A DNA stretch of 64,000 bases. Source: Andalucia godoyi And28 (taxonomy: Eukaryota; Protista; Jakobida). Every line of letters starts with the position of its first letter. The stretch's first letter is position 1. Of the stretch, positions 1 to 64,000 are shown piece after piece. A program made the translations under genes and the position numbers. The notes below the pieces were generated by a model. The model had not been told where the DNA came from, did no database searches, and saw nothing but the letters and a program-made list of their open reading frames with translations. Where the stretch lies: positions 124,001-188,000 of the forward strand of contig VRVR01000033.1 in the NCBI GenBank assembly GCA_009859145.1, written 5' to 3'.

Positions 1-2
1 TT

Positions 3-908
3 CGCAATGCTGCAATGATGGGGCTGCATGGGTTCTACCAGAATGAAGGATTTGTGCTTGTTTCGACTCCCATTCTGACCTCGTCTGACTGCGAGGGCGC
101 AGGAGAAGCGTTCGAGGTTTCCAAATCGGCTGAGTTTTTCGGTGGGAAAACTGCATTTTTGACTGTATCGGGGCAGCTCCAGGCCGAGGCGTTTGCTCTA
201 AGCCACTCAAAGGTCTACACATTCGGCCCAACATTTCGCGCGGAAAACTCCCAAACCAGCAGACACTTGGCAGAGTTTTGGATGTGCGAGCCTGAGATGT
301 GTTTCGTTGGGCTCCCTGAATTGATTGAAAATGCAGAGCAGGCGATCAAGTGCGCTGCAAGAAGGGTTTTCGAGTCTTGCTCGGAAGATGTTGAGTTCTT
401 TGAGAAGCGATATGGCCTGCAAAAAGTCGATTTACAAGCTCCCTGGAAGCGCATTTCGTACGATGATGCGATTGTGGCTCTTCAGAAATCGGGAACTTCC
501 TTTGAAAAAGAAGTCAAGTTTGGAATGGATCTGGGTTCGGAACATGAAAAATGGCTCGCGGAAGTGTACGCGGACCAGCAACCGATCTTCTTGTTCGGGT
601 TTCCGCGCGAGCTGAAGCCATTTTACGTCAAGGAGCGCGACTCCTTTGACCTTTTGGTTCCGAAAATTGGAGAGCTGATTGGAGGCTCTGTTCGCGAAGA
701 GCGATTCGATATCTTGCGAATGGAGCTCGAGGCGCGGAAGATGCCCCTCCAGCACTATGGATGGTACTTGGACCTCCGGAAGTACGGATCGGCTCCTCAC
801 GGAGGATACGGCATCGGCTTTGAGCGCCTCGTCAGAATGGTCACCGGTCTCGAGAATATACGAGATGCTGTCCCCATTCCACGTGTCCCCAACTGCCTCC
901 CCATGTGA
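3..908 (+). CDS. NARS2: Asparaginyl-tRNA synthetase (bacterial/organellar type), 5'-truncated by the window edge
   Basis: Class IIb motifs TPILTSSDCEGAGE, LTVSGQL, YTFGPTFRAENSQTSRHLAEFWM, ELIGGSVRE and PHGGYGIGFERL. The frame is open from position 3, so the true start lies upstream. Confidence 0.93.
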   Translation, partial: RNAAMMGLHGFYQNEGFVLVSTPILTSSDCEGAGEAFEVSKSAEFFGGKTAFLTVSGQLQAEAFALSHSKVYTFGPTFRAENSQTSRHLAEFWMCEPEMCFVGLPELIENAEQAIKCAARRVFESCSEDVEFFEKRYGLQKVDLQAPWKRISYDDAIVALQKSGTSFEKEVKFGMDLGSEHEKWLAEVYADQQPIFLFGFPRELKPFYVKERDSFDLLVPKIGELIGGSVREERFDILRMELEARKMPLQHYGWYLDLRKYGSAPHGGYGIGFERLVRMVTGLENIRDAVPIPRVPNCLPM

Positions 909-1175
909 CTTACCGCACGACCGAACAGTAAAACTACGCTGTTCAATTGTTGGTGCTTTTTTTTCTGCATGCGAGCAGGAAATCGAAGGGTCGAAAACGA
1001 TTTTCGTTTGCCTGCGCGCCCCGTCTTTCGGGAGTTGTTTCGTCATTTCAGTTTCTTCATTTATTTCGCATACCGAGCTTGCGTGAGAACAGAATCGATT
1101 ATCAATCTTCTTCTTTTCTGTTTCTGTTTTTTTAGTGAGTAGAGGGTGTTTTAATTTTTTGTTTTTTTAAGTTTC

Positions 1176-3074
1176 ATGTCCGACGGGATGCAGCGGGGTT
1201 CGGAAGTCGTTTCAGAGACCGGGAATGTCGACACTTCACAGGAACCGGATGACATAGAAATCGAGGTCATTGAGAACTACGTTCCCAGACCGGTGAAGGA
1301 GCCGATGGGAATATTTTGGGAAGACTTGTCCTACTCGGTCGAGTTCAAAGACCCAAAGACGAAGAAGGTGGCTTCAAAGCAGATTTTAAGAAGTGTTTCT
1401 GGCTGCGCGCTTCCGGGTGAGCTCTTGTTTATTATGGGAGGTTCTGGAGCTGGAAAATCGACTCTCTTGAACGCTGTTGCCTGGAGACTGTTGAACGGAA
1501 CGCTAAAAGGGACTCTAAAAGTGAATGATTACCCGGAAGAAAAATACGCAGATATCGTCAAAAACCATTCTGCATATGTGCTGCAAGCTGATATAATGCT
1601 GGAAACGCTGACACCTCGAGAAGTATTGTCTTTTCAAGCGGAGTTGAAAATGCAAGACTTGGCTCTTGTGGAGGATGTCCTTCACGCTTTGGACCTCGGG
1701 AAATGTGAGGATACGTTGATATCCAAGATTTCGGGAGGACAGAAGAAGCGAGTTTCCATCGCGATGGAATTGCTTGCGAATCCAGCCTTGCTGTTGCTGG
1801 ACGAACCGACGTCGGGGCTGGACTCGTTTACTGCTGTGAAACTGATCCAGTTGCTCAAAAAGATGGCGGTTCTGGACAACCGGACGATCATCTGCACGAT
1901 TCATCAACCCTCCTCGGACATTTTTGCCTTGTTTGACAAGCTGCTCTTGTTGGACGAGGGAGGCGTGGTCTATTTTGGCAAGGCGCAGGAAGTGATCCCG
2001 TACTTTGATTCCATTGGCTATCCCACTCCAGCGTACTCGAATCCCGCAGATCACTTTATCAGCGTTACGAAAACGCGCGATTCCAGAAAGTTGGTCAGTC
2101 TGTATGCGCAGTCCGACTATGCTGTGAATGCGCAGAAGAGCATGATTCTTGTCCCAAAGAATGAGGGGTTTGCACTTACCAAGCCTCTTGGACAAGTCAA
2201 CATCCTTGCGCAGGCCCTGATCTTGACGCGCCGACAGTTTACTGCGTCCAGGAGAGAACCCATGGTAACGACAGCAAAGTTAGCACAGACTATTTTCTTG
2301 TCCATCATTGCCGGGCTCATCTATCTGGGGTTAGGAACCAATCAGCAATCCATCCAGGATCGAACAGGTGCCTTGTTCTTCCTGTGCACCAACGCCGGAT
2401 TCAGTGCGATTACCGGGGTCGTCTTTGTGTTTCCAAAAGAGAAACGCGTATTTTTGAAAGAACAGAGGTCGAATCTGTATTCAACGCTGATGTACTATAT
2501 CGCCAAGGTGCTTTCTGACTTGCCGTTCCAAGTCTCGCTCAGCTTGCTGTTTTCAACAATCGTGTATTTTATGATTGGCTTCCAAGTCAATGCAGCAAAG
2601 TTTTTCATCTTTGCAGCGGCCATGCAAATGCTGACGCAGGTATCGGCTGCAATGGGCTACATCATTTCTGCTGCAGCCCCAAATGGCGACATTGCCTCAG
2701 CCCTCATACCCGCAGTAATGATTCCGTCCATGTTGTTCGGTGGTTTATTCATCAATCTGAATTCCATTCCGTACTACTTTTATCCGTTTGCGTATATTTC
2801 TCTGATTCGCTACGGATATGAAATTGTTTCCAGAAACGAATACGAAGGCCTGTCGCTGCATTGCTCCACTGGAGAGACCGTCAATGGAATTTGCCCGGTA
2901 ACAAACGGGTCGCAGGTTCTCTCGCAGCAAGATCTGGAGTTTGATATCTATCAATCGTTCCTGGTGCTCCTCGGTCTTTACTTTTCTGCACGTATTTTGG
3001 CATATTACATTCTCAATTTGGCGGCAAACGGCATTCGAGGAAACGGTCCTCGACGGGTGTCCAAAGCTGCATAA
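1176..3074 (+). CDS. ABCG (White-like) half transporter
   Basis: N-terminal NBD (GGSGAGKST, ISGGQKKRVSIA, LLLDEPTSGLD, TIHQP) followed by an ABC2 membrane domain (QDRTGALFF, F.KE...NLY). Confidence 0.95.
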   Translation: MSDGMQRGSEVVSETGNVDTSQEPDDIEIEVIENYVPRPVKEPMGIFWEDLSYSVEFKDPKTKKVASKQILRSVSGCALPGELLFIMGGSGAGKSTLLNAVAWRLLNGTLKGTLKVNDYPEEKYADIVKNHSAYVLQADIMLETLTPREVLSFQAELKMQDLALVEDVLHALDLGKCEDTLISKISGGQKKRVSIAMELLANPALLLLDEPTSGLDSFTAVKLIQLLKKMAVLDNRTIICTIHQPSSDIFALFDKLLLLDEGGVVYFGKAQEVIPYFDSIGYPTPAYSNPADHFISVTKTRDSRKLVSLYAQSDYAVNAQKSMILVPKNEGFALTKPLGQVNILAQALILTRRQFTASRREPMVTTAKLAQTIFLSIIAGLIYLGLGTNQQSIQDRTGALFFLCTNAGFSAITGVVFVFPKEKRVFLKEQRSNLYSTLMYYIAKVLSDLPFQVSLSLLFSTIVYFMIGFQVNAAKFFIFAAAMQMLTQVSAAMGYIISAAAPNGDIASALIPAVMIPSMLFGGLFINLNSIPYYFYPFAYISLIRYGYEIVSRNEYEGLSLHCSTGETVNGICPVTNGSQVLSQQDLEFDIYQSFLVLLGLYFSARILAYYILNLAANGIRGNGPRRVSKAA

Positions 3075-3378
3075 GGCTGTTTTGTTAATTGTTTTGTTTT
3101 TGTTGTTTCTGCGGGGGGGGCGGGGGGGTTTCTTTTTTCTTCCTTCTCTTTCCCCCTTCGTCCCCTTCATCGTGATTTGTGCGTTTAGTTGTGTCGAAAT
3201 AAAGGCGTTTCTGTTTGCGACTTGCAGTTTTTGCATCAGACTGGGGCCTGTGGGTGGAAGGGTGGGAGATGACGAACTTCCGATGTGCTGCCGTATACGT
3301 TCCGTTCTCATCTTCCTTGGAAATGGGAGGGGAAAAAATAAAATAAGTATACTGGTGAGTGAGTGCCGTTAAAAGCAA

Positions 3379-5820
3379 TTACATCTTTCTGGGCTTTGCA
3401 CTGTCCCGTGCTCTACCTACCATCCAATTAACGGTCTCGCAGCCACCCCTTGCCCACTCAAACCGGCTTTTCACATTCGAGCAGATCCACGACTCAATTT
3501 CAGAAGCCAGCAGAGCGGTAGCCGATGTCGAAGACGAGACGATTGCCTTTTGCAGCGATCCAGACTGTTTCTCAAATGTCAAGTCAACCGTGACACCGTA
3601 CGAAGAATCGAGAAGAACGTGAACTGAAGTCAAGATTCGAGGAATCAGCTCTGCGCAGTTCAGTTCCAGAGTCAGTGAATCTTCGATGCGCTCAGCCTCC
3701 GCCTTCAGCGTTTCGACCTCGGAAGTGGAATAGTCGACGGCGGTGTGGACCAACGAAGAAATGTCATTTTGGGCGGACTGCAGGGAAGCATCCATCTCCG
3801 CGAGCATCCTTCTGCTCTCTTCCACTTGCTGGGAAAGACTGGAGTTCTTCTTCTCAAGCGACGACACGACACCGGTAAGTTCAGCCAGCTCATCCTGCTC
3901 CTTCAAAGACAGAGCCTGAATGGAACGAGTGCGTTCCAGCAGTTCTTCCTGCTTCTTTTCCTGAAGAAAGATGATTTGTTCCTCGACGGACATCGTAGAT
4001 TCCGTGACATCACGCAGCAGTTGCTCCAAGCCTGAAACATCGGATTCGAGAGTCAGCACTGCCTGCTCCTTGTTCGAGACCATGTGCTTCTCAATGCGCG
4101 ATCTCCACATGTTCCATTCGCTCTTCGCCCGAACCGATGCGACTCCCTTGATGCGCTTCAAGCACGACTCGCTGATTTGGGTATCGTGCGGAACCTCCGA
4201 CTCCAAAAGCGATGCAATTCGCATGGACATGTCTTTGGAGACAGACTCCAGTTGCGAGACCGCCCACTCCAGGTAGTCGTGCTCAGGAAGCGTAATGACG
4301 CCTGCGCGCAGGACATCGTCAAAGTTGAAATCAACCGGCGCGGAGGGAATCATAATTGAGGAGGTGGACCGCTTGGCAGTCATGGAAGTGGACAGATCCA
4401 GCATGCTTGCATCTGACATGAAAGAAAGCACATCCCTCAGAAGCTTCCTTGGTTCGCCGCTGTTTGCCGCATTCGCCCCGGCATTTGGCTTGTCTCCTTG
4501 ATCAAGCTCAGCATCGCGAGGAAGGATCTGTGTAACATCCATGTCCATATCGCCGCCATCCGAAGCACCACCCAGCGACCTTCTCTGTTCAGCAAACCGC
4601 GGCACAACAGAGGTGGAGTCCATGTTCATGCTTTGCTCGAGCCCTGCAGTCACGCTTCCTCTTGGCAGAACCGACGTCAGCTCCATTCCCATCGACTCAC
4701 GTTTCCAAGATTGAGTAGCTTCCTGTTCTGACTCTGCAGAAGATTGGAAACGGCTCCGTGGAAGCACACTTGTCAAATCCATTCCAACTGATTCGCGATT
4801 CATGTCCTGAGAATAAGGCTGAGAATGATTTTGCGGATGTGATTCCATGGGGGATAACACACGTGTGCACTCCATATCCATTGGTTCCCCGGTCATTTCC
4901 AGGTAACGAGCATCGCTGCGCGGAAGAACCGAGGTGAATTCCATTTCGAATCCGTTGATGGATTCTCTGGCCGGAGTCACATTCGCAAGCGGTGTCTCCA
5001 GGTTTCGCGGAAGCACAGCAGTGAGCTCCATTCCGATGGATTCACGACCTGCACTTTCAAAGACTGCACCTTTCCGGACTTCTTCTTCGCCTGAAGCAGG
5101 ACACAGCCGCGGGATAACGCATGTCAGTTCCATCTCTGCAGTGCTATCCTGGTGAGCGGCCGCGAATGTGCAAGACCCGGTGACCATCGATCGGGGAAGA
5201 ACAGCAGTAAGCTCCATCGCTGCGTTCTCCACCGACGCTCTGCGAACCTGCTGCGGGGTTCGTTTGGGAGTCGCTTTCTGCACAGGCTTTGCAGGAGACT
5301 GTGATGGTTGATTATTTGTGGACGCCCGCTTTCGAAGGGGTAAAACGGAAGTGAGATCCATTGTGTCGTTTTGGACATGAATCTCCGACAGCACTGAGCC
5401 TGAAATATCAGACGCTGAAATTTCAAATGAGATGTTTGCGTTGCTGTGAGCCGAATTATCAAATGCAGATGCTGTTGTTGGTGTTGATGATGATGACACC
5501 GAAGAAGAAGAAGAAGAAGAAGAAGAAGAAGAAGAAGAAGAAGAAGAACTGATTGAGGAAACGGTCGAAGCAGTCGTGTTCGCGCTGTCATTGGAGAATG
5601 CAGGTTTCGAAGCAGCAAGTACCGGAGAGTCCCATTCTGCTTGTCTTGTTTCGAACACGCGGATCTGGTTACTCGACGCAAACGAAACACGCTTGTTTCC
5701 TCCGATGGAAGATGCTCGTTTGGAAGACCGGCGCTTCTTTTGTCCTGATTCCGGCGAAAGCATCATTGGATACGAAGCCGGGCTCTCGCAAATCATGTTT
5801 TCCTTGTTGGAATATGACAT
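3379..5820 (-). CDS. KNL1: Kinetochore scaffold KNL1/Spc105/Spc7-like protein
   Basis: N-terminal KRVSF PP1-docking motif, about ten MELT-like repeats (MDLTSVLP, MELTAVLP, MELTCVIP, MEFTSVLP etc.) and a C-terminal coiled coil. Confidence 0.85.
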   Translation of the reverse strand: MSYSNKENMICESPASYPMMLSPESGQKKRRSSKRASSIGGNKRVSFASSNQIRVFETRQAEWDSPVLAASKPAFSNDSANTTASTVSSISSSSSSSSSSSSSSSSSVSSSSTPTTASAFDNSAHSNANISFEISASDISGSVLSEIHVQNDTMDLTSVLPLRKRASTNNQPSQSPAKPVQKATPKRTPQQVRRASVENAAMELTAVLPRSMVTGSCTFAAAHQDSTAEMELTCVIPRLCPASGEEEVRKGAVFESAGRESIGMELTAVLPRNLETPLANVTPARESINGFEMEFTSVLPRSDARYLEMTGEPMDMECTRVLSPMESHPQNHSQPYSQDMNRESVGMDLTSVLPRSRFQSSAESEQEATQSWKRESMGMELTSVLPRGSVTAGLEQSMNMDSTSVVPRFAEQRRSLGGASDGGDMDMDVTQILPRDAELDQGDKPNAGANAANSGEPRKLLRDVLSFMSDASMLDLSTSMTAKRSTSSIMIPSAPVDFNFDDVLRAGVITLPEHDYLEWAVSQLESVSKDMSMRIASLLESEVPHDTQISESCLKRIKGVASVRAKSEWNMWRSRIEKHMVSNKEQAVLTLESDVSGLEQLLRDVTESTMSVEEQIIFLQEKKQEELLERTRSIQALSLKEQDELAELTGVVSSLEKKNSSLSQQVEESRRMLAEMDASLQSAQNDISSLVHTAVDYSTSEVETLKAEAERIEDSLTLELNCAELIPRILTSVHVLLDSSYGVTVDLTFEKQSGSLQKAIVSSSTSATALLASEIESWICSNVKSRFEWARGGCETVNWMVGRARDSAKPRKM
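5501..5548. repeat. (GAA)16 microsatellite, read as poly-Ser in KNL1
   Basis: Perfect trinucleotide run inside the minus-strand CDS. Confidence 0.95.
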
Positions 5821-6059
5821 TTCTTCTTCCCGCTTATTATTATTACTGTTGTTTTTCCTTCCTTTTTTTCCCCGAGATGTGCGCGCTCAGCAAGAAAACG
5901 GGTGTTCGTTTGTTTGTACTTTTCTGGGAAAATGCCTTTGTTTTTGGAAGGACAATATTTGCCTTTTCCTTCCTTTGTTCTTTGCAGTCTTGTCAGTGTG
6001 TCCGCGCTTTTTTTTTTTCTTGGTTTGGTTAACGGTGCACTTTGCCGGACTGTTATCAG

Positions 6060-6148
6060 CTGACACTCACACTGACACTCACACTGACACTCACACTGAC
6101 ACTCACACTGACACTCACACTGACACTGACACTCACACTCACACTGAC
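6060..6148. repeat. Tandem repeat, 12-mer CTGACACTCACA x5 plus degenerate units
   Basis: Directly visible, in the divergent KNL1/D-LDH intergenic region. Confidence 0.93.
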
Positions 6149-6429
6149 AAGTTCATAGCAAAACTGAGCGGCAGGTGAAAGGGGCAACTCGAAGTGTGCA
6201 AAAATAGACTGTTCTTGGCGGATGTTTTGCATTTTGCTATTTGAGCGTAATCATATAAAAGAAGAAAAATGCGGCTGTGATTCCTGAACACAGAATAAAG
6301 TCTGTTTTTGTTTTGGTTTTTTTGTGGTGTTTTATAATCCCTTTTTTCGTTTTATTTATTTTTATTTTTTATTTAGCCTTTTTGGTTTCCAGTTCACACA
6401 GCATTAGAAAGAAGAAGAAAAAAATAGAT

Positions 6430-7461
6430 ATGGCCAACTTCAAAATTGCCTTTTTCTCGGCACGCAACTACGATCGTCTGTTCTTTAATAAGGCAGCTTC
6501 AGCGCACCCAGAGATCCAGATTTCGTACTTTGACTCTCTTTTGGATGAGTCGACGGTGAAGCTGGTGGATGGTAGTGATGCCGTCTGTGTGTTTGTGAAC
6601 GATGACGTGAACGCGAAAGTCATTGGGCAGTTGCAAAAGGCAGGCGTGAAGTTGATTCTGACGCGATCAGCGGGATTCAATCAAATCGATCTCGTGGCTG
6701 CTCAGAAATGTGGGCTTCCAGTGATGCGTGTTCCTGCGTATTCGCCTCATTCGCCTGCGGAGCATGCAGTCTCGATGATTCTTGCTCTGAACAGAAAGCT
6801 GCACAAAGCGTACAACAGAGTTCGAGAAGGAAACTTTGACATTGACGGTCTACAAGGCTTTGATATGTTTGGGAAAACCGTTGGAGTGGTCGGAACGGGG
6901 AAGATTGGTGCTATTGTGTGCAGGATTCTTTCGCAGGGGTTCCAGTGCAAAGTCCTGTGTTTTGACAAGTATGAGAGCGACGAGGTCAAGAAACTCGGTT
7001 GCAAGTATGTGTCGCTGGATGAACTTCTGGCTGCTTCGGACATCATCTCGCTCCATGCACCGCTAACAAAGGAGACGGAACACATGATCAATGTAGATGC
7101 CATTGCAAAATGCAAGTCTGGAGTCATGATTATCAACACTGGACGCGGTGCGCTGATCGACACAAGAGCACTCATCGATGGGTTAAAATCAAAGAAGATC
7201 TCGGCCGCAGGACTTGATGTGTATGAAAAGGAGAAAGAGTACTTTTACAAGGACTGCTCTGCAGAGGCTGTTGCAGATGACTTGCTCTCCAGACTTCTTA
7301 CGTTTCCGAACGTCCTCATCACATCGCACCAGGCTTTCTTGACCCACGAAGCTCTGACTGCAATCGCGGAAGTCACTGTTGGAAATGTTGCGACATTCCG
7401 TTCCCAAAAGTCGAACGAAAAAATGACAAACGAAGTCAGACCGGAAGACGCAAACTTCTGA
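6430..7461 (+). CDS. ldhA: NAD-dependent D-lactate dehydrogenase (LdhA-type 2-hydroxyacid dehydrogenase)
   Basis: RSAGFN, VPAYSPHSPAEH, Rossmann GVVGTGKIG, LHAPL, INTGRG, GLDVYE.E and VLITSHQAFLT.EAL. ATG 6430 chosen because the upstream extension is low-complexity. Confidence 0.93.
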   Translation: MANFKIAFFSARNYDRLFFNKAASAHPEIQISYFDSLLDESTVKLVDGSDAVCVFVNDDVNAKVIGQLQKAGVKLILTRSAGFNQIDLVAAQKCGLPVMRVPAYSPHSPAEHAVSMILALNRKLHKAYNRVREGNFDIDGLQGFDMFGKTVGVVGTGKIGAIVCRILSQGFQCKVLCFDKYESDEVKKLGCKYVSLDELLAASDIISLHAPLTKETEHMINVDAIAKCKSGVMIINTGRGALIDTRALIDGLKSKKISAAGLDVYEKEKEYFYKDCSAEAVADDLLSRLLTFPNVLITSHQAFLTHEALTAIAEVTVGNVATFRSQKSNEKMTNEVRPEDANF

Positions 7462-7673
7462 ACTCCGAGCTCAATCTCTTCTCATAGTGTCGATCGTAAA
7501 AATCGGAAGTCCCTCTCATCATTCGTGAATGCGTCTTCGTTTCCGTTCGTTCGTTGGGAGATCCATGCTGATCTTTTATCTGAAGCCTTTAGGGCACACC
7601 CATTTAAATCAATGCAGGGATTCCAGGAACGGGAGGCGTGAAATGCCCGGCGGAACCAGATATTTTCAATCGT

Positions 7674-7907
7674 TCATGAGTGCCCTACGCGAGACTCCGG
7701 CTCGCGCGGGAGCAGGGTGAACGCTTTGTGGCCATGGATGCGCCCCTGCTGCTGCAGATGCCAGTGGTAGCGCACATGGCGTTCAAGCCAGTCGTCAGAG
7801 CACCACAAGAGCGCGCGCTCGGCATCGATGAACTCACGGAAATGGGTGCATTGCTGCACCTCTCCGGGCTGGCGCACGATGTCGTAGAACACACGCGTCC
7901 AGTGCAC
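7674..7907 (-). pseudogene. Orphan high-GC3 coding fragment, possibly from a Fanzor1-type mobile element
   Basis: GC-rich island between AT-rich flanks. The minus frame has mostly G/C-ending codons but no ATG start. WLERHVRYHW...GHKAFTLLP loosely recalls the K.F.LLP segment of Fanzor1 proteins. Confidence 0.3.
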
Positions 7908-8385
7908 CCCTGATGTTGGATTAAAACAAATAAATAAAATACATAGTATTTTATTTAATATTTTGGCACAACGAAACTAAAAGAGAAAAACAAGAGCAAA
8001 CAAAGAAAGAGAAACAGACCAAACAGACAACGTGTGGCGAAGTGTGAGGAGGATGTGGTGCCAAATAAACACGGTGAAGTATCAAAAAAAAAAAAAAAAT
8101 ACGAACACAGCAGTGTTTTATTCAATATTTTATTTGACACAACGAAGTCCAAGGTGAAACGGGAGAAAGGGAAAAGGAAAAAGGGAATGGGTTCAACAAA
8201 CAAAATCCAGGGGACGAGAGACAGCGGATAACAGGCAATAGATGAAAGGAAAAGAGAGAAACGGAAAGGGGAAAACGAAGACCGGTCTGAGGAACTGCTG
8301 GAATGTCTGAATGGAAAGCGCCCTTGTATATTTTTATATTTTTTTTTGATTCAACCGTAACTGCTTGTCCACTGGTTTATCCCCT

Positions 8386-8386
<1 letters not shown>

Positions 8387-8419
<33 letters not shown>
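8387..8419. repeat. (TAT)11 microsatellite
   Basis: Directly visible. Confidence 0.95.
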
Positions 8420-8498
8420 GACGACATATTTACACTCTAAATTATTTTAATTTTGTTATTGGCACACCGACGATAGAAGTAATCTGGGTTTGCAGAAG

Positions 8499-9563
8499 AT
8501 GCCGTGTTTTCCGTCGAGAAAAAAAGCAGTTACCTTGCGGAGCACCCCAGCGAAATCCTGGGATGTGCCTTTGCATCTGATGGAGTTACTGCATGAAGTC
8601 GTTATTTTGTGTCATTCAAAAGGCTGGCGTCCATATCTTGATTTTGGATCGCTGCTTGGGTGCATTCGCACGGGAGTCATGGTTCCCTGGGACTACGATG
8701 TGGATATTTCGTTCTTCGAGGAAGATTACAATCAAATGCTCGAGTTTTTCAATTCATTGCCTGCAAAAACTCTTGGAAACATGCGTTGGGACGCTCTTAC
8801 TTCGTACACGATGGGCGATCCAGCGACGTGTCGTATTTTTCACGCTGTTGCACCAGTTCGGTATCCGTGGAAGGAGAACATGTCGTTTGAAACTGGGATT
8901 GATATCATGTGCGTGAAGATGTATCCAGAGACCAAGGAATGTGGAACTAGCATGCGTGCAGAAACATATCAGCGATGGCGAGGTGTCTACACACACCCTG
9001 AAGACTGTGTCTATCCTTTGAAACAAGAATGGTTTATGGGAATCAAGTGCTGGGTCCCCAACAAGCCAGAGGAAGTCCTAAAGCGAAACTATGGAAAGAA
9101 CTGGAAGAAGCCCGACGTTTCTCAGGAAAAGGTGGACGAATACGGAATCCTTACCCTTCCTCCTTGTACAGTAATTTCAAAGTCTACGGTTTTCTGCAAG
9201 ATTGTGCCGTTGAAGGATCCAGCGGAAGAACTGACGGAAAAGGGTTCGAGCTTGGCCGAAGTTGCACGAAATGCTGCCGTCACAGAAGACTGGAAGTTGC
9301 CTGTGATTGTCTGGTTCATCGCAGAAACAGATGCTGAACAGGGGGGGTTGGATCAGCCGGCGTTTGAAAGTGCAAAAAGCATGGGAGCCATCATCAGGTC
9401 TTCGGATTTTGGTGTATGGGGCAAGCTGTTTGCTGTAGAAGCGACACCGTTGACTGCGATTTTGCTCGATACTGCCAAGTATTGGTGGAGATTGGCTCCG
9501 ACAAGAGTGGAAGACGTTGTGGACTTTACGCCTGTGCTCCCGCCGCCGACCAGCACCAAATAG
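8499..9563 (+). CDS. LicD/fukutin-family nucleotidyltransferase-fold phosphotransferase
   Basis: LDFGSLLGCIR...PWDYDVDI motif and C-terminal VPNKPEEVLKRNYGKNWKKP. A TTTGCAG just before 8499 could be a splice acceptor, so the start is uncertain. Confidence 0.8.
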   Translation: MPCFPSRKKAVTLRSTPAKSWDVPLHLMELLHEVVILCHSKGWRPYLDFGSLLGCIRTGVMVPWDYDVDISFFEEDYNQMLEFFNSLPAKTLGNMRWDALTSYTMGDPATCRIFHAVAPVRYPWKENMSFETGIDIMCVKMYPETKECGTSMRAETYQRWRGVYTHPEDCVYPLKQEWFMGIKCWVPNKPEEVLKRNYGKNWKKPDVSQEKVDEYGILTLPPCTVISKSTVFCKIVPLKDPAEELTEKGSSLAEVARNAAVTEDWKLPVIVWFIAETDAEQGGLDQPAFESAKSMGAIIRSSDFGVWGKLFAVEATPLTAILLDTAKYWWRLAPTRVEDVVDFTPVLPPPTSTK

Positions 9564-9664
9564 AGCCGGGGCTGGTTGCTGGTTGCTGCTGTCGTTGCTG
9601 TTGTTGCTGCAGGAGTTGGTCACTCTTTTCTTTTGAACGGCATCTTTTTTTCTTTATGGATTCG

Positions 9665-11797
9665 TTAGTTTCGACGGATTTTGCTCTTCCGTTCTTGGTG
9701 AAGTCGGTACATGTCATCCACTTGTCTAGGACCGTGGTCAGCCCCACCATCATCCTCGTCATCGCGAGCCCGCTTCATTCCTGGCGCAAAAACATCCGTC
9801 ATGCCGGCGGTGCGCAGTGGGGGAAGCGGGTTTCGGGTCAGCGACTGGATAACCGCGTCGGCAGGGATCACCGGACCAGAATACGCGGTTGGTAAGCGTC
9901 TGATAAAATCCTGAAGAATATCCGAAGTTCCTGTGAACTGCACCATGATGGACAAATCTGGCCGAGGATACGAACGCATAGGGGCCTGCTCCTCCAGTTT
10001 GTTTTCATCCGTGATCGAAAACACACCGTACAATGACGGATCAACTGTTCGCCAGTCATCCAATGCCAGTCCCTGCAATGCATCCACCTTGTGTCGCTTG
10101 ATGACGGCCCTTCTGGTCGTGGACGAATCATCCGCAGAAGAAACCTCCTGCAACTCATGAACCTTCCACGGGATAAGATCCCGGAACGAATTCTTAAGAA
10201 CCATCGAGTGCAGCGATGACCGGACATCAAGACCGAGGGCGTCCGCTCTTCGTCGCAGGACATTTTCCAGCGACGATGGATCTCCAAATCTTCTTTCAAC
10301 ATCCACATACCGATTCCACAGCTCCGCAGATTGCTCTTGCGGCAATTGCGGAAGCGACCGATCCAGCATCACTCGAATGTTGTTGTCGTCTTCGATTCGC
10401 TCCAAAAAATCCACGTATTCAAGCAAGAATGACGCATCAAGGGCGTACTTCTTCGCCGCAAACTTGAAGATTCTCTTCGCAACTTCCGGCTCCTTGTTTG
10501 TGTGAAGCTCCATCAATGCGGAAGCGGCGTAGACGTGCCACGTGGTATGGGGACACTGCACCGCGCGAACCAGAATTTCTCGAGCAGCCTCGGTACTTTG
10601 CACTCTCCGCAGCAACTTTTGCAATGTAACAAAAAGCAAGGAGATCTCGCGTTTCAAAGCCTGCACAATCGCCTCGTGTGCAAGAGACGCTGACTCACCT
10701 GCCATCTGCTCCGACTTTGCAACTCGTCGTTCGATTTCCATGTCGAGAACCTCTCGTGCAGCACCTGGATCCTTTCTCGCTCGCTCTTCAAACTCGGCTT
10801 GAGCGAGAACCAACAGCAAGCACTCGGGCAATGCTTCTTGCCGAGCCTCGATGTAGACCCGATTGGCTTCTTCGAAGCGACCCTGGTCGCTTAAAAACGA
10901 AGCATAGTCACACCACGCTTGTGGAGAATGCGTAAAATACATCAGCATTTGTCTGTAGAGAAGTTTGACTCGGGTGAATACATCTCGCTTACCAAGGCGC
11001 TGTTGATTGCGCTTTTCTTCTGCAACCAGCTTCATCCAAATCGCGAGTTGTCTTTCTTCTGTCGGATCGCCGACGCTCGGTCTTGCTAGGAGACTCCACT
11101 GAATGACTTGCCGATCTGCACGTCGGTCAAGATACATTTGCTTCGCACCCTTGTGTTTTGGCAGCTCTTCCGACAATCTTCGTGTGAATGTCGTCTCGTC
11201 GATGTCCTTTTCATACTCCTCAAAGCGCTTCCAAATCTGTTCTCCACCGTCCAACGGAATTTCAATTGCGCGACGAAAGACTCCTCGGATCTTTTGCATT
11301 CTTTCAACCTTTTCATACTCGGAAGTTGAAACTGGCTCTCTCAGCAGCAAGTCAATGTACTCGATCCACATCGGTCCTGCTGCAGGGTCGGTTCCAACGT
11401 CTTCAAACAATGAAGTTGAATACATTTGCTTTAACCGTGCCTGGTCCGCTTGCTTGTGATTGGACAAATAGCGGATGTGCAGCAAGTGGATCTCAACATA
11501 CGGACAAAGCGCCTTTGCTTTGACAAACAAATCGTCCAGATACTGGATGTTTGCCAGTCGATCCATTTCTTCGCAAATTGCAAGATTCTGGATTTCAGTC
11601 TGGATGTAGCTCGTCCAGACCGAAGGTGACCGAGGAAACACTCGCAAACAACCCTCAAACTTTGGTCGTCGATCCCCAACAGACAACTTTTCAAAGAGCG
11701 GAATGAGCTGTTGCCAAACTGAAGTATTGTACAGGTCAGACTGAATTCCAGAAAGCACCAGGGCTTCGAGCTTGCTGATTTTCTCCACAATCGACAT
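9665..11797 (-). CDS. CSTF3: Cleavage stimulation factor 77 kDa subunit (CstF-77/Rna14/Suf), HAT repeats
   Basis: HAT repeats (FEGCLRVFP.S...W..YI, IRGVFRRAIEIP, WHVYAASALME, AKRIFKFAAKKY, ELWNRYVDVERRFGD) and the C-terminal PRPD/QF motif. Confidence 0.9.
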   Translation of the reverse strand: MSIVEKISKLEALVLSGIQSDLYNTSVWQQLIPLFEKLSVGDRRPKFEGCLRVFPRSPSVWTSYIQTEIQNLAICEEMDRLANIQYLDDLFVKAKALCPYVEIHLLHIRYLSNHKQADQARLKQMYSTSLFEDVGTDPAAGPMWIEYIDLLLREPVSTSEYEKVERMQKIRGVFRRAIEIPLDGGEQIWKRFEEYEKDIDETTFTRRLSEELPKHKGAKQMYLDRRADRQVIQWSLLARPSVGDPTEERQLAIWMKLVAEEKRNQQRLGKRDVFTRVKLLYRQMLMYFTHSPQAWCDYASFLSDQGRFEEANRVYIEARQEALPECLLLVLAQAEFEERARKDPGAAREVLDMEIERRVAKSEQMAGESASLAHEAIVQALKREISLLFVTLQKLLRRVQSTEAAREILVRAVQCPHTTWHVYAASALMELHTNKEPEVAKRIFKFAAKKYALDASFLLEYVDFLERIEDDNNIRVMLDRSLPQLPQEQSAELWNRYVDVERRFGDPSSLENVLRRRADALGLDVRSSLHSMVLKNSFRDLIPWKVHELQEVSSADDSSTTRRAVIKRHKVDALQGLALDDWRTVDPSLYGVFSITDENKLEEQAPMRSYPRPDLSIMVQFTGTSDILQDFIRRLPTAYSGPVIPADAVIQSLTRNPLPPLRTAGMTDVFAPGMKRARDDEDDGGADHGPRQVDDMYRLHQERKSKIRRN

Positions 11798-12017
11798 GAG
11801 CCTGCGTTCCACAAATATACCCAATCCAACTCCACGCGCTGCGCTGCTTGTTGCCTTCTTGTTTCGAAAAAACAAGAAACACAGAGGGAGAAAGCCGCAA
11901 CCGAAGGGCATACGCCAATAGAGAAGCTTCTGAGAGTTCAGACCCTTCTTGTGCAGGACGCGCGGTGTACGACTGCGGCAGGATTTGTGCGAACGACTCG
12001 GGACGAATTACCCTCCA

Positions 12018-12432
12018 AACCCAAAAACCTCTCCCAACATTAGTCTCGCATTTTGTGCCTCAGACAGATCTGGTTGGCGTAAAGTGACTGTATAATCTGC
12101 ATCAGCGCCCACCCAATGAGCTCCCCTTTTGAGTGGGGCATCCGTGGGTCTGCGCACTCCAAACAGAATCAGCTTATGTTTCCATCAAAGCTCTCTATTC
12201 GATCAATTGGAACATTCGTTTGAACCATTTGAACCCTGGGCACCAGGAAAGAACTAGGGATTTTCAACGAGCTTCATTTATTGCCACTCCGCATATTTAT
12301 CCACTTGTTCTCTCTCTCTCTCTCTCCCTCTCGATCTCTCTCGATCTCATTGGGCCTCGACCTGCGCACCTTCAGCCATACTGTCCGATGTTATCACAGC
12401 CGTCCACCAGACCTCTGGGTTGAAGGGCTATA
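12018..12432 (+). mobile_element. Degenerate dispersed repeat, copy A, homologous to 41946-42176 (minus); possible Fanzor2 RuvC-I region relic
   Basis: 12345-12432 matches the reverse complement of 41946-42033 at 77/88 nt. A second block, 12018-12112, matches 42075-42176 with gaps. Confidence 0.6.
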
Positions 12433-12773
12433 CCAAAACAAAAAAAACACCCAACCAAAAAAAGGCCAGCTTTCGATGGAGCGTCGGGCCCTTGGGCGAG
12501 CGAGCATCGACCCGTGGTCGTGACTTAATCCTGGTGCGTACGCTCGACACAGGCCGGCAGTGATGTGGGACACCCGGAAAACGCTCTTAAGAACACGGCG
12601 GCTCGGCTTTTGGTGTTGTGCTCTCAAAAAAGAAGCATTCAATCAACACCACGTCATATGTTCATGTCTGACCTGGCAAAAGTCAAGTGTTCAAGAATTC
12701 TAATCGTTATGAGGCGTGCGCGTACAATAAAACGATTTTGATACATGCATGTGGGCGCGGATGACTTTTATCA

Positions 12774-13247
12774 TCATTTCCTCTTGGAAGATTCGACGGA
12801 GGAATCCGAAGAGCTGCTGTCGGAAGCGACGGCAATGACGAACCCGGAGAACAAGAACGAAGCTCCGATCCACCATCCAAGATTCAGAGCATCCCCAAAC
12901 AAAATGTGAGCAAAGATTGCAGAACACAGAAAGTTTGCAGCAGTGTTCACGACGGAAGCTCGGAGCGTGGAGCTCAGCGCCATAGCCTTTGAGAACTGTG
13001 CCCACATGACTCCATTCACGAGGATGTACAGGCCGAGAAACAATCCACGGACAGCCAGCTGCACATAAAAGTACACTGTATACAGCCTGTGTTGTGAAAT
13101 CAATGCATCGTTGCAGTTCCCGAAAAACGTCGTGCACACAAACATCAACACGGGGGAATCCGAGTCCGTGCCGAGTTTCGCGAGACACGAGGCAAGACCC
13201 GCCAGCACGCCGCTTGCGATCGCATAGTACACATACGTGGGAATCAT
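12774..13247 (-). CDS. TMEM42: TMEM42-like small multi-pass membrane protein (DMT/EamA fold)
   Basis: AIASGVLAGLASCLAKL, NGVMWAQFSKAM..S, VVNTAANFLCSA and LFGD.L...WW.G motifs; four hydrophobic segments. Confidence 0.75.
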   Translation of the reverse strand: MIPTYVYYAIASGVLAGLASCLAKLGTDSDSPVLMFVCTTFFGNCNDALISQHRLYTVYFYVQLAVRGLFLGLYILVNGVMWAQFSKAMALSSTLRASVVNTAANFLCSAIFAHILFGDALNLGWWIGASFLFSGFVIAVASDSSSSDSSVESSKRK

Positions 13248-13982
13248 TCTCAGATGTTTGAAGCCGAACCACAAAATGATAGAAAGAAAACGATAGAAAG
13301 AAAATGAAAAACGGAGAATGAAGAACGGGGAATGGAAACCGAATACAATTACGAAACGAAAAATTAGTTTCTTCTATTCTTCTTTTCTCTGTTTTCTTTC
13401 TGCCGTTGCTTGTTGCTTGTTGTGGTTGTCGCTGTTGTTTGTCGCAGCTTCTTGACGCGAGAGTGTGACGGCGGCGGGCAGCGGCGAGAAGGGTGTGCAT
13501 GTTGCAATGTTGCTGTTTTCATTCTTGGCATCGCTTCTGAAGAGCTTTGCACGGTCCGGGACTTCGCAACCAAGCGATTTGGTTCTCGTGCTCCAAGTCC
13601 AATCGGACGGAATTCGCTATTCTCTCATTGGCCATCCGTCCCATGTGACCCAGCCGCAGCAACAGCAACAGCTTGTCGCAGTTCCCAGGTAATTCGATTG
13701 TGCTCTGCTTTTGTTCGTTGTGTGCTTCGTGTGCCTACCGACAAGAGAGCCGCCGAATGATAAAGACCGACTGGATATGCCCTGTCATTTTTGTTGTTGC
13801 TTCAGGGCAAAGGACAGCCCGCCACTCTCTCAGCCACACACACACACTCTCTCTCTCTCTCCTCTCTTTGGTTTGGATAAGAAATGCGCCACTGAGGTCT
13901 CACGAGCTCCAACAAGGGCAACAACGACTGGCTGTTCTTCTTCTTTACTTTTTTTATTTCACTTTTTCTTCCTTTGAAAAAG

Positions 13983-14396
13983 CTAAGCTCTCTGTGCTTG
14001 CTGTTGCTGAGAAAGCTGCATAAACTTGTTGAGGATAGCCTGGATTTCCAGCAGCTTCTCTCTCTTTTCTCTCTGTGACTTTTCCTCTGCAGCAATCTTA
14101 TCATCGACCTTCTTGAGCTCGCTCGCCAAAAACTCGAGTCGTCGAGAAACCGTCTCCTTTGCCTCGGAAAGCTTCTGCATGATCAGAACAGGTCCAACAA
14201 GCTTGTACACGTTGTCGGACGAAGTCGCAGGATTCACAAGATCAAGTTCCTGCATCACCATCTTGTTTTCCGTGTGCTGCTGCTCAAGCTTGGACCGGTT
14301 CGCAACAATTCCTTGCATCTTTGTCTGCGAGGCCGCAATCTCATCAACAATAAGTTGGTACGTTTGCGTCAAATGGTTCACTTCGTTGGACGACAT
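13983..14396 (-). CDS. PFDN6: Prefoldin subunit 6
   Basis: KLEQQHTENKMVMQELD, VYKLVGPVL, EAKETVSRRLEFL; 137 aa from ATG 14396. Confidence 0.9.
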   Translation of the reverse strand: MSSNEVNHLTQTYQLIVDEIAASQTKMQGIVANRSKLEQQHTENKMVMQELDLVNPATSSDNVYKLVGPVLIMQKLSEAKETVSRRLEFLASELKKVDDKIAAEEKSQREKREKLLEIQAILNKFMQLSQQQQAQRA

Positions 14397-15068
14397 TTCT
14401 TTTGGCTCCCCTTCTTCTTCTTCTTCTTCTTTTGGTCCAAACGCTACCACTTGATCAAAAAATGCAAAAATGCAAAAATTAAAAATTAAAATTGTTAATA
14501 TGAAATGGAAAGCAAAACGAAGCAAAGGGAAAAGAATGGTGTTAAAAGCCTTGCTAAGCTTTTGCAATGAAAGCATTTCGGGAAAAGGCGGCGAGGGAAA
14601 AACGACAATCTACGGCAGGAAAGCTCTGGCAAAAATCCCGCTCCGATTTTTCTTTTCGTCGTTTTTCCACGAAACGCTCGACAAGGGGCGCGGTTTTGTT
14701 TTTTTTAATTTAAAAGTACACTGGAACTGGTGAGCTGAGAGTTCGACTAGACTAATTTTGGCGTTACAAGAACTGTACCCATTTTGATGTTTTGTTTTTT
14801 GTGACTTGATTAAATCAGCAAAATCGTAAAAGGGGCGGCGGGAGGAAAATGCGAGGGAAGGAAGCATACAAAAATGCTCAAAACCGATGAAAAGTTGTTG
14901 TATCGCTCGCTCTCTCTCGCTCTCTCTCTCTCTTCTCCTTCACATCTTCTCCGCCTCCTTCTGATCATCCTCGTTTTTCGTTTCTAAACATAACTTTATT
15001 GTCGTATTCTCCTTGCATTTCTTGACTTAACTTTTCGTCTCTTCTTGCCTGCATCCGTCAGAAAAATA

Positions 15069-16604
15069 ATGACAGTTACAGATCGTCATCCTTCGCAAAC
15101 AACTGTTTCTCGAGCCCCTCCTTCGCCGCTCGCAGTCTCACCGAACGCATCATCTCCATATTTGCCTCCAAAGTCTCCCCATCCTCGCGAGGCTTACAAT
15201 AATAATAGTAGCAATAACAATCCAGGAACTGCTCTGACTCCGAGATCTGCGGCATCTGCAACTTCGCCCACGAACGCGTTGATCAACATGATCAAGACGA
15301 TGCGGTCACTGAACCCTGCGAATTTGCATGCGCTCGAAGACACTTTGGTGGTGACAAAGTCCGAGTTGAGCGAGTACAAACAAATCTCGGAAAGTCTGCA
15401 CAAGACCGTGAGTTCGCTGGAGAAGGCGCTGATCCAAGAACGTCGTCGTCGTGAAGAGCTTGAAATTCAGGTTTCTCGCATGCAGGCGGAGGCTGTAGCC
15501 CGTCGCCACCGGCTGTCTGAGCAGCAAGATGTGGGAATCCAGTGCACTGGAGATGCTATGGACGCCCACGACGGTGGACAATCAGTGGCTGCTGCATCGA
15601 AAGAAGCTGCTGACGGGGTGGGTGCCGATATTCCAGTCACCGAAGAGATTGTGTACTCGAGTGTGAACTCGGACTGCGATCTCTTGTATGAAGGTTTCAA
15701 GAGCAAGTCCTTTGCGGTGATCTACAAAGTCATCTGCTCGCGAACAAACCAGCAGCTCCAGGTGTTGCAACAGACTTATTCAGATACCTACGGAAAGGCC
15801 CTTCACAAGTTGATCGAGAAGAAGACCTCCGGGGATCTCAAAATGCTGCTCTCCATGCTTCTGTACGAACCGATGGCGCTCCGTGCGGAACTCTTGTACA
15901 ACGCATTGCACGGATTCTCTCTGGAGGAGGACGCCGTCATAGATATTGTTTGTACTGCAAACAATGCAGAGATCGTCCAGTTGCGACAGATGTACTCCAA
16001 GATGTTCTCGAAGCTTGTCGATGAGGATATGCAGCGGAACACGGCAGGAGACTTTCGAACCTTCCTCACAATCGTGTTCCTGGCGCAGCGAGCCAACAAC
16101 GCAGAGCTCAACGGTCAGGATTTGGCAGGCGACGCTCACACCTTGTTCGTGGCCGGAGAAGGACAGCGGTTCCGCGCAGATACGCAGCCGTTTATTCAAA
16201 TCATTGGAACTCGTTCTCAGGCTCATTTGGCCGCATTGAACGAGTCGTACTGCGCAATGAACAGAGATCAGCACGATCTGCTGACTGCCGTGTTCAAGGT
16301 CACGAGCGGAGCCCTTCGAAAGGCCCTCGTCGCAACCATCAAACACAGCATCGACGCGAACGCATTCTGGGCTGAGCGCATTCACTTTGCTCTCACAGGA
16401 TTCAGTGTCGACGAGTCCAGGTTGAACAGATACCTTGTTCTTGCACGGGAGTCGCTGCCCAGCATCCAACAGACTTACCGCGAAAGGTACAAGTACGACA
16501 TGCTCACCGAGGTCCACCGCCGCGGCTCGGGATCATGGAAGCGCGCAGTTGTTCAGCTTCTTGAAAGCTCTCCTGCACTTTCGAAAGCTGTGCCAACTGC
16601 CTAG
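15069..16604 (+). CDS. Annexin with a long N-terminal low-complexity/coiled-coil extension
   Basis: Four annexin repeats (KKTSGDLKMLL, VIDIVCTANNAEI, NTAGDFRTFL, IIGTRSQAHL, WAERIHFAL, RGSGSWKRAVV). Confidence 0.88.
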   Translation: MTVTDRHPSQTTVSRAPPSPLAVSPNASSPYLPPKSPHPREAYNNNSSNNNPGTALTPRSAASATSPTNALINMIKTMRSLNPANLHALEDTLVVTKSELSEYKQISESLHKTVSSLEKALIQERRRREELEIQVSRMQAEAVARRHRLSEQQDVGIQCTGDAMDAHDGGQSVAAASKEAADGVGADIPVTEEIVYSSVNSDCDLLYEGFKSKSFAVIYKVICSRTNQQLQVLQQTYSDTYGKALHKLIEKKTSGDLKMLLSMLLYEPMALRAELLYNALHGFSLEEDAVIDIVCTANNAEIVQLRQMYSKMFSKLVDEDMQRNTAGDFRTFLTIVFLAQRANNAELNGQDLAGDAHTLFVAGEGQRFRADTQPFIQIIGTRSQAHLAALNESYCAMNRDQHDLLTAVFKVTSGALRKALVATIKHSIDANAFWAERIHFALTGFSVDESRLNRYLVLARESLPSIQQTYRERYKYDMLTEVHRRGSGSWKRAVVQLLESSPALSKAVPTA

Positions 16605-16823
16605 CGCTGTCCAGCATAAATCCTAAAATGTTCATGCGAGCAGGATCGCGTTACGGCCTCCCCTCCCCTTAACCAACCAACCAACCAACCAAAAGAATAG
16701 AAATCGATGTAAAATGTCGGAAAAACTAAAAAGGTAAGGAGGGAAGAGGAAGGTAGGGGAAAAGAGGCACATAGAGGGGGGAGATAACAGAGATAAACGT
16801 GTAGCCGTCCAAAAAGAACTCTA

Positions 16824-17525
16824 TCAGGGAGTAATACTCTGACCTGCAAATGAAGAAGCTCCGAGCGAGTCTGTGCTGCTTGTGGCTGTGCTGGAAGCAT
16901 TCAATGGACCCTGCATCAGCTTGCGAACCTCCTTGGGAACGAGATCAGATGCTTCTGTGATCGCGTAAATCCACTCCATCATGTTCGTCCGTTCTTCTGA
17001 TGCGCAAAACAGCTTCCTGCCTCCCGGAACCTCGATGCAAAATGTCAGTGGTTTGTCCACTTCTTCCTCCGGCACTTCAAACACCTTGCATCCGACAAGA
17101 CGAACTACCCCTGTGGGCATCGCGTCTTCCTTCTTCTTGTAGTACACTAAACAATGATTGGAAATGCAAACGTACCGCACCGTCCAGTTTTTTCTGTTCC
17201 TTCCCTTTTTCTCCAAAACGCCTACTCGAGAAGATATTCTGCGAACGGAGTCGAAGGAGACCCCATTTGGAAAATACCGATCAAGAACCAGCTTGGCGCT
17301 CATGGACTCCCCACATGCAAAATAAGCCTCGTTGACTTCTGTGGAAAGAAGTCGAACAGTTTGTGCAAGCGTTGAAATCGCAGATTTGTGCGCATGAATG
17401 TCGCGCGTCAGATTGAATACCGTCCGTTCAAGCTCGTAATTATGCTCCTGCAGCCGTTGCTGACAGTTTTCCTCCGAGTCCACAGCGACTAACAACGGAT
17501 CCACACTCCCTTGTCTGTCATCCAT
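16824..17525 (-). CDS. PH-domain protein with N-terminal coiled coil
   Basis: GVLEKKG..RKNW..RY, L.YYK, FCIE, and terminal helix MMEWIYAI. Confidence 0.8.
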   Translation of the reverse strand: MDDRQGSVDPLLVAVDSEENCQQRLQEHNYELERTVFNLTRDIHAHKSAISTLAQTVRLLSTEVNEAYFACGESMSAKLVLDRYFPNGVSFDSVRRISSRVGVLEKKGRNRKNWTVRYVCISNHCLVYYKKKEDAMPTGVVRLVGCKVFEVPEEEVDKPLTFCIEVPGGRKLFCASEERTNMMEWIYAITEASDLVPKEVRKLMQGPLNASSTATSSTDSLGASSFAGQSITP

Positions 17526-17897
17526 TCTGATGTGTACGCCGTTTCGTCTGTTTCCACAAAAAAAACCCCAATGTTTCTTCCTTAATCTTTTATGGGTTCG
17601 CAAAACTCAATCCCCCAATCGAAGAAATACCCAAACCCGGTGCTTACCAAAATCGCTGATCCCGCGTTTTCCAGTAGGGCTGGAAACAAAATTGTCAACA
17701 GGAAATTTTTGAGAGCGGAGATTGAAGAGAGCCCAAATCGCAATATTTGCAATAGGCCGGACAAAAGGGGAAAAGGAGCTGCAGGCCGTAGTGGCAATGC
17801 GGATCGTCTGGCTTGGATAAATTTGTGACTCTCTTCTTTCATTTGGGCCCTGTGTGTTGTTGCTGGGTGTTGTTGTTGCAGGGAGACGGGGGAAGAA

Positions 17898-18245
17898 ATG
17901 TCGCTTGATATGAAGGCGCGGTCGTCGGTCGCCCGAGCGATTCAGCAGATAGTCGAGCAGGAATCTGATAAACTGGGACTCGAGGTTTCGGAAGATGCAG
18001 TGGAAGCACTCACGGACGTCATTGCAGTGCTGACGTCGACTCTCGGAAGTGATTTGGAGAGTTTTGCAGCACATGCCAAGCGAAAAATGATAACTGCCGA
18101 GGATGTGCTTTTGTTCAGTAGAAGAAATGCTGCTTGCAAGGCTCACTTGATAGACGTCCTTGAAACTATCAAGAAGCCGTCGGTCGAGCGCAAGCCAAAG
18201 CAATTCAAAGGAAATGCAAGTCATGTCGATTCTGCAAACGATTGA
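17898..18245 (+). CDS. CENPS: CENP-S/MHF1 histone-fold protein
   Basis: DLESFAAHAKRKMITAEDVLLFSRRN signature. Confidence 0.9.
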   Translation: MSLDMKARSSVARAIQQIVEQESDKLGLEVSEDAVEALTDVIAVLTSTLGSDLESFAAHAKRKMITAEDVLLFSRRNAACKAHLIDVLETIKKPSVERKPKQFKGNASHVDSAND

Positions 18246-18463
18246 CTGCTGAAGAGGGGGGGAAGGATGTCATCCACGGTGCTAGAGCCCGTACGTATGC
18301 AAGTATGCAAAAGCGTAGTGGTGTGGTTGTGGAATTGGTCTAAATAACTATGTGATTTTAATGCTTGTGCTAAGCAATCGATCCAGAATCCCTCAGACTG
18401 GGCACAGATGCAGTGGGCCACTCGATGACGACGGGTGGAGGAAAGGGAAGAAGGAAACAGAAA

Positions 18464-20812
18464 CTATGTTGCGCAGGAACATGGAGGAGGGTGGGCCATT
18501 TCTAACGTCATTTCTAAGACACAGCCCTTCACGCCCTGCTTTGACAAGATCATGCGCAACTGCCGATCCATCTTCATGACGAGCTTTCTAAAAACACGCG
18601 ATTCACCGCAGCGAAGACTGAACAGAATCGAGAACCGCTTTTCTTCCGGACTCTGCGTTTGTTTCTGCAACGGAGACAGCGATGACGGCAACGGTACGGG
18701 CGTCGGAGACTGTGATATGATCACAAAGAATCGCATGGATTCACGAGGATAAAAGCACTTGAGACCGACGGAATCCGACTTGTTTGGCAAGTTTGAATGA
18801 ATCATGACTGTAGGCGAAGGGGCGGTACTGGATTCATCGTCGCTCTTGTTCATTGATTCACGAGAGGACGCGCGGGACATCGTCACCGGAGTGCTGTGTG
18901 CACTGAAGGACCCAGTGGAATTACTCACAGGAAATGACAATGCGTCATCAAAAGCCGAGGTAAAAGCATTGGGGCAACTGTGAACATGAACATTCAAACT
19001 ATCCAGAAGTGAGAGAATCGAAGACTTCACGTCCTCCATGAACGAAACATTCTGAGGAGGAGGAACAAACGAAAGCCGATAGTGGACTAACGATGGGACA
19101 AGCTGCACTCCTTGAAACCATTCATGGGCCACAATGTCGTCGATCGCGGCACGACTGTGCGGGTCAGGGACCAAGATTTTCTCGAGAAGATCCAAGGCAA
19201 GAGGATCCTTCACCAAAGACCGATCCCATTTTGCAGCAGAAATGTTTGCAAACAACTCCGCGACAGTGAAACCGTAGAGAGGATCACATCCGACCAGAAG
19301 CTTGAACAAAATGATTCCTAGCGACCATACATCCACAGCCTGCCCAGAGAATACCTTTCCTTCGACTTGCTCCGGCGCCAAGTGGGACAATGTCCCTGTG
19401 ACAACCGTGGAGAACAAATCCCATCCTTTGGAGAACACTCGGGACTGGCCAAAGTCGGTAATTTTGAGTGTGCCGTCATTGGACAGCAACAGATTCTCAA
19501 GGCGCAGGTCGCGATGGCAGACCCCATGCGTATGACAGTATTGAACACCTTGCACAAGCTGAACAAAATACCATCTTGCGATGCCGGACGGGAGACCACC
19601 AATATCCCCGGAAACGTAGTCTGATAACGCTCCGCCCCCGCAGAGCTCCATGCACAGATAGACAAAATTGTTGTCCACAACGACATCGTAGAGCTCAACC
19701 ACGTTTTCGTGGTGCAGACGAGTCATGATCGCAACTTCCGTGTCAATGCGGGACATGTCTGCACACGACCCAACAGGAATGAGCTTCACGGCTAGTGGCT
19801 TGTCAGACTCTACTACTGAACCGCTGCGAACCACTCCGTACGCTCCTTCTCCAAGTTTGTGGCCAAGGGCAATGGGACCAAGAACCTTGGATTCAATCAG
19901 AATCGTGAAAATGGGTTTCGTTCCGATCTTTTCATCGTGCAGGCTTTCCAAAGACTCGTACTCTCGAAGAACCAAATCTGCCAGAACCAGGAAATCTGAT
20001 TTTGACAACGCTTGCACGCCATCTGCTGATGACGAGTACTCCTTCAGGATGTTTTGGGGTGACGCATCTCCTTCAAAGATGAGGTGGTCGATGCGAATGC
20101 CATCTCTTTCCACGGCCTCCAAAATAATCGTCAAGTCATTCACATCAATAAATCCTTTCTCCTGCGAATCCGCAAGCTTGAAGAGCCATTCCAAAAACTT
20201 TTCTCTCGTTGATCGGCCACCTTGCCAGATTTCTCGGTCGAGTGTTGGGTGCAATGCGAGCTGAATACTTCTCCGCAGGTCTTCCTCTTTCACATCCACG
20301 TCCGTTGCAAAGGGATCGGTCAAAGGTTTGCCCACGGGCGACGAAACCTCACAGCGAGGGATCACAATTTGGTCAGAAAATGACCGACCAAAAGAATGCC
20401 CACTCATGCTCTTACTCTCCGTTCGCATCGTCTGAAATTTGCTAGATGAAGAATGCGACCCGGCATTGTCTTTTGTTGGAGTTGCGAAACCGCCATCGGA
20501 ATCAAACTGTCCACTTTTCTGTCGACCCCCCAGAGAACCAGATGATCCTGCAGTCGTGCTGGTATTCGACGAAACAGCCTCCCTCTTTTCATGAGATTTT
20601 TCTACTTTCTTCGCTAATCTATGAATAAACTTGTCCATTTTTTCGTATTCTTTCAACGAAAGTGCGCCCTCCTTTGATTCATCAAAGAAGAACAGCGCTG
20701 GCACGGACACAAGTCTTAATACATGAGAGGATCGAAGCTCGGACAGAGAAAGCTCGCCATCCTGATCCTTATCCAAGGCTTCAAACGCTCTGCGCGCATG
20801 CGTATTTCCCAT
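18464..20812 (-). CDS. N-myristoylated EF-hand + CAMK-group (CIPK/AMPK-like) Ser/Thr kinase with probable C-terminal KA1-like domain
   Basis: MGNTHA N-terminus, EF loops DKDQDGELSLSE, DESKEGALSLKE and DSQEKGFIDVND, kinase motifs GEGAYG, AVK, HRDLRLEN, DFG and LAPE. Confidence 0.85.
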   Translation of the reverse strand: MGNTHARRAFEALDKDQDGELSLSELRSSHVLRLVSVPALFFFDESKEGALSLKEYEKMDKFIHRLAKKVEKSHEKREAVSSNTSTTAGSSGSLGGRQKSGQFDSDGGFATPTKDNAGSHSSSSKFQTMRTESKSMSGHSFGRSFSDQIVIPRCEVSSPVGKPLTDPFATDVDVKEEDLRRSIQLALHPTLDREIWQGGRSTREKFLEWLFKLADSQEKGFIDVNDLTIILEAVERDGIRIDHLIFEGDASPQNILKEYSSSADGVQALSKSDFLVLADLVLREYESLESLHDEKIGTKPIFTILIESKVLGPIALGHKLGEGAYGVVRSGSVVESDKPLAVKLIPVGSCADMSRIDTEVAIMTRLHHENVVELYDVVVDNNFVYLCMELCGGGALSDYVSGDIGGLPSGIARWYFVQLVQGVQYCHTHGVCHRDLRLENLLLSNDGTLKITDFGQSRVFSKGWDLFSTVVTGTLSHLAPEQVEGKVFSGQAVDVWSLGIILFKLLVGCDPLYGFTVAELFANISAAKWDRSLVKDPLALDLLEKILVPDPHSRAAIDDIVAHEWFQGVQLVPSLVHYRLSFVPPPQNVSFMEDVKSSILSLLDSLNVHVHSCPNAFTSAFDDALSFPVSNSTGSFSAHSTPVTMSRASSRESMNKSDDESSTAPSPTVMIHSNLPNKSDSVGLKCFYPRESMRFFVIISQSPTPVPLPSSLSPLQKQTQSPEEKRFSILFSLRCGESRVFRKLVMKMDRQLRMILSKQGVKGCVLEMTLEMAHPPPCSCAT

Positions 20813-21284
20813 GATACGTCCTATTATTCCCTTTGAAATTGTAGGATTGGAAGAAAACGAAATAAGTCAAAGGAAAAATCAAATGATCAATCACGTGCGT
20901 ACGTGAAATTCCAAAATGCAGTTCGTGTTTTTTTTAAGGCAAAGACAAAAAGGAGATACACGAATTAAGCATGACTCTCTTTTGTTTGTTTTCCCCTTCT
21001 CTAGCAACAGCAACTTATTGTGTATTTTTTGTTCGCTTTGCTTTGTGTGATTGATATGTTTGTTTTTTGTTGTTTTTGTTCTTAATGAATGAAAATAAGG
21101 TAGGACAGAAAAGAAGACCCGTATTTTCTGAACCATCAAAGAAACGGAAGGATAGAGATCGAGTGCAAACCGCGGAGGGGCGAAGTGGACGCTCATTCGA
21201 ACCTCCAAAGTTGATGTCGACAGACGTCAACCATTTCCACTGGGTTTCCGCCTATACACAAACCATCCATTTCCCCGCCGTTTT

Positions 21285-21410
21285 CTTGAGCATTTCGCCA
21301 GCATTGTACACTCACCACGGATAATCATCGCTGATCACCCATAATCAATGTTGCAACCCAACGTGCATAGCATGATTGAGAAGGGGGGTAGGCCCCAACA
21401 CGCCCCTCGG
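21285..21410 (-). ncRNA. Putative Fanzor omega-RNA scaffold / element right end, copy 1
   Basis: Directly 3' of RuvC-III. Shares GCGTGTTGGGGCCTAYCCC and GGGWTGCAASAYTGATTATG blocks with 60198-60310. Carries an 11-bp hairpin with GCGA loop at 21317-21342. Confidence 0.6.
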
Positions 21411-21790
21411 CATGAGAGACGTTCCTAAGATGGATGCAGATGTTGTGCGCGCCGTTCCAATCGCGGTCGACCGTGCATTTGCACGACGAGCAACAAAATA
21501 CACCTTGTTTCCCACACAACTTGCGACGCATTTCCCCCCGCAACGGCCGCACGCTTTAGATGTGCACTCCTCCGTCACAAGTCACAATCGACGCCTGCCG
21601 CCCCGCGATTTCGCATAATTTTTGCAGAGCAGCCGCTGTTGGAATTGATAATGGCCCCGTGTCAACATCTGCCGCGCAGTTGTCGCCTTGGCGATCTTTC
21701 CTGGCGCCGGCCCCGCGTCGGAAGGTGGCGGTGGAGATGTCACAGGTTTTGCGCAGCGTTGCGGGCGTGACGGACATGGTGCGTTGCATG
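21380..21790 (-). pseudogene. Fanzor2/TnpB-like nuclease pseudogene, C-terminal part
   Basis: KIAKATTARQMLTRGHYQFQQRLLCK, then after one in-frame stop VTEECTSKACGRCG (RuvC-II + CxxC), then after a frameshift FCCSSCKCTVDRDWNGAHNI (CxxC + RuvC-III). Confidence 0.88.
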
Positions 21791-22342
21791 AAGAATAAAG
21801 AAATGAAATGAGCGTCGCTGGGCGAGAATGCAACGCGGCGGTGTGTGTATAAGGATTCCATGATCAAAATGGGGCGAAACGAATCGGACATCGTGTGACG
21901 GAGTTGCCAAGATAACAAACGCATGCGCGTGCGCGTGGCAGTGTTTTTTGTTTTTTACGTGCGCTTCAGATTGCTTCCTCATTCAGTGGCACAACAAGTG
22001 CAGCGGTTGTGGTTGTTTTCTTGGCTTAATATAAAAATAAAAAAATTCATCATGAAAAACTGAGAAAGAGAATAAGAAGCAGACTTTTGTCATCAAATCA
22101 ACAGAAGAAAGAACGACGAAAGAATAGAGGGGGGAAAATCAAACACAAAAAACCAAACAAGGAGTGAATATCTGTGATTTTCCTGTTGCGTCATTTCCCT
22201 TCGGACTCCAAAAAAAAACCCTCCTTTCTTCGTTCCACATATTCGAAAATTCTTGAAAGAAACGAACACTCATGAAGAGACTCTGTGGTTTCTTTCTGCT
22301 TTTCTCGAAAGCATCGCATAGGTTGTCCCGAAACAAACTCGG

Positions 22343-25300
22343 CTACGAATTTCTAGAAGAAGAAGAAGCCGAGGCGGTGGGAGCATCTTCGGCAGATGGC
22401 TCTCGTGCAACAATCCTCCAGATCTCAGAAGCCGAAACTTCGTCAGTGGATTCCTCAAGAGAGGGCCGCACAGCAAGCCGCTTGTGCTGGAACACGTCGA
22501 AACTCTTGACGCAGGAAAAAATCAAATCCAGATCGGCATCGGCAGAGAGAATCTTGCGCACATTGTCCTTGTCAGTGTAACAAATAAACAAGTCCAAGAT
22601 GTAGTCCACGGGCGCACCCGTCGAGCTTCGATCTTCAAGAACGATGGGAAGTCGGAACTCCTGCCGAACTCTGGCTTTGATATCTCGCGTGCTGCGGCAA
22701 AGAGAAGCATCAAACTCGCAAACCTTTGGAGACCGATCTTTCGCCGTTTCAAACAACGACACCTTCAGCCAAATGGGTGAAAACACAGCTCTTTTTGATT
22801 TCCGCTTCAACTCTGCTTCCTTCGCCTCTTTCTCTGCTCTGCGTTGCTCGATAATTTCCAAAAGACAATTTCGCAATAAAGCACGGCGAGTCATGTCCGC
22901 TGCCTGTGCATCAACCATCAGCGTAGCTCGAGCACGACTCCACAATAACGAGCCTTCTGTCCACTCTTTCTTCAACGAGAAGGCGACCATCTCTCGAACA
23001 AACGACTGAATTCCCAGCACGCACGTCATTGTATCTTCCCAAGACGAGCAACGAAATACGAGAGGTAATCCACGGGAGTTCGACTGCAACACAGAAAACG
23101 ACCGAAGTTGTTCCTGCTCAAAGCCAACCGTAGCTTCGAACGCCGAAATCGACGCAAACGACCGGTCCATAGAAAACACCTGCTTTCCAAATTCAATGTA
23201 ATCGATCTGCGAGATTGGAATTGTGTGCCTGGGCTTCCCCGAGTCGCCAACGTCCGACCAGCCGAGCAACAGTCTGTCTTTCGCACCTTTCTCTTCGACA
23301 ACCCTAAGCACTCGCTCTTTCCACTTTCCTCCAGCAAAAGATATGGATTTCTCATCCTTTCTCTTGAATGCTTGCAATGAGACACCCCGGATAATTAATT
23401 CTCTTGCAGTTGCTTCGCGAAGCTTCGATCGCGTCGTGAGAAGCCGGACCCTGGTATCTATCCTTTGTTCACGCTCCTCTTTCAGATCCTCTAAAGCTGC
23501 CTTGCGGACATCAGCCTTCAAAACAGACAGTTCTTTCTTTGCAGAAGCAGCCTCTCCAAGCGACGCTTCAAGCATCCCACGCAGCGTCTCAGTATAGCCG
23601 CGTAGCTCCAAAATTTCCTGTCGCAGTGAGTCGGATCGAATATCTTGTGCACGCTGATACAGCAACGGCATCAGCGAAAACAAGGCATCCTTGTCCTTCA
23701 CGGCACGAGAAACAATTGCTTCTGTTTCCTGGATCTTTGCTCTCAATCGGTCCATCTCAAGATCCGAGACAGGAGGAGCCACAATGCTGGACTCTGAAAC
23801 CTCCGTCATTCCAGTAGCAGCTGTTGGAGCCGAATGGGATACCAATGAAAATCCCGTGTCATCAACTTGGTCCAAATCCACCAATTCTTCTGCACGCTTC
23901 GCAGCGCGAATCTTGTACGCTTGAAGCGCAACATCCCAACTGCTCAGTTCGTCTTCGGACTTGCAGGAAAACACAAAAAGGACTTTCTTGGACGTCAGGA
24001 TCTGGAACGCGTGATGTTTCTTGAACATGTGATAATCGACGTGAGAAATCTCGCTTCCATCAAGAGGAATCTCGCCAAGAGGGGCCAGGGAATCTGGAGA
24101 TCGAAAATAGAATATCCTGTCTTCAACCAATCGATGATAACGGTATTTCCAAGAATGGAAGAACGTTCCTCGTTTTGTCAGCCATCCTGCATGGTAAACC
24201 TTGTACATGTTGACAATGGAAGCACTCCCAACCTTTTCTTTTCTATCTATACCTCTCTTCACATCAATCGCAATGGGAACTTGGATGAATTTTTCTCCAA
24301 GCTCGTCCTCGTGAATAGAGTGCTCCAGCTGCTTATTTCGCACCATTCGATAGCGGAGCATCTCGAATTCCGCACCCGAATCCGTTACAAGCTGTTCCAC
24401 TCGTGACAACGAAGACTCAATACACTGCAGATCCACAAAAGCGACGTCCTCTTTTTCTGCATAATCCGGATACATCATTCGTTGGGCAGTGCGAGAAGGA
24501 AGGACAATTCTGGTCAGATTCATTTGCGAAAACGATGAAAGCACGCTATATCGAGACGTAGACAGTCGAGAAGCCATGGACTGGCGAGCCGAAGGCGGAG
24601 ATGTGTTGTCCAAGGAGATGGAGAGCGGTCTTCGACTCGGCACAGACAATAGCGTCCCATCGATCTCTTCTTCCACGACAGTCTTCGAGTTCTTTGGAAT
24701 GGCAAGAGGTGTGTCCGCAGGACCCGGAAGAACAAATTTTTCCGAGAAGAATTTCACAAACAGTGGGATGACATCAACCAAGTGTCCTTTGATATGCATT
24801 CCACCGAAACGCATGGTCATTGAACCTCGATCAAGACCTTTGACGTCCGACCACTCCGAAATGCGGTGCATTCCGTGTTTTCGGACAAAGCGAAAGGCGA
24901 AAAATCCGGGGAAATCCCGAGCATCCAGCGTGCTGAGAAGCTTGTCCAACCGGGCAACATCGAACGCATCCGTAGCAAGCGATTCGAATCCCTTCCACCA
25001 CAATTTCAGACAAGACCGCTCAAACTGGTTGTCGAACATGGATTCGAAGTCATTAAGATTGATTTCTGCAAGCGTCTTTCCAGATGGAATTTGATCAGAC
25101 GATGTGCCCTTGACCGACTCGGAAACATCAGTCACCAGTCTCACAGAAATCGTGGAAACTTGAGACCAAATCCAAATCGGGATCATTGCAATGATTGCAT
25201 CGGCAGAAACAATGCGGTCCTGCACAGTCTTATCCTGCAGTTTTTCGTAGGCATCATGGGCAGTCATCCGGTGAGCAGCTTCGTTCGAGGGATCCTCGCT

Positions 25301-28069
25301 CAGAGGTACCTTCAAATCGACTAACGCAGACTTGAATTCGTTAACCAAATACATGACGCATTGAAATTCCTGCTGTGAAATAATACCCGAGATGTTCTGC
25401 AAGGAAAACCCGCCCGCGATGACCGGGTAACGAGGACAAGACGGAAGACGCCCTTGAATCGCATGCAACACATGATCGGCCTGGAGTTCATAGTTGCCAT
25501 CCGCTCCGTGGAAATCAACCAACTTGAGAGCAGAAGACTTTGGGAAAGGGCGCAGGAAAAGGGACATGAGATCCCAATTAAACGATACTTTCACCGTATC
25601 GAGTCCAGTGTTGTGCGCCGACGTAAGATCGTCCAAAAAGCCTCTTGTTCCCATGGCTGAAAAATCGGTAATATCCGAAGGAAAAACATGAGGGGCAAGA
25701 GTGGACAGAGTGAGTTTTTCTGGAGTCGTAGGGGCGAGCAACTTGTGAGACGCAATGAGGACATTGTCCATCTCGAAGAACATGACAGGGGAATCGGGAA
25801 CCACAACGCGATTCGGCGAAGGGATAACAATGGATAACGACACTACTTCCGCATTTAGCCGAAAAACGGGAGGAGGCTGAACATTCGAAACGGGAGGTCG
25901 AGGCGGACGGTGTTTGTCGGACCACTCCCGCTCAAACTCTCTGCGCCTGTTGTCAAGATCAATCAGGTCCTGAGGAGGGATCTTTCGCGGCCGTTTTAAA
26001 ATGGCGCCATTCAAAAAGGCGACAAGACGCTGAAGAAGGATAATGTCCAACGTAACCTCCACCGGACTCACGATCGCTTCAATTTCCGGACCGACAAGAG
26101 GCGGTGCCGGAAATGGGCTTCTCTGGACAGCTTTCAAACGGAGAAATGACGGATTCTTAAAATCCGCAGGTGATGTACTGGCTGCGACGGCATTCGACGT
26201 CATATGCCTCGATTTCCTCGTATCCCGCACAGTTACGGTGTTCGTGGGATTGAACCTTCTTGACGTGTCATCGTCAATCTCTCCAAACACACCCATATCG
26301 CGTATGACGGGTAAGGATTTAGAGGTTTTTCTGCGCAACGAGCACACGGTGTATTGAACAGTCGTCTTGGAAAAATGTGAAATCTGAATGTTTCGCGGCG
26401 CAGCACGGACAATATATGCAAGACTTCCACTTCGGTCTTGATCCAGGGAGATGATGTTCAGGTCTCCAAGACGAAGCTGAATGAAGAACTCTTCCATGGA
26501 AGTCACACTCGACACTGCCGGCTTAATTGTTCCGAAATTCAAATCAGACCCTTCAATTGCAAAACCGCTCACTCCGTCAACCTTCATTTTCTTGCCAAGA
26601 AACACAACCTCGCCCTTCAGCTCATCCTCGACCAGCTCAAAGCGAAATTTGCCTAAGCCGATATTCAGGTACTTCAATGGATGAGGCTTGACCTTCTTCG
26701 ACCAATTGATTACGTCGATTTCGAGAAGAACTTCTCCTGATGGAACATTTTCGAGTGGCACCCACATTTGCTTTGAAGGCGTGTCTGGCGCAAAACTTTT
26801 CAAGTCCAATTCGAAAGACCCAAGCGGAGCGTCCTTTCCGATTCTATCCCAGTCCCATAATGATACAGAAACTTTGGCGTTTTCTGGATGGCTGATGGTG
26901 AAAGAGTAGTCTTCGGCATCCCACTTTGGATTGAGAGTCTTCTTCTTTGTACGGGAACGGATTTCAAAGGTTTCGTACAACGAACCATCGACTTTGGATC
27001 CCTTTAAGCGCACACGGGCATAGGGATCGGAATATCCATTCTTATCTTGAGCGACGATGTTCTTGGCCTCCAGCAATCGTACATGGACCTTATACTGGTC
27101 TCCTTCGAGAGAAGCACGACCAAAAGAATCCCCCAAGCCATCCAACATTTCCATCAACCAGATGAGCGTCTGTGAATTGACTCTAATCCTAACGTCCGCC
27201 ACAAACAGATCAGTCTGTGCCGCAATAACAACTCCTGCGTCTGTTTTCCTTGTGGTAACATGAATAGAGACTGGAAGATTTTGCAAGAGCGAAATGGCAT
27301 CCTCGTGCCCGTGAGGCACCATGGATGCGGACACGGCACCAACTGTAATCATTCGGAACACGTCAAATTCCTTGGCGCTCTTGCCAGTTTCCCGTGCAGT
27401 CTTCAGATCTGTCACGACATTCCATTCGCTGTCAGTGGCTTGGACAAGCACGTTCTCAATCAAAAGCCGCATAACAGGAGGTGTCCACTCTCCTTTTCGT
27501 TCTTTGTACCGACCAAGCGAACAAACCTCCACTTCCACTCGTTCAATCGATACGTACACTCCGTCAGCAATTTTGTCGCCAAGAGCATATTTTTCCTTTT
27601 CCGGGATATCCTCTTCTTTGGTAGGCGGCTTTTCATCGTCTTCCTGTTTTAAAAGCGTCTCGATCACCGTTGGAACTGGTTCGATAGTCAGAGGCTCCTC
27701 AAGTACAAGCTTCACTCGATCAATAGTGACTCTTACTGGCTGACTTTGAAGCTTGGTGACAGACAACTTGATGTGAATTCGCCCAATGTTGCAAGATTTG
27801 ACTTTAAGCTGCGGCAAACCAAGGATCTCGTCCAGAGCTCGTTCATTCATATCCATGTTTTCAAGCACTGTTTCTCCCGAAAAGGAAGAAAAGTGAAAAT
27901 CCTTCTTGTTGAAATTCTTGAAGAACACCGACAAGTCTACGTTTTTTCCCTCCGCCTCAATTCAAAGTTGAAAGAGCACACATAACCTGTAAGCAGCTAT
28001 CAAAACATCATCTGTATTAGTGAAAAGTAACATACATTTTCCAGCCACTCGTGTGATAATTGCCTCCAT
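22343..28069 (-). CDS. BLTP3/UHRF1BP1-like bridge-like lipid transfer protein with C2 and PH domains; one intron (27937-28035)
   Basis: Exon 1 (28069-28036) spliced through GTATGT...TAG gives MEAIITRVAGKYLSVFFKNF, resembling the BLTP3 chorein-N start. C2 motif DKNGYSDPY...TLNPKW...WDWD and PH motif GWLTKRG..FHSWKYRY...WD.AL are present. Confidence 0.75.
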
Positions 28070-28478
28070 CTCGTCAGATCACCAATCAGCGGAATTCGTT
28101 CCGAAATGCAGAAAGGCAGAAAGCAAAACTGAAATCACAAAAATGACCTCCGCTGCAAATGCAAAAGAAAAGCCAGCAGCGACGGAAAGGGTGTGGGCAA
28201 TAAAGTCCGGCGAATACGACCTTGTACAACTGGCGAAAACGGCAAAAAACGGGGATTGACGAATCCGCTCGTTGGCTGACGGGTGACTGTTAAATTTTGG
28301 TCAATTTATTATTTTTCTTTCTTCTTCGTCGTCGTACCGGCATTTTCCCAGTTTTCTAAAATTAACATTGCCATCCATTCTTAGTGCAGCACGAAGTCTC
28401 CGTTTTACTTATTTATTTTAGGACCGGCATCTCCTTCGTTAAATTTAAAAATAAATAAAAAGGGGGGCCGAGGGGGAG

Positions 28479-31238
28479 ATGACCGAAGCTGATTTGCCGA
28501 CCCTACACAGGACAGAATCACCTCCCCGGGTGTTTCGTCAGGATCTTATTCTCTCCGCACGACAGCAATATAATCTCAACAAGAGTTTAGATTCTGCTCT
28601 GAAGACCGAAGAGCAAGAACCCGAGGCTACTGGGAACACCCAGCTCCAAGCGTCGCTATTAGCCAACAAGTACAAGGATCAACATCTGAAATTCTTGGCT
28701 GAATTATCTGAGAAAAAGAAAAAGGAAAAGCAAGCGGAACAAAAGAAAAAAGAGCTTGAAAAGCGCAGGAGAATGAAGCTGCTCAAAGCAGTTCTGGGAA
28801 AAGAACCGGAACCGCTTTATCAAAAACTTGCCACGTTGACGAAATCGGAAAATACAGATCCGCTGCCAGCGGGAAAATCTTCAAAGACTGTTGTGGAAGT
28901 TGCTCCATTGGATCCAATGACTCGTGCTCAGAATTTTGCTCTGATTGCAAAGAGGCACGAGCAGTTCTTGGAGAAGTTGCACAATGATAAAAAGAGAAAA
29001 GAAGAGGACGAAGTAGGAAAGAGAGTGAAACAGGAAAAGTTGCGAGAGGCCCTCCGAAAGAAGATCGGTCTCGAGGCAGTGTCATCCACAAAGGACAAGT
29101 GGTTTGGAGCTGATGAAGTTGAGGCAGACAAGTTGAAAGTGAAGGACAAGCGAAGATCAATCAGTGCCGATAGAAGACGGCCTCTTTCGAGATCAAATTC
29201 TCTGTCGACCAGGATTGATTTTGACAAGGAAAACCGCCAGGAGGTTGACAAGGAACATGGACTGTCTGCGAAGTGCACGCTTTCTAGTGCAGAAGCAGAT
29301 CTTGTATTCAGCAGATTGTGTCAAGCGAAGAAAGGAACGGCGATATCGGATATTTCTGATATTCGACTCTTCCGGAAGAAACACAACCTTTCGGAAGATA
29401 CAAAGATCTTCCAAATTGTTGGAGGATATCCGGATGTGAAAAAGGCTTTGGAAGATCGAGGATGGTGGTTCAATCCGGACTCCAAGAGTCCGCATTTTGA
29501 TTATCGGTTTGTGTTGAAAGCTCAAGATATTGACTATTTGAACTTGGAAAAGCACCAGGTCGTGAATCATTTTTATCACAACTCGGAGCTGACCTCCAAA
29601 GTCGGGTTGTGCAGAAACATCAAGAATGTGTCCTGGTACGAGGACGTTGATGTGGATTCGTTCTTTCCGCGGTGCTACGATTTAACCATTCCAGAAGATC
29701 GGGAGTGTTTTGAGCTTGATTTCAAATTGACTGCCGCAGAGTCCATTTTGCGTCAGTACAATTTTGAATGTTCCGATGCTTCTTGTTCACTCTCCCTTGT
29801 AGACGCGGATACACTCAGAAGTGCGATCCGAATCATGTCTTGGAGAGTCCACGAGTTGTTGAGCTTGTGTGAAGATGAAGATGAGAATCGAGTTCCGGTT
29901 GTGACGTCAAAACAGGTCACGGAAGACGATTGGAACAAGATCACGTCCTGGGGATCCATATCGACAGTGAGCGTGGAGGAGTTGAAGAGAATGCAAGAGG
30001 ATGCGATGCGAGAGGATCACGATGAGAATTCCGATGATGATGTCGACGACAGCGATGACGATGATGTGGACGAAGGAGATGTTGATGACGATGACGATGG
30101 TGTCGATGACGAGACGACGGATGATTCTGATGATGTCTCTGGCAAGAACAAGTTCGGGAGCTCTCCGGTTTCGAATAAGAATTCTAGTGAGTTCACTGTT
30201 GTCGGCGTCAGTTCGTCGCTGCACGGAAAACCGTCTCCCACTCGCCAAGTTTCCAAATCTCCGGCTCCCCCAAATCCTCCAGAACAACCACCGAAGCCTC
30301 AGTTTACGCTGGATCGATCTCATCGAGTGATTGTGCAAAACATACTTGCAGTTTTCAAGAACAAGGAACCTCAATATGAGTTCAATGGGCGAAAGAATGT
30401 GTGGATTGTGAAGCCAGGCAGGAAGTCCCGTGGCCGCGGCATTCAGTGCTTCAATAACCTTGGAAGATTGAAGATGTACACTGATTGCAGCCGCCGCGAA
30501 TTCTGGGTCACTCAGAAATACTGCGAAAATCCGCTGGCAATCTACAAGAAGAAGTTTGACATTCGACAATGGGTGCTTGCCGTCGACTTTGACCCGCTGT
30601 CCGTGTTTTTCTTTGAAAAGGCGTATCTGCGATTTTGCTCTGTCGACTTTACTCTTGATGATGTGGAGAATAGGGTCGTTCATCTTGCGAATAACTGTGT
30701 CCAAAAACATTCGGATAACTTTGGAGAAGACTCCAATTTCGAGGGAAATATGTGGCACACGGATCGCTTCCGAGAGTATTTACTGGATGTCTATGGATAT
30801 GATGTCTGGACCGAGAAGATCCAGCCTGCAATGAAGGATATCGTTCGTAGGTCTCTGAAATGCGGGCAGGACGCGGTCCAAGGAAGGAAGAACTCTTTTG
30901 AACTTTTTGGCTATGATTTCATGCTAGACGAACACTTGAATGTTTGGCTGATTGAGATTAATTCAAGCCCTGATTTATCGTATTCTACTCCCGTGACAGC
31001 ATCTCTGGTTCCCGAAGTCTCGGAAGATATGATGAAAGTCACAGTGGATTGGCTGTCGGCTCAGCGTCAGGCAAGAAAGAAGGGGAAAAGGGAGCTCGTG
31101 CCCGTGGATACTGGAAAGTTCACTTTGGTCTACCGAGGGGAACAGACTGCACCATGTGCGGTTCCATCTATGGCGTCTTCATTGGTTTTGACTGGGACGC
31201 CTTGCAAGATTGCTCGTGGTGGAAAGGCCTCCGCATAA
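28479..31238 (+). CDS. TTLL3: TTLL3/TTLL8-type tubulin glycylase
   Basis: VNHF....ELTSKVGLCRNI, FFPRCYDL, NVWIVKPGRKSRGRGI, QKYCENPL..YKKKFDIRQWVL, FELFGYDFMLD and WLIEINSSP. Confidence 0.88.
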   Translation: MTEADLPTLHRTESPPRVFRQDLILSARQQYNLNKSLDSALKTEEQEPEATGNTQLQASLLANKYKDQHLKFLAELSEKKKKEKQAEQKKKELEKRRRMKLLKAVLGKEPEPLYQKLATLTKSENTDPLPAGKSSKTVVEVAPLDPMTRAQNFALIAKRHEQFLEKLHNDKKRKEEDEVGKRVKQEKLREALRKKIGLEAVSSTKDKWFGADEVEADKLKVKDKRRSISADRRRPLSRSNSLSTRIDFDKENRQEVDKEHGLSAKCTLSSAEADLVFSRLCQAKKGTAISDISDIRLFRKKHNLSEDTKIFQIVGGYPDVKKALEDRGWWFNPDSKSPHFDYRFVLKAQDIDYLNLEKHQVVNHFYHNSELTSKVGLCRNIKNVSWYEDVDVDSFFPRCYDLTIPEDRECFELDFKLTAAESILRQYNFECSDASCSLSLVDADTLRSAIRIMSWRVHELLSLCEDEDENRVPVVTSKQVTEDDWNKITSWGSISTVSVEELKRMQEDAMREDHDENSDDDVDDSDDDDVDEGDVDDDDDGVDDETTDDSDDVSGKNKFGSSPVSNKNSSEFTVVGVSSSLHGKPSPTRQVSKSPAPPNPPEQPPKPQFTLDRSHRVIVQNILAVFKNKEPQYEFNGRKNVWIVKPGRKSRGRGIQCFNNLGRLKMYTDCSRREFWVTQKYCENPLAIYKKKFDIRQWVLAVDFDPLSVFFFEKAYLRFCSVDFTLDDVENRVVHLANNCVQKHSDNFGEDSNFEGNMWHTDRFREYLLDVYGYDVWTEKIQPAMKDIVRRSLKCGQDAVQGRKNSFELFGYDFMLDEHLNVWLIEINSSPDLSYSTPVTASLVPEVSEDMMKVTVDWLSAQRQARKKGKRELVPVDTGKFTLVYRGEQTAPCAVPSMASSLVLTGTPCKIARGGKASA

Positions 31239-31272
31239 CAATTTTGAAGTTTGGAAACATTTTGTACATAAT

Positions 31273-32490
31273 CTAGTAAGAATCGTTCGTCTTCCCATGA
31301 ACATTTCGTATACCAAACTTGATCGCTTTCAATATCCCTGCAGTGCAGGGAGCTTCAACAGCCGTGTGAATTCTGAACGCTAGACACGTGGTGAAATACC
31401 ACAACAATGAGAAAAACGCAAAAAACAAAGACCATGAAAAGACCCGGTGCCCGAGGGCAGATACTCCAGTCATGCAAGCACCAATGATCAACGGATGCAG
31501 GAGAAATGTCGCGTACGAACCGTCCGAAACCCGTTCGATGAATCGGAAGAAGAATTGCGGCGTGAAACTCCTGAACCCGACTTTTTTTTCGATAAACAAT
31601 AAAAGGACCATCGCAGTAAAAATGCAGCCGGACCAGAATAATCTAAAAGTTGAGCCGAAGAGGAAAGCGTCGTGCGGAGAGGAAGTGCGAAACCGCGGAG
31701 ACAATGCCGTGTCAGCAAAAGGCACCCAAAACGAAAGGATCCCAAGCAATGGACAAAAGATCGCGGCCGTCACCGTACTTGCAAGAAGTGCTGAGGCCGT
31801 TACATTTGACTGAAGAAACAAATTCGAAAACAAAAGTCCAGCAAGGAATGGAAGAGACCTGCATACTGCGCTCATGTAGACGCCATCGTGAAAGGCAGCG
31901 ACAGAAGACACGTATGGCGTCTCGAGAAAGTTGACATCAAAAACCCGCAAGGGAAATTCCAGTCCCTGATCAAAAACTAACATGTGAAATGCAAAGAGCC
32001 TCCACAATAGAACAAGCGCAGCACTTCCACAAACAACGCGCAGAAACCAACGGCTGCAGGGCAACGGAAGAGCAGCCGCAAACAAATGAAGTTTGACATC
32101 CACAGAAAGACTCCAAGTCCACGTAGCAAACACCTGTTGAAACGGGGTGTGATTGTGCATAAAGAAGAGAGACTTCAAAAAGTTTTCTTTTCCGTGCATA
32201 GGTGTTGTGAGCAGACAAATACAAAGTAGCAGCGTGTGCAATACAGACAGCCGCATGACTCGATAGCAGAACTGCCACAGTCTTTCGGACATGTGTTGAG
32301 ATTGATACGTAGAACAGAACATGCCCGACAGAAAGAAAAAGATGTCCAGAGCATACTGTCCTGTCAGCAAAAACACAGGAAACGCCATGTTCTCTATATT
32401 TGCGAGGAACAACATGGATGATGCATGCATCATGAACATCCAATACGACGCGAATACACGTAGGACATCGCAGCAAAACAACCGCCGCAT
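31273..32490 (-). CDS. Acyltransferase-3 family (OafA/NRF-6-like) membrane O-acyltransferase
   Basis: DVLRVFA..W...H, ALDIFFFLSG, TWSLSVD and SYATFLLHP motifs; many TM segments. Start codon uncertain. Confidence 0.8.
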   Translation of the reverse strand: MRRLFCCDVLRVFASYWMFMMHASSMLFLANIENMAFPVFLLTGQYALDIFFFLSGMFCSTYQSQHMSERLWQFCYRVMRLSVLHTLLLCICLLTTPMHGKENFLKSLFFMHNHTPFQQVFATWTWSLSVDVKLHLFAAALPLPCSRWFLRVVCGSAALVLLWRLFAFHMLVFDQGLEFPLRVFDVNFLETPYVSSVAAFHDGVYMSAVCRSLPFLAGLLFSNLFLQSNVTASALLASTVTAAIFCPLLGILSFWVPFADTALSPRFRTSSPHDAFLFGSTFRLFWSGCIFTAMVLLLFIEKKVGFRSFTPQFFFRFIERVSDGSYATFLLHPLIIGACMTGVSALGHRVFSWSLFFAFFSLLWYFTTCLAFRIHTAVEAPCTAGILKAIKFGIRNVHGKTNDSY

Positions 32491-32960
32491 GGTTTTTCCC
32501 AGATGCAACTCACTGGAATGGCACGACGGGAGAAAGCTCTTCTTTGAAACAAGCACTTGTCTTCATGCGCCAACGTACCCCCCGCAAACTGTGTTGGCAA
32601 GAATCACCTGCAAAGAAAAAGGACTCAATGCTTTATTCTGTTTTGCTGTTCATTTGTTTTTGCATATTTTTCATCTGTTATTATTATTATTTTATTTATT
32701 TTTTGTCGGCGCGCACACTCTCTGCAGCTGGCAGCTAGCATCAAACGTAAATTTAAAAGGGTTTGAGGAGGGAGTCCGAAAGACGAAACAGCCGAAAGCT
32801 TTCGTTGTTGTTGGGGCAGCTTCACTAATCGCCCCAAGGTAATACATTTTAAAAAAACATGGCTCACTGGATTGGTGCTGTTGCCGAATCAAAATGCGTT
32901 TGAAAAAAAAGAGAACGTTCTGAACAAGACAGTTGGGGGAGCGACAGAAAAAATCTGCAA

Positions 32961-32990
32961 CTTCAGGGCGCACCCATTTAAATAAAAGCA
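32961..32990. repeat. 30-nt intergenic motif also present at 7587-7616
   Basis: CTTCAGGGCGCACCCATTTAAATAAAAGCA versus CTTTAGGGCACACCCATTTAAATCAATGCA, 26/30 identical, with weaker similarity on both flanks. Confidence 0.5.
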
Positions 32991-33458
32991 AAAAGAATCC
33001 GGGAATCGTTCACGAAATGTCACGTGTGCACTTTTCATCGTGTCATCCCCACCATCATCATTTGGAACAGTGTCTTCATCCGGTGCATAGTCGACATACT
33101 CCACCGCATAAGGTTCTGCGGCTGCTTCATCTTGGACACAGTCTACTTCCCTCGATGGGAAGATCTTCCGGGACGTGCCCTTGCTCCTGTGTCGTTCCCC
33201 CGTCTCCGTCTTCTTGACCACCCCCGGCATACGAAATCCATCAACATAAGAAGATCTGACTCTGTAGGTATTTCAATAATCTTGGGGATGTGGTTTCCTT
33301 TGGCAGGCTCAAAGACTGCATCACGCAAAACATGAAAACCAAAACCAAAAATAATATTAATAAACAATAAACAATTAATAATTAGCAATTAATATACAAT
33401 AAATAAATAATAAATAATTCAAGTGAATGAGAGATTCGCGTAAACACGCAAGGGACAA

Positions 33459-36400
33459 TTACGAGGAGCACATAGTGCATCCTTCTTCTCGGGTGCACAC
33501 CCATGCCGCAGGGTTCTCAGCAGTATTCGACGAATCTGCATTCTTGACTTCGTTGCTGACGACAACACTGGAGTCCACAGTGAACTTGATTGCATCTGCG
33601 GCAGGCCGTGTCCGCAAGTAGTACATTCCAGTTTTAAGACCAAGTTTCCACGCATAGAAATGCAAACTGGAAAGTTTTGAATTGTTGGGGGAGGCCATGA
33701 AGATGTTTAAAGATTGCGACTGGTCTATGAAACACCCTCGGTCAGCTGCGTAGTCCACGATGATGCGCTGCTTAATCTCCCATGCAGTCTTGTAAATTTC
33801 CTTGATGCTGTCCGGAATTCCAGAAATATTCTGAATGGATCCGCTCGAAGCAATGATGCTGTTCCTCATTTTCTCGCTCCAGAGGTTCAGCCGGATCAGG
33901 TCACGGACAAGATGATTGTTGACCACTGGGAACTCTCCTGCGAGGACACGGCGCAAATAAATGTTCGATGTGTACGGTTCAAAGCAGTTGTGCACAACCA
34001 CGCCATTCGCTACAAAGTTATGCAGATCTGCAACGTTGATGTCGTACACAGACACCTTTCCAGCAGGGCGTCTGTCGACAAGCTGCAATTTCATGGTGGG
34101 AGCCGCCGTTGCACGGATGTCCAGTGCGTATGTGTGCTGCTTGTTCGTCTCTTCGTCATCATCTTCAGCGCCAGACGCGAACCATCCGTGCGCGCCAATG
34201 TTTTCGAGAAAATGCTCGGCCGACATCACGGAATTGAACTTGAACTGTCGAAGCTCCTCCGTGTTGTGTTTGCGATGTTCATGAAGCTGAGAGACTGGCG
34301 GTTTTGACGGTCCGGGCGTCGCTTCGGCTGCTGCACAAACTTCCTCTTGTTGCCGACTCACCTCGGCCAGATAGCGCGACCATGCTGCGACGACTCCGTA
34401 GCGATGAGATTTGTGTACCGAGTAGCGGATACCAATCTTGTCCATGAACGTGTGTTGAGAGAGAGCACCCAATGGGAAGCCGACGCGCACGCACACATGC
34501 CCGTGCTCTCCGCAGCGGCAAGGTCTGTCGCCGTTAGTATTCTTCACATCTCGAATGTTGATGATCGACGCCCCAGGGACACCAGCTTCGGCCAGCAGTA
34601 CGCACAGTTGGTTCATAGCCGTAATCAGCGACTCGCGCTCAATCATACAGGCCGATTGCGAGAATCGGATCGGCGAGAAAGTTTTCACCTCGTTGTCGTT
34701 TCCTATAAGCACCGGAGTCCAGCCATCACCCCCAAAAAGTCCAGCCAGAAACTCACGACGCACTGCGACTGGGCAAGCGGGATCCAACACGAATGCAGGC
34801 CACGAGGCAGTTGATGTTCCCTGTGCACCGCTGACCGCACCTCCCAAATCCCCAATCGCACGGGCCAACGGGCCAGACACAACAACCTCGAAGCAATCTC
34901 GCTCGTTGATGCGAACAGTTGCTTTTCCACCGAGTGACTCGACGTCAGACACGAAGGCATCACGATCGAGGGGTTGCTCAAACACAGCAGTAACTTTCTC
35001 CGCCTGGACGGACCCGCCGGAGCGGACAAACCCAGCTACACGCGCGAACGCCAGCGCAATATCCCTTCCCGTCGCCGTGGTCAGAATACCAACTGCAGTA
35101 TCAAGAGACCATCCGTTCTCATCAGTACCGATTACATCTGGTGTTCCGGAGAAAGCTAGCATCACCGGAGCGCCGTTCAGCTCGATATTACGAGCCTCGC
35201 ACCACTCGCCACTCGTCATCATGAACTTGTGATCAGGAGTGCATGTGATGGTGCGTCCATCGGCGAAGGTGAGGCACACAACATCTTTCTCGCCTCGCGG
35301 AAGGAATTCGGTGACCTGAGCACCAACCATGCCTCCAGCTTTGTCGGAATAGGCTGCCACAATCTGTCCGGGGCGGATCTGATGAATGGGAACGCTGGTC
35401 CCGTTGAAGAGCGTGACTGGCGTGTCCCCGGAAAAACATTCGTTATTTCCAAGAATCTGGGAAGTGGACGCAGTAGGCATAGGAGCAACAAGAAGAGAGT
35501 TTCGAACACCAAATGTGTGGATTCGCTGTCGGAGCCCGTCCCAGTCCCAGCGGCCAGACAGCACCACGCGGTCCTTAGCCCACATGTCGAACTGCAGAAT
35601 TCCTTTGGACACTGGAGACCCTGGATATGTTTCATAAGGACCACTCTGTTCAGCAAGCGCACAAGACTCTGAAAGTGCGGCAAAGTACAAGCATTCAAAG
35701 ATCTCACGATTCAGATTACGCGCGACTTCAGACTCGAAAGGCATCTTTAACAGCATGAACACATCTGCAAGCCCCTGGACTCCTAGGCCTACTGGTCGGT
35801 GACGGAAGTTTGAACGGGAAGCCTTCTCGACAGGATAGTAGTTGACATCAATCACTCGGTTCAGATTTCGGACAACGAGACGAGTGACATTGTAGAGCTG
35901 TTCGAAGTCAAAAGACAGTTCTTCCGATTCATTCTTGATTTGGCTAACAAATCTCGGAAGCGCAATGGAGGCCAGATTACAGACAGCCGTTTCCTCAGAC
36001 GAAGAGTACTGGATGATTTCTGTGCATAGATTGGACGATCGAATGGTTCCCAGGTTCTGCTGATTGGACTTCGCATTTGCAGCATCTTTGTACAGCATAT
36101 ACGGAGTTCCTGTTTCCATTTGCGATTCCAAAATCGCGAACCACAACTCTTGTGCCTTGACGACACGTCGGGCCTTCCCAGCAGCTTCGTATTTTTCATA
36201 CAATGTTTCGAACGTCGACCCCCAGGACTCGTACAATCCTGGGCATTCGTGGGGACAAAACAAGCTCCATGTCGCATTCGCCTCAACCCTCTTCATGAAC
36301 AAGTCTGGAATCCACATTGCGTAAAACAAGTCACGCGCACGCATCTCTTCCTTTCCCGTACCCTTCTTGAGGTCCAGAAAATCAAAAATATCAGCGTGCC

Positions 36401-38402
36401 ACGGTTCCAGATAGACGGCAAAAGAACCCTTGCGCCGACCTCCGCCGTTGTGCACGATTCCGCTGCACAGAATCACATACGTCATGTTCTTCGCGACTTC
36501 GAGATCGTACAAGGGTTGGTTGCGACCTTCTTCTGCCGTAATTTCGACGTTTTCGATGCGAGAAAACGCATAGTCTCCGTGCCGCACACAGTTCACCCAT
36601 TCGCCTGTTGAAATTCCAAGGGCACGTGCCACAACTTCTGTACGAGGGACGCAAATGCAGTGCAAAACGCCTGTGCGCGCAAGCCCGTTCTCAAATCGCT
36701 TTTCGATGCGATCGCGAAGGTAACCGGATGTAAGAATGCCATGACGCATGAGCATGAATCGAATGCTGTCAACAAAGACTCGGGATGTCATTTCGATTGC
36801 TACTGCCTTTTCGCCAACGCATCCATCTGACTCAACAACGCCACGAAGAACAGCAAGAGTCTTATCTAGTGGCAGTCGCAGCATCGTTTTGTGGAATATT
36901 TTCTCGCGAAAATTGTTGTACAGGAGCTCGCGATCCGCAGGAATCTTCTCGGTTCGTTGGAACATGATCACAAGCGACCCCAATTTTTCAGATTCGTGCA
37001 CTTCAATGCCTTTCAATTGCAGGTACTGAACAACGAAATCACGAACGGCATATCCCCGTGATACATCGAGGAAGATTCGTGTTTCGTTGCTCGCTTCGTC
37101 AGACCAGCCGCCAGCAGACATTATGCCATAGAATCGACAGTCTTCTGCAGACCAGGCAACGTCCACGTGTGCTTTGTCTACCGGGAAGCAAACGAAGTCG
37201 CCCACATGCAAATCTTTTGCATCAAGCCATTCTGGCTGCACAGTGCCTTGTTCCAAAAGAATATGAATGGCATCGTAATTAGCAGATAGCCCGGGATCTT
37301 TCAGCACAAAAAATTGGTGTTCATCCGTAACCTCCACTGGCTCAATAGCATGCTTCACCGTGATGCGACGCATCGAACGGGGAGAATCAGAAGATGGTGC
37401 ATGCTCCAAAACACGATTCACATGACAGTACTCGCCCGTGTGGGTCATAACACGATCCCCAACTTTCAATGTGCGAATTTCCACGGGTCCATTTTCTGTG
37501 ATCACTTTCGTGTCTCCTGGAAAACACTGGTCGACGTATCGGGCAGTATCATTGAATACGCGAAGCATGGGAACGAGCCCATTAGATACACCATTTGTGC
37601 CCGCAATGTACGATCCCTTAGCTCGAATTGGATGAACTGATAAGCCTATTCCCCCAGCATACTTTGAAATCATGGCACATTCTTTTAGGGTGTCATAGAT
37701 CCCAACAATCGAATCATCTGACATCGTTACCAGGAAGCACGAGGATAGCTGGGGTCGAGGAGTGCCCGCGTTGAACAATGTGGGTGTCGCATGAGTATAC
37801 AAGCGACGAGACAGCATGTCGTACGTACTCAATACTTCGGAAACAGAAGAAGACAAATTCAAGCCGCAAGCAACACGCATCAACAAGTGCTGCGGACGCT
37901 CCGCAACTCGCCCATCGATCCTCAGAAGATACGATTTCTCCAGAGTTTTGAACCCGAAAAAGTCGTATCCAAGATCTCGCGAGTCGTCAACTGCCTCGTC
38001 CAGGACATCCTTGTGTTCTAAAACATACTCGAACAATTCCTGAGACACAAGCGGTGCTGGTGTGCCGGTCTGCGGATTCACGTAATTCCGCAATAACGTT
38101 GTTGTTTCCGAGAATTTGGACGGAGTAGTTTTGTGAAGTGCAGTGACTGCGATGCGCCCTGCAAGAACACTGTAATCCGGATGCTGTGGTGTTAAATAGG
38201 CTGCCGTCTCAGCAAGCAGCTCGTCGATCTTTGTGGTTGTCACAAGAGAAGGCGCACCGGATGCAACTTTGTCCAAAATAAGATCAATCGAAACCCAGGT
38301 CAAATCAAGACCATCACAGAGAGGAACAATCCGAGAGCGCAAGACTTCCCGATCGAAAGGAACGGAAGATCCGTCCCGTTTTGTCACGAGAGATGATGAC
38401 AT
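33459..38402 (-). CDS. RRM1: Ribonucleotide reductase class Ia large subunit (R1) precursor containing two inteins
   Basis: ATP cone (VTKRDG), catalytic SSCF, SNLCTEI and VCNLAS, tyrosine pair GMYYL, C-terminal CTMC. 1647 aa minus 360 minus 484 leaves an 803-aa mature R1, the expected size. Confidence 0.97.
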   Translation of the reverse strand: MSSSLVTKRDGSSVPFDREVLRSRIVPLCDGLDLTWVSIDLILDKVASGAPSLVTTTKIDELLAETAAYLTPQHPDYSVLAGRIAVTALHKTTPSKFSETTTLLRNYVNPQTGTPAPLVSQELFEYVLEHKDVLDEAVDDSRDLGYDFFGFKTLEKSYLLRIDGRVAERPQHLLMRVACGLNLSSSVSEVLSTYDMLSRRLYTHATPTLFNAGTPRPQLSSCFLVTMSDDSIVGIYDTLKECAMISKYAGGIGLSVHPIRAKGSYIAGTNGVSNGLVPMLRVFNDTARYVDQCFPGDTKVITENGPVEIRTLKVGDRVMTHTGEYCHVNRVLEHAPSSDSPRSMRRITVKHAIEPVEVTDEHQFFVLKDPGLSANYDAIHILLEQGTVQPEWLDAKDLHVGDFVCFPVDKAHVDVAWSAEDCRFYGIMSAGGWSDEASNETRIFLDVSRGYAVRDFVVQYLQLKGIEVHESEKLGSLVIMFQRTEKIPADRELLYNNFREKIFHKTMLRLPLDKTLAVLRGVVESDGCVGEKAVAIEMTSRVFVDSIRFMLMRHGILTSGYLRDRIEKRFENGLARTGVLHCICVPRTEVVARALGISTGEWVNCVRHGDYAFSRIENVEITAEEGRNQPLYDLEVAKNMTYVILCSGIVHNGGGRRKGSFAVYLEPWHADIFDFLDLKKGTGKEEMRARDLFYAMWIPDLFMKRVEANATWSLFCPHECPGLYESWGSTFETLYEKYEAAGKARRVVKAQELWFAILESQMETGTPYMLYKDAANAKSNQQNLGTIRSSNLCTEIIQYSSSEETAVCNLASIALPRFVSQIKNESEELSFDFEQLYNVTRLVVRNLNRVIDVNYYPVEKASRSNFRHRPVGLGVQGLADVFMLLKMPFESEVARNLNREIFECLYFAALSESCALAEQSGPYETYPGSPVSKGILQFDMWAKDRVVLSGRWDWDGLRQRIHTFGVRNSLLVAPMPTASTSQILGNNECFSGDTPVTLFNGTSVPIHQIRPGQIVAAYSDKAGGMVGAQVTEFLPRGEKDVVCLTFADGRTITCTPDHKFMMTSGEWCEARNIELNGAPVMLAFSGTPDVIGTDENGWSLDTAVGILTTATGRDIALAFARVAGFVRSGGSVQAEKVTAVFEQPLDRDAFVSDVESLGGKATVRINERDCFEVVVSGPLARAIGDLGGAVSGAQGTSTASWPAFVLDPACPVAVRREFLAGLFGGDGWTPVLIGNDNEVKTFSPIRFSQSACMIERESLITAMNQLCVLLAEAGVPGASIINIRDVKNTNGDRPCRCGEHGHVCVRVGFPLGALSQHTFMDKIGIRYSVHKSHRYGVVAAWSRYLAEVSRQQEEVCAAAEATPGPSKPPVSQLHEHRKHNTEELRQFKFNSVMSAEHFLENIGAHGWFASGAEDDDEETNKQHTYALDIRATAAPTMKLQLVDRRPAGKVSVYDINVADLHNFVANGVVVHNCFEPYTSNIYLRRVLAGEFPVVNNHLVRDLIRLNLWSEKMRNSIIASSGSIQNISGIPDSIKEIYKTAWEIKQRIIVDYAADRGCFIDQSQSLNIFMASPNNSKLSSLHFYAWKLGLKTGMYYLRTRPAADAIKFTVDSSVVVSNEVKNADSSNTAENPAAWVCTREEGCTMCSS
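33987..35438 (-). mobile_element. Intein 2 of R1 (484 aa), LAGLIDADG homing-endonuclease type, canonical Cys+1
   Basis: Inserted at QILGNNE|CFEPYTSN. Block A CFSGDT, block B ITCTPDHKFM, block E FLAGLFGGDG, block F VYDINV...HNFVANG, block G VVHN/C. Confidence 0.96.
36447..37526 (-). mobile_element. Intein 1 of R1 (360 aa), LAGLIDADG type, non-canonical Gly at +1
   Basis: Inserted at TARYVDQ|GGGRRKGSFAVYLEPWH. Block A CFPGDT, block B VEVTDEHQFF, block E LRGVVESDG, block F LYDLEV, block G IVHN, followed by GGC (Gly) at 36444-36446. Confidence 0.94.
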
Positions 38403-38715
38403 GAACTTGTGCAGGCAGGGAAAGAGGCCACCAAAAACAAAAAACAAAAAACAAAACAAAACAAAACAGAAGAGGGTAAAAAGACAGAGTTAGAATACAA
38501 AAGATTTGATGTTTCTTTGGAGGGTTTTTTAAAAAAACAAGAAAAAAGTGAATCAGTGAACATTGAAATGACGGGCAAATGGGAAAAAACAAATGAACAG
38601 GAAGAAACGGTGAGAAAAGAGGCCTTTGACTTGGGGTCGGACGACTTGCGGGTTGCGAGTGGGACTGGAGTGGAAGAATTTGAAATTCAGTCTGTTTGTG
38701 GCGGGGTTTTGTTTG

Positions 38716-38749
38716 TTTGGCGCCACAGCCGGATGGGTTCCGCGGGAAA
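38716..38749. promoter_or_regulatory. Pair of E2F-consensus sites in the putative R1/R2 bidirectional promoter
   Basis: TTTGGCGC at 38716-38723 (+) and TTTCCCGC at 38742-38749 (-), near the centre of the 608-bp head-to-head intergenic region. RNR genes are established E2F targets in animals and plants. Confidence 0.55.
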
Positions 38750-39010
38750 AAAACCCGATTGATGGTATTAGCGTGTTTCAGTGATCCGGCTCCCGCCAAC
38801 CGTCCACTGGCGCCACTGAAATTCGGACAAAACGACAAAATACACTCGAAATCAACTCAATCATCGCTTTGTCACGCATCTTTGTTTGTTTGCTGTTGTT
38901 GTTTTTTGCGTACTGTTTTGCTGTTTTCTTTTGAAACTTTTCAGTCTATTCCGGTTTATCTTTCTCAACTAACTTCTCATTTTTTTCCTCACCTTTTTCT
39001 CATTCTAACA

Positions 39011-40015
39011 ATGTCGTCGACTAACACTCACAGCAACAGCAATGACCAAAACGAGCTCATTCTGACTCCGAATCCTCGACGATTTGTGCTCTTTCCAATC
39101 AAATACCCTGAGATCTGGCACTTTTACAAGAAGGCGGAAGCCTCATTTTGGACGGCAGAAGAGGTGGACTTGTCTCAAGATCTCGGAGACTGGAACAGGC
39201 TTTCAGCAGACGAAAAGCACTTCATCAAGCACGTCCTAGCATTCTTTGCTGCTTCCGATGGAATCGTTTCCGAAAACCTCGCAACCCGTTTCATGGGAGA
39301 AGTTCAGATACCAGAAGCCCGTTGTTTCTATGGATTCCAGATTGCCATGGAAAACATTCACTCGGAAACATACAGTCTGTTGATCGACACATACATTTCG
39401 AACCCCACGGAAAAAGAACACCTGTTTGACGCCCTTGAAACAGTCCCGTGCGTTCAAGGAAAAGGAAACTGGGCACTAAAATGGATTGGCTCGTCTGGAT
39501 CCTTTGCAGAGCGCATCGTAGCCTTCGCAGCTGTCGAGGGAATCTTTTTCTCCGGATCATTCTGCTCAATTTTTTGGCTGAAGAAGCGGGGCCTCATGCC
39601 TGGCCTGACGTTTTCAAATGAGCTCATTTCTCGAGATGAGGGAATGCACTGCGATTTTGCGTGCTTGATGTACAAAATGTTGAAAACCCGGCTGTCCACT
39701 GAGAGAGTTCATCAGATCGTGAGGGAGGCTGTGGATATTGAATGTGATTTTGTCACAAATGCTCTACCAGTGGATCTGATCGGAATGAATTCCAAACTGA
39801 TGCAGCAGTACATCAGATACGTAGCAAACCGTTTGCTTCGAGAACTAGATCATCCAGAACTTTATCCAAACACCTCCAATCCTTTCGAATTCATGGAAAT
39901 GATTTCGTTGCAAGGTAAGACCAACTTCTTTGAGCGGCGTGTCGGAGAGTACGCAAAGGCCAACGTCAACACCTCACGCAGCGAGCAAGCATTCTCACTA
40001 GATGCCGACTTTTGA
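39011..40015 (+). CDS. RRM2: Ribonucleotide reductase class Ia small subunit (R2)
   Basis: [32 protein letters not shown] (radical Tyr), [17 protein letters not shown] and C-terminal FSLDADF. Confidence 0.97.
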
Positions 40016-40218
40016 AGGCCAGCGCTTTTTGGGGTGAGTGGTGGTGGGCGGATATTTGACGAAGCAGGCAGCGTGCTGGAGAGAGAGAAAGAGCAACAAG
40101 GAACACATGGTGTCGTGAACGCATCAAGAGACGTTATTTCGCTGTACAGCATACGCAGAACATAAACAACTCGTTTTTGTTTTTGTTTTTTTTAGCAAAA
40201 TTACTGAAGAATGATTCT

Positions 40219-41664
40219 TTATCCGCAAGAATGCTGAGACGGTCCAGTTTCCAATCTCTTTCCATTGATCTTCGAGACGAACTGCTCGGGAATCGGGATC
40301 TCTTCAAAATCACCCTCCTCGCTCGTAGGAATGCTGACATTCATCTCAGAAGACTTCGAACTCACAATCTCCACATCCATGGCATCACGAGACAGATACA
40401 CGAGACATCCCGAAGTAGCATCAATGGTGATTGACGGAACCTTGCCATTCGCCTGCAACTTCACGCTCGTGCAATTCACGACTTCAGCGTTGGAAACAAT
40501 GCTGTCAAAAACAACACCGCACTTCTCGCAAGAGTCCAACGTGATCGTGTTGACCTTTCCTTTGACGACAATAACGCATCGAGAACATCCATAAATGTAG
40601 ACATTGTTACGAATATTCGTGTCAGAGATCTCAATAGGATCGCTTTCACGGTTTGTCTGGTACTCGACAAGCCATTTGTTCCCATCCTGAGCAAGCTTGG
40701 GTGTTCCCTTGGGTACTGCGCCCTTCTTCGCACCCGTCACTGTTGATGCGACCTTCGGAGCTTCCACAACCACAGAAGATGCGGGGGGCTGGTTTTTCAT
40801 GTCCTTGGTAACCTTCTTCAACCCCGAAGTGACACCCTCGCCCTTTGACAATTCCGCAAACAATGCAGCTGTATTGGGTTTGTTGTCTCCGTTTGCCGGA
40901 GCTTCGTGGAACAGAGATGCCGGGGGCAGAGGAGGAGGAGGAGGGGGCGGGGCTGAACCACCAGCTGGCGGCTGTTTCGCAGAAGCAGCACTTAAGGAGT
41001 CCTTCGTTGCCGGAGACGCACTTTTGTTCCATGAAAGACCAGTCAAGTGGAAATTTCGGACGTAGTCACGGAGGGCAGACAACAGCGCTTCGTATGCCCC
41101 GATGTAGCCGAGTTGGACTTCGTCGCCCTTGAACTGAACACGGATCTTGTTGGTGTAGAACTTGGATGAATTGATGCCTTCGTCCACCAACGCAATTGGC
41201 GTCTTTGGTTCGGTAACCCAAGCGAGAGCCGTGACTCCTTCCGAAACAACCGAAAAGTGGTTGAAAAGCTCGCCTCTGTTCTTCTCACGAAGCGCAGCAA
41301 TTGCCTCCATCTTGGCTGCAGTCGGTTGCAAAAGTGCAGAAAAGACTGCGGGATCCGTGGGAGCAGAATAATTCGCGACAACACGCAGAAACGACCGCTG
41401 CGAAGAAAATGCCTCTGACAACAGCCCTGCAATGTCCTTCAACTTCGGATTCGCCTTGACGGCAGCTTCCGCAAACTGTGAAAGCTGGCCGGAAATGATT
41501 TCCTCGTATGCAACTTCAAAAGGAGAAAGAGCAGCAGAAGGTGCGGCGGCAGTCGACGACGGCTTTGCTGCAACTGCTGCGGCAACTGCAGAAGTACCAC
41601 CGAGAGCCTCAAGGCGAGAAACTGCCCGCTCAAGACGTTCAACCAACTGATGGAGGTCAGACAT
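40219..41664 (-). CDS. CAP1: Adenylyl cyclase-associated protein (CAP/Srv2)
   Basis: N-terminal LVERLERAVSRLE, HFD helical domain, polyproline, WH2-like ALFAELSKGEGVTSGLKKV and beta-helix CARP C-terminus. Confidence 0.95.
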   Translation of the reverse strand: MSDLHQLVERLERAVSRLEALGGTSAVAAAVAAKPSSTAAAPSAALSPFEVAYEEIISGQLSQFAEAAVKANPKLKDIAGLLSEAFSSQRSFLRVVANYSAPTDPAVFSALLQPTAAKMEAIAALREKNRGELFNHFSVVSEGVTALAWVTEPKTPIALVDEGINSSKFYTNKIRVQFKGDEVQLGYIGAYEALLSALRDYVRNFHLTGLSWNKSASPATKDSLSAASAKQPPAGGSAPPPPPPPLPPASLFHEAPANGDNKPNTAALFAELSKGEGVTSGLKKVTKDMKNQPPASSVVVEAPKVASTVTGAKKGAVPKGTPKLAQDGNKWLVEYQTNRESDPIEISDTNIRNNVYIYGCSRCVIVVKGKVNTITLDSCEKCGVVFDSIVSNAEVVNCTSVKLQANGKVPSITIDATSGCLVYLSRDAMDVEIVSSKSSEMNVSIPTSEEGDFEEIPIPEQFVSKINGKRLETGPSQHSCG

Positions 41665-41880
41665 GGGTTGCAAGGAATTGACCAAAGGAAATGGGAAAGC
41701 GGACAAAGAAAGGGGTAATTCACAACAACAAATTAACAGCTAAAAAATAATACTAATAATACTAATAATAAAAAGAGGGGAACGAAAAAAAAAGGAATGG
41801 AATAATGGGAATCCTCCGCAGTGGGACCCAACTTGCTGGCGGCCAGGTGCAGCTGCCCTCAAGGTCAGTTTCAAGTTCCA

Positions 41881-41920
41881 GCAATCCTGCAATCCTGCAA
41901 TCCTGCAATCCTGCAATCCT
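41881..41920. repeat. Tandem repeat (GCAATCCT)5
   Basis: Five perfect 8-mers upstream of CAP. Confidence 0.95.
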
Positions 41921-41945
41921 TGTTGATTTCTGGAATCCAGCATTA

Positions 41946-42176
41946 TACAACCCTCCAATCCAGCGGTCTGGTGGACGGCTGTGAAATCATCGGATAGTAT
42001 GGCTGAAGATGTGCAGGTCGAGGCCTAATGAGAGACACTGTCGGATAATGACAACCGATTTCTTGTAATCGATGATGGGCGCTGATGCTGATATATAAAG
42101 TCACTTTATGTGCCAAAAAGATCTGTCCATGGCGCAGCAGCATATGCGAGCCAAATGTTTGGAGAGGTTTTGGGTT
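41946..42176 (-). mobile_element. Degenerate dispersed repeat, copy B, homologous to 12018-12432
   Basis: Reverse-complement alignment to copy A in two blocks (see that entry). Confidence 0.6.
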
Positions 42177-42364
42177 GCAGGGGCAGTACTTCAGAATGCG
42201 GTGCGTGCGGGCACGCCAGCGGAGGGCTTCGTAACCCTCGATCAGTGTAACCGTCAAACTGGAGACGATAGATTTTCTATGAATGTGGAATCGTGTGTTA
42301 TTGCTAACCATCTTTGTGGTGACAATCGCAATCATTAATTACAGTGGCAGGCGTGAGGGAACAG

Positions 42365-43090
42365 CTAGAGCATTTTCCAAGTGCGAAATGGTGCTGGAAC
42401 AGTTCGAACACCCGTCCGACGAGACGAAAAGAATGCGACAGCGGAGGAAATGATGCTGAAGAACTGTATCAATATTCCAGTAAAGCAATAATCCATGCCA
42501 ACCGTGGTGGCCCATGAACTCACGGCACCCTGAGTAGAGGATGTGCCCATGACAGCATCGGCGGATGAGACTGGACACATGCCACCAGACGAGACCTTGT
42601 CAGAATCGCTGACTACTCCCCCGCAGAAGGAATGGCTGACGTACTCAACACGAAACAGCGTATAAACGGCCACTGAACACACGAACGATAGCGGGCAAGC
42701 AAAACAAGCACAAAAAACAGCAGCGAACTGAACATGTTTCCGAGAACCGACACAGCCCCACACAACACCGCCAAACGAAACAACATATGCAAGCCCAGAA
42801 AACGTAAGTGCCGCATACCCGAGGCCGCGAACATTAGAGAGAACGCTAGAAGCTTTAGCAGAGTCCACAGTGGGTGAAGACAAGCAGGCGTCTCCATTCA
42901 GACATCTGACGACTCCTTGTTCTGAAATGAACACAGTATACTCTGCCGTTGATATCGTCCCATCTGACAGGGTGGAGGCAACAGAAATGCGCCACCACGG
43001 ACTCACAACAGCACAACAGAGGCAGACAAACGCAGCAACACAAAATGCGGTTGCGAGAGTCAGTCCAAGGCACCCACGAGAATACCGCAT
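42365..43090 (-). CDS. Hypothetical Cys-rich multi-pass membrane protein (claudin/PMP22-like topology)
   Basis: N-terminal TM followed by PWW, extracellular Cys, three further hydrophobic segments. Family assignment is tentative. Confidence 0.55.
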   Translation of the reverse strand: MRYSRGCLGLTLATAFCVAAFVCLCCAVVSPWWRISVASTLSDGTISTAEYTVFISEQGVVRCLNGDACLSSPTVDSAKASSVLSNVRGLGYAALTFSGLAYVVSFGGVVWGCVGSRKHVQFAAVFCACFACPLSFVCSVAVYTLFRVEYVSHSFCGGVVSDSDKVSSGGMCPVSSADAVMGTSSTQGAVSSWATTVGMDYCFTGILIQFFSIISSAVAFFSSRRTGVRTVPAPFRTWKML

Positions 43091-46000
43091 AGGCGCGTGA
43101 TTCAAGACAGGAAGAAATTAAAGGATCTCGGGAAAAGCGCAGTGAAACTACATAGCGGACCAACAGCTTTCACACTCCACACACACTCCACAAACGCACC
43201 ACAAACGGACTACCGCGAGAGAGGCAAGCTGAGAATCCAGTGAGAAACCACTTGGAAGAATGGACGCTACGGTCGTTTGTGGGAGTAGCAAAGAGAAGTA
43301 CAATATGAAAAAAATTCGAGCCAGCTTTACAGCGAGGAAAAACGATTCTCGTGAAGTCGATGGGCGCTGCAAGCAGCCACTCCGATAAAACAGAAGTGAC
43401 GAATGTTCTGCTCGAGTTGAAGGAATTCCCTGCTCCATATTCGTCCGCTCTCACGCTGCTACAAGCACGAAAGCAATATCCGTCAGCACTGGTAGAAAAA
43501 ATTTCAAGGATGTCAAGCACTAATACAATAGGCTCCGAATAACACTGGTTCGGTAACGATCGCAGGGTGACTGGAATCTGTGGAAACGAAGCGACGTACG
43601 CGCGTTCATCAATGCTGGTGAAGGCGTGAATTCCACCTGGCAGACGTTGAAGTGATCAGACAACATTTCATCGGAGCGCATGCTGGGTGGAAGTGAACAT
43701 CCTGATTCAGTTGTCATCGGTGGAATAAAAAAGCCGGAAGAAAGCGGTTGGGAAACAACTAACGGGTTGCCTTTCCAGACAGATTCAGATGTCGCACAGG
43801 CAACAGACAATTAATGCATTACTTCTTTGCAGAATACGAACTGGCAACGAAAAATGAAGAGTGAAGTTCTTGGAGTACTCACAGCGATGGTTGCCGCAGC
43901 GATGCGTCCACCATATGCACAAAACGACAGGTCAACTATTTCCGACAGCCTTCATTTGGACAACTGTTGTCAACTGAAGACCGAGAGCTGCATGGTTCTG
44001 AATCTGATGTGCAGAGCAACAATAAATAAACAGCATACATGACATAGCCAAAACGAATCAGAGAGGATCGCTGGCTGCAGCAACACCGACGACAATAAAA
44101 CGTACTAGACAGCATCAATGCCAAAAATTCGATGGCAAAACAAAATGACGCCAGTTCAGCAGTTTCGTCGACGGATAGAATTTCGACGTTGCCGGTAATC
44201 GTGCAGGGACAACTATTTAGATAGTGATGCGTTTGCAATAGAAAACTCTCTTTCCGAATTGCCAATTATAATTAAAATTTCCCAGTCATTTGCAGAGCAA
44301 CTGTCGAGGAATATCGAAAAATGCTGTCTGGCTCCGGTGGCCTGATCAGGGAAGAGTCCGATGAACCTTTGCAACTCGCCTTTTGCTTCAAATAACGTGT
44401 ACTTCAGCATTCAATGAGACATCTGAGATTGCCACACAGGACACTTTCGATGCTTTTTATTTGTTGCACGCTACGAAACACGACGCCGTAAATGAAAATG
44501 ACTGGAAGATGTGCTCATCGAGTTGGAAGGCGGTACTCAGATTATCAAACAACACTGCGACAGGATGCTTCCTTTACTGTCGCTCTCGCTGCATCTCTGA
44601 GAAAATGCAGGGGAGGCTTTGTAGCGCAGCTGTGAAAGTTTTTTTAGAATGTGTTTCCAAGAATTGGCTGTTGACCTCACAGCTCTGTCAAATGTACTTC
44701 GAAATGAACAGGGTATGGTGGACGCCTCCAAAAATGGGCCCGATTATGAAGCTGTCGAATTTCAACTTTTTATCGAGTCATTCTTCGTCTTAGTGGTGTA
44801 TCGGTGTTGTCATCGTGCTTCCGGTTTCGCCGGCTTCATTGAGTTTGCATGCCTTTTCGTTTTTCCGAGGATTCGTGCAGGCCACAGACACCCCGAAGCT
44901 GGTCAACATTGGCGCTCTGCTGCATACCGTCAGTAGACATTCCGACCCCCCTCTTTTGCAGTGATCATCTGTGTTTCTCCTATCCGCTGTGACTCTTCCT
45001 GTTTTTTTTCGCAGTCGACACCGGTTTCGATCCATTTCACTCTGTTTTCCACATTTTTTCTGTCTGTGCATCTGACATCCGTGCTTCTTGCCTTGCACAA
45101 CTTAGTTCCGGCTCTTTTCATTTTCTTTCGATTATGTATTCAATGTCATGATTCACGTATTCTTCTCTTCCGACCGGCCCTGCTGCACATCTGAATGATG
45201 ATCAACACGCCGAGTTGGTTAGAAATGCGTGATCGCTATCTGTCCGTCGGCAGCTTGGGGTTGTTTTTTGCGTGTTGTCCGATTTTGAGCCCTTTTCTTG
45301 GTGTGCAGTGCATAGCAGGATTTTCCTTCTCCGCGCCATTCTGCGATGTCTGTATGTCTGTGTCTGTCCGTTCGTCTCTCTCTTTCTCTTGCACACTTGC
45401 GCACTATTTTCCGAGCGTTTTTGTTGTTGCTTGTCTGTGGGTGCTAGAACAACCTTGTCGCAACGATCTTGCTGTTCCTGGGATTTCTGTTTTGGAAATC
45501 GTTCGTAGTGGTGTTTCCGTTGTCGGACTTTTTTCTTTTTGTTGAACAACTTGCGAACCTGCATTCGTGATGCCTGCTTTGTTTTGGCGATCTTGGGATG
45601 CATGATGGAAACGAGCTTCTGGCTGACGAGGAGTGTTCGAGTGGCTTCCCACACAAAAGCAGGTGATTGCAGCGATATCGCTGATGCATCCGTGCATCCT
45701 TTAGATTACGCTCATCGCGCTGGGGAGCGCTGTCATTTGTCTCGACCTGTTGATGCCTCTATTGTGTCTCGCATTTCGGTTAAAACTGCTCATGCTCGTG
45801 CAGAACAGCGTGTCGACGTTCTCGACGAATGCTGCGCAAAATTCGAATCTTGTCAAAGCGCTCCTCAACCCACGCTGCTTAGAAGACCAAGTGTTGTTGA
45901 CAGGGTTCGATCGATGTCTCGTCGGTCTCGTGTTCTCCGTTCACGGACTAGTTTTGATTCGGAGATTGATCCTATCAGTGTTTTATCAGATACTATGAGA

Positions 46001-46433
46001 ATAGCTAAGGGACGAGTTGCAAATCGTGATTTGTTCACGAAATGTCGAACTTTGGACCAGGTTTCCGAGTACGACGCTCTCGGAATGCATCCATCCCTTT
46101 GCGAGCTGTCATTTGAATTCAGCGCCTTGAATCCATTTCTTTCAGACTCCAAGATTGTTAACGTGTTAGGCGATGCTCGCCCACAGAAAGCCAACGATAG
46201 CCTGAAGTTGGATTTCGCGCATTCCTCCACAGCAATGCTTCGAAAGAAAGAGAGGCATTTGCGATCATGTTATCCGTGAATTAATATATTCTCGTCGGAC
46301 AAGTAGTTGAGTTTTGAGGGGTGAAGCCAATACATATAACTTACCGGTTTGTCAGTTTATTTTATTGAGAAAACAAACGAACACACGATGGGTGTGCGAC
46401 GAGTTCCCGAAGCAGAAGGACTTTCCGTGCAAG

Positions 46434-47288
46434 TTATGCAGAGCGCTTGTCAAAGTCGACGGCAATCTGACGATCGTTCAGAGTTGATCCGTTGAGAGTT
46501 TCAATCGCTCTTCGAGCGTCATTCGGAGACTCCATCAGGATGATACCAATTCCCCGGGACGAAGAATCGGGCTTCCGAAGCACATCTGCGCGTACAACAT
46601 TACCGACTGTTCGGAAATGATCCTTCAGCTCTTGCCACGTCGTTCCCCAAGACAGGTTCTTCACAAAGAGCTGCCGGTCCTTGGTCGGAATCTGAGGTTG
46701 CTGCGATTGTGCCGAAGTGTCCGCCGCTGACCCGCCCTGCTGAGCACCAGCGTTGTTTTGCGCACCGAAGCGCGGATGCTGCTGGCCCTCGGATCCGCTT
46801 GCAAAAGCATAGGGGCGTTGATGAGAATGTCCATGATGGGGATGTGCATGGCCTTGTTGAAGACCGGAAGGGGCTCCTTCAGCACCTTGAGCACCAGCGC
46901 CAGCAGCCGATCCTACGACAACTCCGCCTGCAGCAGCAGCAACAACAGCAGACTTCGGCGTATCCCGATCCTCTCTGACAAAAATCTTTCGACCCTTGAT
47001 CGTGGACTCGTTCAGCATTTCGATCGCCGCATGAGCTTCCTGAACTGTCGCGTATTCCACAATTCCACACCCCTTCGAGCGACCCATCGGATCAAGAAGA
47101 ATGTTCGTAAACGTTACTTCTCCTGCAGCACGCATGTGCGTCTTCAAATCAAACCATTGAGTGGTGAACGGCAGGTTGCCGACGTAAACACGGCACTCAC
47201 GACGCTGAGGATTGAGAGTACCAGCTGCAGACGGTGCTGCATCCACTGCGGGATTCTCAGCAGGAACATTGGCCTCGGAGTCCGACAT
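46434..47288 (-). CDS. Two-RRM RNA-binding protein, Gbp2/Hrb1/hnRNP-M-like
   Basis: VYVGNLPFTTQWFDLKTHMR...SKGCGIVEY...IFVRED and a second RRM LFVKNLSWGTTWQELKDHFR.VG.V.RADV. Confidence 0.88.
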   Translation of the reverse strand: MSDSEANVPAENPAVDAAPSAAGTLNPQRRECRVYVGNLPFTTQWFDLKTHMRAAGEVTFTNILLDPMGRSKGCGIVEYATVQEAHAAIEMLNESTIKGRKIFVREDRDTPKSAVVAAAAGGVVVGSAAGAGAQGAEGAPSGLQQGHAHPHHGHSHQRPYAFASGSEGQQHPRFGAQNNAGAQQGGSAADTSAQSQQPQIPTKDRQLFVKNLSWGTTWQELKDHFRTVGNVVRADVLRKPDSSSRGIGIILMESPNDARRAIETLNGSTLNDRQIAVDFDKRSA

Positions 47289-47934
47289 CTTGAAAGAGTG
47301 TACGCCGCAGCGAGTGAACAGTAACGACCAAAATGAACAGGATCGACCAAACAAAATAGACAACAAAAAACAACAAAAACCAAAACTGAAAAAGGCGGAA
47401 TGAGAACAAGCTTGAAGTTGCGATTTGCGACGGTCCCGCGTGTGGCTCTTTCGATCTGCAGTCTGTACCAACGCTATAACTACGCAAGGTGCATGAAAGG
47501 CTCCTTTTTGCGACTCAAAAACGATGGTCACTGCATTCTGACTTTGAAGCATGAGGCTTTCTGGAAAGTTTTCCATGAAGGAGGTTCATTTTTTTTTGTG
47601 TTCAATTACTGGCGCAATATAGTGTCCAAATCTTTGATAGACGGTTTTACATTTCCACCCTTCTCTTCTTACTCTGGAGCCTAAGAGACAGCATCATCAC
47701 AACACATACAGACGGATGCCTGTCTATATGCATGTGTGATACTGAAAACCAGGCGTACATTCCACATTAGAAGCATGAAATTTTGCATGTGCGAACTTTG
47801 ATCTCTGCACCATTCACAGAATGGAACAGACACGACAACACAACGCGCAGCGCAAGCTTGCAGGATCACAAAAAAACGCACGGCGAAAATCAGCACGTCA
47901 TGTTCAGACCATTGATGACATGGGGGATTAATAC

Positions 47935-48306
47935 TCACAGTTTTGCTCGAAGAAACGAATAGTCCCACGGATCCATGTCGGACAACCTTTTTGCAGTAAT
48001 TTTCACGCGCGTTTCTTTGAGCCTAGCAACATCTCTAGTAGAAATTGGGCCGGTTGGTTCGTTGTCCGCAGCTCTTGCTCCATTTTCTTGTCCTCGAAGT
48101 TTCCTAAGCTTGTCGTACTCGAGTGCTTGTGGATCACGAGCAAGATCAAGCAAGAACGACCACTCAGATGAGAACAACGGCTGATCCTCCAGCATTTTGC
48201 GAGCCTGCTTTTCGAATACCAGAGCGCGAGCCGCTTGCATACGTAAAATCAATTCGGCATTGATTCCATCCTCGATACTGGGGTAATTGCTCATGCTCAT
48301 GCTCAT
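47935..48306 (-). CDS. Hypothetical protein, possibly spliced onward at a GTGAGT donor near 47938
   Basis: Open frame with protein-like composition; no family recognised. Confidence 0.4.
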   Translation of the reverse strand: MSMSMSNYPSIEDGINAELILRMQAARALVFEKQARKMLEDQPLFSSEWSFLLDLARDPQALEYDKLRKLRGQENGARAADNEPTGPISTRDVARLKETRVKITAKRLSDMDPWDYSFLRAKL

Positions 48307-48591
48307 GCTGCCACTGACGAGCGCAGCATGCAATGAAATCCGACCCGCCTTTGTGCACGCTGCTTACTTGGATGCAGTCCATGCGCATCCCAGCGATCAA
48401 AAAGCAAGGCTTTTCTTTCTTGATGGGTGATGGGGTGATGCGTGATGGGGTGATGCGTGATGGGTGATGCTTGATGCTTGACAAGTCGGGGGTTTTTCTT
48501 TTGGTTGCTCCGTTTTTTTGTTCGTGATTCTGTGTCAACGTCTCTCCTCCCCACGTCTGTCGTCGACAGTTTGACTTTACATTTGAGCGAC

Positions 48592-49311
48592 ATGGAAAAT
48601 CGAGCGATGCATGAACCGACCAGCAAAGACTTGTCTTTGAACAGTGAAGCACAGCTAGCGGCAACAAACGCTTCGCACCAATCGCAAAGCGACGCTGCCT
48701 GGAACAGCACGCGCAAGAAGAGCGGTCGAGCGCCTACCGCCTCAGCTCCGCCAGCATCAGGTCAAGTTTCTGTCCGTTCTTCTGCCCAAGATTCCAGTCC
48801 AATGAGTTCTCCAGGAAGAGGGAAGCACGACGAGCGACCTCCATTTGATTTGTCAGGAACTTCGGCAGCCTCACTCGGCGATTACAATCCGCTGTTGGAC
48901 AACAACCTCGGGTCGTATCTGTCGCAGCGATCTGTGCAGAAGCGTTTGTATCGGCTGGGGTTTGTGGATCGTTCAGGAAGAGTATTGGATCTAGGAAAGA
49001 CCCGATCAAAGATTGCACGCATTGAAGCAGAATACCGAGACGCTCAGAAAGATCAGCAGTTTGTCGAAAGAGAGGCTGCAGAAAGAAGACATCGCATGAA
49101 AAAGGCAGAGGAAATGCTGCGGGAGGAAGAAGAGCGCAAGGCACGGGCCCATAAAATCCGAGAAGAAGAACGAATCGCCAGAGAAACCAGAAAAATTCGG
49201 ATGGCTGCCTTGGAGGGTCGAGTGTTGGACCTCATTTCTTATCGCAGCCCAGCCAAGGAAAACCGATCGCAGAGCGCGGGAATAATCCGACCAGTACATA
49301 ATGGTAGCTAA
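48592..49311 (+). CDS. Coiled-coil protein with ERICH3-N-like motif (putatively ciliary)
   Basis: YNPLLDNNLGSYL....VQKRLYRLGFVDRSGRVL resembles the ERICH3 N-terminus; followed by a charged coiled coil. Confidence 0.55.
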   Translation: MENRAMHEPTSKDLSLNSEAQLAATNASHQSQSDAAWNSTRKKSGRAPTASAPPASGQVSVRSSAQDSSPMSSPGRGKHDERPPFDLSGTSAASLGDYNPLLDNNLGSYLSQRSVQKRLYRLGFVDRSGRVLDLGKTRSKIARIEAEYRDAQKDQQFVEREAAERRHRMKKAEEMLREEEERKARAHKIREEERIARETRKIRMAALEGRVLDLISYRSPAKENRSQSAGIIRPVHNGS

Positions 49312-50050
49312 AGGCTGCATGGTTCAACATAACGTAAATCCACGTAAATTACATTGCAAATCCGCATTTTTACTCACATGCAGTTGTTTTCATCTGGGAA
49401 CCAAAGATTGAAGAAGTGCTGAGCTGAGGATCCTTTTGCGGCAGCCCAGAAAAAATTGTTTCGAGTGGAAAAAGTTGTGGCCGACAAGAATTCTGCAGAT
49501 TTTTTCGTGGATTTGGACATCTTGGTAGTATACCCCATCTTTGGAATCATAAAGTGCAGCAGACAAAACAAGAGAACAGACGAATCCACAAAGCAAGAAC
49601 CAGCACACAAGACGCGCAGGGGTATCATCCAAAACAAAACAAAATCATTTAAGGGGGAGGCTGCGAAAAAAAACAACAACAAACAAGCACAAAAAAAACT
49701 GTACACGACAGAAGGCACGAAAGAGTATGATCACGACAACAAGCGAGAAAAAGAAACGGCCATTGCGATATACTGGTTCTCGCTGGAGTCCGACATGATG
49801 CTTCGAGCTGCCCATCGGTCGACACATCCGAGAAACCAAGGCAGTTGTATTGTACGCTCCTTCTATAACCAACCACCGGGGGATGGTTGAATCTCCAGAA
49901 CTGCGAGGATTCTCAAACAACGGAAATCAATGCGAGGTACAATATGTTGCATTGTGACAATTTACGCGGTGAAGTTTGCGCCAGCAGAAACAGGCGCGCT
50001 TTTATGCCGCTGGCGGTTGACAAACAAATCTGCCGCAAATTTCCAGAACG

Positions 50051-51469
50051 TCAATCTTGTAGAACCAGCGTATCCAAAACAGCTACTCCTGCAGCAACAC
50101 CACCGTCCTCTTCTTTGGCAGATTTTGATCTCACGATATGACCGCCGTATGAATTCAATGCAACTGCGTTGACTGCAGAGGACGCATTTCCAACGAATAC
50201 GGAAAAAAACCCGTACTCTGAAACAGAATCCACCAGCGTCGCAGTCCGTTGGCGAACAAACACACAAGACTGCACGGGAGGCTCAATTCTCTTCATGAGC
50301 GTATATCCAAGGAGATCTCTTTTAGCTCGGAGAAACTGCACCATGGCTTGCCCATGGAGCAAATTTCCTCCGCCTTCCCGCTGGGGTTTAAGGACAAACG
50401 AATGTGGATCGGCCGCCACCATGTTCAAAAGCCAATCAGGACCATCTTCTTCAAGAGGATAAAACTCTGTCACATGTTCCGATAATAATTTGGCTTCATC
50501 TACGTTCAGGAACTGCGAAAAAACGAGCTCGGAAGAAAACACCTCCTGGATTCTTTTTGTGCCAGCAAGCTGGTAAGCGACACACGGACAGTTGATTGCG
50601 GAGGAACATTCCAGTAATTTTCTTGCATTCCATTCCTTTTCTGACGGATAATCGGTCGGTGCATATCCAGATCGATAATATACCACGGGAAATCGAAGCG
50701 CCAGCGGGTCTACAGGAACAGAAATCTGATGGTTCGCAGCGTATTCAGAACTGAATCTCAAATGGCCCACCTCATCAATTTCCATTTGGCTGTGCACTTC
50801 CTCCAACGTCTTGCGGAGAACGCGGATTCCATAGACATTAAACAACTCCAATTCGACAAAACGCTGATCCGCAAAGTTACGTTCATTCGGCTGGACTACG
50901 AAAAGGACTATTTTGTGCATCGATAGAAGAGGATGAGCGTCCACCGCAGCAGATAGACACTTTGCAAGGGACGAAAGAGAGTTGGAAAGAACAATCTTAG
51001 AACCAGCGTCCTTGCCAATGTATTTCTGCAACAGAAACTTCATAAACGACGCATGTTGGGATGAGAGCGCACCAAACGAGGCAGAGATTGTATTGATTTC
51101 AATTTGTTGCAGCTTTTGAGTGGGGTGGTCAAGCATGTAGTCCGAACGATGAATTCCGCATCGTACTTCCGATTGCACTCGCTGAGGACTCTTTTCACTT
51201 AACAGAGAGAGCAACCGAGCTGTGAAGTCATCATACTTGACAACTTGCTCAAGAGACCTCTTGATGAAATCGTGGTCTCGCGATATGCGGTCAACCAGAA
51301 TGGACCATGCAGGAGCCATCTTCACAGCGCGTTCGTACTCGGATCGCGGGAGTACACTTGGAGTCACAGAAAGGGGAAGATGCTGAACGTTTCCATCACG
51401 GCCCGTTGCACACAATCCGTGCAAAAATGCCAAGTGCGGAACGGCATCCAGATCTATTGCAGATTGCAT
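50051..51469 (-). CDS. GSS: Glutathione synthetase, eukaryotic type
   Basis: GIHRSDYM, QIEINTISASFG, ERNFADQ, VVYYRSGYAP, QLAGTKRIQ, FVLKPQREGGGN and EDGGVAAGVAVLD. Confidence 0.95.
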   Translation of the reverse strand: MQSAIDLDAVPHLAFLHGLCATGRDGNVQHLPLSVTPSVLPRSEYERAVKMAPAWSILVDRISRDHDFIKRSLEQVVKYDDFTARLLSLLSEKSPQRVQSEVRCGIHRSDYMLDHPTQKLQQIEINTISASFGALSSQHASFMKFLLQKYIGKDAGSKIVLSNSLSSLAKCLSAAVDAHPLLSMHKIVLFVVQPNERNFADQRFVELELFNVYGIRVLRKTLEEVHSQMEIDEVGHLRFSSEYAANHQISVPVDPLALRFPVVYYRSGYAPTDYPSEKEWNARKLLECSSAINCPCVAYQLAGTKRIQEVFSSELVFSQFLNVDEAKLLSEHVTEFYPLEEDGPDWLLNMVAADPHSFVLKPQREGGGNLLHGQAMVQFLRAKRDLLGYTLMKRIEPPVQSCVFVRQRTATLVDSVSEYGFFSVFVGNASSAVNAVALNSYGGHIVRSKSAKEEDGGVAAGVAVLDTLVLQD

Positions 51470-51881
51470 CTTATCCCTGCTATTCTTTGTTTTTCCCTTC
51501 TCACGTTTGTTGCGCAAAACAGGACCGAAAACCAGACAAGGAAAGGCGAACTGCAATGCAGAACATTCTGCATTTATATGTATATTTGGCTGTTGCACCA
51601 CAACGTCGGCAATATAAGCAAACCTTGTCCGGCTTTCGAAAGACTCCTTTGTCTTTCCCGTCTTGCTGCTTGCATCAAGTCCAATTTTGCTGGGAACCTC
51701 AAAGTCCAAAGATGAGAAAAGCACACATGCTGCAATGTGCTGCTCATTGCTAAACGTGTGGCCGGTGCGCACATTGCTGTTTGTGCTCACGACTTCCTGT
51801 CATTCGTCTCGATCCTGGTTAATTTCTGTCGTTTTAACGATACGGAGAACTTCCTTTCAGAGTTCTATTCTTCGAGGGAAA

Positions 51882-53996
51882 ATGTCCAATGTGGATGAAG
51901 GAATGATATCTGCTTTCGAGGAAGCAAAGGTATGTGTAGTCATGTCAGCTGTTTCATGCTGTGGTTTTTGTTCGTGTCTCATCATTGTCTGATTTCCCCC
52001 TCCCGCGCTCCCCATTTTTTAATGTCTTAATTTATATTTTTGAGGATTGTAAAGTGTGATCTGGTTGGACTTGTGCGCGAACGGAGTGAAATTCTCCCTC
52101 GAGAATATGCTTGGGCATCCGCTCGTTGTCTGGACTCTCTAAATGTATGCCATCCCACTGTTTCTCTCTTTTTTCCTCCCACCCTGTCTCTGCACCCTGT
52201 CTCTGCACCCTGTTTTTTGTGGGATGCTTGATCGCTGCGACTTTTTAAAAAATAGTATAGATTGTTTTCTAACGTGCATGTATTAGGATGTCATGTCTCT
52301 CGATACAAAGATGAATGCGTCGCAGAGAACAGACCGGCATGCATACGTGTGTTCCCTTGTTTTGCACGCAACGAATGACTTTCTCCAAGCTCTGCACGAT
52401 GTTGCCGAGAACAGAGTCATTCGAGGCGAAGCACTCCTTGATGCCGAGGTCAAATTTATTTCAGAAATCAACGATTACTACTACTTGTTGCTCAATGACG
52501 TTCGACCAGCGTTGTCACAAGGCAGACCGGGATCGCCCGGGACGGGCACGTTTGCTGGCAGTGCTGACGTGTTTGCACTTCCTGCAGAGACTGAGCAAGC
52601 TCGAATTGTGGATGCACGCGAGAAACCGGAGGCCTCCGAGGGGAAGGAGTCGGCAGTGCTGCGAGATGAAGAGATTGAAGCATTCGAAACGATGTATCTC
52701 CATCGTGTGAAGGAAAAGCTCCTACGATCTGGTGCGGTTATCGAAAAGAAAGCGTTTGCTGGGCATCCACGGTTTTTGTTTCTGTCTCAGTACCAGCTGA
52801 TTCTCACCGAATCCTTGTACATCCCAAAATTTTCGGTGGACTTGAGCACAATTCGAACCATTATTGTCAAAAGTTCGAACATTTTACAGATTGTAACAAA
52901 AGACAAGCAGACCTTTCAGCTCCAAACGCAGGAGGCAGAATCTTGGTTGGAGGACATCCAGGACGCAATGACAGCACTTCAAATCTACCAAGGGGACGAT
53001 GTTGCATCAGTTGAGTCGGAAATTGTGGAGGAGCGCTATGACGTTGTCGTCACCATACTAGGGATGGAGGACTTGCGTCCGAATGAAAAAGGAAGACCCG
53101 ACAACCCGTATTTCTTTGTGGGAGTGGGGAATCCCGAGCACTACGGCCAAGACCGCCGAAACAGACAGCGTTCGTCGACTCGCACGGGAACTCGCTCTCC
53201 GTCGTTTAACGAACAGTTCTTTGTGCAGCTAGTTGCCTCGAGAGAATATGTTCTCGACTTGAGAGTGTATTCTGCGGTTAAAGCGCGACAGAACTTCTGT
53301 TACGGTCTGGTTCAGATTCCTGTGGAAGAAATATTTGTTAGCGAAAGCCACTGTATCACCGAAACATATGATCTCCTTTCAGGAGATAGTGACAAAGAAG
53401 GAGGTGGGGGACGTGTCAAAGTGTCAGTCAAATTGCAAAACTGGATGCACAATCGCCTTCCTCCAGCCCGTCAAATATTTGTTCCAGCACTCATGTCTCA
53501 AAAGACGTTTGAGATTCGAGAAAAGGTCCCGCTGATTTTAGGGAAGAACAAGGACATTATTGCTGCAATCAAGGATGGTAAATCCAAGGACGAAACGTGG
53601 CTGGTGGACGCTGTGACGAAAAGGAGAGTCTATTCGCTGACCAAGACGTCCTTTTTCAAGAAGGAGTTCACTGTTAGCGACGACAAGGGCCCCTTTGCAC
53701 GTTGTTTTCACAAAATCAAGACCTTCAAGAAGAAGAAGATTCGCATGTATCTGATGAACGGGGAGTGGCTTTTTTCGATGGAGGGCGGTTCGTTCGATAC
53801 GAAGAATTATGATAATGAAGTCTATATCTTCAATGCTGCAGGGCTGACCGTCGCAAGCCTCCTTTTTGGTGTCGACTCCGATTCGAGTAATCCTGAGCGC
53901 GATGGTGGCCGAATGCTGATTGTGAACATGATTGATGCCGCGAGTGATCCGTCTCTTGTTCTTGTCTTTGCTTTGTACGCTTTGAGAACGTTGTAG
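51882..53996 (+). CDS. PH-like + C2 + LURP-one/scramblase-like domain protein; one intron (51930-52286)
   Basis: A 16-codon exon 1 joins in frame via GTATGT...CTAAC...TAG. Contains a PH-like segment, C2 motif DNPYFFV...SPSFNEQF and a C-terminal beta-rich tubby-like segment. Confidence 0.65.
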
Positions 53997-54751
53997 TGTC
54001 CATTTACACGGATTTTACAGCCTACAGGCAGTTTTGGAATGGAAAAATTTAGTATCATTGTTTTCATATTCAGCATGCTCCATTATCTGACGTCTTTTTA
54101 TGTCTCTGAGAACGTGTCGACGAACGGAACGTAAAAAATGAACGCAACACCATGCAGATTTGCGGTCGAGACTCGAGATTTGGGGCTGCAGTCGGGAATC
54201 CGAGAATTGAAAGCACTTTGCTGGGGAAGGGGCTCACCCGCTCGCCAAAAACATGCATCATTATTGATCGTCGGGCTAAGCTGTAACCGGCGACAGATCC
54301 AAGCAATATGCTTTTCGTTTTTTTAATTTGGGGCGAGCACTAACTCTTTAATGCAGATTGCTCTGAATCAAAGGGTCGTTACAACCACGAATTTCTTGGT
54401 TCTCGGTATCTTCGGGCATGGCCGGTTTGAGGTTGTTTGGGAAGATCCCTCTTTGGAGCCATGCGATGTTTTGTCCTTGATGAAAGGTGCCGCTTGAGGG
54501 TTCGATTACAAAAGACAAAACAAACAGAAAGAACAACAGAGAGAACGAAAAGTCAAGAATGAAGACATTCTGGACTTGACTACGGTAAGACAATCGCGTC
54601 TCCATAGGGTCAGATAAAAGTCAAGCTTCTGCCATAAATGTGTTTGTTTGATGTTCAATGTTGACACGCAAAAACGGTCACCCCGTCTGAAATCCAAAGA
54701 CTGCGATTTTGTTCTGAAGGCTCTTATTTGTAGTCAACGTTTCCACGAGAA

Positions 54752-55036
54752 ATGTCTGTGGAGGAGCGCGTCGAAAAGCTTGAGGAACGGGTGACGACCG
54801 ACCTCGAGGCTCGACTTGCGAAACTCGAAGATCTGTCTGCGGCGAATGGCGGTCCATCTTCCACGGCGTCTGTGTCAGTCTTCGACGAGCTGGCGCAGCT
54901 TCGTGCACTGCTTTCTGAAGAACGCGCCGCGCGCAGTGTCCTTGAAAGCAAACTGCGGTCGGCAGAAGCTGATCTTCTGAAACGAGATTGCAGAATTATC
55001 CATCTGCTTCGAACTATTAAGAAACATGACCCGTGA
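54752..55036 (+). CDS. Small coiled-coil hypothetical protein
   Basis: ATG-started 94-aa ORF with heptad pattern and AT-rich 3' flank. Confidence 0.6.
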   Translation: MSVEERVEKLEERVTTDLEARLAKLEDLSAANGGPSSTASVSVFDELAQLRALLSEERAARSVLESKLRSAEADLLKRDCRIIHLLRTIKKHDP

Positions 55037-55176
55037 TTTAACTTTAATAATTAATAAACGAAAAAAACAGCATCGAAAACCAAAAGCTATAGACTCTTTA
55101 CACATACAGGCATACAAAGGAAAAGAAGAATACGAGTGGATGAAAACGAAAGAGCAATTCAGTAACTGAAGAATGT

Positions 55177-56177
55177 CTAGTCTTCGTCAGAGTCGTCCAA
55201 TACTGTCGACCGAGCAGGCTTATCACACATGTACACATGGTACAAGCGCTCGTCGACTGCCGAAGTGGCTCCTGGGGGCCGAACCATGAATGTCGCATGT
55301 CGGACAGTCCATTCGTTGTTCCGTTCTCGAAGTAGAAACTGGGTTCTTTCCTCGGGAGGTGCAGAAGAAACAGAAATAAACACTGCGCCTGGCTTCAACA
55401 CCCGGATCGTTTCTCTACAAGTCTGTGCAATCGCCTCGAACGACCCTTTCTGAAGACATGCCAAAGAATCCAAAAACGCCTTGTCGATCACTAGATCGTA
55501 TGATTCCGAAGGGAGATCAAGACTTCGTGAATTCATGCACAAGTACGAAATCTGCGGTACATTGATATATGGCCACGAATCCGATGCAGACGGTCCTAAT
55601 CCACGGCAGAATGAAAGGAAGAAAGCGAGAAAGCGAGAAAGCGAGAAAGAAAGGAGCAATGGCGCGTGATGCACAAAAGAGGAGTGTAAGAAAGATTGGA
55701 ATTGTCAAAAACGGACAAAAAGAAGGAAAATCAAGCGAAAAATGGACGACAGAGACCACATACCAGCAATGGACTGAATGAGAGAGGCATCCTTGTCGAT
55801 GCACGTGATGCACGCAACAGGTGGCAGCTTAGAGGCAATTCCAGCTGCAAGAAGCTGATAGGGCAGACGGGACAGTCCTACGCCAATAATCAATACACGG
55901 GCATCTTCGGCACGTTTCCCGGCGCGACGCAGCGCATCGTGAATGAACGGTAGCAAAGGATCAAGGTTGCAGTACAGATCAAACGGCTTTGGATCACTTC
56001 CGCTGTATGTCGTGAATGCCTTTGTATTACTTTGTGCAACCGTCGCCATTCCTCAGTATCCTCGAATTGTTTGTATTTCTCGGATGATTGTTGTTGGATC
56101 ATTGGATGCTTTTCCTCTCCTTTTCTTGTCTGCTGGGGTGGTGGTGGTGGTGTTTTCGACGTTGGCAGTCTTGACAT
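55177..56177 (-). CDS. Class I SAM methyltransferase (EEF1AKMT4/METTL13-N-like); intron 55596-55763, 5' structure uncertain
   Basis: PFDLY, VLIIGVGLSRL, ITCID, YDLVIDKAFLDSL and RVLKPGAVFISVS motifs. A GTATGT...TAG phase-1 intron joins the two ORFs. Confidence 0.78.
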
Positions 56178-56563
56178 GCGGAGGGTTTCGGGGCTCTACA
56201 ACAGATGAATGCTAAATTTGGAAGTTGAACATCGAGCATTTGAGATTCGAGAAATATCAAAAAACATCTTTCGATTTTTGAGATTCGACATTTCCGAGGC
56301 TCCCGACTTTGTCCGACATCCGCGGAGTTGCAGAAAGAGTAAAGATAACAATCAAAGAAAAACAGATTGAGGACTGAGAGAATACAGTACAGGTAACAAG
56401 GTGCTCCTCGTCGGATTAAAAGAAAAAAAGAAAAAAAGAAAAGAAAACAAAAGAAGACCACAGTGTTATTCCGTATTTCTGACAGCTTGAAAGATTCAAC
56501 ACTTCATATTCAATTCGTTGCTCTGCGTCGGAATCGTCGTTTTAAAAAAAAATATTACTCTCC

Positions 56564-57727
56564 ATGAGCTTGTCTGCTACTTCGTCGAGTGTTCCGGAAT
56601 GGATCCGGGTTCTTGAACGGATCCTTTGCGACAGTTTTGGAAAACGTGTCGATATCCCTGAACCGTCTCCTCCTCCTCCTTCGCCATCTACGCGATTCTT
56701 CTCCATGGATAAAGGAAGGATTCACTGCCACCCCGTGTTTCCGGATCCCAAGTCTGCCTTCGCAGCCACATACTCCAACAATTATCCGCTGCTGCGAGAC
56801 GGGAAGCTAATCTTGTGGACTTCAGAAGGCAGCATTTTCCTCAAGATCATCGCGTGTTCATCAGAAACAGAATCGGCGTTTAAGGGATTGCAGACAGAGG
56901 CTGTTGGACTTCGACGAATTGCCGAGACAAAGACTCTTGTTGTTCCAAAGGTCATTTGGGTTGGCGTAATTTTGGACAAGGCTGTGCTTGTTCTCCAGTA
57001 TATCAACTTGTACCACTCTCATCAGCCTGCGCCTGCGCAGTTGCGCCAACCAACGTCAGACAAGCACGCCACCGCCCATTCAAGTGAGGATGTTGTAAAG
57101 GCGTGGTTTCGATTTGGGAAAGCGCTCGCCGCGATGCACAAACATGATTTTGGCGTTTCCCGATATGGTTTTGAGTGCCAGGAGGGGAGCATTGGACTGA
57201 ATCCACAGGATAATACATGGGAAGACAAGTGGACCGAGTTCTTCGTGAAAAGACGAATTGAGGTGCAGCTGGAGCTGGCTCGCGCCAACAAGCTGGACCT
57301 GGATTTCGAGTTGGCTGAGAAGTGTATCGCAGCGATTCGAAACATTTGGTTGGCGGGCCATAATCCAAAGCCGTGTCTTGTTCATGGCGATCTCTGGTTC
57401 GGAAACGCCGGTCTGTTGGATGAGACCCTCGAGCCTTGTACGTTTGATCCTGCTGCTTATTTTGGAGACCGCGAAGTAGATTTGGCAATGACAATGTGGC
57501 TGGGCTCGTTCCCAGAGAGCTTCTATCAAGGATATGTGGATAGCTTTCCTTTGGAGGAAGGGTTTGAAGATCGAAAGGTCGTTTATAATCTATATCACGT
57601 CTTGAATCACGCGAATCTGTTTGGTGGGGGATTTGTGGACGAAGTTGCAGACATCATGCGCGTGGTCTGCAAGGGGCCGTCGAAAAGTTCGCGAAACTTG
57701 CTGGTCATTTCAGAAAGCATATTCTGA
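56564..57727 (+). CDS. FN3K: Fructosamine/ketosamine-3-kinase family protein
   Basis: FLKI, EAVGL..IAET.TL.VPK, LAAMH, GSIG..PQDNTW...W.EFF, PCLVHGDLWFGN, FDPAAYFGDREVDLAM and YNLYHVLNHANLFG. Confidence 0.92.
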   Translation: MSLSATSSSVPEWIRVLERILCDSFGKRVDIPEPSPPPPSPSTRFFSMDKGRIHCHPVFPDPKSAFAATYSNNYPLLRDGKLILWTSEGSIFLKIIACSSETESAFKGLQTEAVGLRRIAETKTLVVPKVIWVGVILDKAVLVLQYINLYHSHQPAPAQLRQPTSDKHATAHSSEDVVKAWFRFGKALAAMHKHDFGVSRYGFECQEGSIGLNPQDNTWEDKWTEFFVKRRIEVQLELARANKLDLDFELAEKCIAAIRNIWLAGHNPKPCLVHGDLWFGNAGLLDETLEPCTFDPAAYFGDREVDLAMTMWLGSFPESFYQGYVDSFPLEEGFEDRKVVYNLYHVLNHANLFGGGFVDEVADIMRVVCKGPSKSSRNLLVISESIF

Positions 57728-58019
57728 AGTAAAACCAAATAAACAAACAACCAAACAACCAAACAAACAAAGAATAAATTATCAAGAACAGAAAACAGAA
57801 AACAAAGTGCAAGAAAGAAGAAGAAAAAAAAAATGAAGAATGAACTGTCAGAGGAAAATGGGACACAGAAGAATAATCTGCGTACGTTATGAAAAACGCT
57901 CATAATAAAATAATTCAAAAAAAAAAATGAAAGATGTATAATCCAAATCTTTTTACGGATATTGGAATTGAATGATAAGAACGACAAGGACCAAAAATTA
58001 ATACATCTGTCTAGGCTGC

Positions 58020-59840
58020 TCAGTTTCTCTGCGGGAGCAACGTGGGTTGCAAAACAGCCCAGATGGCTTTGGCAGATGGTGCCGGGCAAATCTTGATTTC
58101 AGAGCACACCTTTGCAGGAGTGGCGAATTCCGACAATTCGTACACAATCACTGGCAAGTACGTTGCAATCAAAGACTGGCAGATGTCGTTCAACGACGCA
58201 GGCAACTTAGCACATACTTGATCAAGTCCGTTGAGAATCGCAGCTTCCGTCCGGTTGGATGCAATGATCTTCTCAGCTTCCGAAATAATCAGCTTGCAGA
58301 TCTCGCATTCGACGGCATTCTGGACAGGGGCAGCAGCGACTTCGATGGGCATCATATCAATTGCAACCTTCGAGGCAGAACGGGAACCGCACTTGGTCGG
58401 CGAATTGCACAGGGTGAGCTCGTAGCAGATCACAGGCGGAGTCTCCTTTTGCAAGAATGCCTGAACCAAAGCCGGGAAATAGTCTGCAACAAGTTCGACG
58501 CACATTCCAGACAGGGAGGCGGGCAGCGCTGCACACAGCTTGTTGTCAAGGATATCCATGATGTTGGCTTCAGTACGCTGGTTTCCAATGAGCTTTTCGG
58601 CTTCTCCCATGATCAGCTTGCAAAGTTCGCATTCGACGACATTAGCCTTCACAGCAACAGGAGCTTCCATGGAGGACGGAGCACACAGCTTGAGGGTAGT
58701 GCAAAGCTGGTCGAGCGGGTACTTCTGATCGAGATACTGGATGATGGCCGGCGCATACTGATTGACAAGAGCAGTGCAGACGCCGCTCAAAGGCCCGAGC
58801 TTTGCGCAAATTCCGTCAAGAACCTTCTCGACATCAGTAACAACAGTCTGAGACGCAATGATCTGTTCAAGTTCCTTGGAGATCAACTGGCAGATGACAC
58901 ACTCAATTGCGTTTCCACCGACGGCCCCCTCCGGAGCAACGGCTTCCTCCATCGAAGAAGTGCAAAGGGAAATCTTCTGGCAGATAACATCGGCCGGATA
59001 CTTCTGCTCGAGATATCCGATGATTGCAGGGGTATATTGGTTGATCAACGACTGGCAAATTGGTCCCAAAGGTCCAAGCTTTGAGCAAACTGAATCCAGC
59101 GCCGCCTCGATCTTGGATTCCGAGTAGTTTCCAGCAAGAAGATTTTCAACCTCGGACAAGACAAGCTTGCAGATTGTGCATTCAAGACCGGAAGCCTCCA
59201 CGTCGACAGCAGTTGCAACAACGGCTTCCTGAGCCACAGCCTCCGTCAGAGCCATTGAGGCATTGCACAAGTTCAACTTCTGGCAGATAACCGTCGGAGT
59301 ATACTTTGCCTCGAGGTACTGGATAATCTGCGGAGTGTACTGGTCGATGATTCCCTGGCAAACCGACGCCAACGGACCAAACTTGGAGCAGACCTCGTTC
59401 AGAGCAGCTTCAATGTTGGACTCGGAGTAGTTTCCAGCAAGGAAGATCTCCACTGCATCGAACATTGCACCGCAGAGTGCACATTCGAGCTCGCTTTCAA
59501 CAGGCTCTTCAACAACCGAAACTTCAGTAGCGGCGCAGAAGCCGACCTTTTCGCAGAAAGCCTCCGCAGGGAACTTGTTGACCAGCCACGTCACAATGTC
59601 ATCCGTATACGCATTCACCAGGCTCTCACATAGCGATGCAAGAGGGTGGGCGATCTTCGAGCAAACATTGTCAAGCTCCTTGACAATGAAGGTCTCCGTG
59701 CGGTTTGACTCGACAACACGGTCGAGCTCTGTAATCACCAGCTTGCAAACGCCGCATTCAAGAGCATTGGCGCGAGGAACAGATGCCGTGGACACAGCCA
59801 ACAAGCAAAAGACTGCGGCAACCAAGAAAACAATCTTCAT
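58020..59840 (-). CDS. Secreted prosaposin/SAPLIP precursor with six saposin-B domains
   Basis: Signal peptide and six repeats of EC..C...C...C...C...C with N-glycosylation sequons (NRT, NYS). Confidence 0.9.
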   Translation of the reverse strand: MKIVFLVAAVFCLLAVSTASVPRANALECGVCKLVITELDRVVESNRTETFIVKELDNVCSKIAHPLASLCESLVNAYTDDIVTWLVNKFPAEAFCEKVGFCAATEVSVVEEPVESELECALCGAMFDAVEIFLAGNYSESNIEAALNEVCSKFGPLASVCQGIIDQYTPQIIQYLEAKYTPTVICQKLNLCNASMALTEAVAQEAVVATAVDVEASGLECTICKLVLSEVENLLAGNYSESKIEAALDSVCSKLGPLGPICQSLINQYTPAIIGYLEQKYPADVICQKISLCTSSMEEAVAPEGAVGGNAIECVICQLISKELEQIIASQTVVTDVEKVLDGICAKLGPLSGVCTALVNQYAPAIIQYLDQKYPLDQLCTTLKLCAPSSMEAPVAVKANVVECELCKLIMGEAEKLIGNQRTEANIMDILDNKLCAALPASLSGMCVELVADYFPALVQAFLQKETPPVICYELTLCNSPTKCGSRSASKVAIDMMPIEVAAAPVQNAVECEICKLIISEAEKIIASNRTEAAILNGLDQVCAKLPASLNDICQSLIATYLPVIVYELSEFATPAKVCSEIKICPAPSAKAIWAVLQPTLLPQRN

Positions 59841-60197
59841 TGTTGCTGAGTAAGAGGGGGACGGAAACACTAAAAAAATGAATATGGAGAAATCTTAAGG
59901 AAGAAAAAGAAGAGGAAGGAAAGCGAAAAGAAAACAAGAAAGCGAAAAGAAGAAAGATATATAAATACGATGCGATGACAAGGCAGCCCAGGCCCGCCTT
60001 TCGTTTGCTGGTTGGTTGCCCTCCTGTTGGACTGCGCAGGCCGAAAAAAGAGAATAAGAGAATAATTCTCCGCTAAGTGGTCGGGCATCGTTGCATGGAA
60101 ATAGCAGCTACACAGTGTGGGTTTTTTTGGACGACATTCATCAAGAAAGCGCATGTCTGTCACAAATGATGGATGTGGTGCTCGATAAGGGAATGTG

Positions 60198-60310
60198 TTG
60201 TTTTGAGCGCCTGCATCATCCACTGAAGATGCATATCTACGAATAGATATGCATAATCAGTCTTGCATCCCGTTGCCGGGAAGGGGATAGGCCCCCAACA
60301 CGCCTCACGG
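60198..60310 (-). ncRNA. Putative Fanzor omega-RNA scaffold / element right end, copy 2
   Basis: Same conserved blocks as 21285-21410. Hairpin TCCCG-GCAA-CGGGA and a perfect 11-bp hairpin with TTCG loop at 60229-60254. Confidence 0.6.
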
Positions 60311-60520
60311 CGTTCTTCAGATAAATGTTCCGCGCTCCGTTCCCAATCTCGATCAATCTGTGAGCCACTTTCTCAGCGTGACACGTTGTTCCTGAGAAGG
60401 GGTGCATTTTGATTCCGACGGCCCTAGCAGCAGGCGCTTTCGTGTCCTCAGTTGCAGCGCGATTGATGCAACTGGAGATACGAGAGGAAGAGGCGGTAGG
60501 CATAGTGACACATGGTCTCT
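60309..60520 (-). pseudogene. Highly decayed Fanzor2/TnpB C-terminal relic
   Basis: QIDRDW, then a 1-nt frameshift, then NGARNIYLKNA (RuvC-III). Eroded HYAYR and TED.TKA remnants lie upstream. Confidence 0.7.
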
Positions 60521-61644
60521 TAGGAGGTCTGCGGGACCTAGGAGGCCCTGTATCGAGCGGCGTAGGCGTAGGCGAATGCGTCATCCCAGCGCACTCATGC
60601 CCATATTTGAATTAAAAAAGTGAAACCAACGAATGATAGAATAGATGGCTACACGTAAGCACGAATGCCTGTGAAACAAAACGTGCCAGTGTCGGCCAGT
60701 ATTAACCATGTCTGTTTATGTATACTCCCCCGTATGCATGACAATGGCGTGTTATTAATCAACGGCATGCACGAGAATTTGAAGAAAAAACAAACGAATT
60801 GAAGACTCCTGCGAGCCCTAAGCTCCGGTAATCAAAGGACAATGTTATTTTTCAGTAAAAGACAGGCTTTCCCCCCACAGCATTCAGCGTCTTGGACGGC
60901 AGACGTCCAAAGCGGAGCGTAAGTGGCGTCCATTTGGGGCTCAGATACATCTGATTCTAGAGATCTCAGACTCTTTGCTGATCTTCAGCTGTTCACTCTC
61001 TTTCTTTCCCTTGCCATTCACTCTCATTCGTGTGAGAGGTGTAGAATCATACTGGTCGGCTGATATCAAGAGGAAGAAGAAGAAGAGGAAAAAAGGAAGA
61101 ATGGGCTTCAATAGAAACACTCCACTTCGCAGTTTAAAAAAGCGTGCTTCTTAAGAGCTGCGCTCGAATTCTCGATACATTGCATTAATCTTTTTTTTCT
61201 TAGAGTGAGGGGGACGATATGGCTTCCCGCTTACACCTCCGCCATCTTCCGAAGCTTCCCGCTTTCAGATTTGACGAGCAGTCAATTTTTGGTGCCTCCG
61301 GCCTGTTTTGGGAGGGACAGTGGACAGGATGATAGAGTTTTGCCCGGACGCCGTGCGGTTTTGCGGGGACGTGCGGAAGATAGACTGATGCTTGGCGGCT
61401 ATCAATGGATGGGAGCAACATCCTCTGTCTCCAACAACAGCGTCCGCTGTGCACAAGACCTTTTTGAAAATTCGTGACCGTCTGGCTCTTCTGTCCTCGT
61501 CTCTTTTTCTTTTTCTTTTTCTTTTTCTTTTTCCTTTTCTTTTTCCTTTTTCCTCCAACTGCTGCCCACGGAAAAAACAACAAAACAAAGAGAGAGAGAG
61601 AGACAGAGAGAACGAATCTGTCATAAAATCGCACTGAAAAGAAA

Positions 61645-63222
61645 ATGCAGGAAAGCACCATGGCGGACCGTACAATGGAAGAAAATCCAAGTCCTACTTG
61701 TTCTCCAACGGCTGTCCTAACAATGGAAAATTCGAGCTCTGGGCATTCCATGCCAAAGTCTACAGAGCTGGATCCAGCTGTCCTTGTCACGCATAACGAA
61801 CTCAACAAGCTGCGAGCCTCCCTTCGTCATCAGGCATTCATGTTCACACTGGCTCTTTGTTTCCTAGCACTTGTTGCCCTTTCGTCATTTGGAGTGGCAA
61901 TTGCCGCATACCGCAAAGCAGACGATGCATCCTCGTCCGCGACAACATCTGTTGTATCGAGTAACATCCGTGTTGGACCGTCCAATCTTGAAAGTGATGC
62001 TGTCGTGACTGGAGCAATTGCGAACGGCGCCGTGACGTCGGAAAAACTGCGCATCTCAACAACGGTCATCAGCTCAAGCACACAACTTGCAACAAACACA
62101 GCAGGGGCAGTTTTCGTTTCAGGAAACACAACCGTGGCATTGCCGAATCCTGCAGCAACAGTAGGGACGCAAATCACGTTTAAAAAGACGGATGCCGGCA
62201 CGAAGAGCACTATTGCGGGCACAATAGACCAGTACACGACCGTCGTGCTGTCTTCTCAAAACGCAGTGTTGAGCGTGATGAGCGACGGTACCAAGTGGTC
62301 CATACTGTTTGCGATTCCAGATTCGATGACTCCACGCCCCGGTCAAGGTGGACTTATTACTCTTGCGGATCGCAGCTCCACGAGAGCTGAAATCAAGTTC
62401 TTTTGGGCCACGGACGACGACGACGATGTTGGTTCTCTGCAATACCGCATGTACTACTCGTCCTCGAGTGCAGACATGATGACTGTGCAAGGGATCGAAG
62501 CAACCGGTATCCCCATTGGGATAACTTCTTGGAGTACAATGGCCCAGCTGACCGCAAGTGAAGAACAGTCCGATAAGAACTACGCCTACATTTCGGCCAG
62601 TCTTCCTAGTGTTGGTGCGTATTTTCTGAACGTGCTTGTTCGAGATCCGCACAACAACACTGCTGCATACTCGTATCTTCAGGTCACCCCTGCGTCTCTC
62701 ATTGCTGTCTGGGCGTACGAAACCCTTCTTGACGGCAACATTGGCGGTCGAACCGGTGCGAATGCAAAATGTGCTTCTTCCTCGTTTCGTCCGCTTGGAT
62801 TCAACGGATATGGCGCTCTGATCTCTGTCGGAGGAAATGACCGCTGGAAGACGGGCAATGTTCCATGGAAAGACTGGAACGACGGAGTTCCTTATTTCTA
62901 CACGATTACCGGGCAGTATTTAGCAGCGCAGATGGTGAACACATGGACGACCAACGGATTCTCCTTGAGTTCTGCGCTGAATTCCTCCAGCCAGATTGCA
63001 CAGTACACGGCATCTTCCAATGCCAAATACTGGACCGGTACATTTGCGAATGGAACTGCAACTCCCGACACATGCAATGGATGGACATCGAACTCTGCCC
63101 TGCTCTCGGGGACCCTTGGAGACGGGTCAAGCAAAACCCCCCTGTGGATAAACAACGGCACTTCTTCTTGCAACCAAATGCTCCCAATGCTGTGCATCGC
63201 CTACTGGAAGAGTTTTGCTTAA
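61645..63222 (+). CDS. Type II membrane protein with fibre-like repeats, FN3-like domain and C-terminal DUF1554/endostatin-like domain
   Basis: Single TM near the N-terminus, AVVTGAIANGAVTSEKL repeat, WATD...LQYRMYYS, and C-terminal DGNIGGRTGANAKC...WTG...TC.GWTS...G......W...C...LPMLC. Confidence 0.6.
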   Translation: MQESTMADRTMEENPSPTCSPTAVLTMENSSSGHSMPKSTELDPAVLVTHNELNKLRASLRHQAFMFTLALCFLALVALSSFGVAIAAYRKADDASSSATTSVVSSNIRVGPSNLESDAVVTGAIANGAVTSEKLRISTTVISSSTQLATNTAGAVFVSGNTTVALPNPAATVGTQITFKKTDAGTKSTIAGTIDQYTTVVLSSQNAVLSVMSDGTKWSILFAIPDSMTPRPGQGGLITLADRSSTRAEIKFFWATDDDDDVGSLQYRMYYSSSSADMMTVQGIEATGIPIGITSWSTMAQLTASEEQSDKNYAYISASLPSVGAYFLNVLVRDPHNNTAAYSYLQVTPASLIAVWAYETLLDGNIGGRTGANAKCASSSFRPLGFNGYGALISVGGNDRWKTGNVPWKDWNDGVPYFYTITGQYLAAQMVNTWTTNGFSLSSALNSSSQIAQYTASSNAKYWTGTFANGTATPDTCNGWTSNSALLSGTLGDGSSKTPLWINNGTSSCNQMLPMLCIAYWKSFA

Positions 63223-63698
63223 CCACCGCATAGGAGTGGCGTACGCTACCTTTTTTTATAGCACTCGGTATCACCCAGTTCATAATAAATTCAGTCTTCT
63301 TCTTCTTCTAATAATAATGAAATGAATTAAAATAAACTGTTCGTAGTAGCAGAACCCCCCCGCTTTCCTCTCTCTTCTTTTGGATCCTGGTTTGATTTGA
63401 TGAGCAACTGAGCATTGAGGCTTGAGCAGCTCTCCGAAATAAATTGAGCGAGAACAAATATGAGATCACTGCGCTATTCGTTTCGCATCTCGGATTTTTC
63501 CAAATACACATTTCATTGTCACTTCGGTTTTCTTCTTCTCCCATTGTTATTATTTTTCCCCTTCTATTATTCAAAACACCTTTCTTCTTCTTCTTCTTCT
63601 TCTTCTTCTTCTTTTCTCTTCCTTTTCCCGTCTCTGTGCCTTTCCCTGTATCTCTATTCTGTGTGAGAAGAAATCCAGTTGAAATCAAAACGCGAGGA

Positions 63699-64000
63699 AT
63701 GTTGCGTCGAGTGATTTCTGGATCTGTTCGTCCGGCAATCCAGAGCCGCGCGTCTCTCGTTCTTCTTGGTTCCCGCTCCTATGCATCCTCCACTGTCGTC
63801 GTCGCCGCTGCCTCGACTTCTCCGTTTGCACCTCTTGATTCGTTTACGCGGCGCCACATTGGATCCTCCGACAAGGATCTTGGAGAAATGCTCAACACGG
63901 TCGGAGCAACCTCGCTTGACGGACTCGTCTCTGCAACTGTGCCGCCTGCTATCTACCGTTCCTCGTTGCTCAACCTTGGACCGGAGAAGGCAGAGTCGAC
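63699..64000 (+). CDS. GLDC: Glycine dehydrogenase (decarboxylating), glycine cleavage P protein, 3'-truncated by the window edge
   Basis: Not in the ORF track. Translates to an Arg/Ser-rich presequence MLRRVISGSVRPAIQSR..., then DSFTRRHIGSS...EMLNTVGATSLDGLVSATVP. Confidence 0.9.
   Translation, partial: MLRRVISGSVRPAIQSRASLVLLGSRSYASSTVVVAAASTSPFAPLDSFTRRHIGSSDKDLGEMLNTVGATSLDGLVSATVPPAIYRSSLLNLGPEKAES

Follow-up and report, generated by a model that had tools for sequence, protein, structure and literature searches.

Probable guide-RNA scaffolds with compensatory base changes in decayed Fanzor2/IS607 elements of the jakobid Andalucia godoyi

Two regions on the minus strand of the 64-kb stretch of Andalucia godoyi DNA analyzed here (hereafter referred to as the window) are very probably right-end omega/reRNA scaffolds of internally deleted IS607-type Fanzor2 transposons, most likely fossils. 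We refer to the two copies as relic21 and relic60, and their features are listed in Table 1. The fold, its covariation, the position of the scaffold relative to the nuclease gene and the boundary of the element could all be shown with the sequences compared. In both window copies the reading frames are broken, the interior carries large deletions and the pseudoknot is weakened; they are most likely fossils that record past selection.

Table 1. Positions of the relic scaffolds, their structural elements, the associated gene scraps and the flanking ORFs, in window coordinates.
Feature	Positions	Strand	Description
relic21, complete omega/reRNA scaffold region	21296..21404	-	covariance model R1, 93.2 bits, E=2e-17, full model length
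relic21, H1	21385..21396	-	GGG 21396-21394, loop GCCUAC 21393-21388 (5' pseudoknot arm), CCC 21387-21385
relic21, stem-loop P2 ("variable hairpin")	21357..21380	-	RNAfold prediction
relic21, P3	21308..21351	-	outer helix ACAUU/AGUGU and 14-bp inner stem, enclosing the 11-bp stem
relic21, 11-bp stem	21342-21317	-	ATGGGTGATCA 21342-21332, loop GCGA 21331-21328, TGATTATCCGT 21327-21317; 8 Watson-Crick and 3 G.U pairs
relic21, 3' pseudoknot arm GCUGGC	21297..21302	-	pairs with GCCUAC at 4/6 positions; last scaffold G at 21296
relic21, flank at putative guide position (AAAUGCUCAAGAAAACGGCG)	21276..21295	-	placed from the family boundary and the published reRNA layout (PMC10711439)
relic21, frameshifted Fanzor2/TnpB C-terminus	21364..21689	-	residues ~331-430 of P0003
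relic21, TnpA N-terminal helix-turn-helix scrap (..ATLRKTCDISTATFRRGA..)	21709..21804	-	~32 codons, IS607-type serine recombinase
Protein-kinase-like ORF flanking relic21	18464-20812	-	782 aa; assigned by eye
ORF with C2-like segment flanking relic21	22343-27934	-	1863 aa; assigned by eye
relic60, complete omega/reRNA scaffold region	60208..60304	-	covariance model R1, 85.8 bits, E=7e-16
relic60, H1	60295-60284	-	pseudoknot arm GCCUAU 60292-60287
relic60, P2	60281-60268	-	UCCCG-GCAA-CGGGA
relic60, P3	60222..60261	-	outer helix ACUGA/UCAGU and perfect 11-bp stem, UUCG loop; inverted repeat I2
relic60, 11-bp stem	60254-60229	-	ATGCATATCTA 60254-60244, loop TTCG 60243-60240, TAGATATGCAT 60239-60229; perfect pairing
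relic60, 3' pseudoknot arm GCAGGC	60214-60209	-	last scaffold G at 60208
relic60, flank at putative guide position (CUCAAAACAACACAUUCCCU)	60188..60207	-	placed from the family boundary and the published reRNA layout
relic60, Fanzor2 N-terminus scrap (..TPSQEQRVTLRKWL)	60362..60508	-	residues ~12-59 of P0003
relic60, Fanzor2 C-terminal scrap	60267..60359	-	RuvC-III DRDW(+1 nt)NGARNIYLKN..; residues ~398-428

The scaffolds overlap the 3' remains of Fanzor2 genes. The C-terminal scrap of relic21 includes a TSK-CxxC zinc ribbon and the RuvC-III motif DRDWNGAHNI (21439-21468), and, as determined by tblastn, it occupies two frames and is interrupted by one in-frame stop. This sequence matched Pfam PF07282 (E=8e-11), and its best PDB match was 9B0L, the Fanzor2 of mimivirus, in agreement with the preliminary description of this DNA, in which the sequence upstream of the scaffold had been taken for a TnpB/Fanzor C-terminus. 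The TnpA scrap of relic21 was recovered with the TnpA of a related element, L012, as a tblastn query (E=0.008), with 11 of 18 positions matching in the core ATIRKRYDVSSSTLRRWA. In relic60, the N-terminal scrap (tblastn E=0.006; EQRVTLRKWL against EQRITLRKWL) and the C-terminal scrap (tblastn E=1e-4, 58% identity, one 1-nt insertion) are directly joined through an internal deletion. What is left of the gene is ~100 C-terminal codons, frameshifted and interrupted by a stop, in relic21, and ~48 N-terminal and ~31 C-terminal codons in relic60. As these gene scraps show, relic21 and relic60 are not plain 3' fragments but Fanzor2-type IS607 elements that have suffered internal deletions. Second only to a Logan fragment, EukProt ANDGO_08534 (P0002; 78% identity) was the database protein closest to relic21; it is also from Andalucia godoyi and is itself a deletion derivative, the third from this species.

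Both relics are intergenic. relic21 is located in a spacer of ~1.5 kb between two long ORFs on the same strand, both without internal introns, and the long intron-free ORFs of the window are consistent with the compact genome of Andalucia godoyi (PMC7050145). In the intergenic sequence upstream of relic60 (window 61500-61640, minus strand), a (CT)n run comes after a purine-rich (GAAAAA)n/(GGAAAAA)n microsatellite.

Relatives were collected with a near-complete Logan copy, L001 (SRR28211851), as the full-length query, which yielded 825 homologues of the giant-virus R104/Fanzor2 type. The DNA of five of the relatives on metagenome or read-archive contigs (L011, L012 and L090-L092) was compared with that of the relics, together with 77 giant-virus loci, including L013-L017. 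The intact relatives closest to the query were L011 (protein P0003, 69% identity) and L012 (protein P0004, 60% identity), followed by L090, L091 and L092 (~50%). A tnpA gene encoding a protein with Resolvase and MerR HTH domains lies directly upstream of Fanzor2 in L012 (Resolvase 2e-17) and L091, and matching tnpA reading frames were found in L001, L090 and L092. The presence of an upstream serine-recombinase tnpA in these relatives indicates that the elements are of the IS607 type, the known setting of Fanzor2 (PMC3627910, PMC10711439).

Several features of the relatives were recorded in passing. The nuclease gene of L001 is frameshifted, and this decayed copy from another sample passes from the 5' hairpin straight to ..AAUGUGAGGG (1241-1286), P2 and P3 being deleted. 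The Fanzor2 ORF of several relatives has an N-terminal extension (..PFWNE..LWLP.ATDC..SWF.., then KMYPT) that overlaps tnpA in another frame over hundreds of bases (L012, 1-815; L091, 39-857; L092, 1-750; L090, 319-900), and the same motif occurs in the predicted proteins P0006, P0009 and P0066. The +1 frame of tnpA in L012 has no stops, against 3.5 in synonymous-codon shuffles (22 of 5000 of which reach 0), and in L091 and L092 the overlapping frame is open except for the first codons. The overlap may reflect genuine dual coding, or it may result from gene callers having read through an open frame; the word "overlap" is absent from the article by Bao & Jurka 2013 (PMC3627910). The tnpA of L090 carries a 65-nt AT-rich GT..AG insert (669-733) with a branch-point-like UACUAAC motif, the excision of which restores ..VVVTRK|DRLCRF.. 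in tnpA and leaves the overlapping frame of the extension open (..LPER|TDCAD..). This insert resembles a spliceosomal intron, so the L090 element is probably located in a eukaryote. Short-read contigs tend to break at or near the ends of the elements (L012 at 2029; L091 and L011 at 1), a pattern that multi-copy repeats would give, and the L091 contig begins 38 nt ahead of tnpA.

The sequence that follows RuvC-III is shared by the two relics. The motif GCGTGTTGGGG(N)CCTAYCCC is present just twice in the window (21384-21403 and 60284-60303, both on the minus strand), against a chance expectation of 0.01, and GGGWTGCAASAYTGATT is likewise present twice (21343-21359 and 60255-60271, minus strand), against 0.19; the shared minus-strand motifs previously described at this position are confirmed. 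The scaffold begins 35-45 nt past RuvC-III in relic21 and relic60, and likewise in L011-L017 and L090-L092. A covariance model (R1) was seeded with the two relics and two intact relatives. With the speed filters off, the only sites that it identified in the window were relic21 (93 bits) and relic60 (86 bits), the next best having 12 bits, and neither R1 nor tblastn revealed further scaffold or Fanzor copies in the window. With default filters, R1 recovered L013/L024, a giant-virus copy absent from its seed, where it was expected to be (31.9 bits, E=8e-4), and it missed more distant giant-virus relatives, the sequences of which differ. A metagenome-wide scan with the 5' DNA motif gave nine matches, all of which were rejected as chance occurrences (pheA-like, trpB-like, CRISPR and other contexts), and a viral scan with this motif gave zero matches. 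A scan of positions 20900-22000 against Rfam 15 returned chance-level matches only, a result that says little, since this RNA family is seemingly not curated in Rfam.

The "conserved sequence" GUUGGGGCCUACCCC is itself structural: it forms a 3-bp hairpin (H1), the loop of which pairs with the GUAGGC at the 3' end of the scaffold. In the 12 sequences compared, the H1 stem was 91.7% paired and showed compensatory changes, from GGG/CCC to GUG/CAC in L015 and to GAG/CUC in L092. The loop-to-tail pairing was also 91.7% paired in 12 sequences, with compensatory changes at four of the six pairs (variants GCCUAC/GUAGGC, GCCUGG/CCAGGC, ACCUAG/CUAGGU, GCCUAG/CUAGGC and AGCUAC/GUAGCG), counts that are partly circular, because the 3' arms of several relatives were located through their complementarity. 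A shuffle control was therefore run, in which a perfect 6/6 complement was found at ~9% per locus, against seven of the ten intact copies. Three of the six unpaired cells in the 12 sequences come from the window relics, the pseudoknots of which are weakened to four of six pairs in relic21 and five of six in relic60. Thus, the triplets of H1 pair and covary while its loop pairs with the 3' tail, and the structure is a pseudoknot. A plain GGGG-CCUA-CCCC hairpin replacing the long-range helix was considered and rejected, as the stem and the loop pairing both covary. Among the 77 giant-virus loci, the 5' motif was present in 11, and five of these 11 had a perfect pseudoknot.

The terminal stem-loop, P3, consists of the hairpin of the preliminary description and an outer helix. 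The preliminary description reported 11-bp hairpins at matching positions in the two relics, and proposed that the retention of the stem and of its tetraloop class, with a different sequence, reflected selection on RNA structure. The coordinates, pair types and loops of these hairpins were confirmed, and the two stems share alignment columns, with 32 nt between the loop and the final GGCG in both relics. Among the short-range inverted repeats of the 64 kb, the hairpin of relic60 ranks second in length, and its stem is a perfect DNA palindrome; the stem of relic21 was not detected as a DNA palindrome. The inner stem is GCAUGAAUA-UCGA-UGUUCAUGC in L011 and CAGUACUG-C-CUA-GCAA-UAG-A-CAGUACUG in L012, and the inner stems of the copies are almost wholly different from one another (AUGGGUGAUCA/UGAUUAUCCGU, AUGCAUAUCUA/UAGAUAUGCAU, GCAUGAAUA/UGUUCAUGC and CAGUACUG..CUA/UAG..CAGUACUG). 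The outer helix also varies, from ACAUU/AGUGU to ACGCU/AGCGU. Column-wise counting of P3 was confined to four sufficiently close sequences, two of which are the relics themselves; it gave 20 pairs with 89.9% pairing, and nine of the 20 pairs were changed on both sides. The observed values were reached by none of 500 shuffles, and slid controls paired at 27-44%. Independent copies keep the hairpin while its sequence differs, as expected under selection on RNA structure, and compensatory changes were found in every helix when additional copies were examined. However, the retention of a tetraloop class does not hold across the family, as L011 has a UCGA loop.

P2 and P3 hairpins of unrelated sequence were predicted at equivalent positions in 11 of the 12 sequences, the interior of L090 being weak. 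Unconstrained minimum-energy folds converged on a single architecture in L011, L012, L013, L014, L015, L016, L091 and L092, in which a closing long-range helix (GCCUAC/GUAGGC) encloses P2, sometimes a second hairpin, and then the long terminal P3. The fold z-scores of these eight sequences (L011-L016, L091 and L092) ranged from -3.7 to -6.9, and that of relic60 was -4.6. The whole scaffold of relic21 barely beats its shuffles (z = -1.55), and L090 has the closing helix and a weak interior fold (z = -1.2). The primary sequence blocks GCAACAYUGAU and AGUGUA.AAUG are kept beyond the needs of pairing. The shared motif is read as RVGAYP in P0003 and, one frame off, as GVLGPGP in P0004; its DNA also lies in another frame in L017 and L092, and forms part of the 3' untranslated region in L015. 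Some stop codons precede H1, and others are as far along as the 3' pseudoknot arm itself (L092). The use of two reading frames, or of none, and the scattered stops imply that the constraint is not on the peptide, and a peptide-level explanation of the motif was rejected on these grounds.

The homology between the relics ends at ...GGCG (21296 and 60208), beyond which the flanks differ. This point had been suggested to be the end of the element, and the relatives support this suggestion: all 11 of the available flanks diverge directly past the terminal G, and the contig of L012 stops exactly at GGCG. IS607 elements recombine at a dinucleotide and a flanking base is taken into the scaffold (PMC10711439), so the true transposon end may be 1-2 nt inside GGCG; the right end is thus placed to within 1-2 nt. 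By analogy with published reRNAs, the guide would begin at 21295 in relic21 and at 60207 in relic60, reading downward. Alignment of the relics upstream and a motif search gave no usable similarity from which to place the left end, the copies being too divergent in this region. The sequence CGCCTACGCCTACGCC (window ~60559-60574, minus strand), ~350 nt upstream of the right end of relic60, contains two reverse-complement copies of the right-end terminus of the family, GTAGGCG (that of relic60 itself is GCAGGCG). This sequence may be a mark of the left end, or a coincidence, and no equivalent was found upstream of relic21 or in L090.

Published members of the family suggest how such a scaffold would work. 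An intact element would carry tnpA, encoding a serine recombinase, and the gene for a Fanzor2 nuclease, the eukaryotic TnpB; in active relatives, sense-strand transcription running through the 3' end of the latter gene would yield the RNA. The short 5' hairpin (GGG/GCCUAC/CCC) would fold and its loop would pair with the GUAGGC just before the last scaffold base. The pseudoknot arms would thus enclose one or two variable stem-loops, and the long terminal stem-loop would come last. The nuclease would bind this RNA, and the 15-20 nt of flank transcribed past the terminal G would serve as the guide, sending the nuclease to an empty copy of the insertion site.

Among the closest known systems is the reRNA of ISXfa1, an IS607 TnpB element of Xylella fastidiosa, which folds into three stem-loops, with a pseudoknot linking an apical loop (U-130) to A-3; this pseudoknot is needed for activity, is rescued by compensation and is also predicted in Fanzor2 RNAs (PMC10711439). 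As in the elements described here, the ISXfa1 reRNA is located at the 3' end of tnpB in a serine-recombinase IS607 element, combines three stem-loops with a pseudoknot that joins an apical loop near the 5' end to the nucleotides just before the guide, and ends at or one base past the transposon end, by a G-rich recombination core. However, the host here is a eukaryote or a giant virus, the sequences are unrelated, the terminal motif is ..GUAGGCG, and the scaffold is ~97-109 nt long in the window copies and their closest relatives (up to ~150 nt in L016), as opposed to ~150 nt in ISXfa1. The closest solved protein relative of the relic is ApmFz2 from Acanthamoeba polyphaga mimivirus (PDB 9B0L), in which cryo-EM revealed that the 5' end of the scaffold pairs with nt -4..0, with G:C and C:G pairs at -2/-3, and that the long stems are dispensable (PMC11832414). 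This pseudoknot geometry fits the pairing of GCCUAC with ..GGC(G), the RNAs being compared by their published description, and long stem-loops project from a pseudoknot core in both cases, those of ApmFz2 being dispensable. The ApmFz2 scaffold, at 205 nt, has enlarged stems and is about twice as long as those of the clade described here, and the window copies lack a working protein. The reRNA of ISDra2 (IS200/IS605 TnpB), which serves an RNA-guided TnpB, likewise has a right-end scaffold, a pseudoknot core and a flank-derived guide, but its partner is a Y1 HUH transposase acting on single-stranded DNA hairpins, rather than a serine recombinase, and its scaffold ends exactly at the transposon end. 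The window copies resemble non-autonomous IS deletion derivatives (TnpB-only or miniature; Bao & Jurka 2013, PMC3627910) in keeping their termini and losing the middle, but the 3' part retained here is exactly the guide-RNA scaffold together with a RuvC-III/zinc-ribbon scrap.

It has to be considered whether the mini-elements are alive, as guide-only satellites that would be transcribed and whose RNA would be taken up in trans by an intact Fanzor2 from another part of the genome, such that non-autonomous copies would be protected or spread. relic60 would suit such a role: its internal deletion is clean, the one frameshift in its C-terminal scrap is of 1 nt, both P2 and P3 are perfectly paired, five of the six pseudoknot pairs are kept and the fold z-score is -4.6. 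Moreover, P0002 represents a third deletion derivative among Andalucia godoyi proteins, and the published assembly omitted subtelomeric scaffolds with transposon- or virus-like content (PMC7050145), in which an intact copy could hide. However, no intact Fanzor2 nuclease, with an uninterrupted ORF, RuvC-I/II/III and the zinc ribbon, was found in the window, and none from Andalucia was present among the best 120 of the 825 homologues; relic21 has only four of six pseudoknot pairs and a weak fold, and beyond the scaffold the two relics have hardly any DNA in common, which points to insertions that are old and separate. We consider living satellites to be unlikely. If they were to exist, RNA-guided homing would maintain non-autonomous elements in a free-living eukaryote, a jakobid, and the trans-acting Fanzor2 could sit in unassembled subtelomeric repeats, mainly serving elements of the relic60 type.

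We give still less credence to the hairpins being DNA-only sites for transposase binding or synapsis at the right end, akin to the subterminal hairpins of IS200/IS605 and without any role as RNA. Recombinase-binding sites are also required at the right end, the two conserved sequence blocks exceed the requirements of pairing, and the palindromic stem of relic60 would be compatible with a DNA site. However, the transposase of these elements belongs to the serine recombinases, enzymes whose substrate is double-stranded DNA rather than a folded single strand. The structure is also strand-specific: its G.U pairs turn into A-C mismatches on the other strand (47 G.U pairs in the sense orientation versus 23 in the antisense orientation), and the sense strand is the more stable in 11 of the 12 sequences, with a mean difference of -6.1 kcal/mol. 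Furthermore, the loop-to-tail pairing matches an RNA pseudoknot that is experimentally required (PMC10711439). An IS200/IS605 right-end DNA hairpin proper was rejected, given the serine recombinase partner, which is not of the Y1 (HUH) type, and the strand-specific G.U pairs of the stems.

Finally, ordinary coding conservation of the C-terminal tail of the nuclease, with hairpins arising by chance, is highly improbable: with one frameshift corrected, both relics read ..RVG(A/G)..LIM.. and stop at the same column, their variable segments differ by 12 nt, a multiple of three, and several homologues end in G-x-G-(T/S)-Y-P-like peptides, but the sequence is in another frame in P0004, L017 and L092 and untranslated in L015, the stop codons are at very different places and the pairing statistics are far above those of the shuffled and slid controls.

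Right-end guide-RNA scaffolds in decayed elements thus remain the preferred reading of the two regions. This RNA kind is already known and the copies are decayed, so the result is a solid annotation rather than a surprise: the window contains two probable intergenic transposon fossils rather than genes or regulatory RNAs of the host. The result places decayed elements of the IS607/Fanzor2 type in the genome of a jakobid, Andalucia godoyi, and our literature search found no paper mentioning Fanzor together with Andalucia. It also adds to the Fanzor2/IS607 guide-RNA family a comparatively well-supported and unusually compact scaffold: compensatory changes in eukaryote-like and giant-virus copies support its pseudoknot as well as its two stem-loops. 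Together with their RNAs, the proteins of L011 and L012 are candidate small RNA-guided nucleases.

Follow-up and report, generated by a model that had tools for sequence, protein, structure and literature searches.

A nuclear gene for the large subunit (R1) of ribonucleotide reductase (RNR) almost certainly carries two inteins in the window, by which we mean the whole 64-kb stretch of Andalucia godoyi DNA that was analysed (Table 1). Intein 2 has the makings of an ordinary class 1 intein and is the allelic counterpart of the R1 intein of Spizellomyces punctatus. Intein 1 belongs, by its sequence, to a large family that occurs mostly in the R1 genes of giant viruses, and is followed by a glycine that offers no side-chain nucleophile. 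We suggest that it may be ligated by direct aminolysis, and the explanation as a whole, which joins the reading of the gene and its inteins to this route for intein 1, seems to us rather probable.

Table 1. Features of the R1 locus, in window positions.
Feature	Position	Strand	Description
R1 (RNR large subunit) precursor CDS	33459..38402	-	1647 codons + stop, intron-free, 182.6 kDa
N-extein	37527..38402	-	aa 1-292: ATP cone, all-alpha domain, barrel start with LSSCFL
Intein 1	36447..37526	-	aa 293-652; 360 aa, 40.7 kDa, Hint + LAGLIDADG fold
Intein 1 LAGLIDADG motif 1	37101..37133	-	FYGIMSAGGWS; family consensus YGIMLGDGH
Intein 1 LAGLIDADG motif 2	36816..36848	-	LRGVVESDGCV, Asp kept
Middle extein	35439..36446	-	aa 653-988
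GGGRRKG, start of middle extein	36426..36446	-	Gly stands at +1 of intein 1
Intein 2	33987..35438	-	aa 989-1472; 484 aa, 52.0 kDa; allelic to S. punctatus R1 intein
Intein 2 LAGLIDADG motif 1	35007..35054	-	LAFARVAGFVRSGGSV; acidic residue lost (RSGG vs GDG)
Intein 2 LAGLIDADG motif 2	34716..34751	-	FLAGLFGGDGWT; Asp kept
C-extein	33462..33986	-	aa 1473-1647; +1 Cys (CFEPYTSN), YY pair, C-terminal CTMCSS
R1-R2 intergenic region	38403..39010	.	608 bp, common to both divergent genes
R2 (RNR small subunit) gene	39011..40015	+	334 aa, intein-free, divergent pair with R1

The R1 gene occupies a single open reading frame (33459..38459, minus strand), whose first ATG, at 38402, gives a protein of 1647 aa. 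Outside the inserts this protein matches the Pfam ATP-cone, Ribonuc_red_lgN and barrel domain (E 6e-204), and human and yeast R1 structures align to it collinearly over three segments (aa 6-292, 651-989 and 1474-1647). The first-pass annotation had proposed that removing both inserts restores a complete R1 of 803 aa and about 90 kDa; its boundaries are exact, the computed mass is 89.9 kDa, and the excised protein contains LSSCFL, SSNLCTEI, AVCNLAS, GMYYLRT and a C-terminal CTMCSS. Its domain make-up, an ATP cone, an all-alpha domain and a barrel of ten strands, is that of a class Ia R1, and it retains the catalytic Cys/Asn/Cys/Glu motifs as well as the YY pair and a C-terminal CxxC. Nothing is inserted at the NL|CTEI site, as was also first noted then, and SSNLCTEI runs uninterrupted in the middle extein (aa 789-796, nt 36015-36038). 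A search with the extein returned only relatives 60-66% identical, which came from Bacteroidota and early fungi; none was a near neighbour.

R1 is almost certainly a chromosomal, intron-free class Ia gene of an intron-poor eukaryote, arranged head-to-head with R2 and translated as a 183-kDa precursor. The two inteins that this carries are full-length (Hint + LAGLIDADG), unrelated to each other and probably long resident in the genome. A search for a copy relationship between the two inteins found only block A in common, and no further intein-like sequence was found in the 64-kb window. Two E2F-like TTTSSCGC sites lie in the R1-R2 spacer, at 38716 and 38742; such sites are not enriched there relative to shuffles, and the window-wide count of the motif is not above chance. 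Scans of the window for tRNAs and Rfam families were empty.

The N-extein ends in ...ARYVDQ, its last residue being Q288 in human numbering, and intein 1 lies between this Gln and the following GGG. By alignment to human R1 and textbook numbering, we take the YVDQ|GGG junction to be specificity loop 2 of R1, a loop that connects the specificity and catalytic sites and is located at the dimer interface. Intein 1 has Cys1, TDEH in block B, the block F Asp (YDLEV) and a GIVHN end. With its TxxH and His-Asn, and a Hint fold in the model, it resembles a canonical class 1 intein in these respects but not in the +1 residue, which is Gly (codon GGC, nt 36446-36444) in place of Cys, Ser or Thr. The AF2 model (pLDDT 90.9, pTM 0.90) has as its top Foldseek matches PI-SceI (E 1.7e-18), the TliVMA intein (TM 0.68) and PI-PfuI. 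The nuclease domain of the model matches I-DmoI, with the two alpha-beta-beta-alpha-beta-beta-alpha repeats evident in its secondary structure, and Pfam LAGLIDADG_3 is found at 24.1 bits.

A word-indexed protein search with intein 1 gave no match, and its relatives came from a full HMMER scan, which returned 648 matches, nearly all of them R1 proteins that carry the insert at this very position; none of the matches found exceeds 44% identity. A tblastn search against phages gave only distant inteins, at other sites. Giant-virus metagenomes, where the first-pass annotation had advised looking, did hold the family: in the IMG/VR loci that were read across the junction, many of them giant-virus MAGs, the sequence is ...(H/K)N|GGGKRNG in 28/28, and the R1 inteins of Pandoravirus are listed in a published table with the junction YVDQ|C...|GGGKRKG (PMC5784728). 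Among the 92 family members with both junctions, Cys1, the block B His and the terminal Asn occur without exception (92/92 each), the block F Asp is present in 91 and His-Asn in 89. The +1 residue is Gly in 65 of the 92 and Ser in the other 27, and a neighbour-joining tree places Gly at the root with only three changes of +1 state. A search near the intein C-terminus for a substitute nucleophile found no conserved Cys, Ser or Thr apart from the block G Thr, which is also present in the +1 Ser clade.

Canonical inteins need Cys, Ser or Thr as the first C-extein residue (PMC1635734, PMC4031507). With Gly at +1 the branched-ester step is impossible, and canonical transesterification by intein 1 must be judged impossible too. 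The earlier claim of exact restoration at YVDQ-GGG and GNNE-CFEPY therefore holds for the sequence at both junctions, while ordinary splicing cannot be assumed at the first, where the +1 Gly had been overlooked. Intein 1 does appear to retain every residue for the N-terminal thioester (Cys1 and the block B Thr/His) and for the C-terminal cut by Asn cyclisation (the block F Asp and His-Asn). Type A BIL domains splice without a +1 nucleophile, by a proposed route that runs from thioester formation through Asn cyclisation to attack by the freed amine, although they give mostly cleavage products and not ligation (reviewed in PMC4031507). An essential enzyme would be ill served by a mainly cleaved product of this kind.

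We suggest that intein 1 would form the Cys1 thioester at its N-terminal junction, that Asn cyclisation would liberate the alpha-amine of Gly+1, and that this amine would attack the thioester directly and rebuild the Gln-Gly bond. The chemistry would resemble that of sortase, which resolves a thioester with oligoglycine. The ligated junction would read YVDQGGGRRK (ARYVDQGGGRRK). By analogy, aminolysis by the freed Gly amine is the likeliest ligation route for intein 1, and we give it close to an even chance of being correct.

It is also conceivable, if unlikely, that intein 1 cleaves without ligating, leaving R1 as a nicked, non-covalent two-chain enzyme (32 kDa plus the rest) or leaving R1 activity to another gene. 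The inability of Gly to form a branched ester and the mainly cleaved products of BIL domains that lack a +1 nucleophile count in favour of this reading, but the cut would fall inside the loop that joins the specificity and catalytic sites. Moreover, none of 150 family matches has R1 split into two genes at the intein 1 site, and the +1 state has persisted through the deep divergence of the family, in a gene that is essential. We consider it very improbable that intein 1 never leaves and that R1 accommodates a 41-kDa domain within loop 2, perhaps as a regulatory module. An insert that is long resident, has host-like codon usage and lacks a +1 nucleophile is compatible with retention; the location of loop 2 at the dimer interface is not easily reconciled with it, nor is the near-invariance of the autoprocessing residues across the 92 members, which would otherwise have no reason and so argues that the chemistry is in use.

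If aminolysis is indeed the route, the loop 2 R1 inteins could form a fourth mechanistic kind that is natural and widespread, nuclease-bearing, mobile and able to ligate without a +1 side-chain nucleophile, in an essential enzyme of giant viruses and of at least two eukaryotic nuclear genomes; this is a tentative proposal, to which we assign slightly less than an even chance. Literature searches of open-access text found no report of +1 Gly inteins, of a "class 4" intein or of the chemistry of the Pandoravirus RNR inteins.

There is only a slim chance that the contig comes from a virus, is a giant-virus fragment that has integrated or was assembled as a chimera, such that the inteins lie outside any cellular gene. 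Most relatives of intein 1 are indeed in giant-virus contigs, and the closest (P0005, 44% identical) is on a contig with a TS-DHFR-R2-R1 cluster and large ORFans. Against this, the R1 extein is 62-66% identical to cellular R1s and only 44% identical to that of P0005, the adjoining R2 looks host-like, and there is no shift in GC, GC3 or codon usage along the R1 gene. Genes around R1 are those of a cellular eukaryote (ABCG, Spc7, CstF77, annexin, EF-hand kinase, VPS13-like, TTL, CAP, eukaryotic glutathione synthase and saposins), and extend for about 33 kb in one direction and 24 kb in the other. The cellular neighbours, together with GC3 and codon usage of both inteins within the host range, therefore indicate that the locus is nuclear, neither viral nor chimeric; the suggested check of the flanking genes for viral contamination thus bears out the original assignment to a nuclear gene.

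Both inserts interrupt a conserved protein in frame, at sites that are themselves conserved, and have no counterpart in human, yeast or 120 other R1s. Chance openness of their frames is excluded, because its probability is 8e-9 over 360 codons for intein 1 and 4e-9 over 484 codons for intein 2, and each of the other two forward frames is broken by 13-18 stops. That the inserts leave the RNA as unusual introns, with no need for protein splicing, is a negligible prospect given these open frames, a TGT start and AAC end that allow exact GT..AG removal of neither, and the complete intein blocks and high-confidence Hint/LAGLIDADG folds that both encode.

Intein 2 lies between ...ILGNNE and CFEPY... 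and has the full set of canonical class 1 sequence features: Cys1, TPDH in block B, YDINV in block F, a VVVHN end and Cys at +1. Its splicing is expected to follow the standard four steps. Its AF2 model has a pLDDT of 75 and matches PI-SceI, TliVMA, PI-PfuI, I-Tsp061I and DnaB mini-inteins in Foldseek; the Hint fold is present in the models of both inteins (with matches to PI-SceI, TliVMA and DnaB/RecA mini-inteins), and the two LAGLIDADG alpha-beta repeats of intein 2 are seen in the secondary structure of its model and in the I-Tsp061I match. The first-pass annotation had regarded nuclear inteins as rare, which stands, and R1 inteins as best known from prokaryotes, phages and large DNA viruses, which needs amending, since the nuclear R1 (RIR) of S. 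punctatus (XP_016604450) is catalogued with an intein in InBase and in the supplement of Green et al., 2018 (PMC5784728). The N-extein of that entry is truncated in the supplement, and the match to the intein 2 site was made by the C-extein, CFEPYTSN. The two inteins are homologous over their full length and 54% identical (284/526), with 60% in Hint-N, 60% in the nuclease core and 77% in Hint-C, compared with 64% for the exteins. The nuclease-like domain of intein 2 is, to judge from sequence, still under constraint. A homologous 482-aa intein is found at the same site in P0094, and IMG/VR and JGI metagenomes yielded no close relative, only Hint N-terminal matches.

Both inteins were initially described as homing-endonuclease inteins, and the Hint + LAGLIDADG fold upholds that description as far as architecture goes. 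Activity is another matter: neither intein has an acidic residue in both LAGLIDADG helices, motif 1 having Gly at the acidic position in each (in intein 1 the catalytic Asp is replaced, SAGG vs GDG). Double-strand homing-nuclease activity is for this reason doubtful in both and has probably been lost. In half of the intein 1 family both acidic residues are kept, whereas the window copy keeps one.

A 2018 survey included a single nuclear R1 intein, and its sets of virus and virus-host inteins did not overlap (PMC5784728). A 2023 survey of Anaeramoeba named proteins with inteins in both eukaryotes and viruses, and R1 is absent from those. The present gene provides a second host for the S. punctatus-type nuclear R1 allele and shows a giant-virus-type R1 intein within a cellular chromosome, a finding relevant to the movement of inteins between viruses and eukaryotes. 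It also draws attention to an intein family with all autoprocessing residues before a Gly, contradicting the rule that +1 is Cys, Ser or Thr. If this family ligates efficiently, it would be a natural tool for traceless ligation, with Gly alone left behind and no Cys or Ser scar, and pipelines for finding inteins would need revision where they require a +1 nucleophile.

Among known systems, the S. punctatus R1 intein is the direct counterpart of intein 2, with the same site, Cys1, His-Asn and +1 Cys, the same motif 2 (FLAGLFGGDGW) and a motif 1 that has also lost its acidic residue (RANGS). It is longer (520 aa vs 484 aa), and its host R1 has one intein rather than two, the loop 2 site being empty (YVDQGGNKRPG). 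As the S. punctatus exteins are only 64% identical to those described here, the hosts are not close relatives. PI-SceI, TliVMA and PI-PfuI have the same two-domain Hint + LAGLIDADG fold (E 1e-15 to 1e-18, TM up to 0.68), but are 11-15% identical, reside in other host proteins and have a canonical +1 residue; PI-SceI and PI-PfuI are also active nucleases. The CIV-type R1 inteins, with a C-terminal Gln or Asn, share the host protein and belong to another family at another site, NL|CTEI, that is unoccupied in the window; they often co-occur with relatives of intein 1 (at least 17 cases, and also in Marseilleviridae entries).

Closest to intein 1 are the YVDQ|GG inteins of giant viruses (Pandoravirus, CroV and IMG/VR MAG contigs), which have the same site, architecture and conserved blocks and, in Pandoravirus and all 28 of the IMG/VR loci, the same +1 Gly. 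They are 29-36% identical to intein 1 and their hosts are viral genomes, and one large clade of the family at this site differs in having the canonical +1 Ser. Type A BIL domains likewise combine an N-terminal Cys and a C-terminal His-Asn with the absence of a +1 nucleophile. Those domains, however, are small, nuclease-free and found in variable regions of non-conserved bacterial proteins, a definition that intein 1 does not fit, as it is 360 aa long, contains a LAGLIDADG domain and occupies an invariant site of the essential R1 of eukaryotes and viruses.

A single ORF in the window encodes the precursor of ribonucleotide reductase large subunit (R1), and Pfam recognizes in its 1647-aa product the R1 barrel (E 6e-204) and all-alpha domain as well as an ATP cone, together with Hint/intein and LAGLIDADG signals. 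Human and yeast R1 structures align with this product over three collinear segments (aa 6-292, 651-989 and 1474-1647), and the gaps between them hold two inteins at the coordinates first proposed for them (see table). Joined, the pieces give a protein of 803 aa and 89.9 kDa that keeps LSSCFL, SSNLCTEI, AVCNLAS, GMYYLRT and the C-terminal CTMCSS; the often-invaded NL-CTEI site is unbroken, as had been read from the sequence. The probability of a frame staying open by chance is P = 8e-9 across intein 1 and 4e-9 across intein 2, and each of the other two forward frames of the inserts has 13-18 stops. The first-pass annotation had allowed that the inserts might be introns. This reading is very unlikely, since both start with TGT and end with AAC, making exact removal as a GT..AG intron impossible, and their frames are open throughout.

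Coordinates of the R1 locus and of other features in the window
Feature	Position (nt)	Strand	Remark
R1 precursor, single ORF	38459 to 33459	minus	first ATG 38402, 1647 aa
Intein 1	37526-36447	minus	aa 293-652; gap between R1 structure matches
Intein 2	35438-33987	minus	aa 989-1472; gap between R1 structure matches
R1-R2 spacer	38403-39010		608 bp
E2F-like TTTSSCGC sites	38716 and 38742		26 bp apart
(GAA)16 run	5501-5548		perfect; within Spc7-like ORF
12-bp tandem repeat	6060-6149		CTGACACTCACA x7.5
Six-repeat saposin B gene	58020-59870	minus	616 aa
ORF opposite saposin gene	58047-59084	plus	345 aa

The R1 locus is nuclear, and the possibility that the contig is viral or chimeric is contradicted by its flanks and even GC level. 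The window contains long unbroken ORFs on both strands, and the neighboring genes are cellular and eukaryotic, encoding an ABCG transporter, an Spc7-like kinetochore protein, CstF77/Suf, annexin, an EF-hand protein kinase, a VPS13-like C2/PH protein, a tubulin-tyrosine-ligase family protein, CAP, an RRM protein, a eukaryotic glutathione synthase, a fructosamine kinase and a six-repeat saposin protein. The inteins have a GC3 of 0.49 and 0.58 (neighboring genes, 0.46-0.60) and a codon usage within the neighbors' range. Many cellular R1s share 60-66% identity with the R1 extein, and the database search found no near neighbor. The host is unusually intron-poor, given that its genes, at 750-1860 aa, run as unbroken ORFs on alternating strands and ~70% of the window is coding (GC ~48%), yet the nearest match to intein 2 is from a chytrid fungus. 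A tandem repeat lies in the spacer ahead of a 2-hydroxyacid dehydrogenase gene, and the ORF opposite the saposin gene is probably incidental, arising from the composition of that gene's repeats.

Intein 1 is flanked by ...ARYVDQ and GGGRRKG..., and by alignment (tag offset 20) its site corresponds to Gln288-Gly289 of human R1, a position that, from established structural work, we take to be within loop 2. Through this loop the specificity site communicates with the catalytic site. Removal of the insert does restore the R1 sequence exactly, as first claimed, but the +1 residue is Gly (GGC), in breach of the rule that Cys, Ser or Thr follows an intein; bacterial intein-like (BIL) domains are defined by the absence of such a residue (PMC4031507, PMC1635734). 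Of all features of the locus, we find this one the most interesting.

The Gly is not a lesion peculiar to the window copy. Among 92 relatives with both junctions readable, Cys1, the block B His and the terminal Asn are present in all 92, the block F Asp in 91, the His-Asn pair in 89 and the block B Thr in 83, while the +1 residue is Gly in 65 and Ser in 27. A neighbor-joining tree places Gly at the root, with only three changes of state and most Ser members in one clade. In the proposed comparison with giant viruses, all 28 IMG/VR loci read over the junction, including many giant-virus MAGs, have YVDQ-C...(H/K)N-GGGKRNG, sharing both site and +1 Gly. Pandoravirus R1 inteins with the same junction stand, uncommented, in a published viral table (Green et al., 2018, PMC5784728), and we found no mention of +1 Gly inteins in the open-access text that was searched.

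A word-indexed protein search returned no match to intein 1. Full scanning of 1.84 billion representatives with HMMER gave 648 hits (151 below 1e-10), nearly all of them R1 proteins matched from near residue 290, with P0005 (44%) and P0006 (43%) the best. With 34 of these family members as input, AF2 gave a confident model (pLDDT 90.9, pTM 0.90). Its structural matches are PI-SceI (E 1.7e-18), the TliVMA intein (TM 0.68) and PI-PfuI, with I-DmoI matching the nuclease domain. LAGLIDADG motif 1 reads YGIMSAGGW (family consensus YGIMLGDGH), and motif 2, ESDG, is intact. Across the family, both acidic residues are kept in 46/92, one in 17/92 and neither in 29/92, the mixture that a homing cycle should produce, with some copies active and others decayed. 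In intein 2, motif 2 (FLAGLFGGDGW) is likewise retained and the acidic residue of motif 1 is lost, being G there, N in the Spizellomyces punctatus R1 intein and K in a Trichosporon RNA-polymerase intein; the Asp persists in the database relatives P0094, P0001 and P0002. The description of two nuclease-type inteins was essentially right, except that both nucleases are probably inactive.

The precursor carries the thioester and Asn-cyclization residues of intein 1 without a +1 nucleophile. Because an essential gene keeps these residues invariant while the family has diverged to ~30% identity, we infer that the autoprocessing chemistry is in use. A branched ester step is impossible, and the simplest route would therefore be that proposed for type A BILs, namely thioester formation, Asn cyclization and attack by the freed alpha-amine (PMC4031507). 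Cys1 of intein 1 would form the thioester, Asn cyclization would free the C-extein, and its new alpha-amine would then attack the Cys1 thioester. That amine would belong to an unhindered Gly within the native Gly-Gly-Gly and could be kept near the thioester by the folded R1 halves. We give ligation by the freed Gly amine slightly less than an even chance. The main rival, in which intein 1 cleaves without ligation to leave a nicked R1, seems rather improbable; less likely still are retention of the insert in R1 and dependence on a second R1 gene. In the +1 Gly family we see a possible new variant of protein-splicing chemistry, and a directly testable one.

P0006 derives from a 4-kb Logan contig (L001) and provides a second copy of intein 1 from a eukaryotic nuclear genome, since R1 and R2 (the small subunit) there lie head-to-head and are both interrupted by very short introns. 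P0005 derives from a 144-kb metagenome contig (L002; JGI 3300072974, Ga0613690_000044) that is probably a large DNA virus. Its locus at 1931-12719 encodes thymidylate synthase, a separate DHFR, a RING protein and R2, as well as an R1 of 1572 aa that carries two inteins, the first in loop 2 (+1 Gly) and the second, of CIV type, at NL-C ending Gly-Gln; the locus adjoins large ORFans (1272- and 978-aa ORFs without Pfam match). The divergent R2-R1 pair is conserved in three sources, being head-to-head in the window, in L001 (333-3951) and in L002 (6259-12719). The spacer in the window has two E2F-like sites; across the window this motif is not enriched (10 found, 13 expected). Host-like codon usage, the decayed nuclease motif and a best identity of 44% argue that intein 1 has long resided in the host lineage, and an origin via exchange with giant-virus R1 genes is plausible.

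Intein 2, with an initial Cys, block B TPDH, block F/G VYDINVADLHNFVANGVVVHN and the Cys of CFEPY following, is a canonical class 1 intein and should splice canonically. Its AF2 model (pLDDT 75, pTM 0.79) matches the TliVMA intein, PI-SceI and PI-PfuI, the core matches I-Tsp061I and I-DmoI, and the Hint part matches DnaB and RecA mini-inteins at ~2 Å. Database relatives are few: an intein-bearing R2 protein, an 'intein/homing endonuclease' protein, inteins in a DHHC palmitoyltransferase and an inositol polyphosphate kinase (P0004), and a homologous 482-aa intein at the same NNE-C site of P0094, a 1962-aa R1. The metagenome comparison gave no close relative of intein 2 in IMG/VR or JGI metagenomes.

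In the ankyrin-DHHC palmitoyltransferase (P0003, 748 aa, ENA), the mini-intein sits at DHH-C...VVHN-CPWVNNC, its +1 residue being the catalytic cysteine of the DHHC motif; neither this protein family nor that of the kinase is among the hosts named in the parts consulted of two intein surveys (Green et al., 2018; a 2023 Anaeramoeba survey). P0094 has at least three inteins, at the SS-C, loop 2 (+1 Ser) and NNE-C sites, and several other R1 matches have inteins at SS-CFL, just ahead of the first catalytic cysteine. Several intein-bearing and apparently viral R1s (P0038, P0039, P0040, P0045 and P0081) carry, between the NLCxEI strand and the next helix, a ~100-aa insert with a CxYC motif (e.g., CDYCKLLKALLK) that resembles a glutaredoxin or thioredoxin-like domain built into R1.

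The proposal of a nuclear R1 with two inteins holds, although the catalogue of Green et al. (2018, PMC5784728, supplement) already has one nuclear R1 intein, located at the site of intein 2, that of the chytrid S. punctatus (XP_016604450). The same intein is listed in InBase. Its C-extein starts CFEPYTSN, like the intein 2 site, and it shares 54% identity with intein 2 (284/526; Hint-N 60%, nuclease-like core 60%, Hint-C 77%), with R1 exteins 64% identical. Given the shared site and this identity, the intein 2 allele is already known, with the window adding a second host. The nuclease-like core is conserved nearly as much as R1 itself, which indicates either constraint on the domain or transfer after the hosts' split. 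Set against known systems, the locus adds a new member to kinds already known and combines them in a new way.

What the first reader, a model, noticed from the sequence alone, without database searches (positions are those of the whole stretch)
36444..37526. Intein with glycine at +1 in the RNR specificity loop: splicing without a C-extein nucleophile?
The DNA reads CAG|TGT...CAC AAC|GGC GGA GGT, so the intein starts with Cys, ends His-Asn and is followed by Gly. Standard splicing needs Cys/Ser/Thr at +1 for the branched intermediate. The extein junction VDQ|GGG matches uninterrupted R1 with no spare residue. It lies in loop 2, directly after the Gln equivalent to yeast Q288, so an unspliced or cleaved product should be inactive. 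As R1 is normally essential, this implies a non-canonical route, such as aminolysis by the Gly alpha-amine as proposed for some bacterial intein-like domains, possibly helped by the extra Cys in VILCSGIVHN. It could also act as a conditional switch on dNTP supply. I cannot confirm whether this site is already known from giant-virus RNRs.
Basis: partly seen in the sequence, partly recalled or inferred. Interest (0 to 1): 0.9.

Follow-up and report, generated by a model that had tools for sequence, protein, structure and literature searches.

The report
RNR intein family followed by glycine
The ribonucleotide reductase gene in this window carries a normal-looking intein that is followed by glycine instead of the Cys/Ser/Thr that textbook protein splicing needs; the same glycine is found in hundreds of relatives in giant viruses, Bacteroidota and eukaryotes, so a large natural intein family apparently leaves its host protein by a route that has not been tested.

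Summary
A 360-aa intein (window 36447..37526, minus strand) interrupts the R1 gene as VDQ|C…HN|GGGRRKG. It sits directly after the Gln that aligns with Q288 of yeast and human R1.

It is not an assembly error or a private mutation. At this same site, 85 of 114 family representatives have Gly at +1 and 28 have Ser. In a sample chosen without reference to the junction, 39 of 40 have Gly.

Gly+1 members keep Cys1, the block B Thr and His, the block F Asp and the terminal His-Asn almost without exception. Their homing-endonuclease catalytic Asp survives in only about half. About 11 are mini-inteins with no endonuclease at all. So the excision chemistry is under selection.

The +1 residue is simply the host's native residue. 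No Ala+1 member was found.

Most likely route (inferred, untested): a Cys1 thioester forms, Asn cyclization frees the Gly alpha-amine, and aminolysis joins the exteins, as proposed for type A bacterial intein-like domains. The main rival is cleavage only, giving a two-piece R1.

The site is already known (CroV RIR1, Ser+1). Gly+1 members from Pandoravirus and Cedratvirus are listed without comment in a 2018 supplement.

The parts
33459..38402 (-). R1 (ribonucleotide reductase large subunit) precursor gene: 1647 codons plus stop, with two inteins
   Evidence: ORF listing and translation. Pfam ATP-cone, Ribonuc_red_lgN and Ribonuc_red_lgC, E = 6e-204. The spliced extein of 803 aa is 60-66% identical to uninterrupted R1s.
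37527..38402 (-). N-extein, 292 aa, ending …FNDTARYVDQ (the last Gln aligns with Q288 of yeast and human R1)
36447..37526 (-). Intein 1, 360 aa: HINT splicing domain with a LAGLIDADG endonuclease domain inserted
   Evidence: It is 25% identical over its full length to the CroV RIR intein at the same site, E = 2e-37. Its GC content (0.491) equals that of the exteins.
37524..37526 (-). Cys1 (TGT), the N-terminal nucleophile; block A reads CFPGDTKVITENG
   Evidence: Cys in 73 of 76 Gly+1 relatives and 123 of 126.
37317..37328 (-). Block B, T67-D-E-H70 (the TxxH motif)
   Evidence: Thr in 65 of 76 and His in 76 of 76 Gly+1 relatives.
37104..37136 (-). LAGLIDADG motif 1 (RFYGIMSAGGW); the catalytic Asp position is Gly, so the endonuclease is probably inactive
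   Evidence: The family has Asp here in 38 of 76 Gly+1 members.
36819..36851 (-). LAGLIDADG motif 2 (VLRGVVESDGC); the Asp is retained
36447..36515 (-). Blocks F and G: PLYDLEVAKNMTYVILCSGIVHN. It contains F:4 Asp341, Met348 where the family usually has the F:13 His, the non-conserved Cys354, and His359-Asn360.
36444..36446 (-). The +1 codon, GGC = Gly, first residue of the C-extein GGGRRKGSF
   Evidence: Gly+1 in 85 of 114 representatives at this site and 39 of 40 in a junction-unbiased sample.
35439..36446 (-). Middle extein, 336 aa (GGGRRKG…SQILGNNE); it holds the SNLCTEI thiyl-radical motif
33987..35438 (-). Intein 2, 484 aa, canonical: NNE|CFSGDTPV…NGVVVHN|CFEP, with Cys at +1
   Evidence: It is 60% identical over 117 aa to the Spizellomyces punctatus RIR intein. 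Its GC content is 0.559 against 0.49 in the exteins.
33459..33986 (-). C-extein, 175 aa plus stop (CFEPYTSNIY…GCTMCSS)
39011..40015 (+). R2 (small subunit) gene, transcribed divergently from R1
   Evidence: The same divergent R2/R1 arrangement occurs in soil-metagenome locus L002, whose R1 has a Gly+1 intein at this site.

Best explanation
Intein 1 belongs to a large, old family of homing inteins whose home is the VDQ|GGG (or VNQ|GG, VNQ|SG) site in loop 2 of class Ia R1. The family is kept functional by selection even though most members are followed by Gly.

Proposed mechanism. Step 1 is canonical. Cys1, helped by the block B Thr and His, converts the Gln(-1)-Cys1 peptide bond into a thioester. 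The usual step 2, transfer to a +1 side chain, cannot happen. Instead Asn360, helped by His359, cyclizes and cuts the Asn-Gly bond. This frees the alpha-amine of Gly+1. The intein active site and the already folded R1 barrel hold that unhindered amine next to the thioester. It attacks the thioester directly (aminolysis). The result is the native VDQ-GGG peptide bond and a released intein. This is the route proposed for type A bacterial intein-like domains.

What is shown here: the sequence anatomy, the fold, the family-wide Gly+1, and the selective retention of the residues for steps 1 and 3.

What is inferred: that excision happens, the order of the steps, and that ligation (not just cleavage) is the outcome.
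For: 1. Gly+1 is the majority state. 85 Gly, 28 Ser and 1 Glu among 114 representatives (clustered at 50% identity) at this exact site. 39 Gly and 1 Ser among 40 complete inteins from metagenome loci found through internal intein peptides only. The HN|GGGKR junction also occurs in 31 bacterial species genomes and at least 120 viral contigs.

2. Precursors are intact. 126 of 151 such loci have both junctions in one open frame, and most of the rest are cut by a locus end. Complete ORFs run about 900-1500 aa.

3. Splicing residues are held while the endonuclease decays. In 76 Gly+1 inteins with a median pairwise identity of 28%: Cys1 73, block B His 76, F:4 Asp 75, penultimate His 73. The LAGLIDADG catalytic Asp is kept in only 38 and 40 of 76. 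In the 126 loci, Cys1, Thr, His and Asp are present in 123-126. About 11 are mini-inteins of 147-177 aa with every splicing motif.

4. Gly+1 is long-standing. On a neighbour-joining tree, Ser+1 forms essentially one clade (24 of 27). There are 3 parsimony changes and the inferred root state is Gly.

5. The +1 residue is the host's own. Intein-free R1s that are 81-86% identical to a Ser+1 host read YVNQSGRRKG natively. Intein-free relatives of the window's R1 read VDQGGG.

6. The window's extein keeps its functional motifs (SSCF, SNLCTEI, CFEP, GMYYLR, C-terminal CTMCSS). A working R1 therefore appears to be required.

7. The chemistry has a precedent. Type A BILs lack the +1 nucleophile and can ligate by attack of the freed amine on the thioester (Mills, Johnson & Perler 2014, PMC4031507).

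8. No Ala+1 member was found in IMG/VR, although R1s with Ala at that position exist. This fits a preference for the unhindered Gly amine.
Against: No experiment or proteomic datum here shows a ligated product.

In type A BILs cleavage products dominate over splicing. Canonical inteins mutated at +1 generally cleave but do not splice (general knowledge).

Conservation of Cys1 and His-Asn is explained equally well by selection for double cleavage without ligation.

The window's own copy is atypical. It has Met where 125 of 126 HN|GGGKR relatives have the F:13 His, a one-residue insertion before block G, and a decayed endonuclease motif. It could be less active than the family norm.

Giant viruses and many Bacteroidota may not depend on this R1, and whether they have other RNRs was not checked.

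The absence of Ala+1 could instead reflect endonuclease target preference.
Confidence: 0.5

Rival explanations
1. Cleavage only. The intein cuts itself out at both ends: the thioester is hydrolysed at the N-junction and Asn cyclizes at the C-junction. The 292-aa N-fragment and the C-fragment stay together without a covalent link, as a nicked but active R1 with an open loop 2.
For: This needs exactly the residues that are conserved: Cys1, TxxH, and the F:4 Asp with His-Asn. It needs no unusual chemistry. A class Ia R1 split into two polypeptides is fully active in phage Aeh1 (PMC3045599). In type A BILs cleavage dominates.
Against: The Aeh1 enzyme needs special charged tails to assemble. That paper notes none of about 1200 nrdA sequences is otherwise split, which argues for strong pressure to keep one chain. 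Loop 2 carries specificity information between effector and substrate sites, and Q288 and nearby residues matter for it (established R1 literature). Free charged termini at Q288 and G289 would probably disturb this. No extra tail residues exist at the junction.
Confidence: 0.2
2. The window's copy is a non-splicing dead end, a recent or decaying allele. dNTP synthesis would be supplied by an intein-free R1 paralogue or another RNR elsewhere in the genome.
For: The window's intein lacks the F:13 His, has an insertion before block G, and has lost a LAGLIDADG catalytic Asp. Only 64 kb of the genome is visible. The closest intein-bearing R1 found (P0170) has Ala in place of the redox Cys in NNECFEP, so odd R1 copies do exist in this neighbourhood.
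Against: The 1647-codon frame is intact and includes a second, canonical intein. All extein catalytic motifs are present. Intein GC content equals extein GC content, indicating long residence. R2 sits next to it as a divergent pair. The family-wide conservation shows Gly+1 is not in itself a dead end.
Confidence: 0.1
3. Excision and ligation occur by some other chemistry or with help. Examples: a host or viral factor, a different internal nucleophile relay, or participation of the invariant Gln(-1) side chain (a glutarimide-activated C-terminus) before attack by the Gly amine.
For: Gln at -1 is invariant. [quoted passage not shown] Positions F:6 (Glu/Lys/Gln in the Gly group, Asn in the Ser clade) and F:13 differ between the Gly+1 and Ser+1 groups.
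Against: Gln(-1) is the native, functionally required R1 residue, so its invariance says nothing about splicing. No extra conserved Cys, Ser or Thr specific to the Gly+1 group was found among the most discriminating columns. The family spans bacteria, eukaryotes and viruses, which argues against a dedicated helper.
Confidence: 0.1
4. The Gly codon is a sequencing or assembly error for Ser (AGC) or Cys (TGC).
For: A single base change would give a canonical +1 residue.
Against: Every one of 9 first-round homologues that reach the junction has HN|GGG. So do hundreds of independent assemblies. The uninterrupted host sequence is VDQGGG.
Confidence: 0.02
5. The intein is not removed. It is tolerated, or used as a regulatory module, as a permanent insertion in surface loop 2.
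For: Loop 2 is a surface loop.
Against: A permanent insertion would not need Cys1, TxxH, the F:4 Asp or His-Asn. These are 96-100% conserved while the endonuclease residues decay. Mini-inteins keep only the splicing domain.
Confidence: 0.05

Closest known systems
Cafeteria roenbergensis virus (CroV) RIR1 intein (InBase; sequences in Green, Novikova & Belfort 2018, Additional file 3)
   Same: Same insertion site (YVNQ|C…IVHN|SGRRKG). Same architecture: HINT domain plus LAGLIDADG endonuclease. Full-length homology to the window's intein (25% identity, E = 2e-37).
   Different: CroV has the canonical Ser at +1, which is the native residue of that R1 lineage. The window and most of the family have Gly.
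Pandoravirus (inopinatum, salinus intein 1, dulcis) and Cedratvirus A11 RNR inteins, as tabulated in Green et al. 2018, Additional file 3
   Same: Same site and same Gly+1 junction: N-extein …ARYVDQ or …RYVNQ, C-extein GGGKRKGAF or GGRRKGA. They are members of the same family in cultured viruses.
   Different: They are only catalogued. Neither the table notes nor the main text comments on the missing +1 nucleophile. The window's copy is in a eukaryotic nuclear gene and has Met at F:13.
Canonical class 1 inteins with a LAGLIDADG endonuclease (PI-SceI / Sce VMA1, TliVMA, PI-PfuI)
   Same: Same fold (Foldseek E = 1e-18 to 1e-15, TM-score 0.6-0.7). Cys1, block B TxxH, block F Asp and terminal His-Asn are present. 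The insertion is in-frame at a conserved functional site of an essential enzyme.
   Different: These use Cys, Ser or Thr at +1 to form the branched intermediate. Here +1 is Gly, so steps 2 and 4 of the class 1 pathway cannot occur as described.
Type A bacterial intein-like (BIL) domains (Amitai 2003; Dassa 2004; Aranko 2013; summarized in PMC4031507)
   Same: A HINT domain with an N-terminal Cys and C-terminal His-Asn, followed by a non-nucleophilic residue. Ligation is proposed to occur by attack of the freed alpha-amine on the thioester.
   Different: BILs sit in variable regions of non-conserved bacterial proteins and carry no homing endonuclease. They mostly cleave, and are thought to generate protein variability. 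This family is a homing intein at one conserved site of an essential enzyme, and is found in three kinds of genome.
[quoted passage not shown]
   Same: Natural, monophyletic intein groups that lack one canonical nucleophile and still splice by a rerouted pathway.
   Different: They lack the N-terminal nucleophile and still depend on the +1 nucleophile. Here it is the +1 nucleophile that is missing.
Split NrdA of Aeromonas phage Aeh1 (PMC3045599)
   Same: A class Ia R1 interrupted by a mobile element that nonetheless gives active enzyme. It is the precedent for an R1 made of two chains.
   Different: The split is at the gene level, at a different site (between the Cys439 and Cys462 equivalents). 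Assembly relies on added tails and involves no HINT domain.

Membership tests
Intein (general: HINT-domain self-excising insertion) | In-frame insertion at a conserved site of a host protein whose uninterrupted homologues are colinear across the site | tested here: met
   118 of 120 R1 homologues read ARYVDQGG(G/N)KR.G without interruption. The window reads VDQ|360 aa|GGGRRKG.
Intein (general: HINT-domain self-excising insertion) | HINT fold with blocks A, B, F and G | tested here: met
   Pfam Hint_2. AlphaFold2 mean pLDDT 84.9. Foldseek matches to TliVMA, PI-SceI and PI-PfuI. The blocks were read directly from the sequence.
Intein (general: HINT-domain self-excising insertion) | Demonstrated excision and extein ligation | not testable with these tools
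   No experimental or proteomic data are available here. Function is inferred only from conservation.
Class 1 intein | Cys or Ser at position 1 | tested here: met
   TGT at 37524-37526.
Class 1 intein | Block B TxxH | tested here: met
   T67-D-E-H70. The His is invariant in 103 family members.
Class 1 intein | C-terminal (His)-Asn, or Gln/Asp | tested here: met
   His359-Asn360.
Class 1 intein | Cys, Ser or Thr at +1 (the nucleophile for the branched intermediate) | tested here: not met
   GGC = Gly at 36444-36446. Gly in 85 of 114 and 39 of 40 relatives.
Class 1 intein | Block F Asp (F:4) and His (F:13) | tested here: inconclusive
   Asp341 is present. F:13 is Met in the window, but His in 125 of 126 HN|GGGKR relatives and in 38 of 76 diverse Gly+1 representatives.
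Homing intein (LAGLIDADG endonuclease-bearing) | Two LAGLIDADG motifs with catalytic acidic residues | tested here: inconclusive
   Pfam LAGLIDADG_3 hits. In the window, motif 1 has Gly at the catalytic Asp position and motif 2 keeps its Asp. The endonuclease is probably inactive in this copy.
Type A bacterial intein-like (BIL) domain | HINT domain with C-terminal His-Asn and no +1 nucleophile | tested here: met
   HN|G.
Type A bacterial intein-like (BIL) domain | Located in variable regions of non-conserved (often secreted) bacterial proteins, not at a conserved site of an essential enzyme | tested here: not met
   One fixed site in loop 2 of R1, in bacteria, eukaryotes and viruses.
Type A bacterial intein-like (BIL) domain | No homing endonuclease domain | tested here: not met
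   A LAGLIDADG domain is present in most members.
Type A bacterial intein-like (BIL) domain | BIL-specific sequence motifs or phylogenetic placement within BILs | not tested
   No BIL profile or BIL sequences were compared. The nearest solved structures and nearest sequences are true inteins.

The most novel reading that the evidence does not exclude
A whole natural class of homing inteins (hundreds of lineages in giant viruses, Bacteroidota and eukaryotes) splices efficiently with no side-chain nucleophile in the C-extein. It would join Gln to Gly by direct aminolysis of the Cys1 thioester, well enough to sustain an essential enzyme. That would amount to a fourth mechanistic class of protein splicing, and a ready-made source of traceless ligation at Gly.
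Probability: 0.45. Interest if true: 0.9.

Novelty: new variant of a known kind. Interest (0 to 1): 0.78.

Why it matters
The requirement for Cys, Ser or Thr at +1 is treated as universal for inteins. It also limits intein-based protein engineering, because a nucleophile scar is left at the ligation site.

This is a large, selectively maintained family that lacks that residue at a fixed site in an essential enzyme. It turns the question of whether a HINT domain can ligate without a C-extein nucleophile at useful yield into a directly testable one. There are many natural sequences to try, including mini-inteins of about 150 aa.

Either outcome would be informative. If they splice, this is a new mechanistic class and a traceless Gly-junction ligation tool. 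If they only cleave, then R1 works as a nicked two-chain enzyme in many organisms, which would be new for RNR biology and for loop 2 function.

It also shows that published catalogues already contain these sequences without the anomaly having been remarked.

Tried and rejected
1. Assembly error at +1. Rejected on family-wide conservation.

2. Shifted splice boundaries that would put Cys, Ser or Thr at +1. None is possible. The flanks match uninterrupted R1 residue for residue, and the only nearby Cys (C354) is preceded by Leu, not Asn, Gln or Asp.

3. The near-terminal Cys as a helper. Not conserved.

4. A residue specific to the Gly+1 group that could act as a substitute nucleophile. The most discriminating columns are in the endonuclease domain or are Glu/Lys/Gln versus Asn at F:6. 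No Cys, Ser or Thr emerges.

5. Identifying the organism.
- Exact look-ups of the window's R1 and R2 found nothing.
- The best R1 homologues are only 60-66% identical.
- The neighbouring genes are clearly eukaryotic.
- Intein 2 resembles the Spizellomyces punctatus RIR intein. A chytrid-like fungus is a guess only.

6. Cluster look-up for organism names of ten family members. None was named.

7. PDB sequence search with the intein. No hit at E <= 1.

8. Cultured-phage examples.
- The tblastn matches in GenBank phages are inteins at other sites or in other genes.
- Tenacibaculum phage PTm1's nrdA intein sits at the S|C site, not this one.

9. Literature searches for Gly+1 or nucleophile-less inteins: seven full-text searches and twelve papers opened, including four reviews. 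No description was found. Gorbalenya 1998, Friedrich 2007 and Gallot-Lavallee 2017 are not held.

10. The search for related loci with the family alignment failed because it had no conserved stretch. A degenerate DNA pattern was used instead.

11. No close relatives (more than 44% identity) of the window's own intein exist in any collection searched. A dN/dS or population check of the +1 codon was therefore not possible.


Full report
**1. What is there**

The minus strand of the window carries one long reading frame, 38402..33459. It encodes a class Ia ribonucleotide reductase large subunit (R1) with ATP-cone, all-alpha and barrel domains (Pfam, E = 6e-204).

Two in-frame insertions interrupt it.
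- Intein 1 is 360 aa (window 36447..37526). Its junctions read …ARYVDQ|CFPGDTKV…VILCSGIVHN|GGGRRKGSF….
- Intein 2 is 484 aa (33987..35438). It reads …GNNE|CFSGDTPV…NGVVVHN|CFEPYTS… and has a canonical Cys at +1.

Removing both inserts gives an 803-aa R1 with all the usual functional motifs. Of its 120 best homologues, 118 are uninterrupted and read ARYVDQGG(G/N)KR.G across the site. The extein therefore has no spare residue, and +1 is the native Gly.

The Gln before the intein aligns with residue 288 of human RRM1 and yeast Rnr1. The functional role of loop 2 rests on the published R1 structures and was not tested here.

**2. It is a real intein**

- Pfam finds Hint_2 and LAGLIDADG_3 in the insert.
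- An AlphaFold2 model built from 12 family sequences is confident (mean pLDDT 84.9, pTM 0.87).
- The model's best matches among solved structures are endonuclease-bearing inteins: TliVMA (E = 1e-18), PI-SceI and PI-PfuI.
- Blocks A (Cys1), B (T67xxH70), F (Asp341) and G (His359-Asn360) are all present.

Two features of this copy are unusual within its family.
- Position F:13 is Met. It is His in 125 of 126 HN|GGGKR relatives, and in about half of the more diverse representatives.

The first LAGLIDADG motif has Gly at the catalytic Asp position, so the endonuclease is probably dead. The intein's GC content (0.491) equals that of the exteins (0.49). Intein 2 is richer (0.559), which suggests that intein 1 has been resident for a long time.

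**3. Gly at +1 is a property of the family, not of this sequence**

- First search. It returned 11 homologues (26-44% identity) from metagenomes and from Saprospiraceae and Obscuribacterales MAGs. All nine that reach the C-terminal junction read HN|GGG(K/R)R.
- Profile search of 1.84 billion representative proteins. It gave 541 hits below 1e-30. Among the best 150, 114 carry the intein at this exact R1 site: 85 with Gly+1 (HN|GGGKRKG or HN|GGKRKG), 28 with Ser+1 (HN|SGKRKG) and one with Glu.
- Degenerate DNA pattern for G-x-[VA]-H-N|G-G-G-K-R-x-G. It found 31 bacterial species genomes, almost all Bacteroidota MAGs (Saprospiraceae, Lewinellaceae, Chitinophagales, Cytophagales).
- Junction-unbiased sample. 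Metagenome loci were retrieved through peptides internal to the intein, so they were not selected on the junction. Of 40 complete inteins, 39 have Gly+1 and 1 has Ser+1.

This disposes of the assembly-error explanation.

**4. The excision chemistry is under selection in the Gly+1 context**

The 76 complete Gly+1 inteins from the representative set have a median pairwise identity of only 28%. Within them:

| Residue | Conserved in |
|---|---|
| Cys1 | 73 of 76 |
| Block B His | 76 of 76 |
| Block B Thr | 65 of 76 |
| F:4 Asp | 75 of 76 |
| Penultimate His | 73 of 76 |
| LAGLIDADG catalytic Asp, motif 1 | 38 of 76 |
| LAGLIDADG catalytic Asp, motif 2 | 40 of 76 |

. The terminal Asn was required by the filter that defined this set, so it is not an independent observation.

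In 126 precursors from genomes and viral contigs, Cys1, Thr, His and Asp are present in 123-126. About 11 of those are mini-inteins of 147-177 aa. They have lost the endonuclease entirely yet keep every splicing motif.

In 126 of 151 loci both junctions lie in one open frame. Most of the remainder are cut off by the end of the fetched DNA.

Homing needs only the endonuclease. Selection on the splicing residues can therefore only come from the host's need to get the intein out of R1.

On a neighbour-joining tree the Ser+1 inteins form essentially one clade (24 of 27). Parsimony needs three changes and infers Gly at the midpoint root. Rooting is uncertain. Even so, Gly+1 lineages are clearly old and diverse, not repeated recent accidents.

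**5. The +1 residue is whatever the host has**

Intein-free R1s that are 81-86% identical to the host of a Ser+1 intein read YVNQSGRRKG natively. More distant relatives have Ala, Gly or Thr at that position. So Ser was not acquired to serve the intein.

A scan of IMG/VR for the corresponding Ala+1 junction gave only two chance matches, neither in R1. R1s with Ala at that position are nonetheless common in the same neighbourhood (Marseilleviridae and prasinovirus sequences).

The family thus seems to live with Gly or Ser but not Ala. That fits a chemical preference for the unhindered Gly amine. It could equally reflect endonuclease target preference.

**6. Mechanism**

The canonical pathway is: N-S shift at Cys1, transfer to the +1 side chain, Asn cyclization, then S/O-N shift. 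It cannot run here, because there is no +1 side chain (PMC4031507).

The residues for the first and third steps are the ones conserved. The most economical route to a functional single-chain R1 has three steps:
1. A thioester forms at Gln288-Cys1.
2. Asn360 cyclizes, releasing Gly289 with a free alpha-amine.
3. That amine attacks the thioester.

This is the scheme proposed for type A bacterial intein-like domains, where ligation without a nucleophilic side chain has been reported, although cleavage dominates. Here the two halves of the R1 barrel, already folded around each other, would hold the two ends of loop 2 together. That could favour ligation over hydrolysis; this last point is my inference.

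I put this at about 0.5.

The main rival, at about 0.2, is double cleavage without ligation, giving a nicked two-chain R1. The conserved residues explain this equally well, and it has a precedent in the fully active split NrdA of phage Aeh1. That enzyme, however, needs special tails, and its authors stress that R1 is otherwise always a single chain.

Other possibilities are individually less likely and are listed with their tests in the rival explanations:
- this copy is a dead end backed up by a paralogue;
- some other chemistry or a helper factor is involved;
- the intein is a permanent insertion;
- the Gly codon is a sequencing error.

**7. What is known already**

The site is known. The InBase-registered CroV RIR intein sits at YVNQ|C…IVHN|SGRRKG. 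It is homologous to the window's intein over its whole length.

Additional file 3 of Green, Novikova & Belfort 2018 also lists RNR inteins with Gly+1:
- Pandoravirus inopinatum, P. salinus (intein 1) and P. dulcis, with N-extein …ARYVDQ and C-extein GGGKRKGAF…;
- Cedratvirus A11, with …RYVNQ | …LAHN | GGRRKGA.

So Gly+1 members in cultured giant viruses have been catalogued as inteins. I found no remark on the missing nucleophile in the table notes or in the main text.

None of the reviews or surveys I could open describes an intein with a non-nucleophilic +1. Several relevant subscription papers are not held. I therefore cannot exclude that the point has been made somewhere.

**8. Verdict**

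The helper-Cys idea is not supported, and the switch idea remains untested.

I class the feature as a new variant of a known kind: an intein family that fails the +1 criterion of class 1 inteins and works, if it works, like a type A BIL without being one.

Interest is high. The claim is directly testable with many natural sequences, and either outcome (nucleophile-free splicing or a nicked R1) would be new.

Noticed in passing
window 33987..35438 (-): A second, canonical intein (484 aa, +1 Cys) sits at the GNNE|CFEP site of the same R1. It is 60% identical over its first 117 aa to the Spizellomyces punctatus (chytrid) RIR intein. Its GC content (0.559) is clearly above that of the exteins (0.49), suggesting a more recent arrival than intein 1. 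No LAGLIDADG Pfam hit falls in it.
   Followed up: partly
window 38403..39010 and L002 7867..10025: R1 and R2 are a divergent gene pair sharing about 600 bp of intergenic DNA. The same head-to-head arrangement occurs in a farmland-soil eukaryotic contig (L002) whose R1 carries a Gly+1 intein at the same site but is broken into several gene calls, apparently by introns.
   Followed up: no
P0170 (Logan contig, 1070 aa): The closest intein-bearing R1 to the window's has a 208-aa mini-intein at the same site (HN|GGGRRKGS). It reads GNNEAFEP: Ala replaces the Cys that follows intein 2 in the window. This Cys is presumably the redox partner equivalent to E. coli C462 (from memory). It could be an inactive paralogue, a variant or an assembly error.
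   Followed up: no
L188-L195 (metagenome loci); P0037, P0099: A subclade of Gly+1 inteins ends Lys-Asn (…GLVKN|GGGKRNGS) instead of His-Asn, so it lacks both the penultimate His and the +1 nucleophile.
   Followed up: no
Green et al. 2018, Additional file 3, Chrysochromulina ericina virus row: The sequence listed as the N-extein of the CeV R1 intein itself contains …ARYIDQCVVPETYIYTKNG…. That is an unlisted second intein at the loop 2 site. Its closest look-alikes in my set (P0083, P0137) have Gly+1.
   Followed up: no
L155 (Tenacibaculum phage PTm1, AP019524.1 42342-45754): The phage's nrdA is annotated as two ORFs. The first ends inside a LAGLIDADG intein inserted at the YAS|CF site (the Cys225-equivalent site). 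About 550 bp separate it from the second ORF. It is either a broken or a split intein, at a different site from the finding.
   Followed up: partly
window 1..64000: The window is intron-poor eukaryotic nuclear DNA at about 48% GC. Large ORFs on both strands encode an ABCG transporter, CstF77/Suf, an EF-hand protein kinase, a VPS13-like protein, a tubulin-tyrosine ligase, CAP and glutathione synthetase. None of the exact look-ups found the organism in the collections.
   Followed up: partly
family alignment, intein positions 343 and 348 (window 36483..36500): The Gly+1 and Ser+1 groups differ at two block F positions. F:6 is Glu/Lys/Gln in the Gly group and Asn in 21 of 27 of the Ser clade. F:13 is His in 24 of 27 Ser+1 inteins but in only 38 of 76 diverse Gly+1 representatives. 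This could be phylogenetic signal or an adaptation to the missing nucleophile.
   Followed up: no
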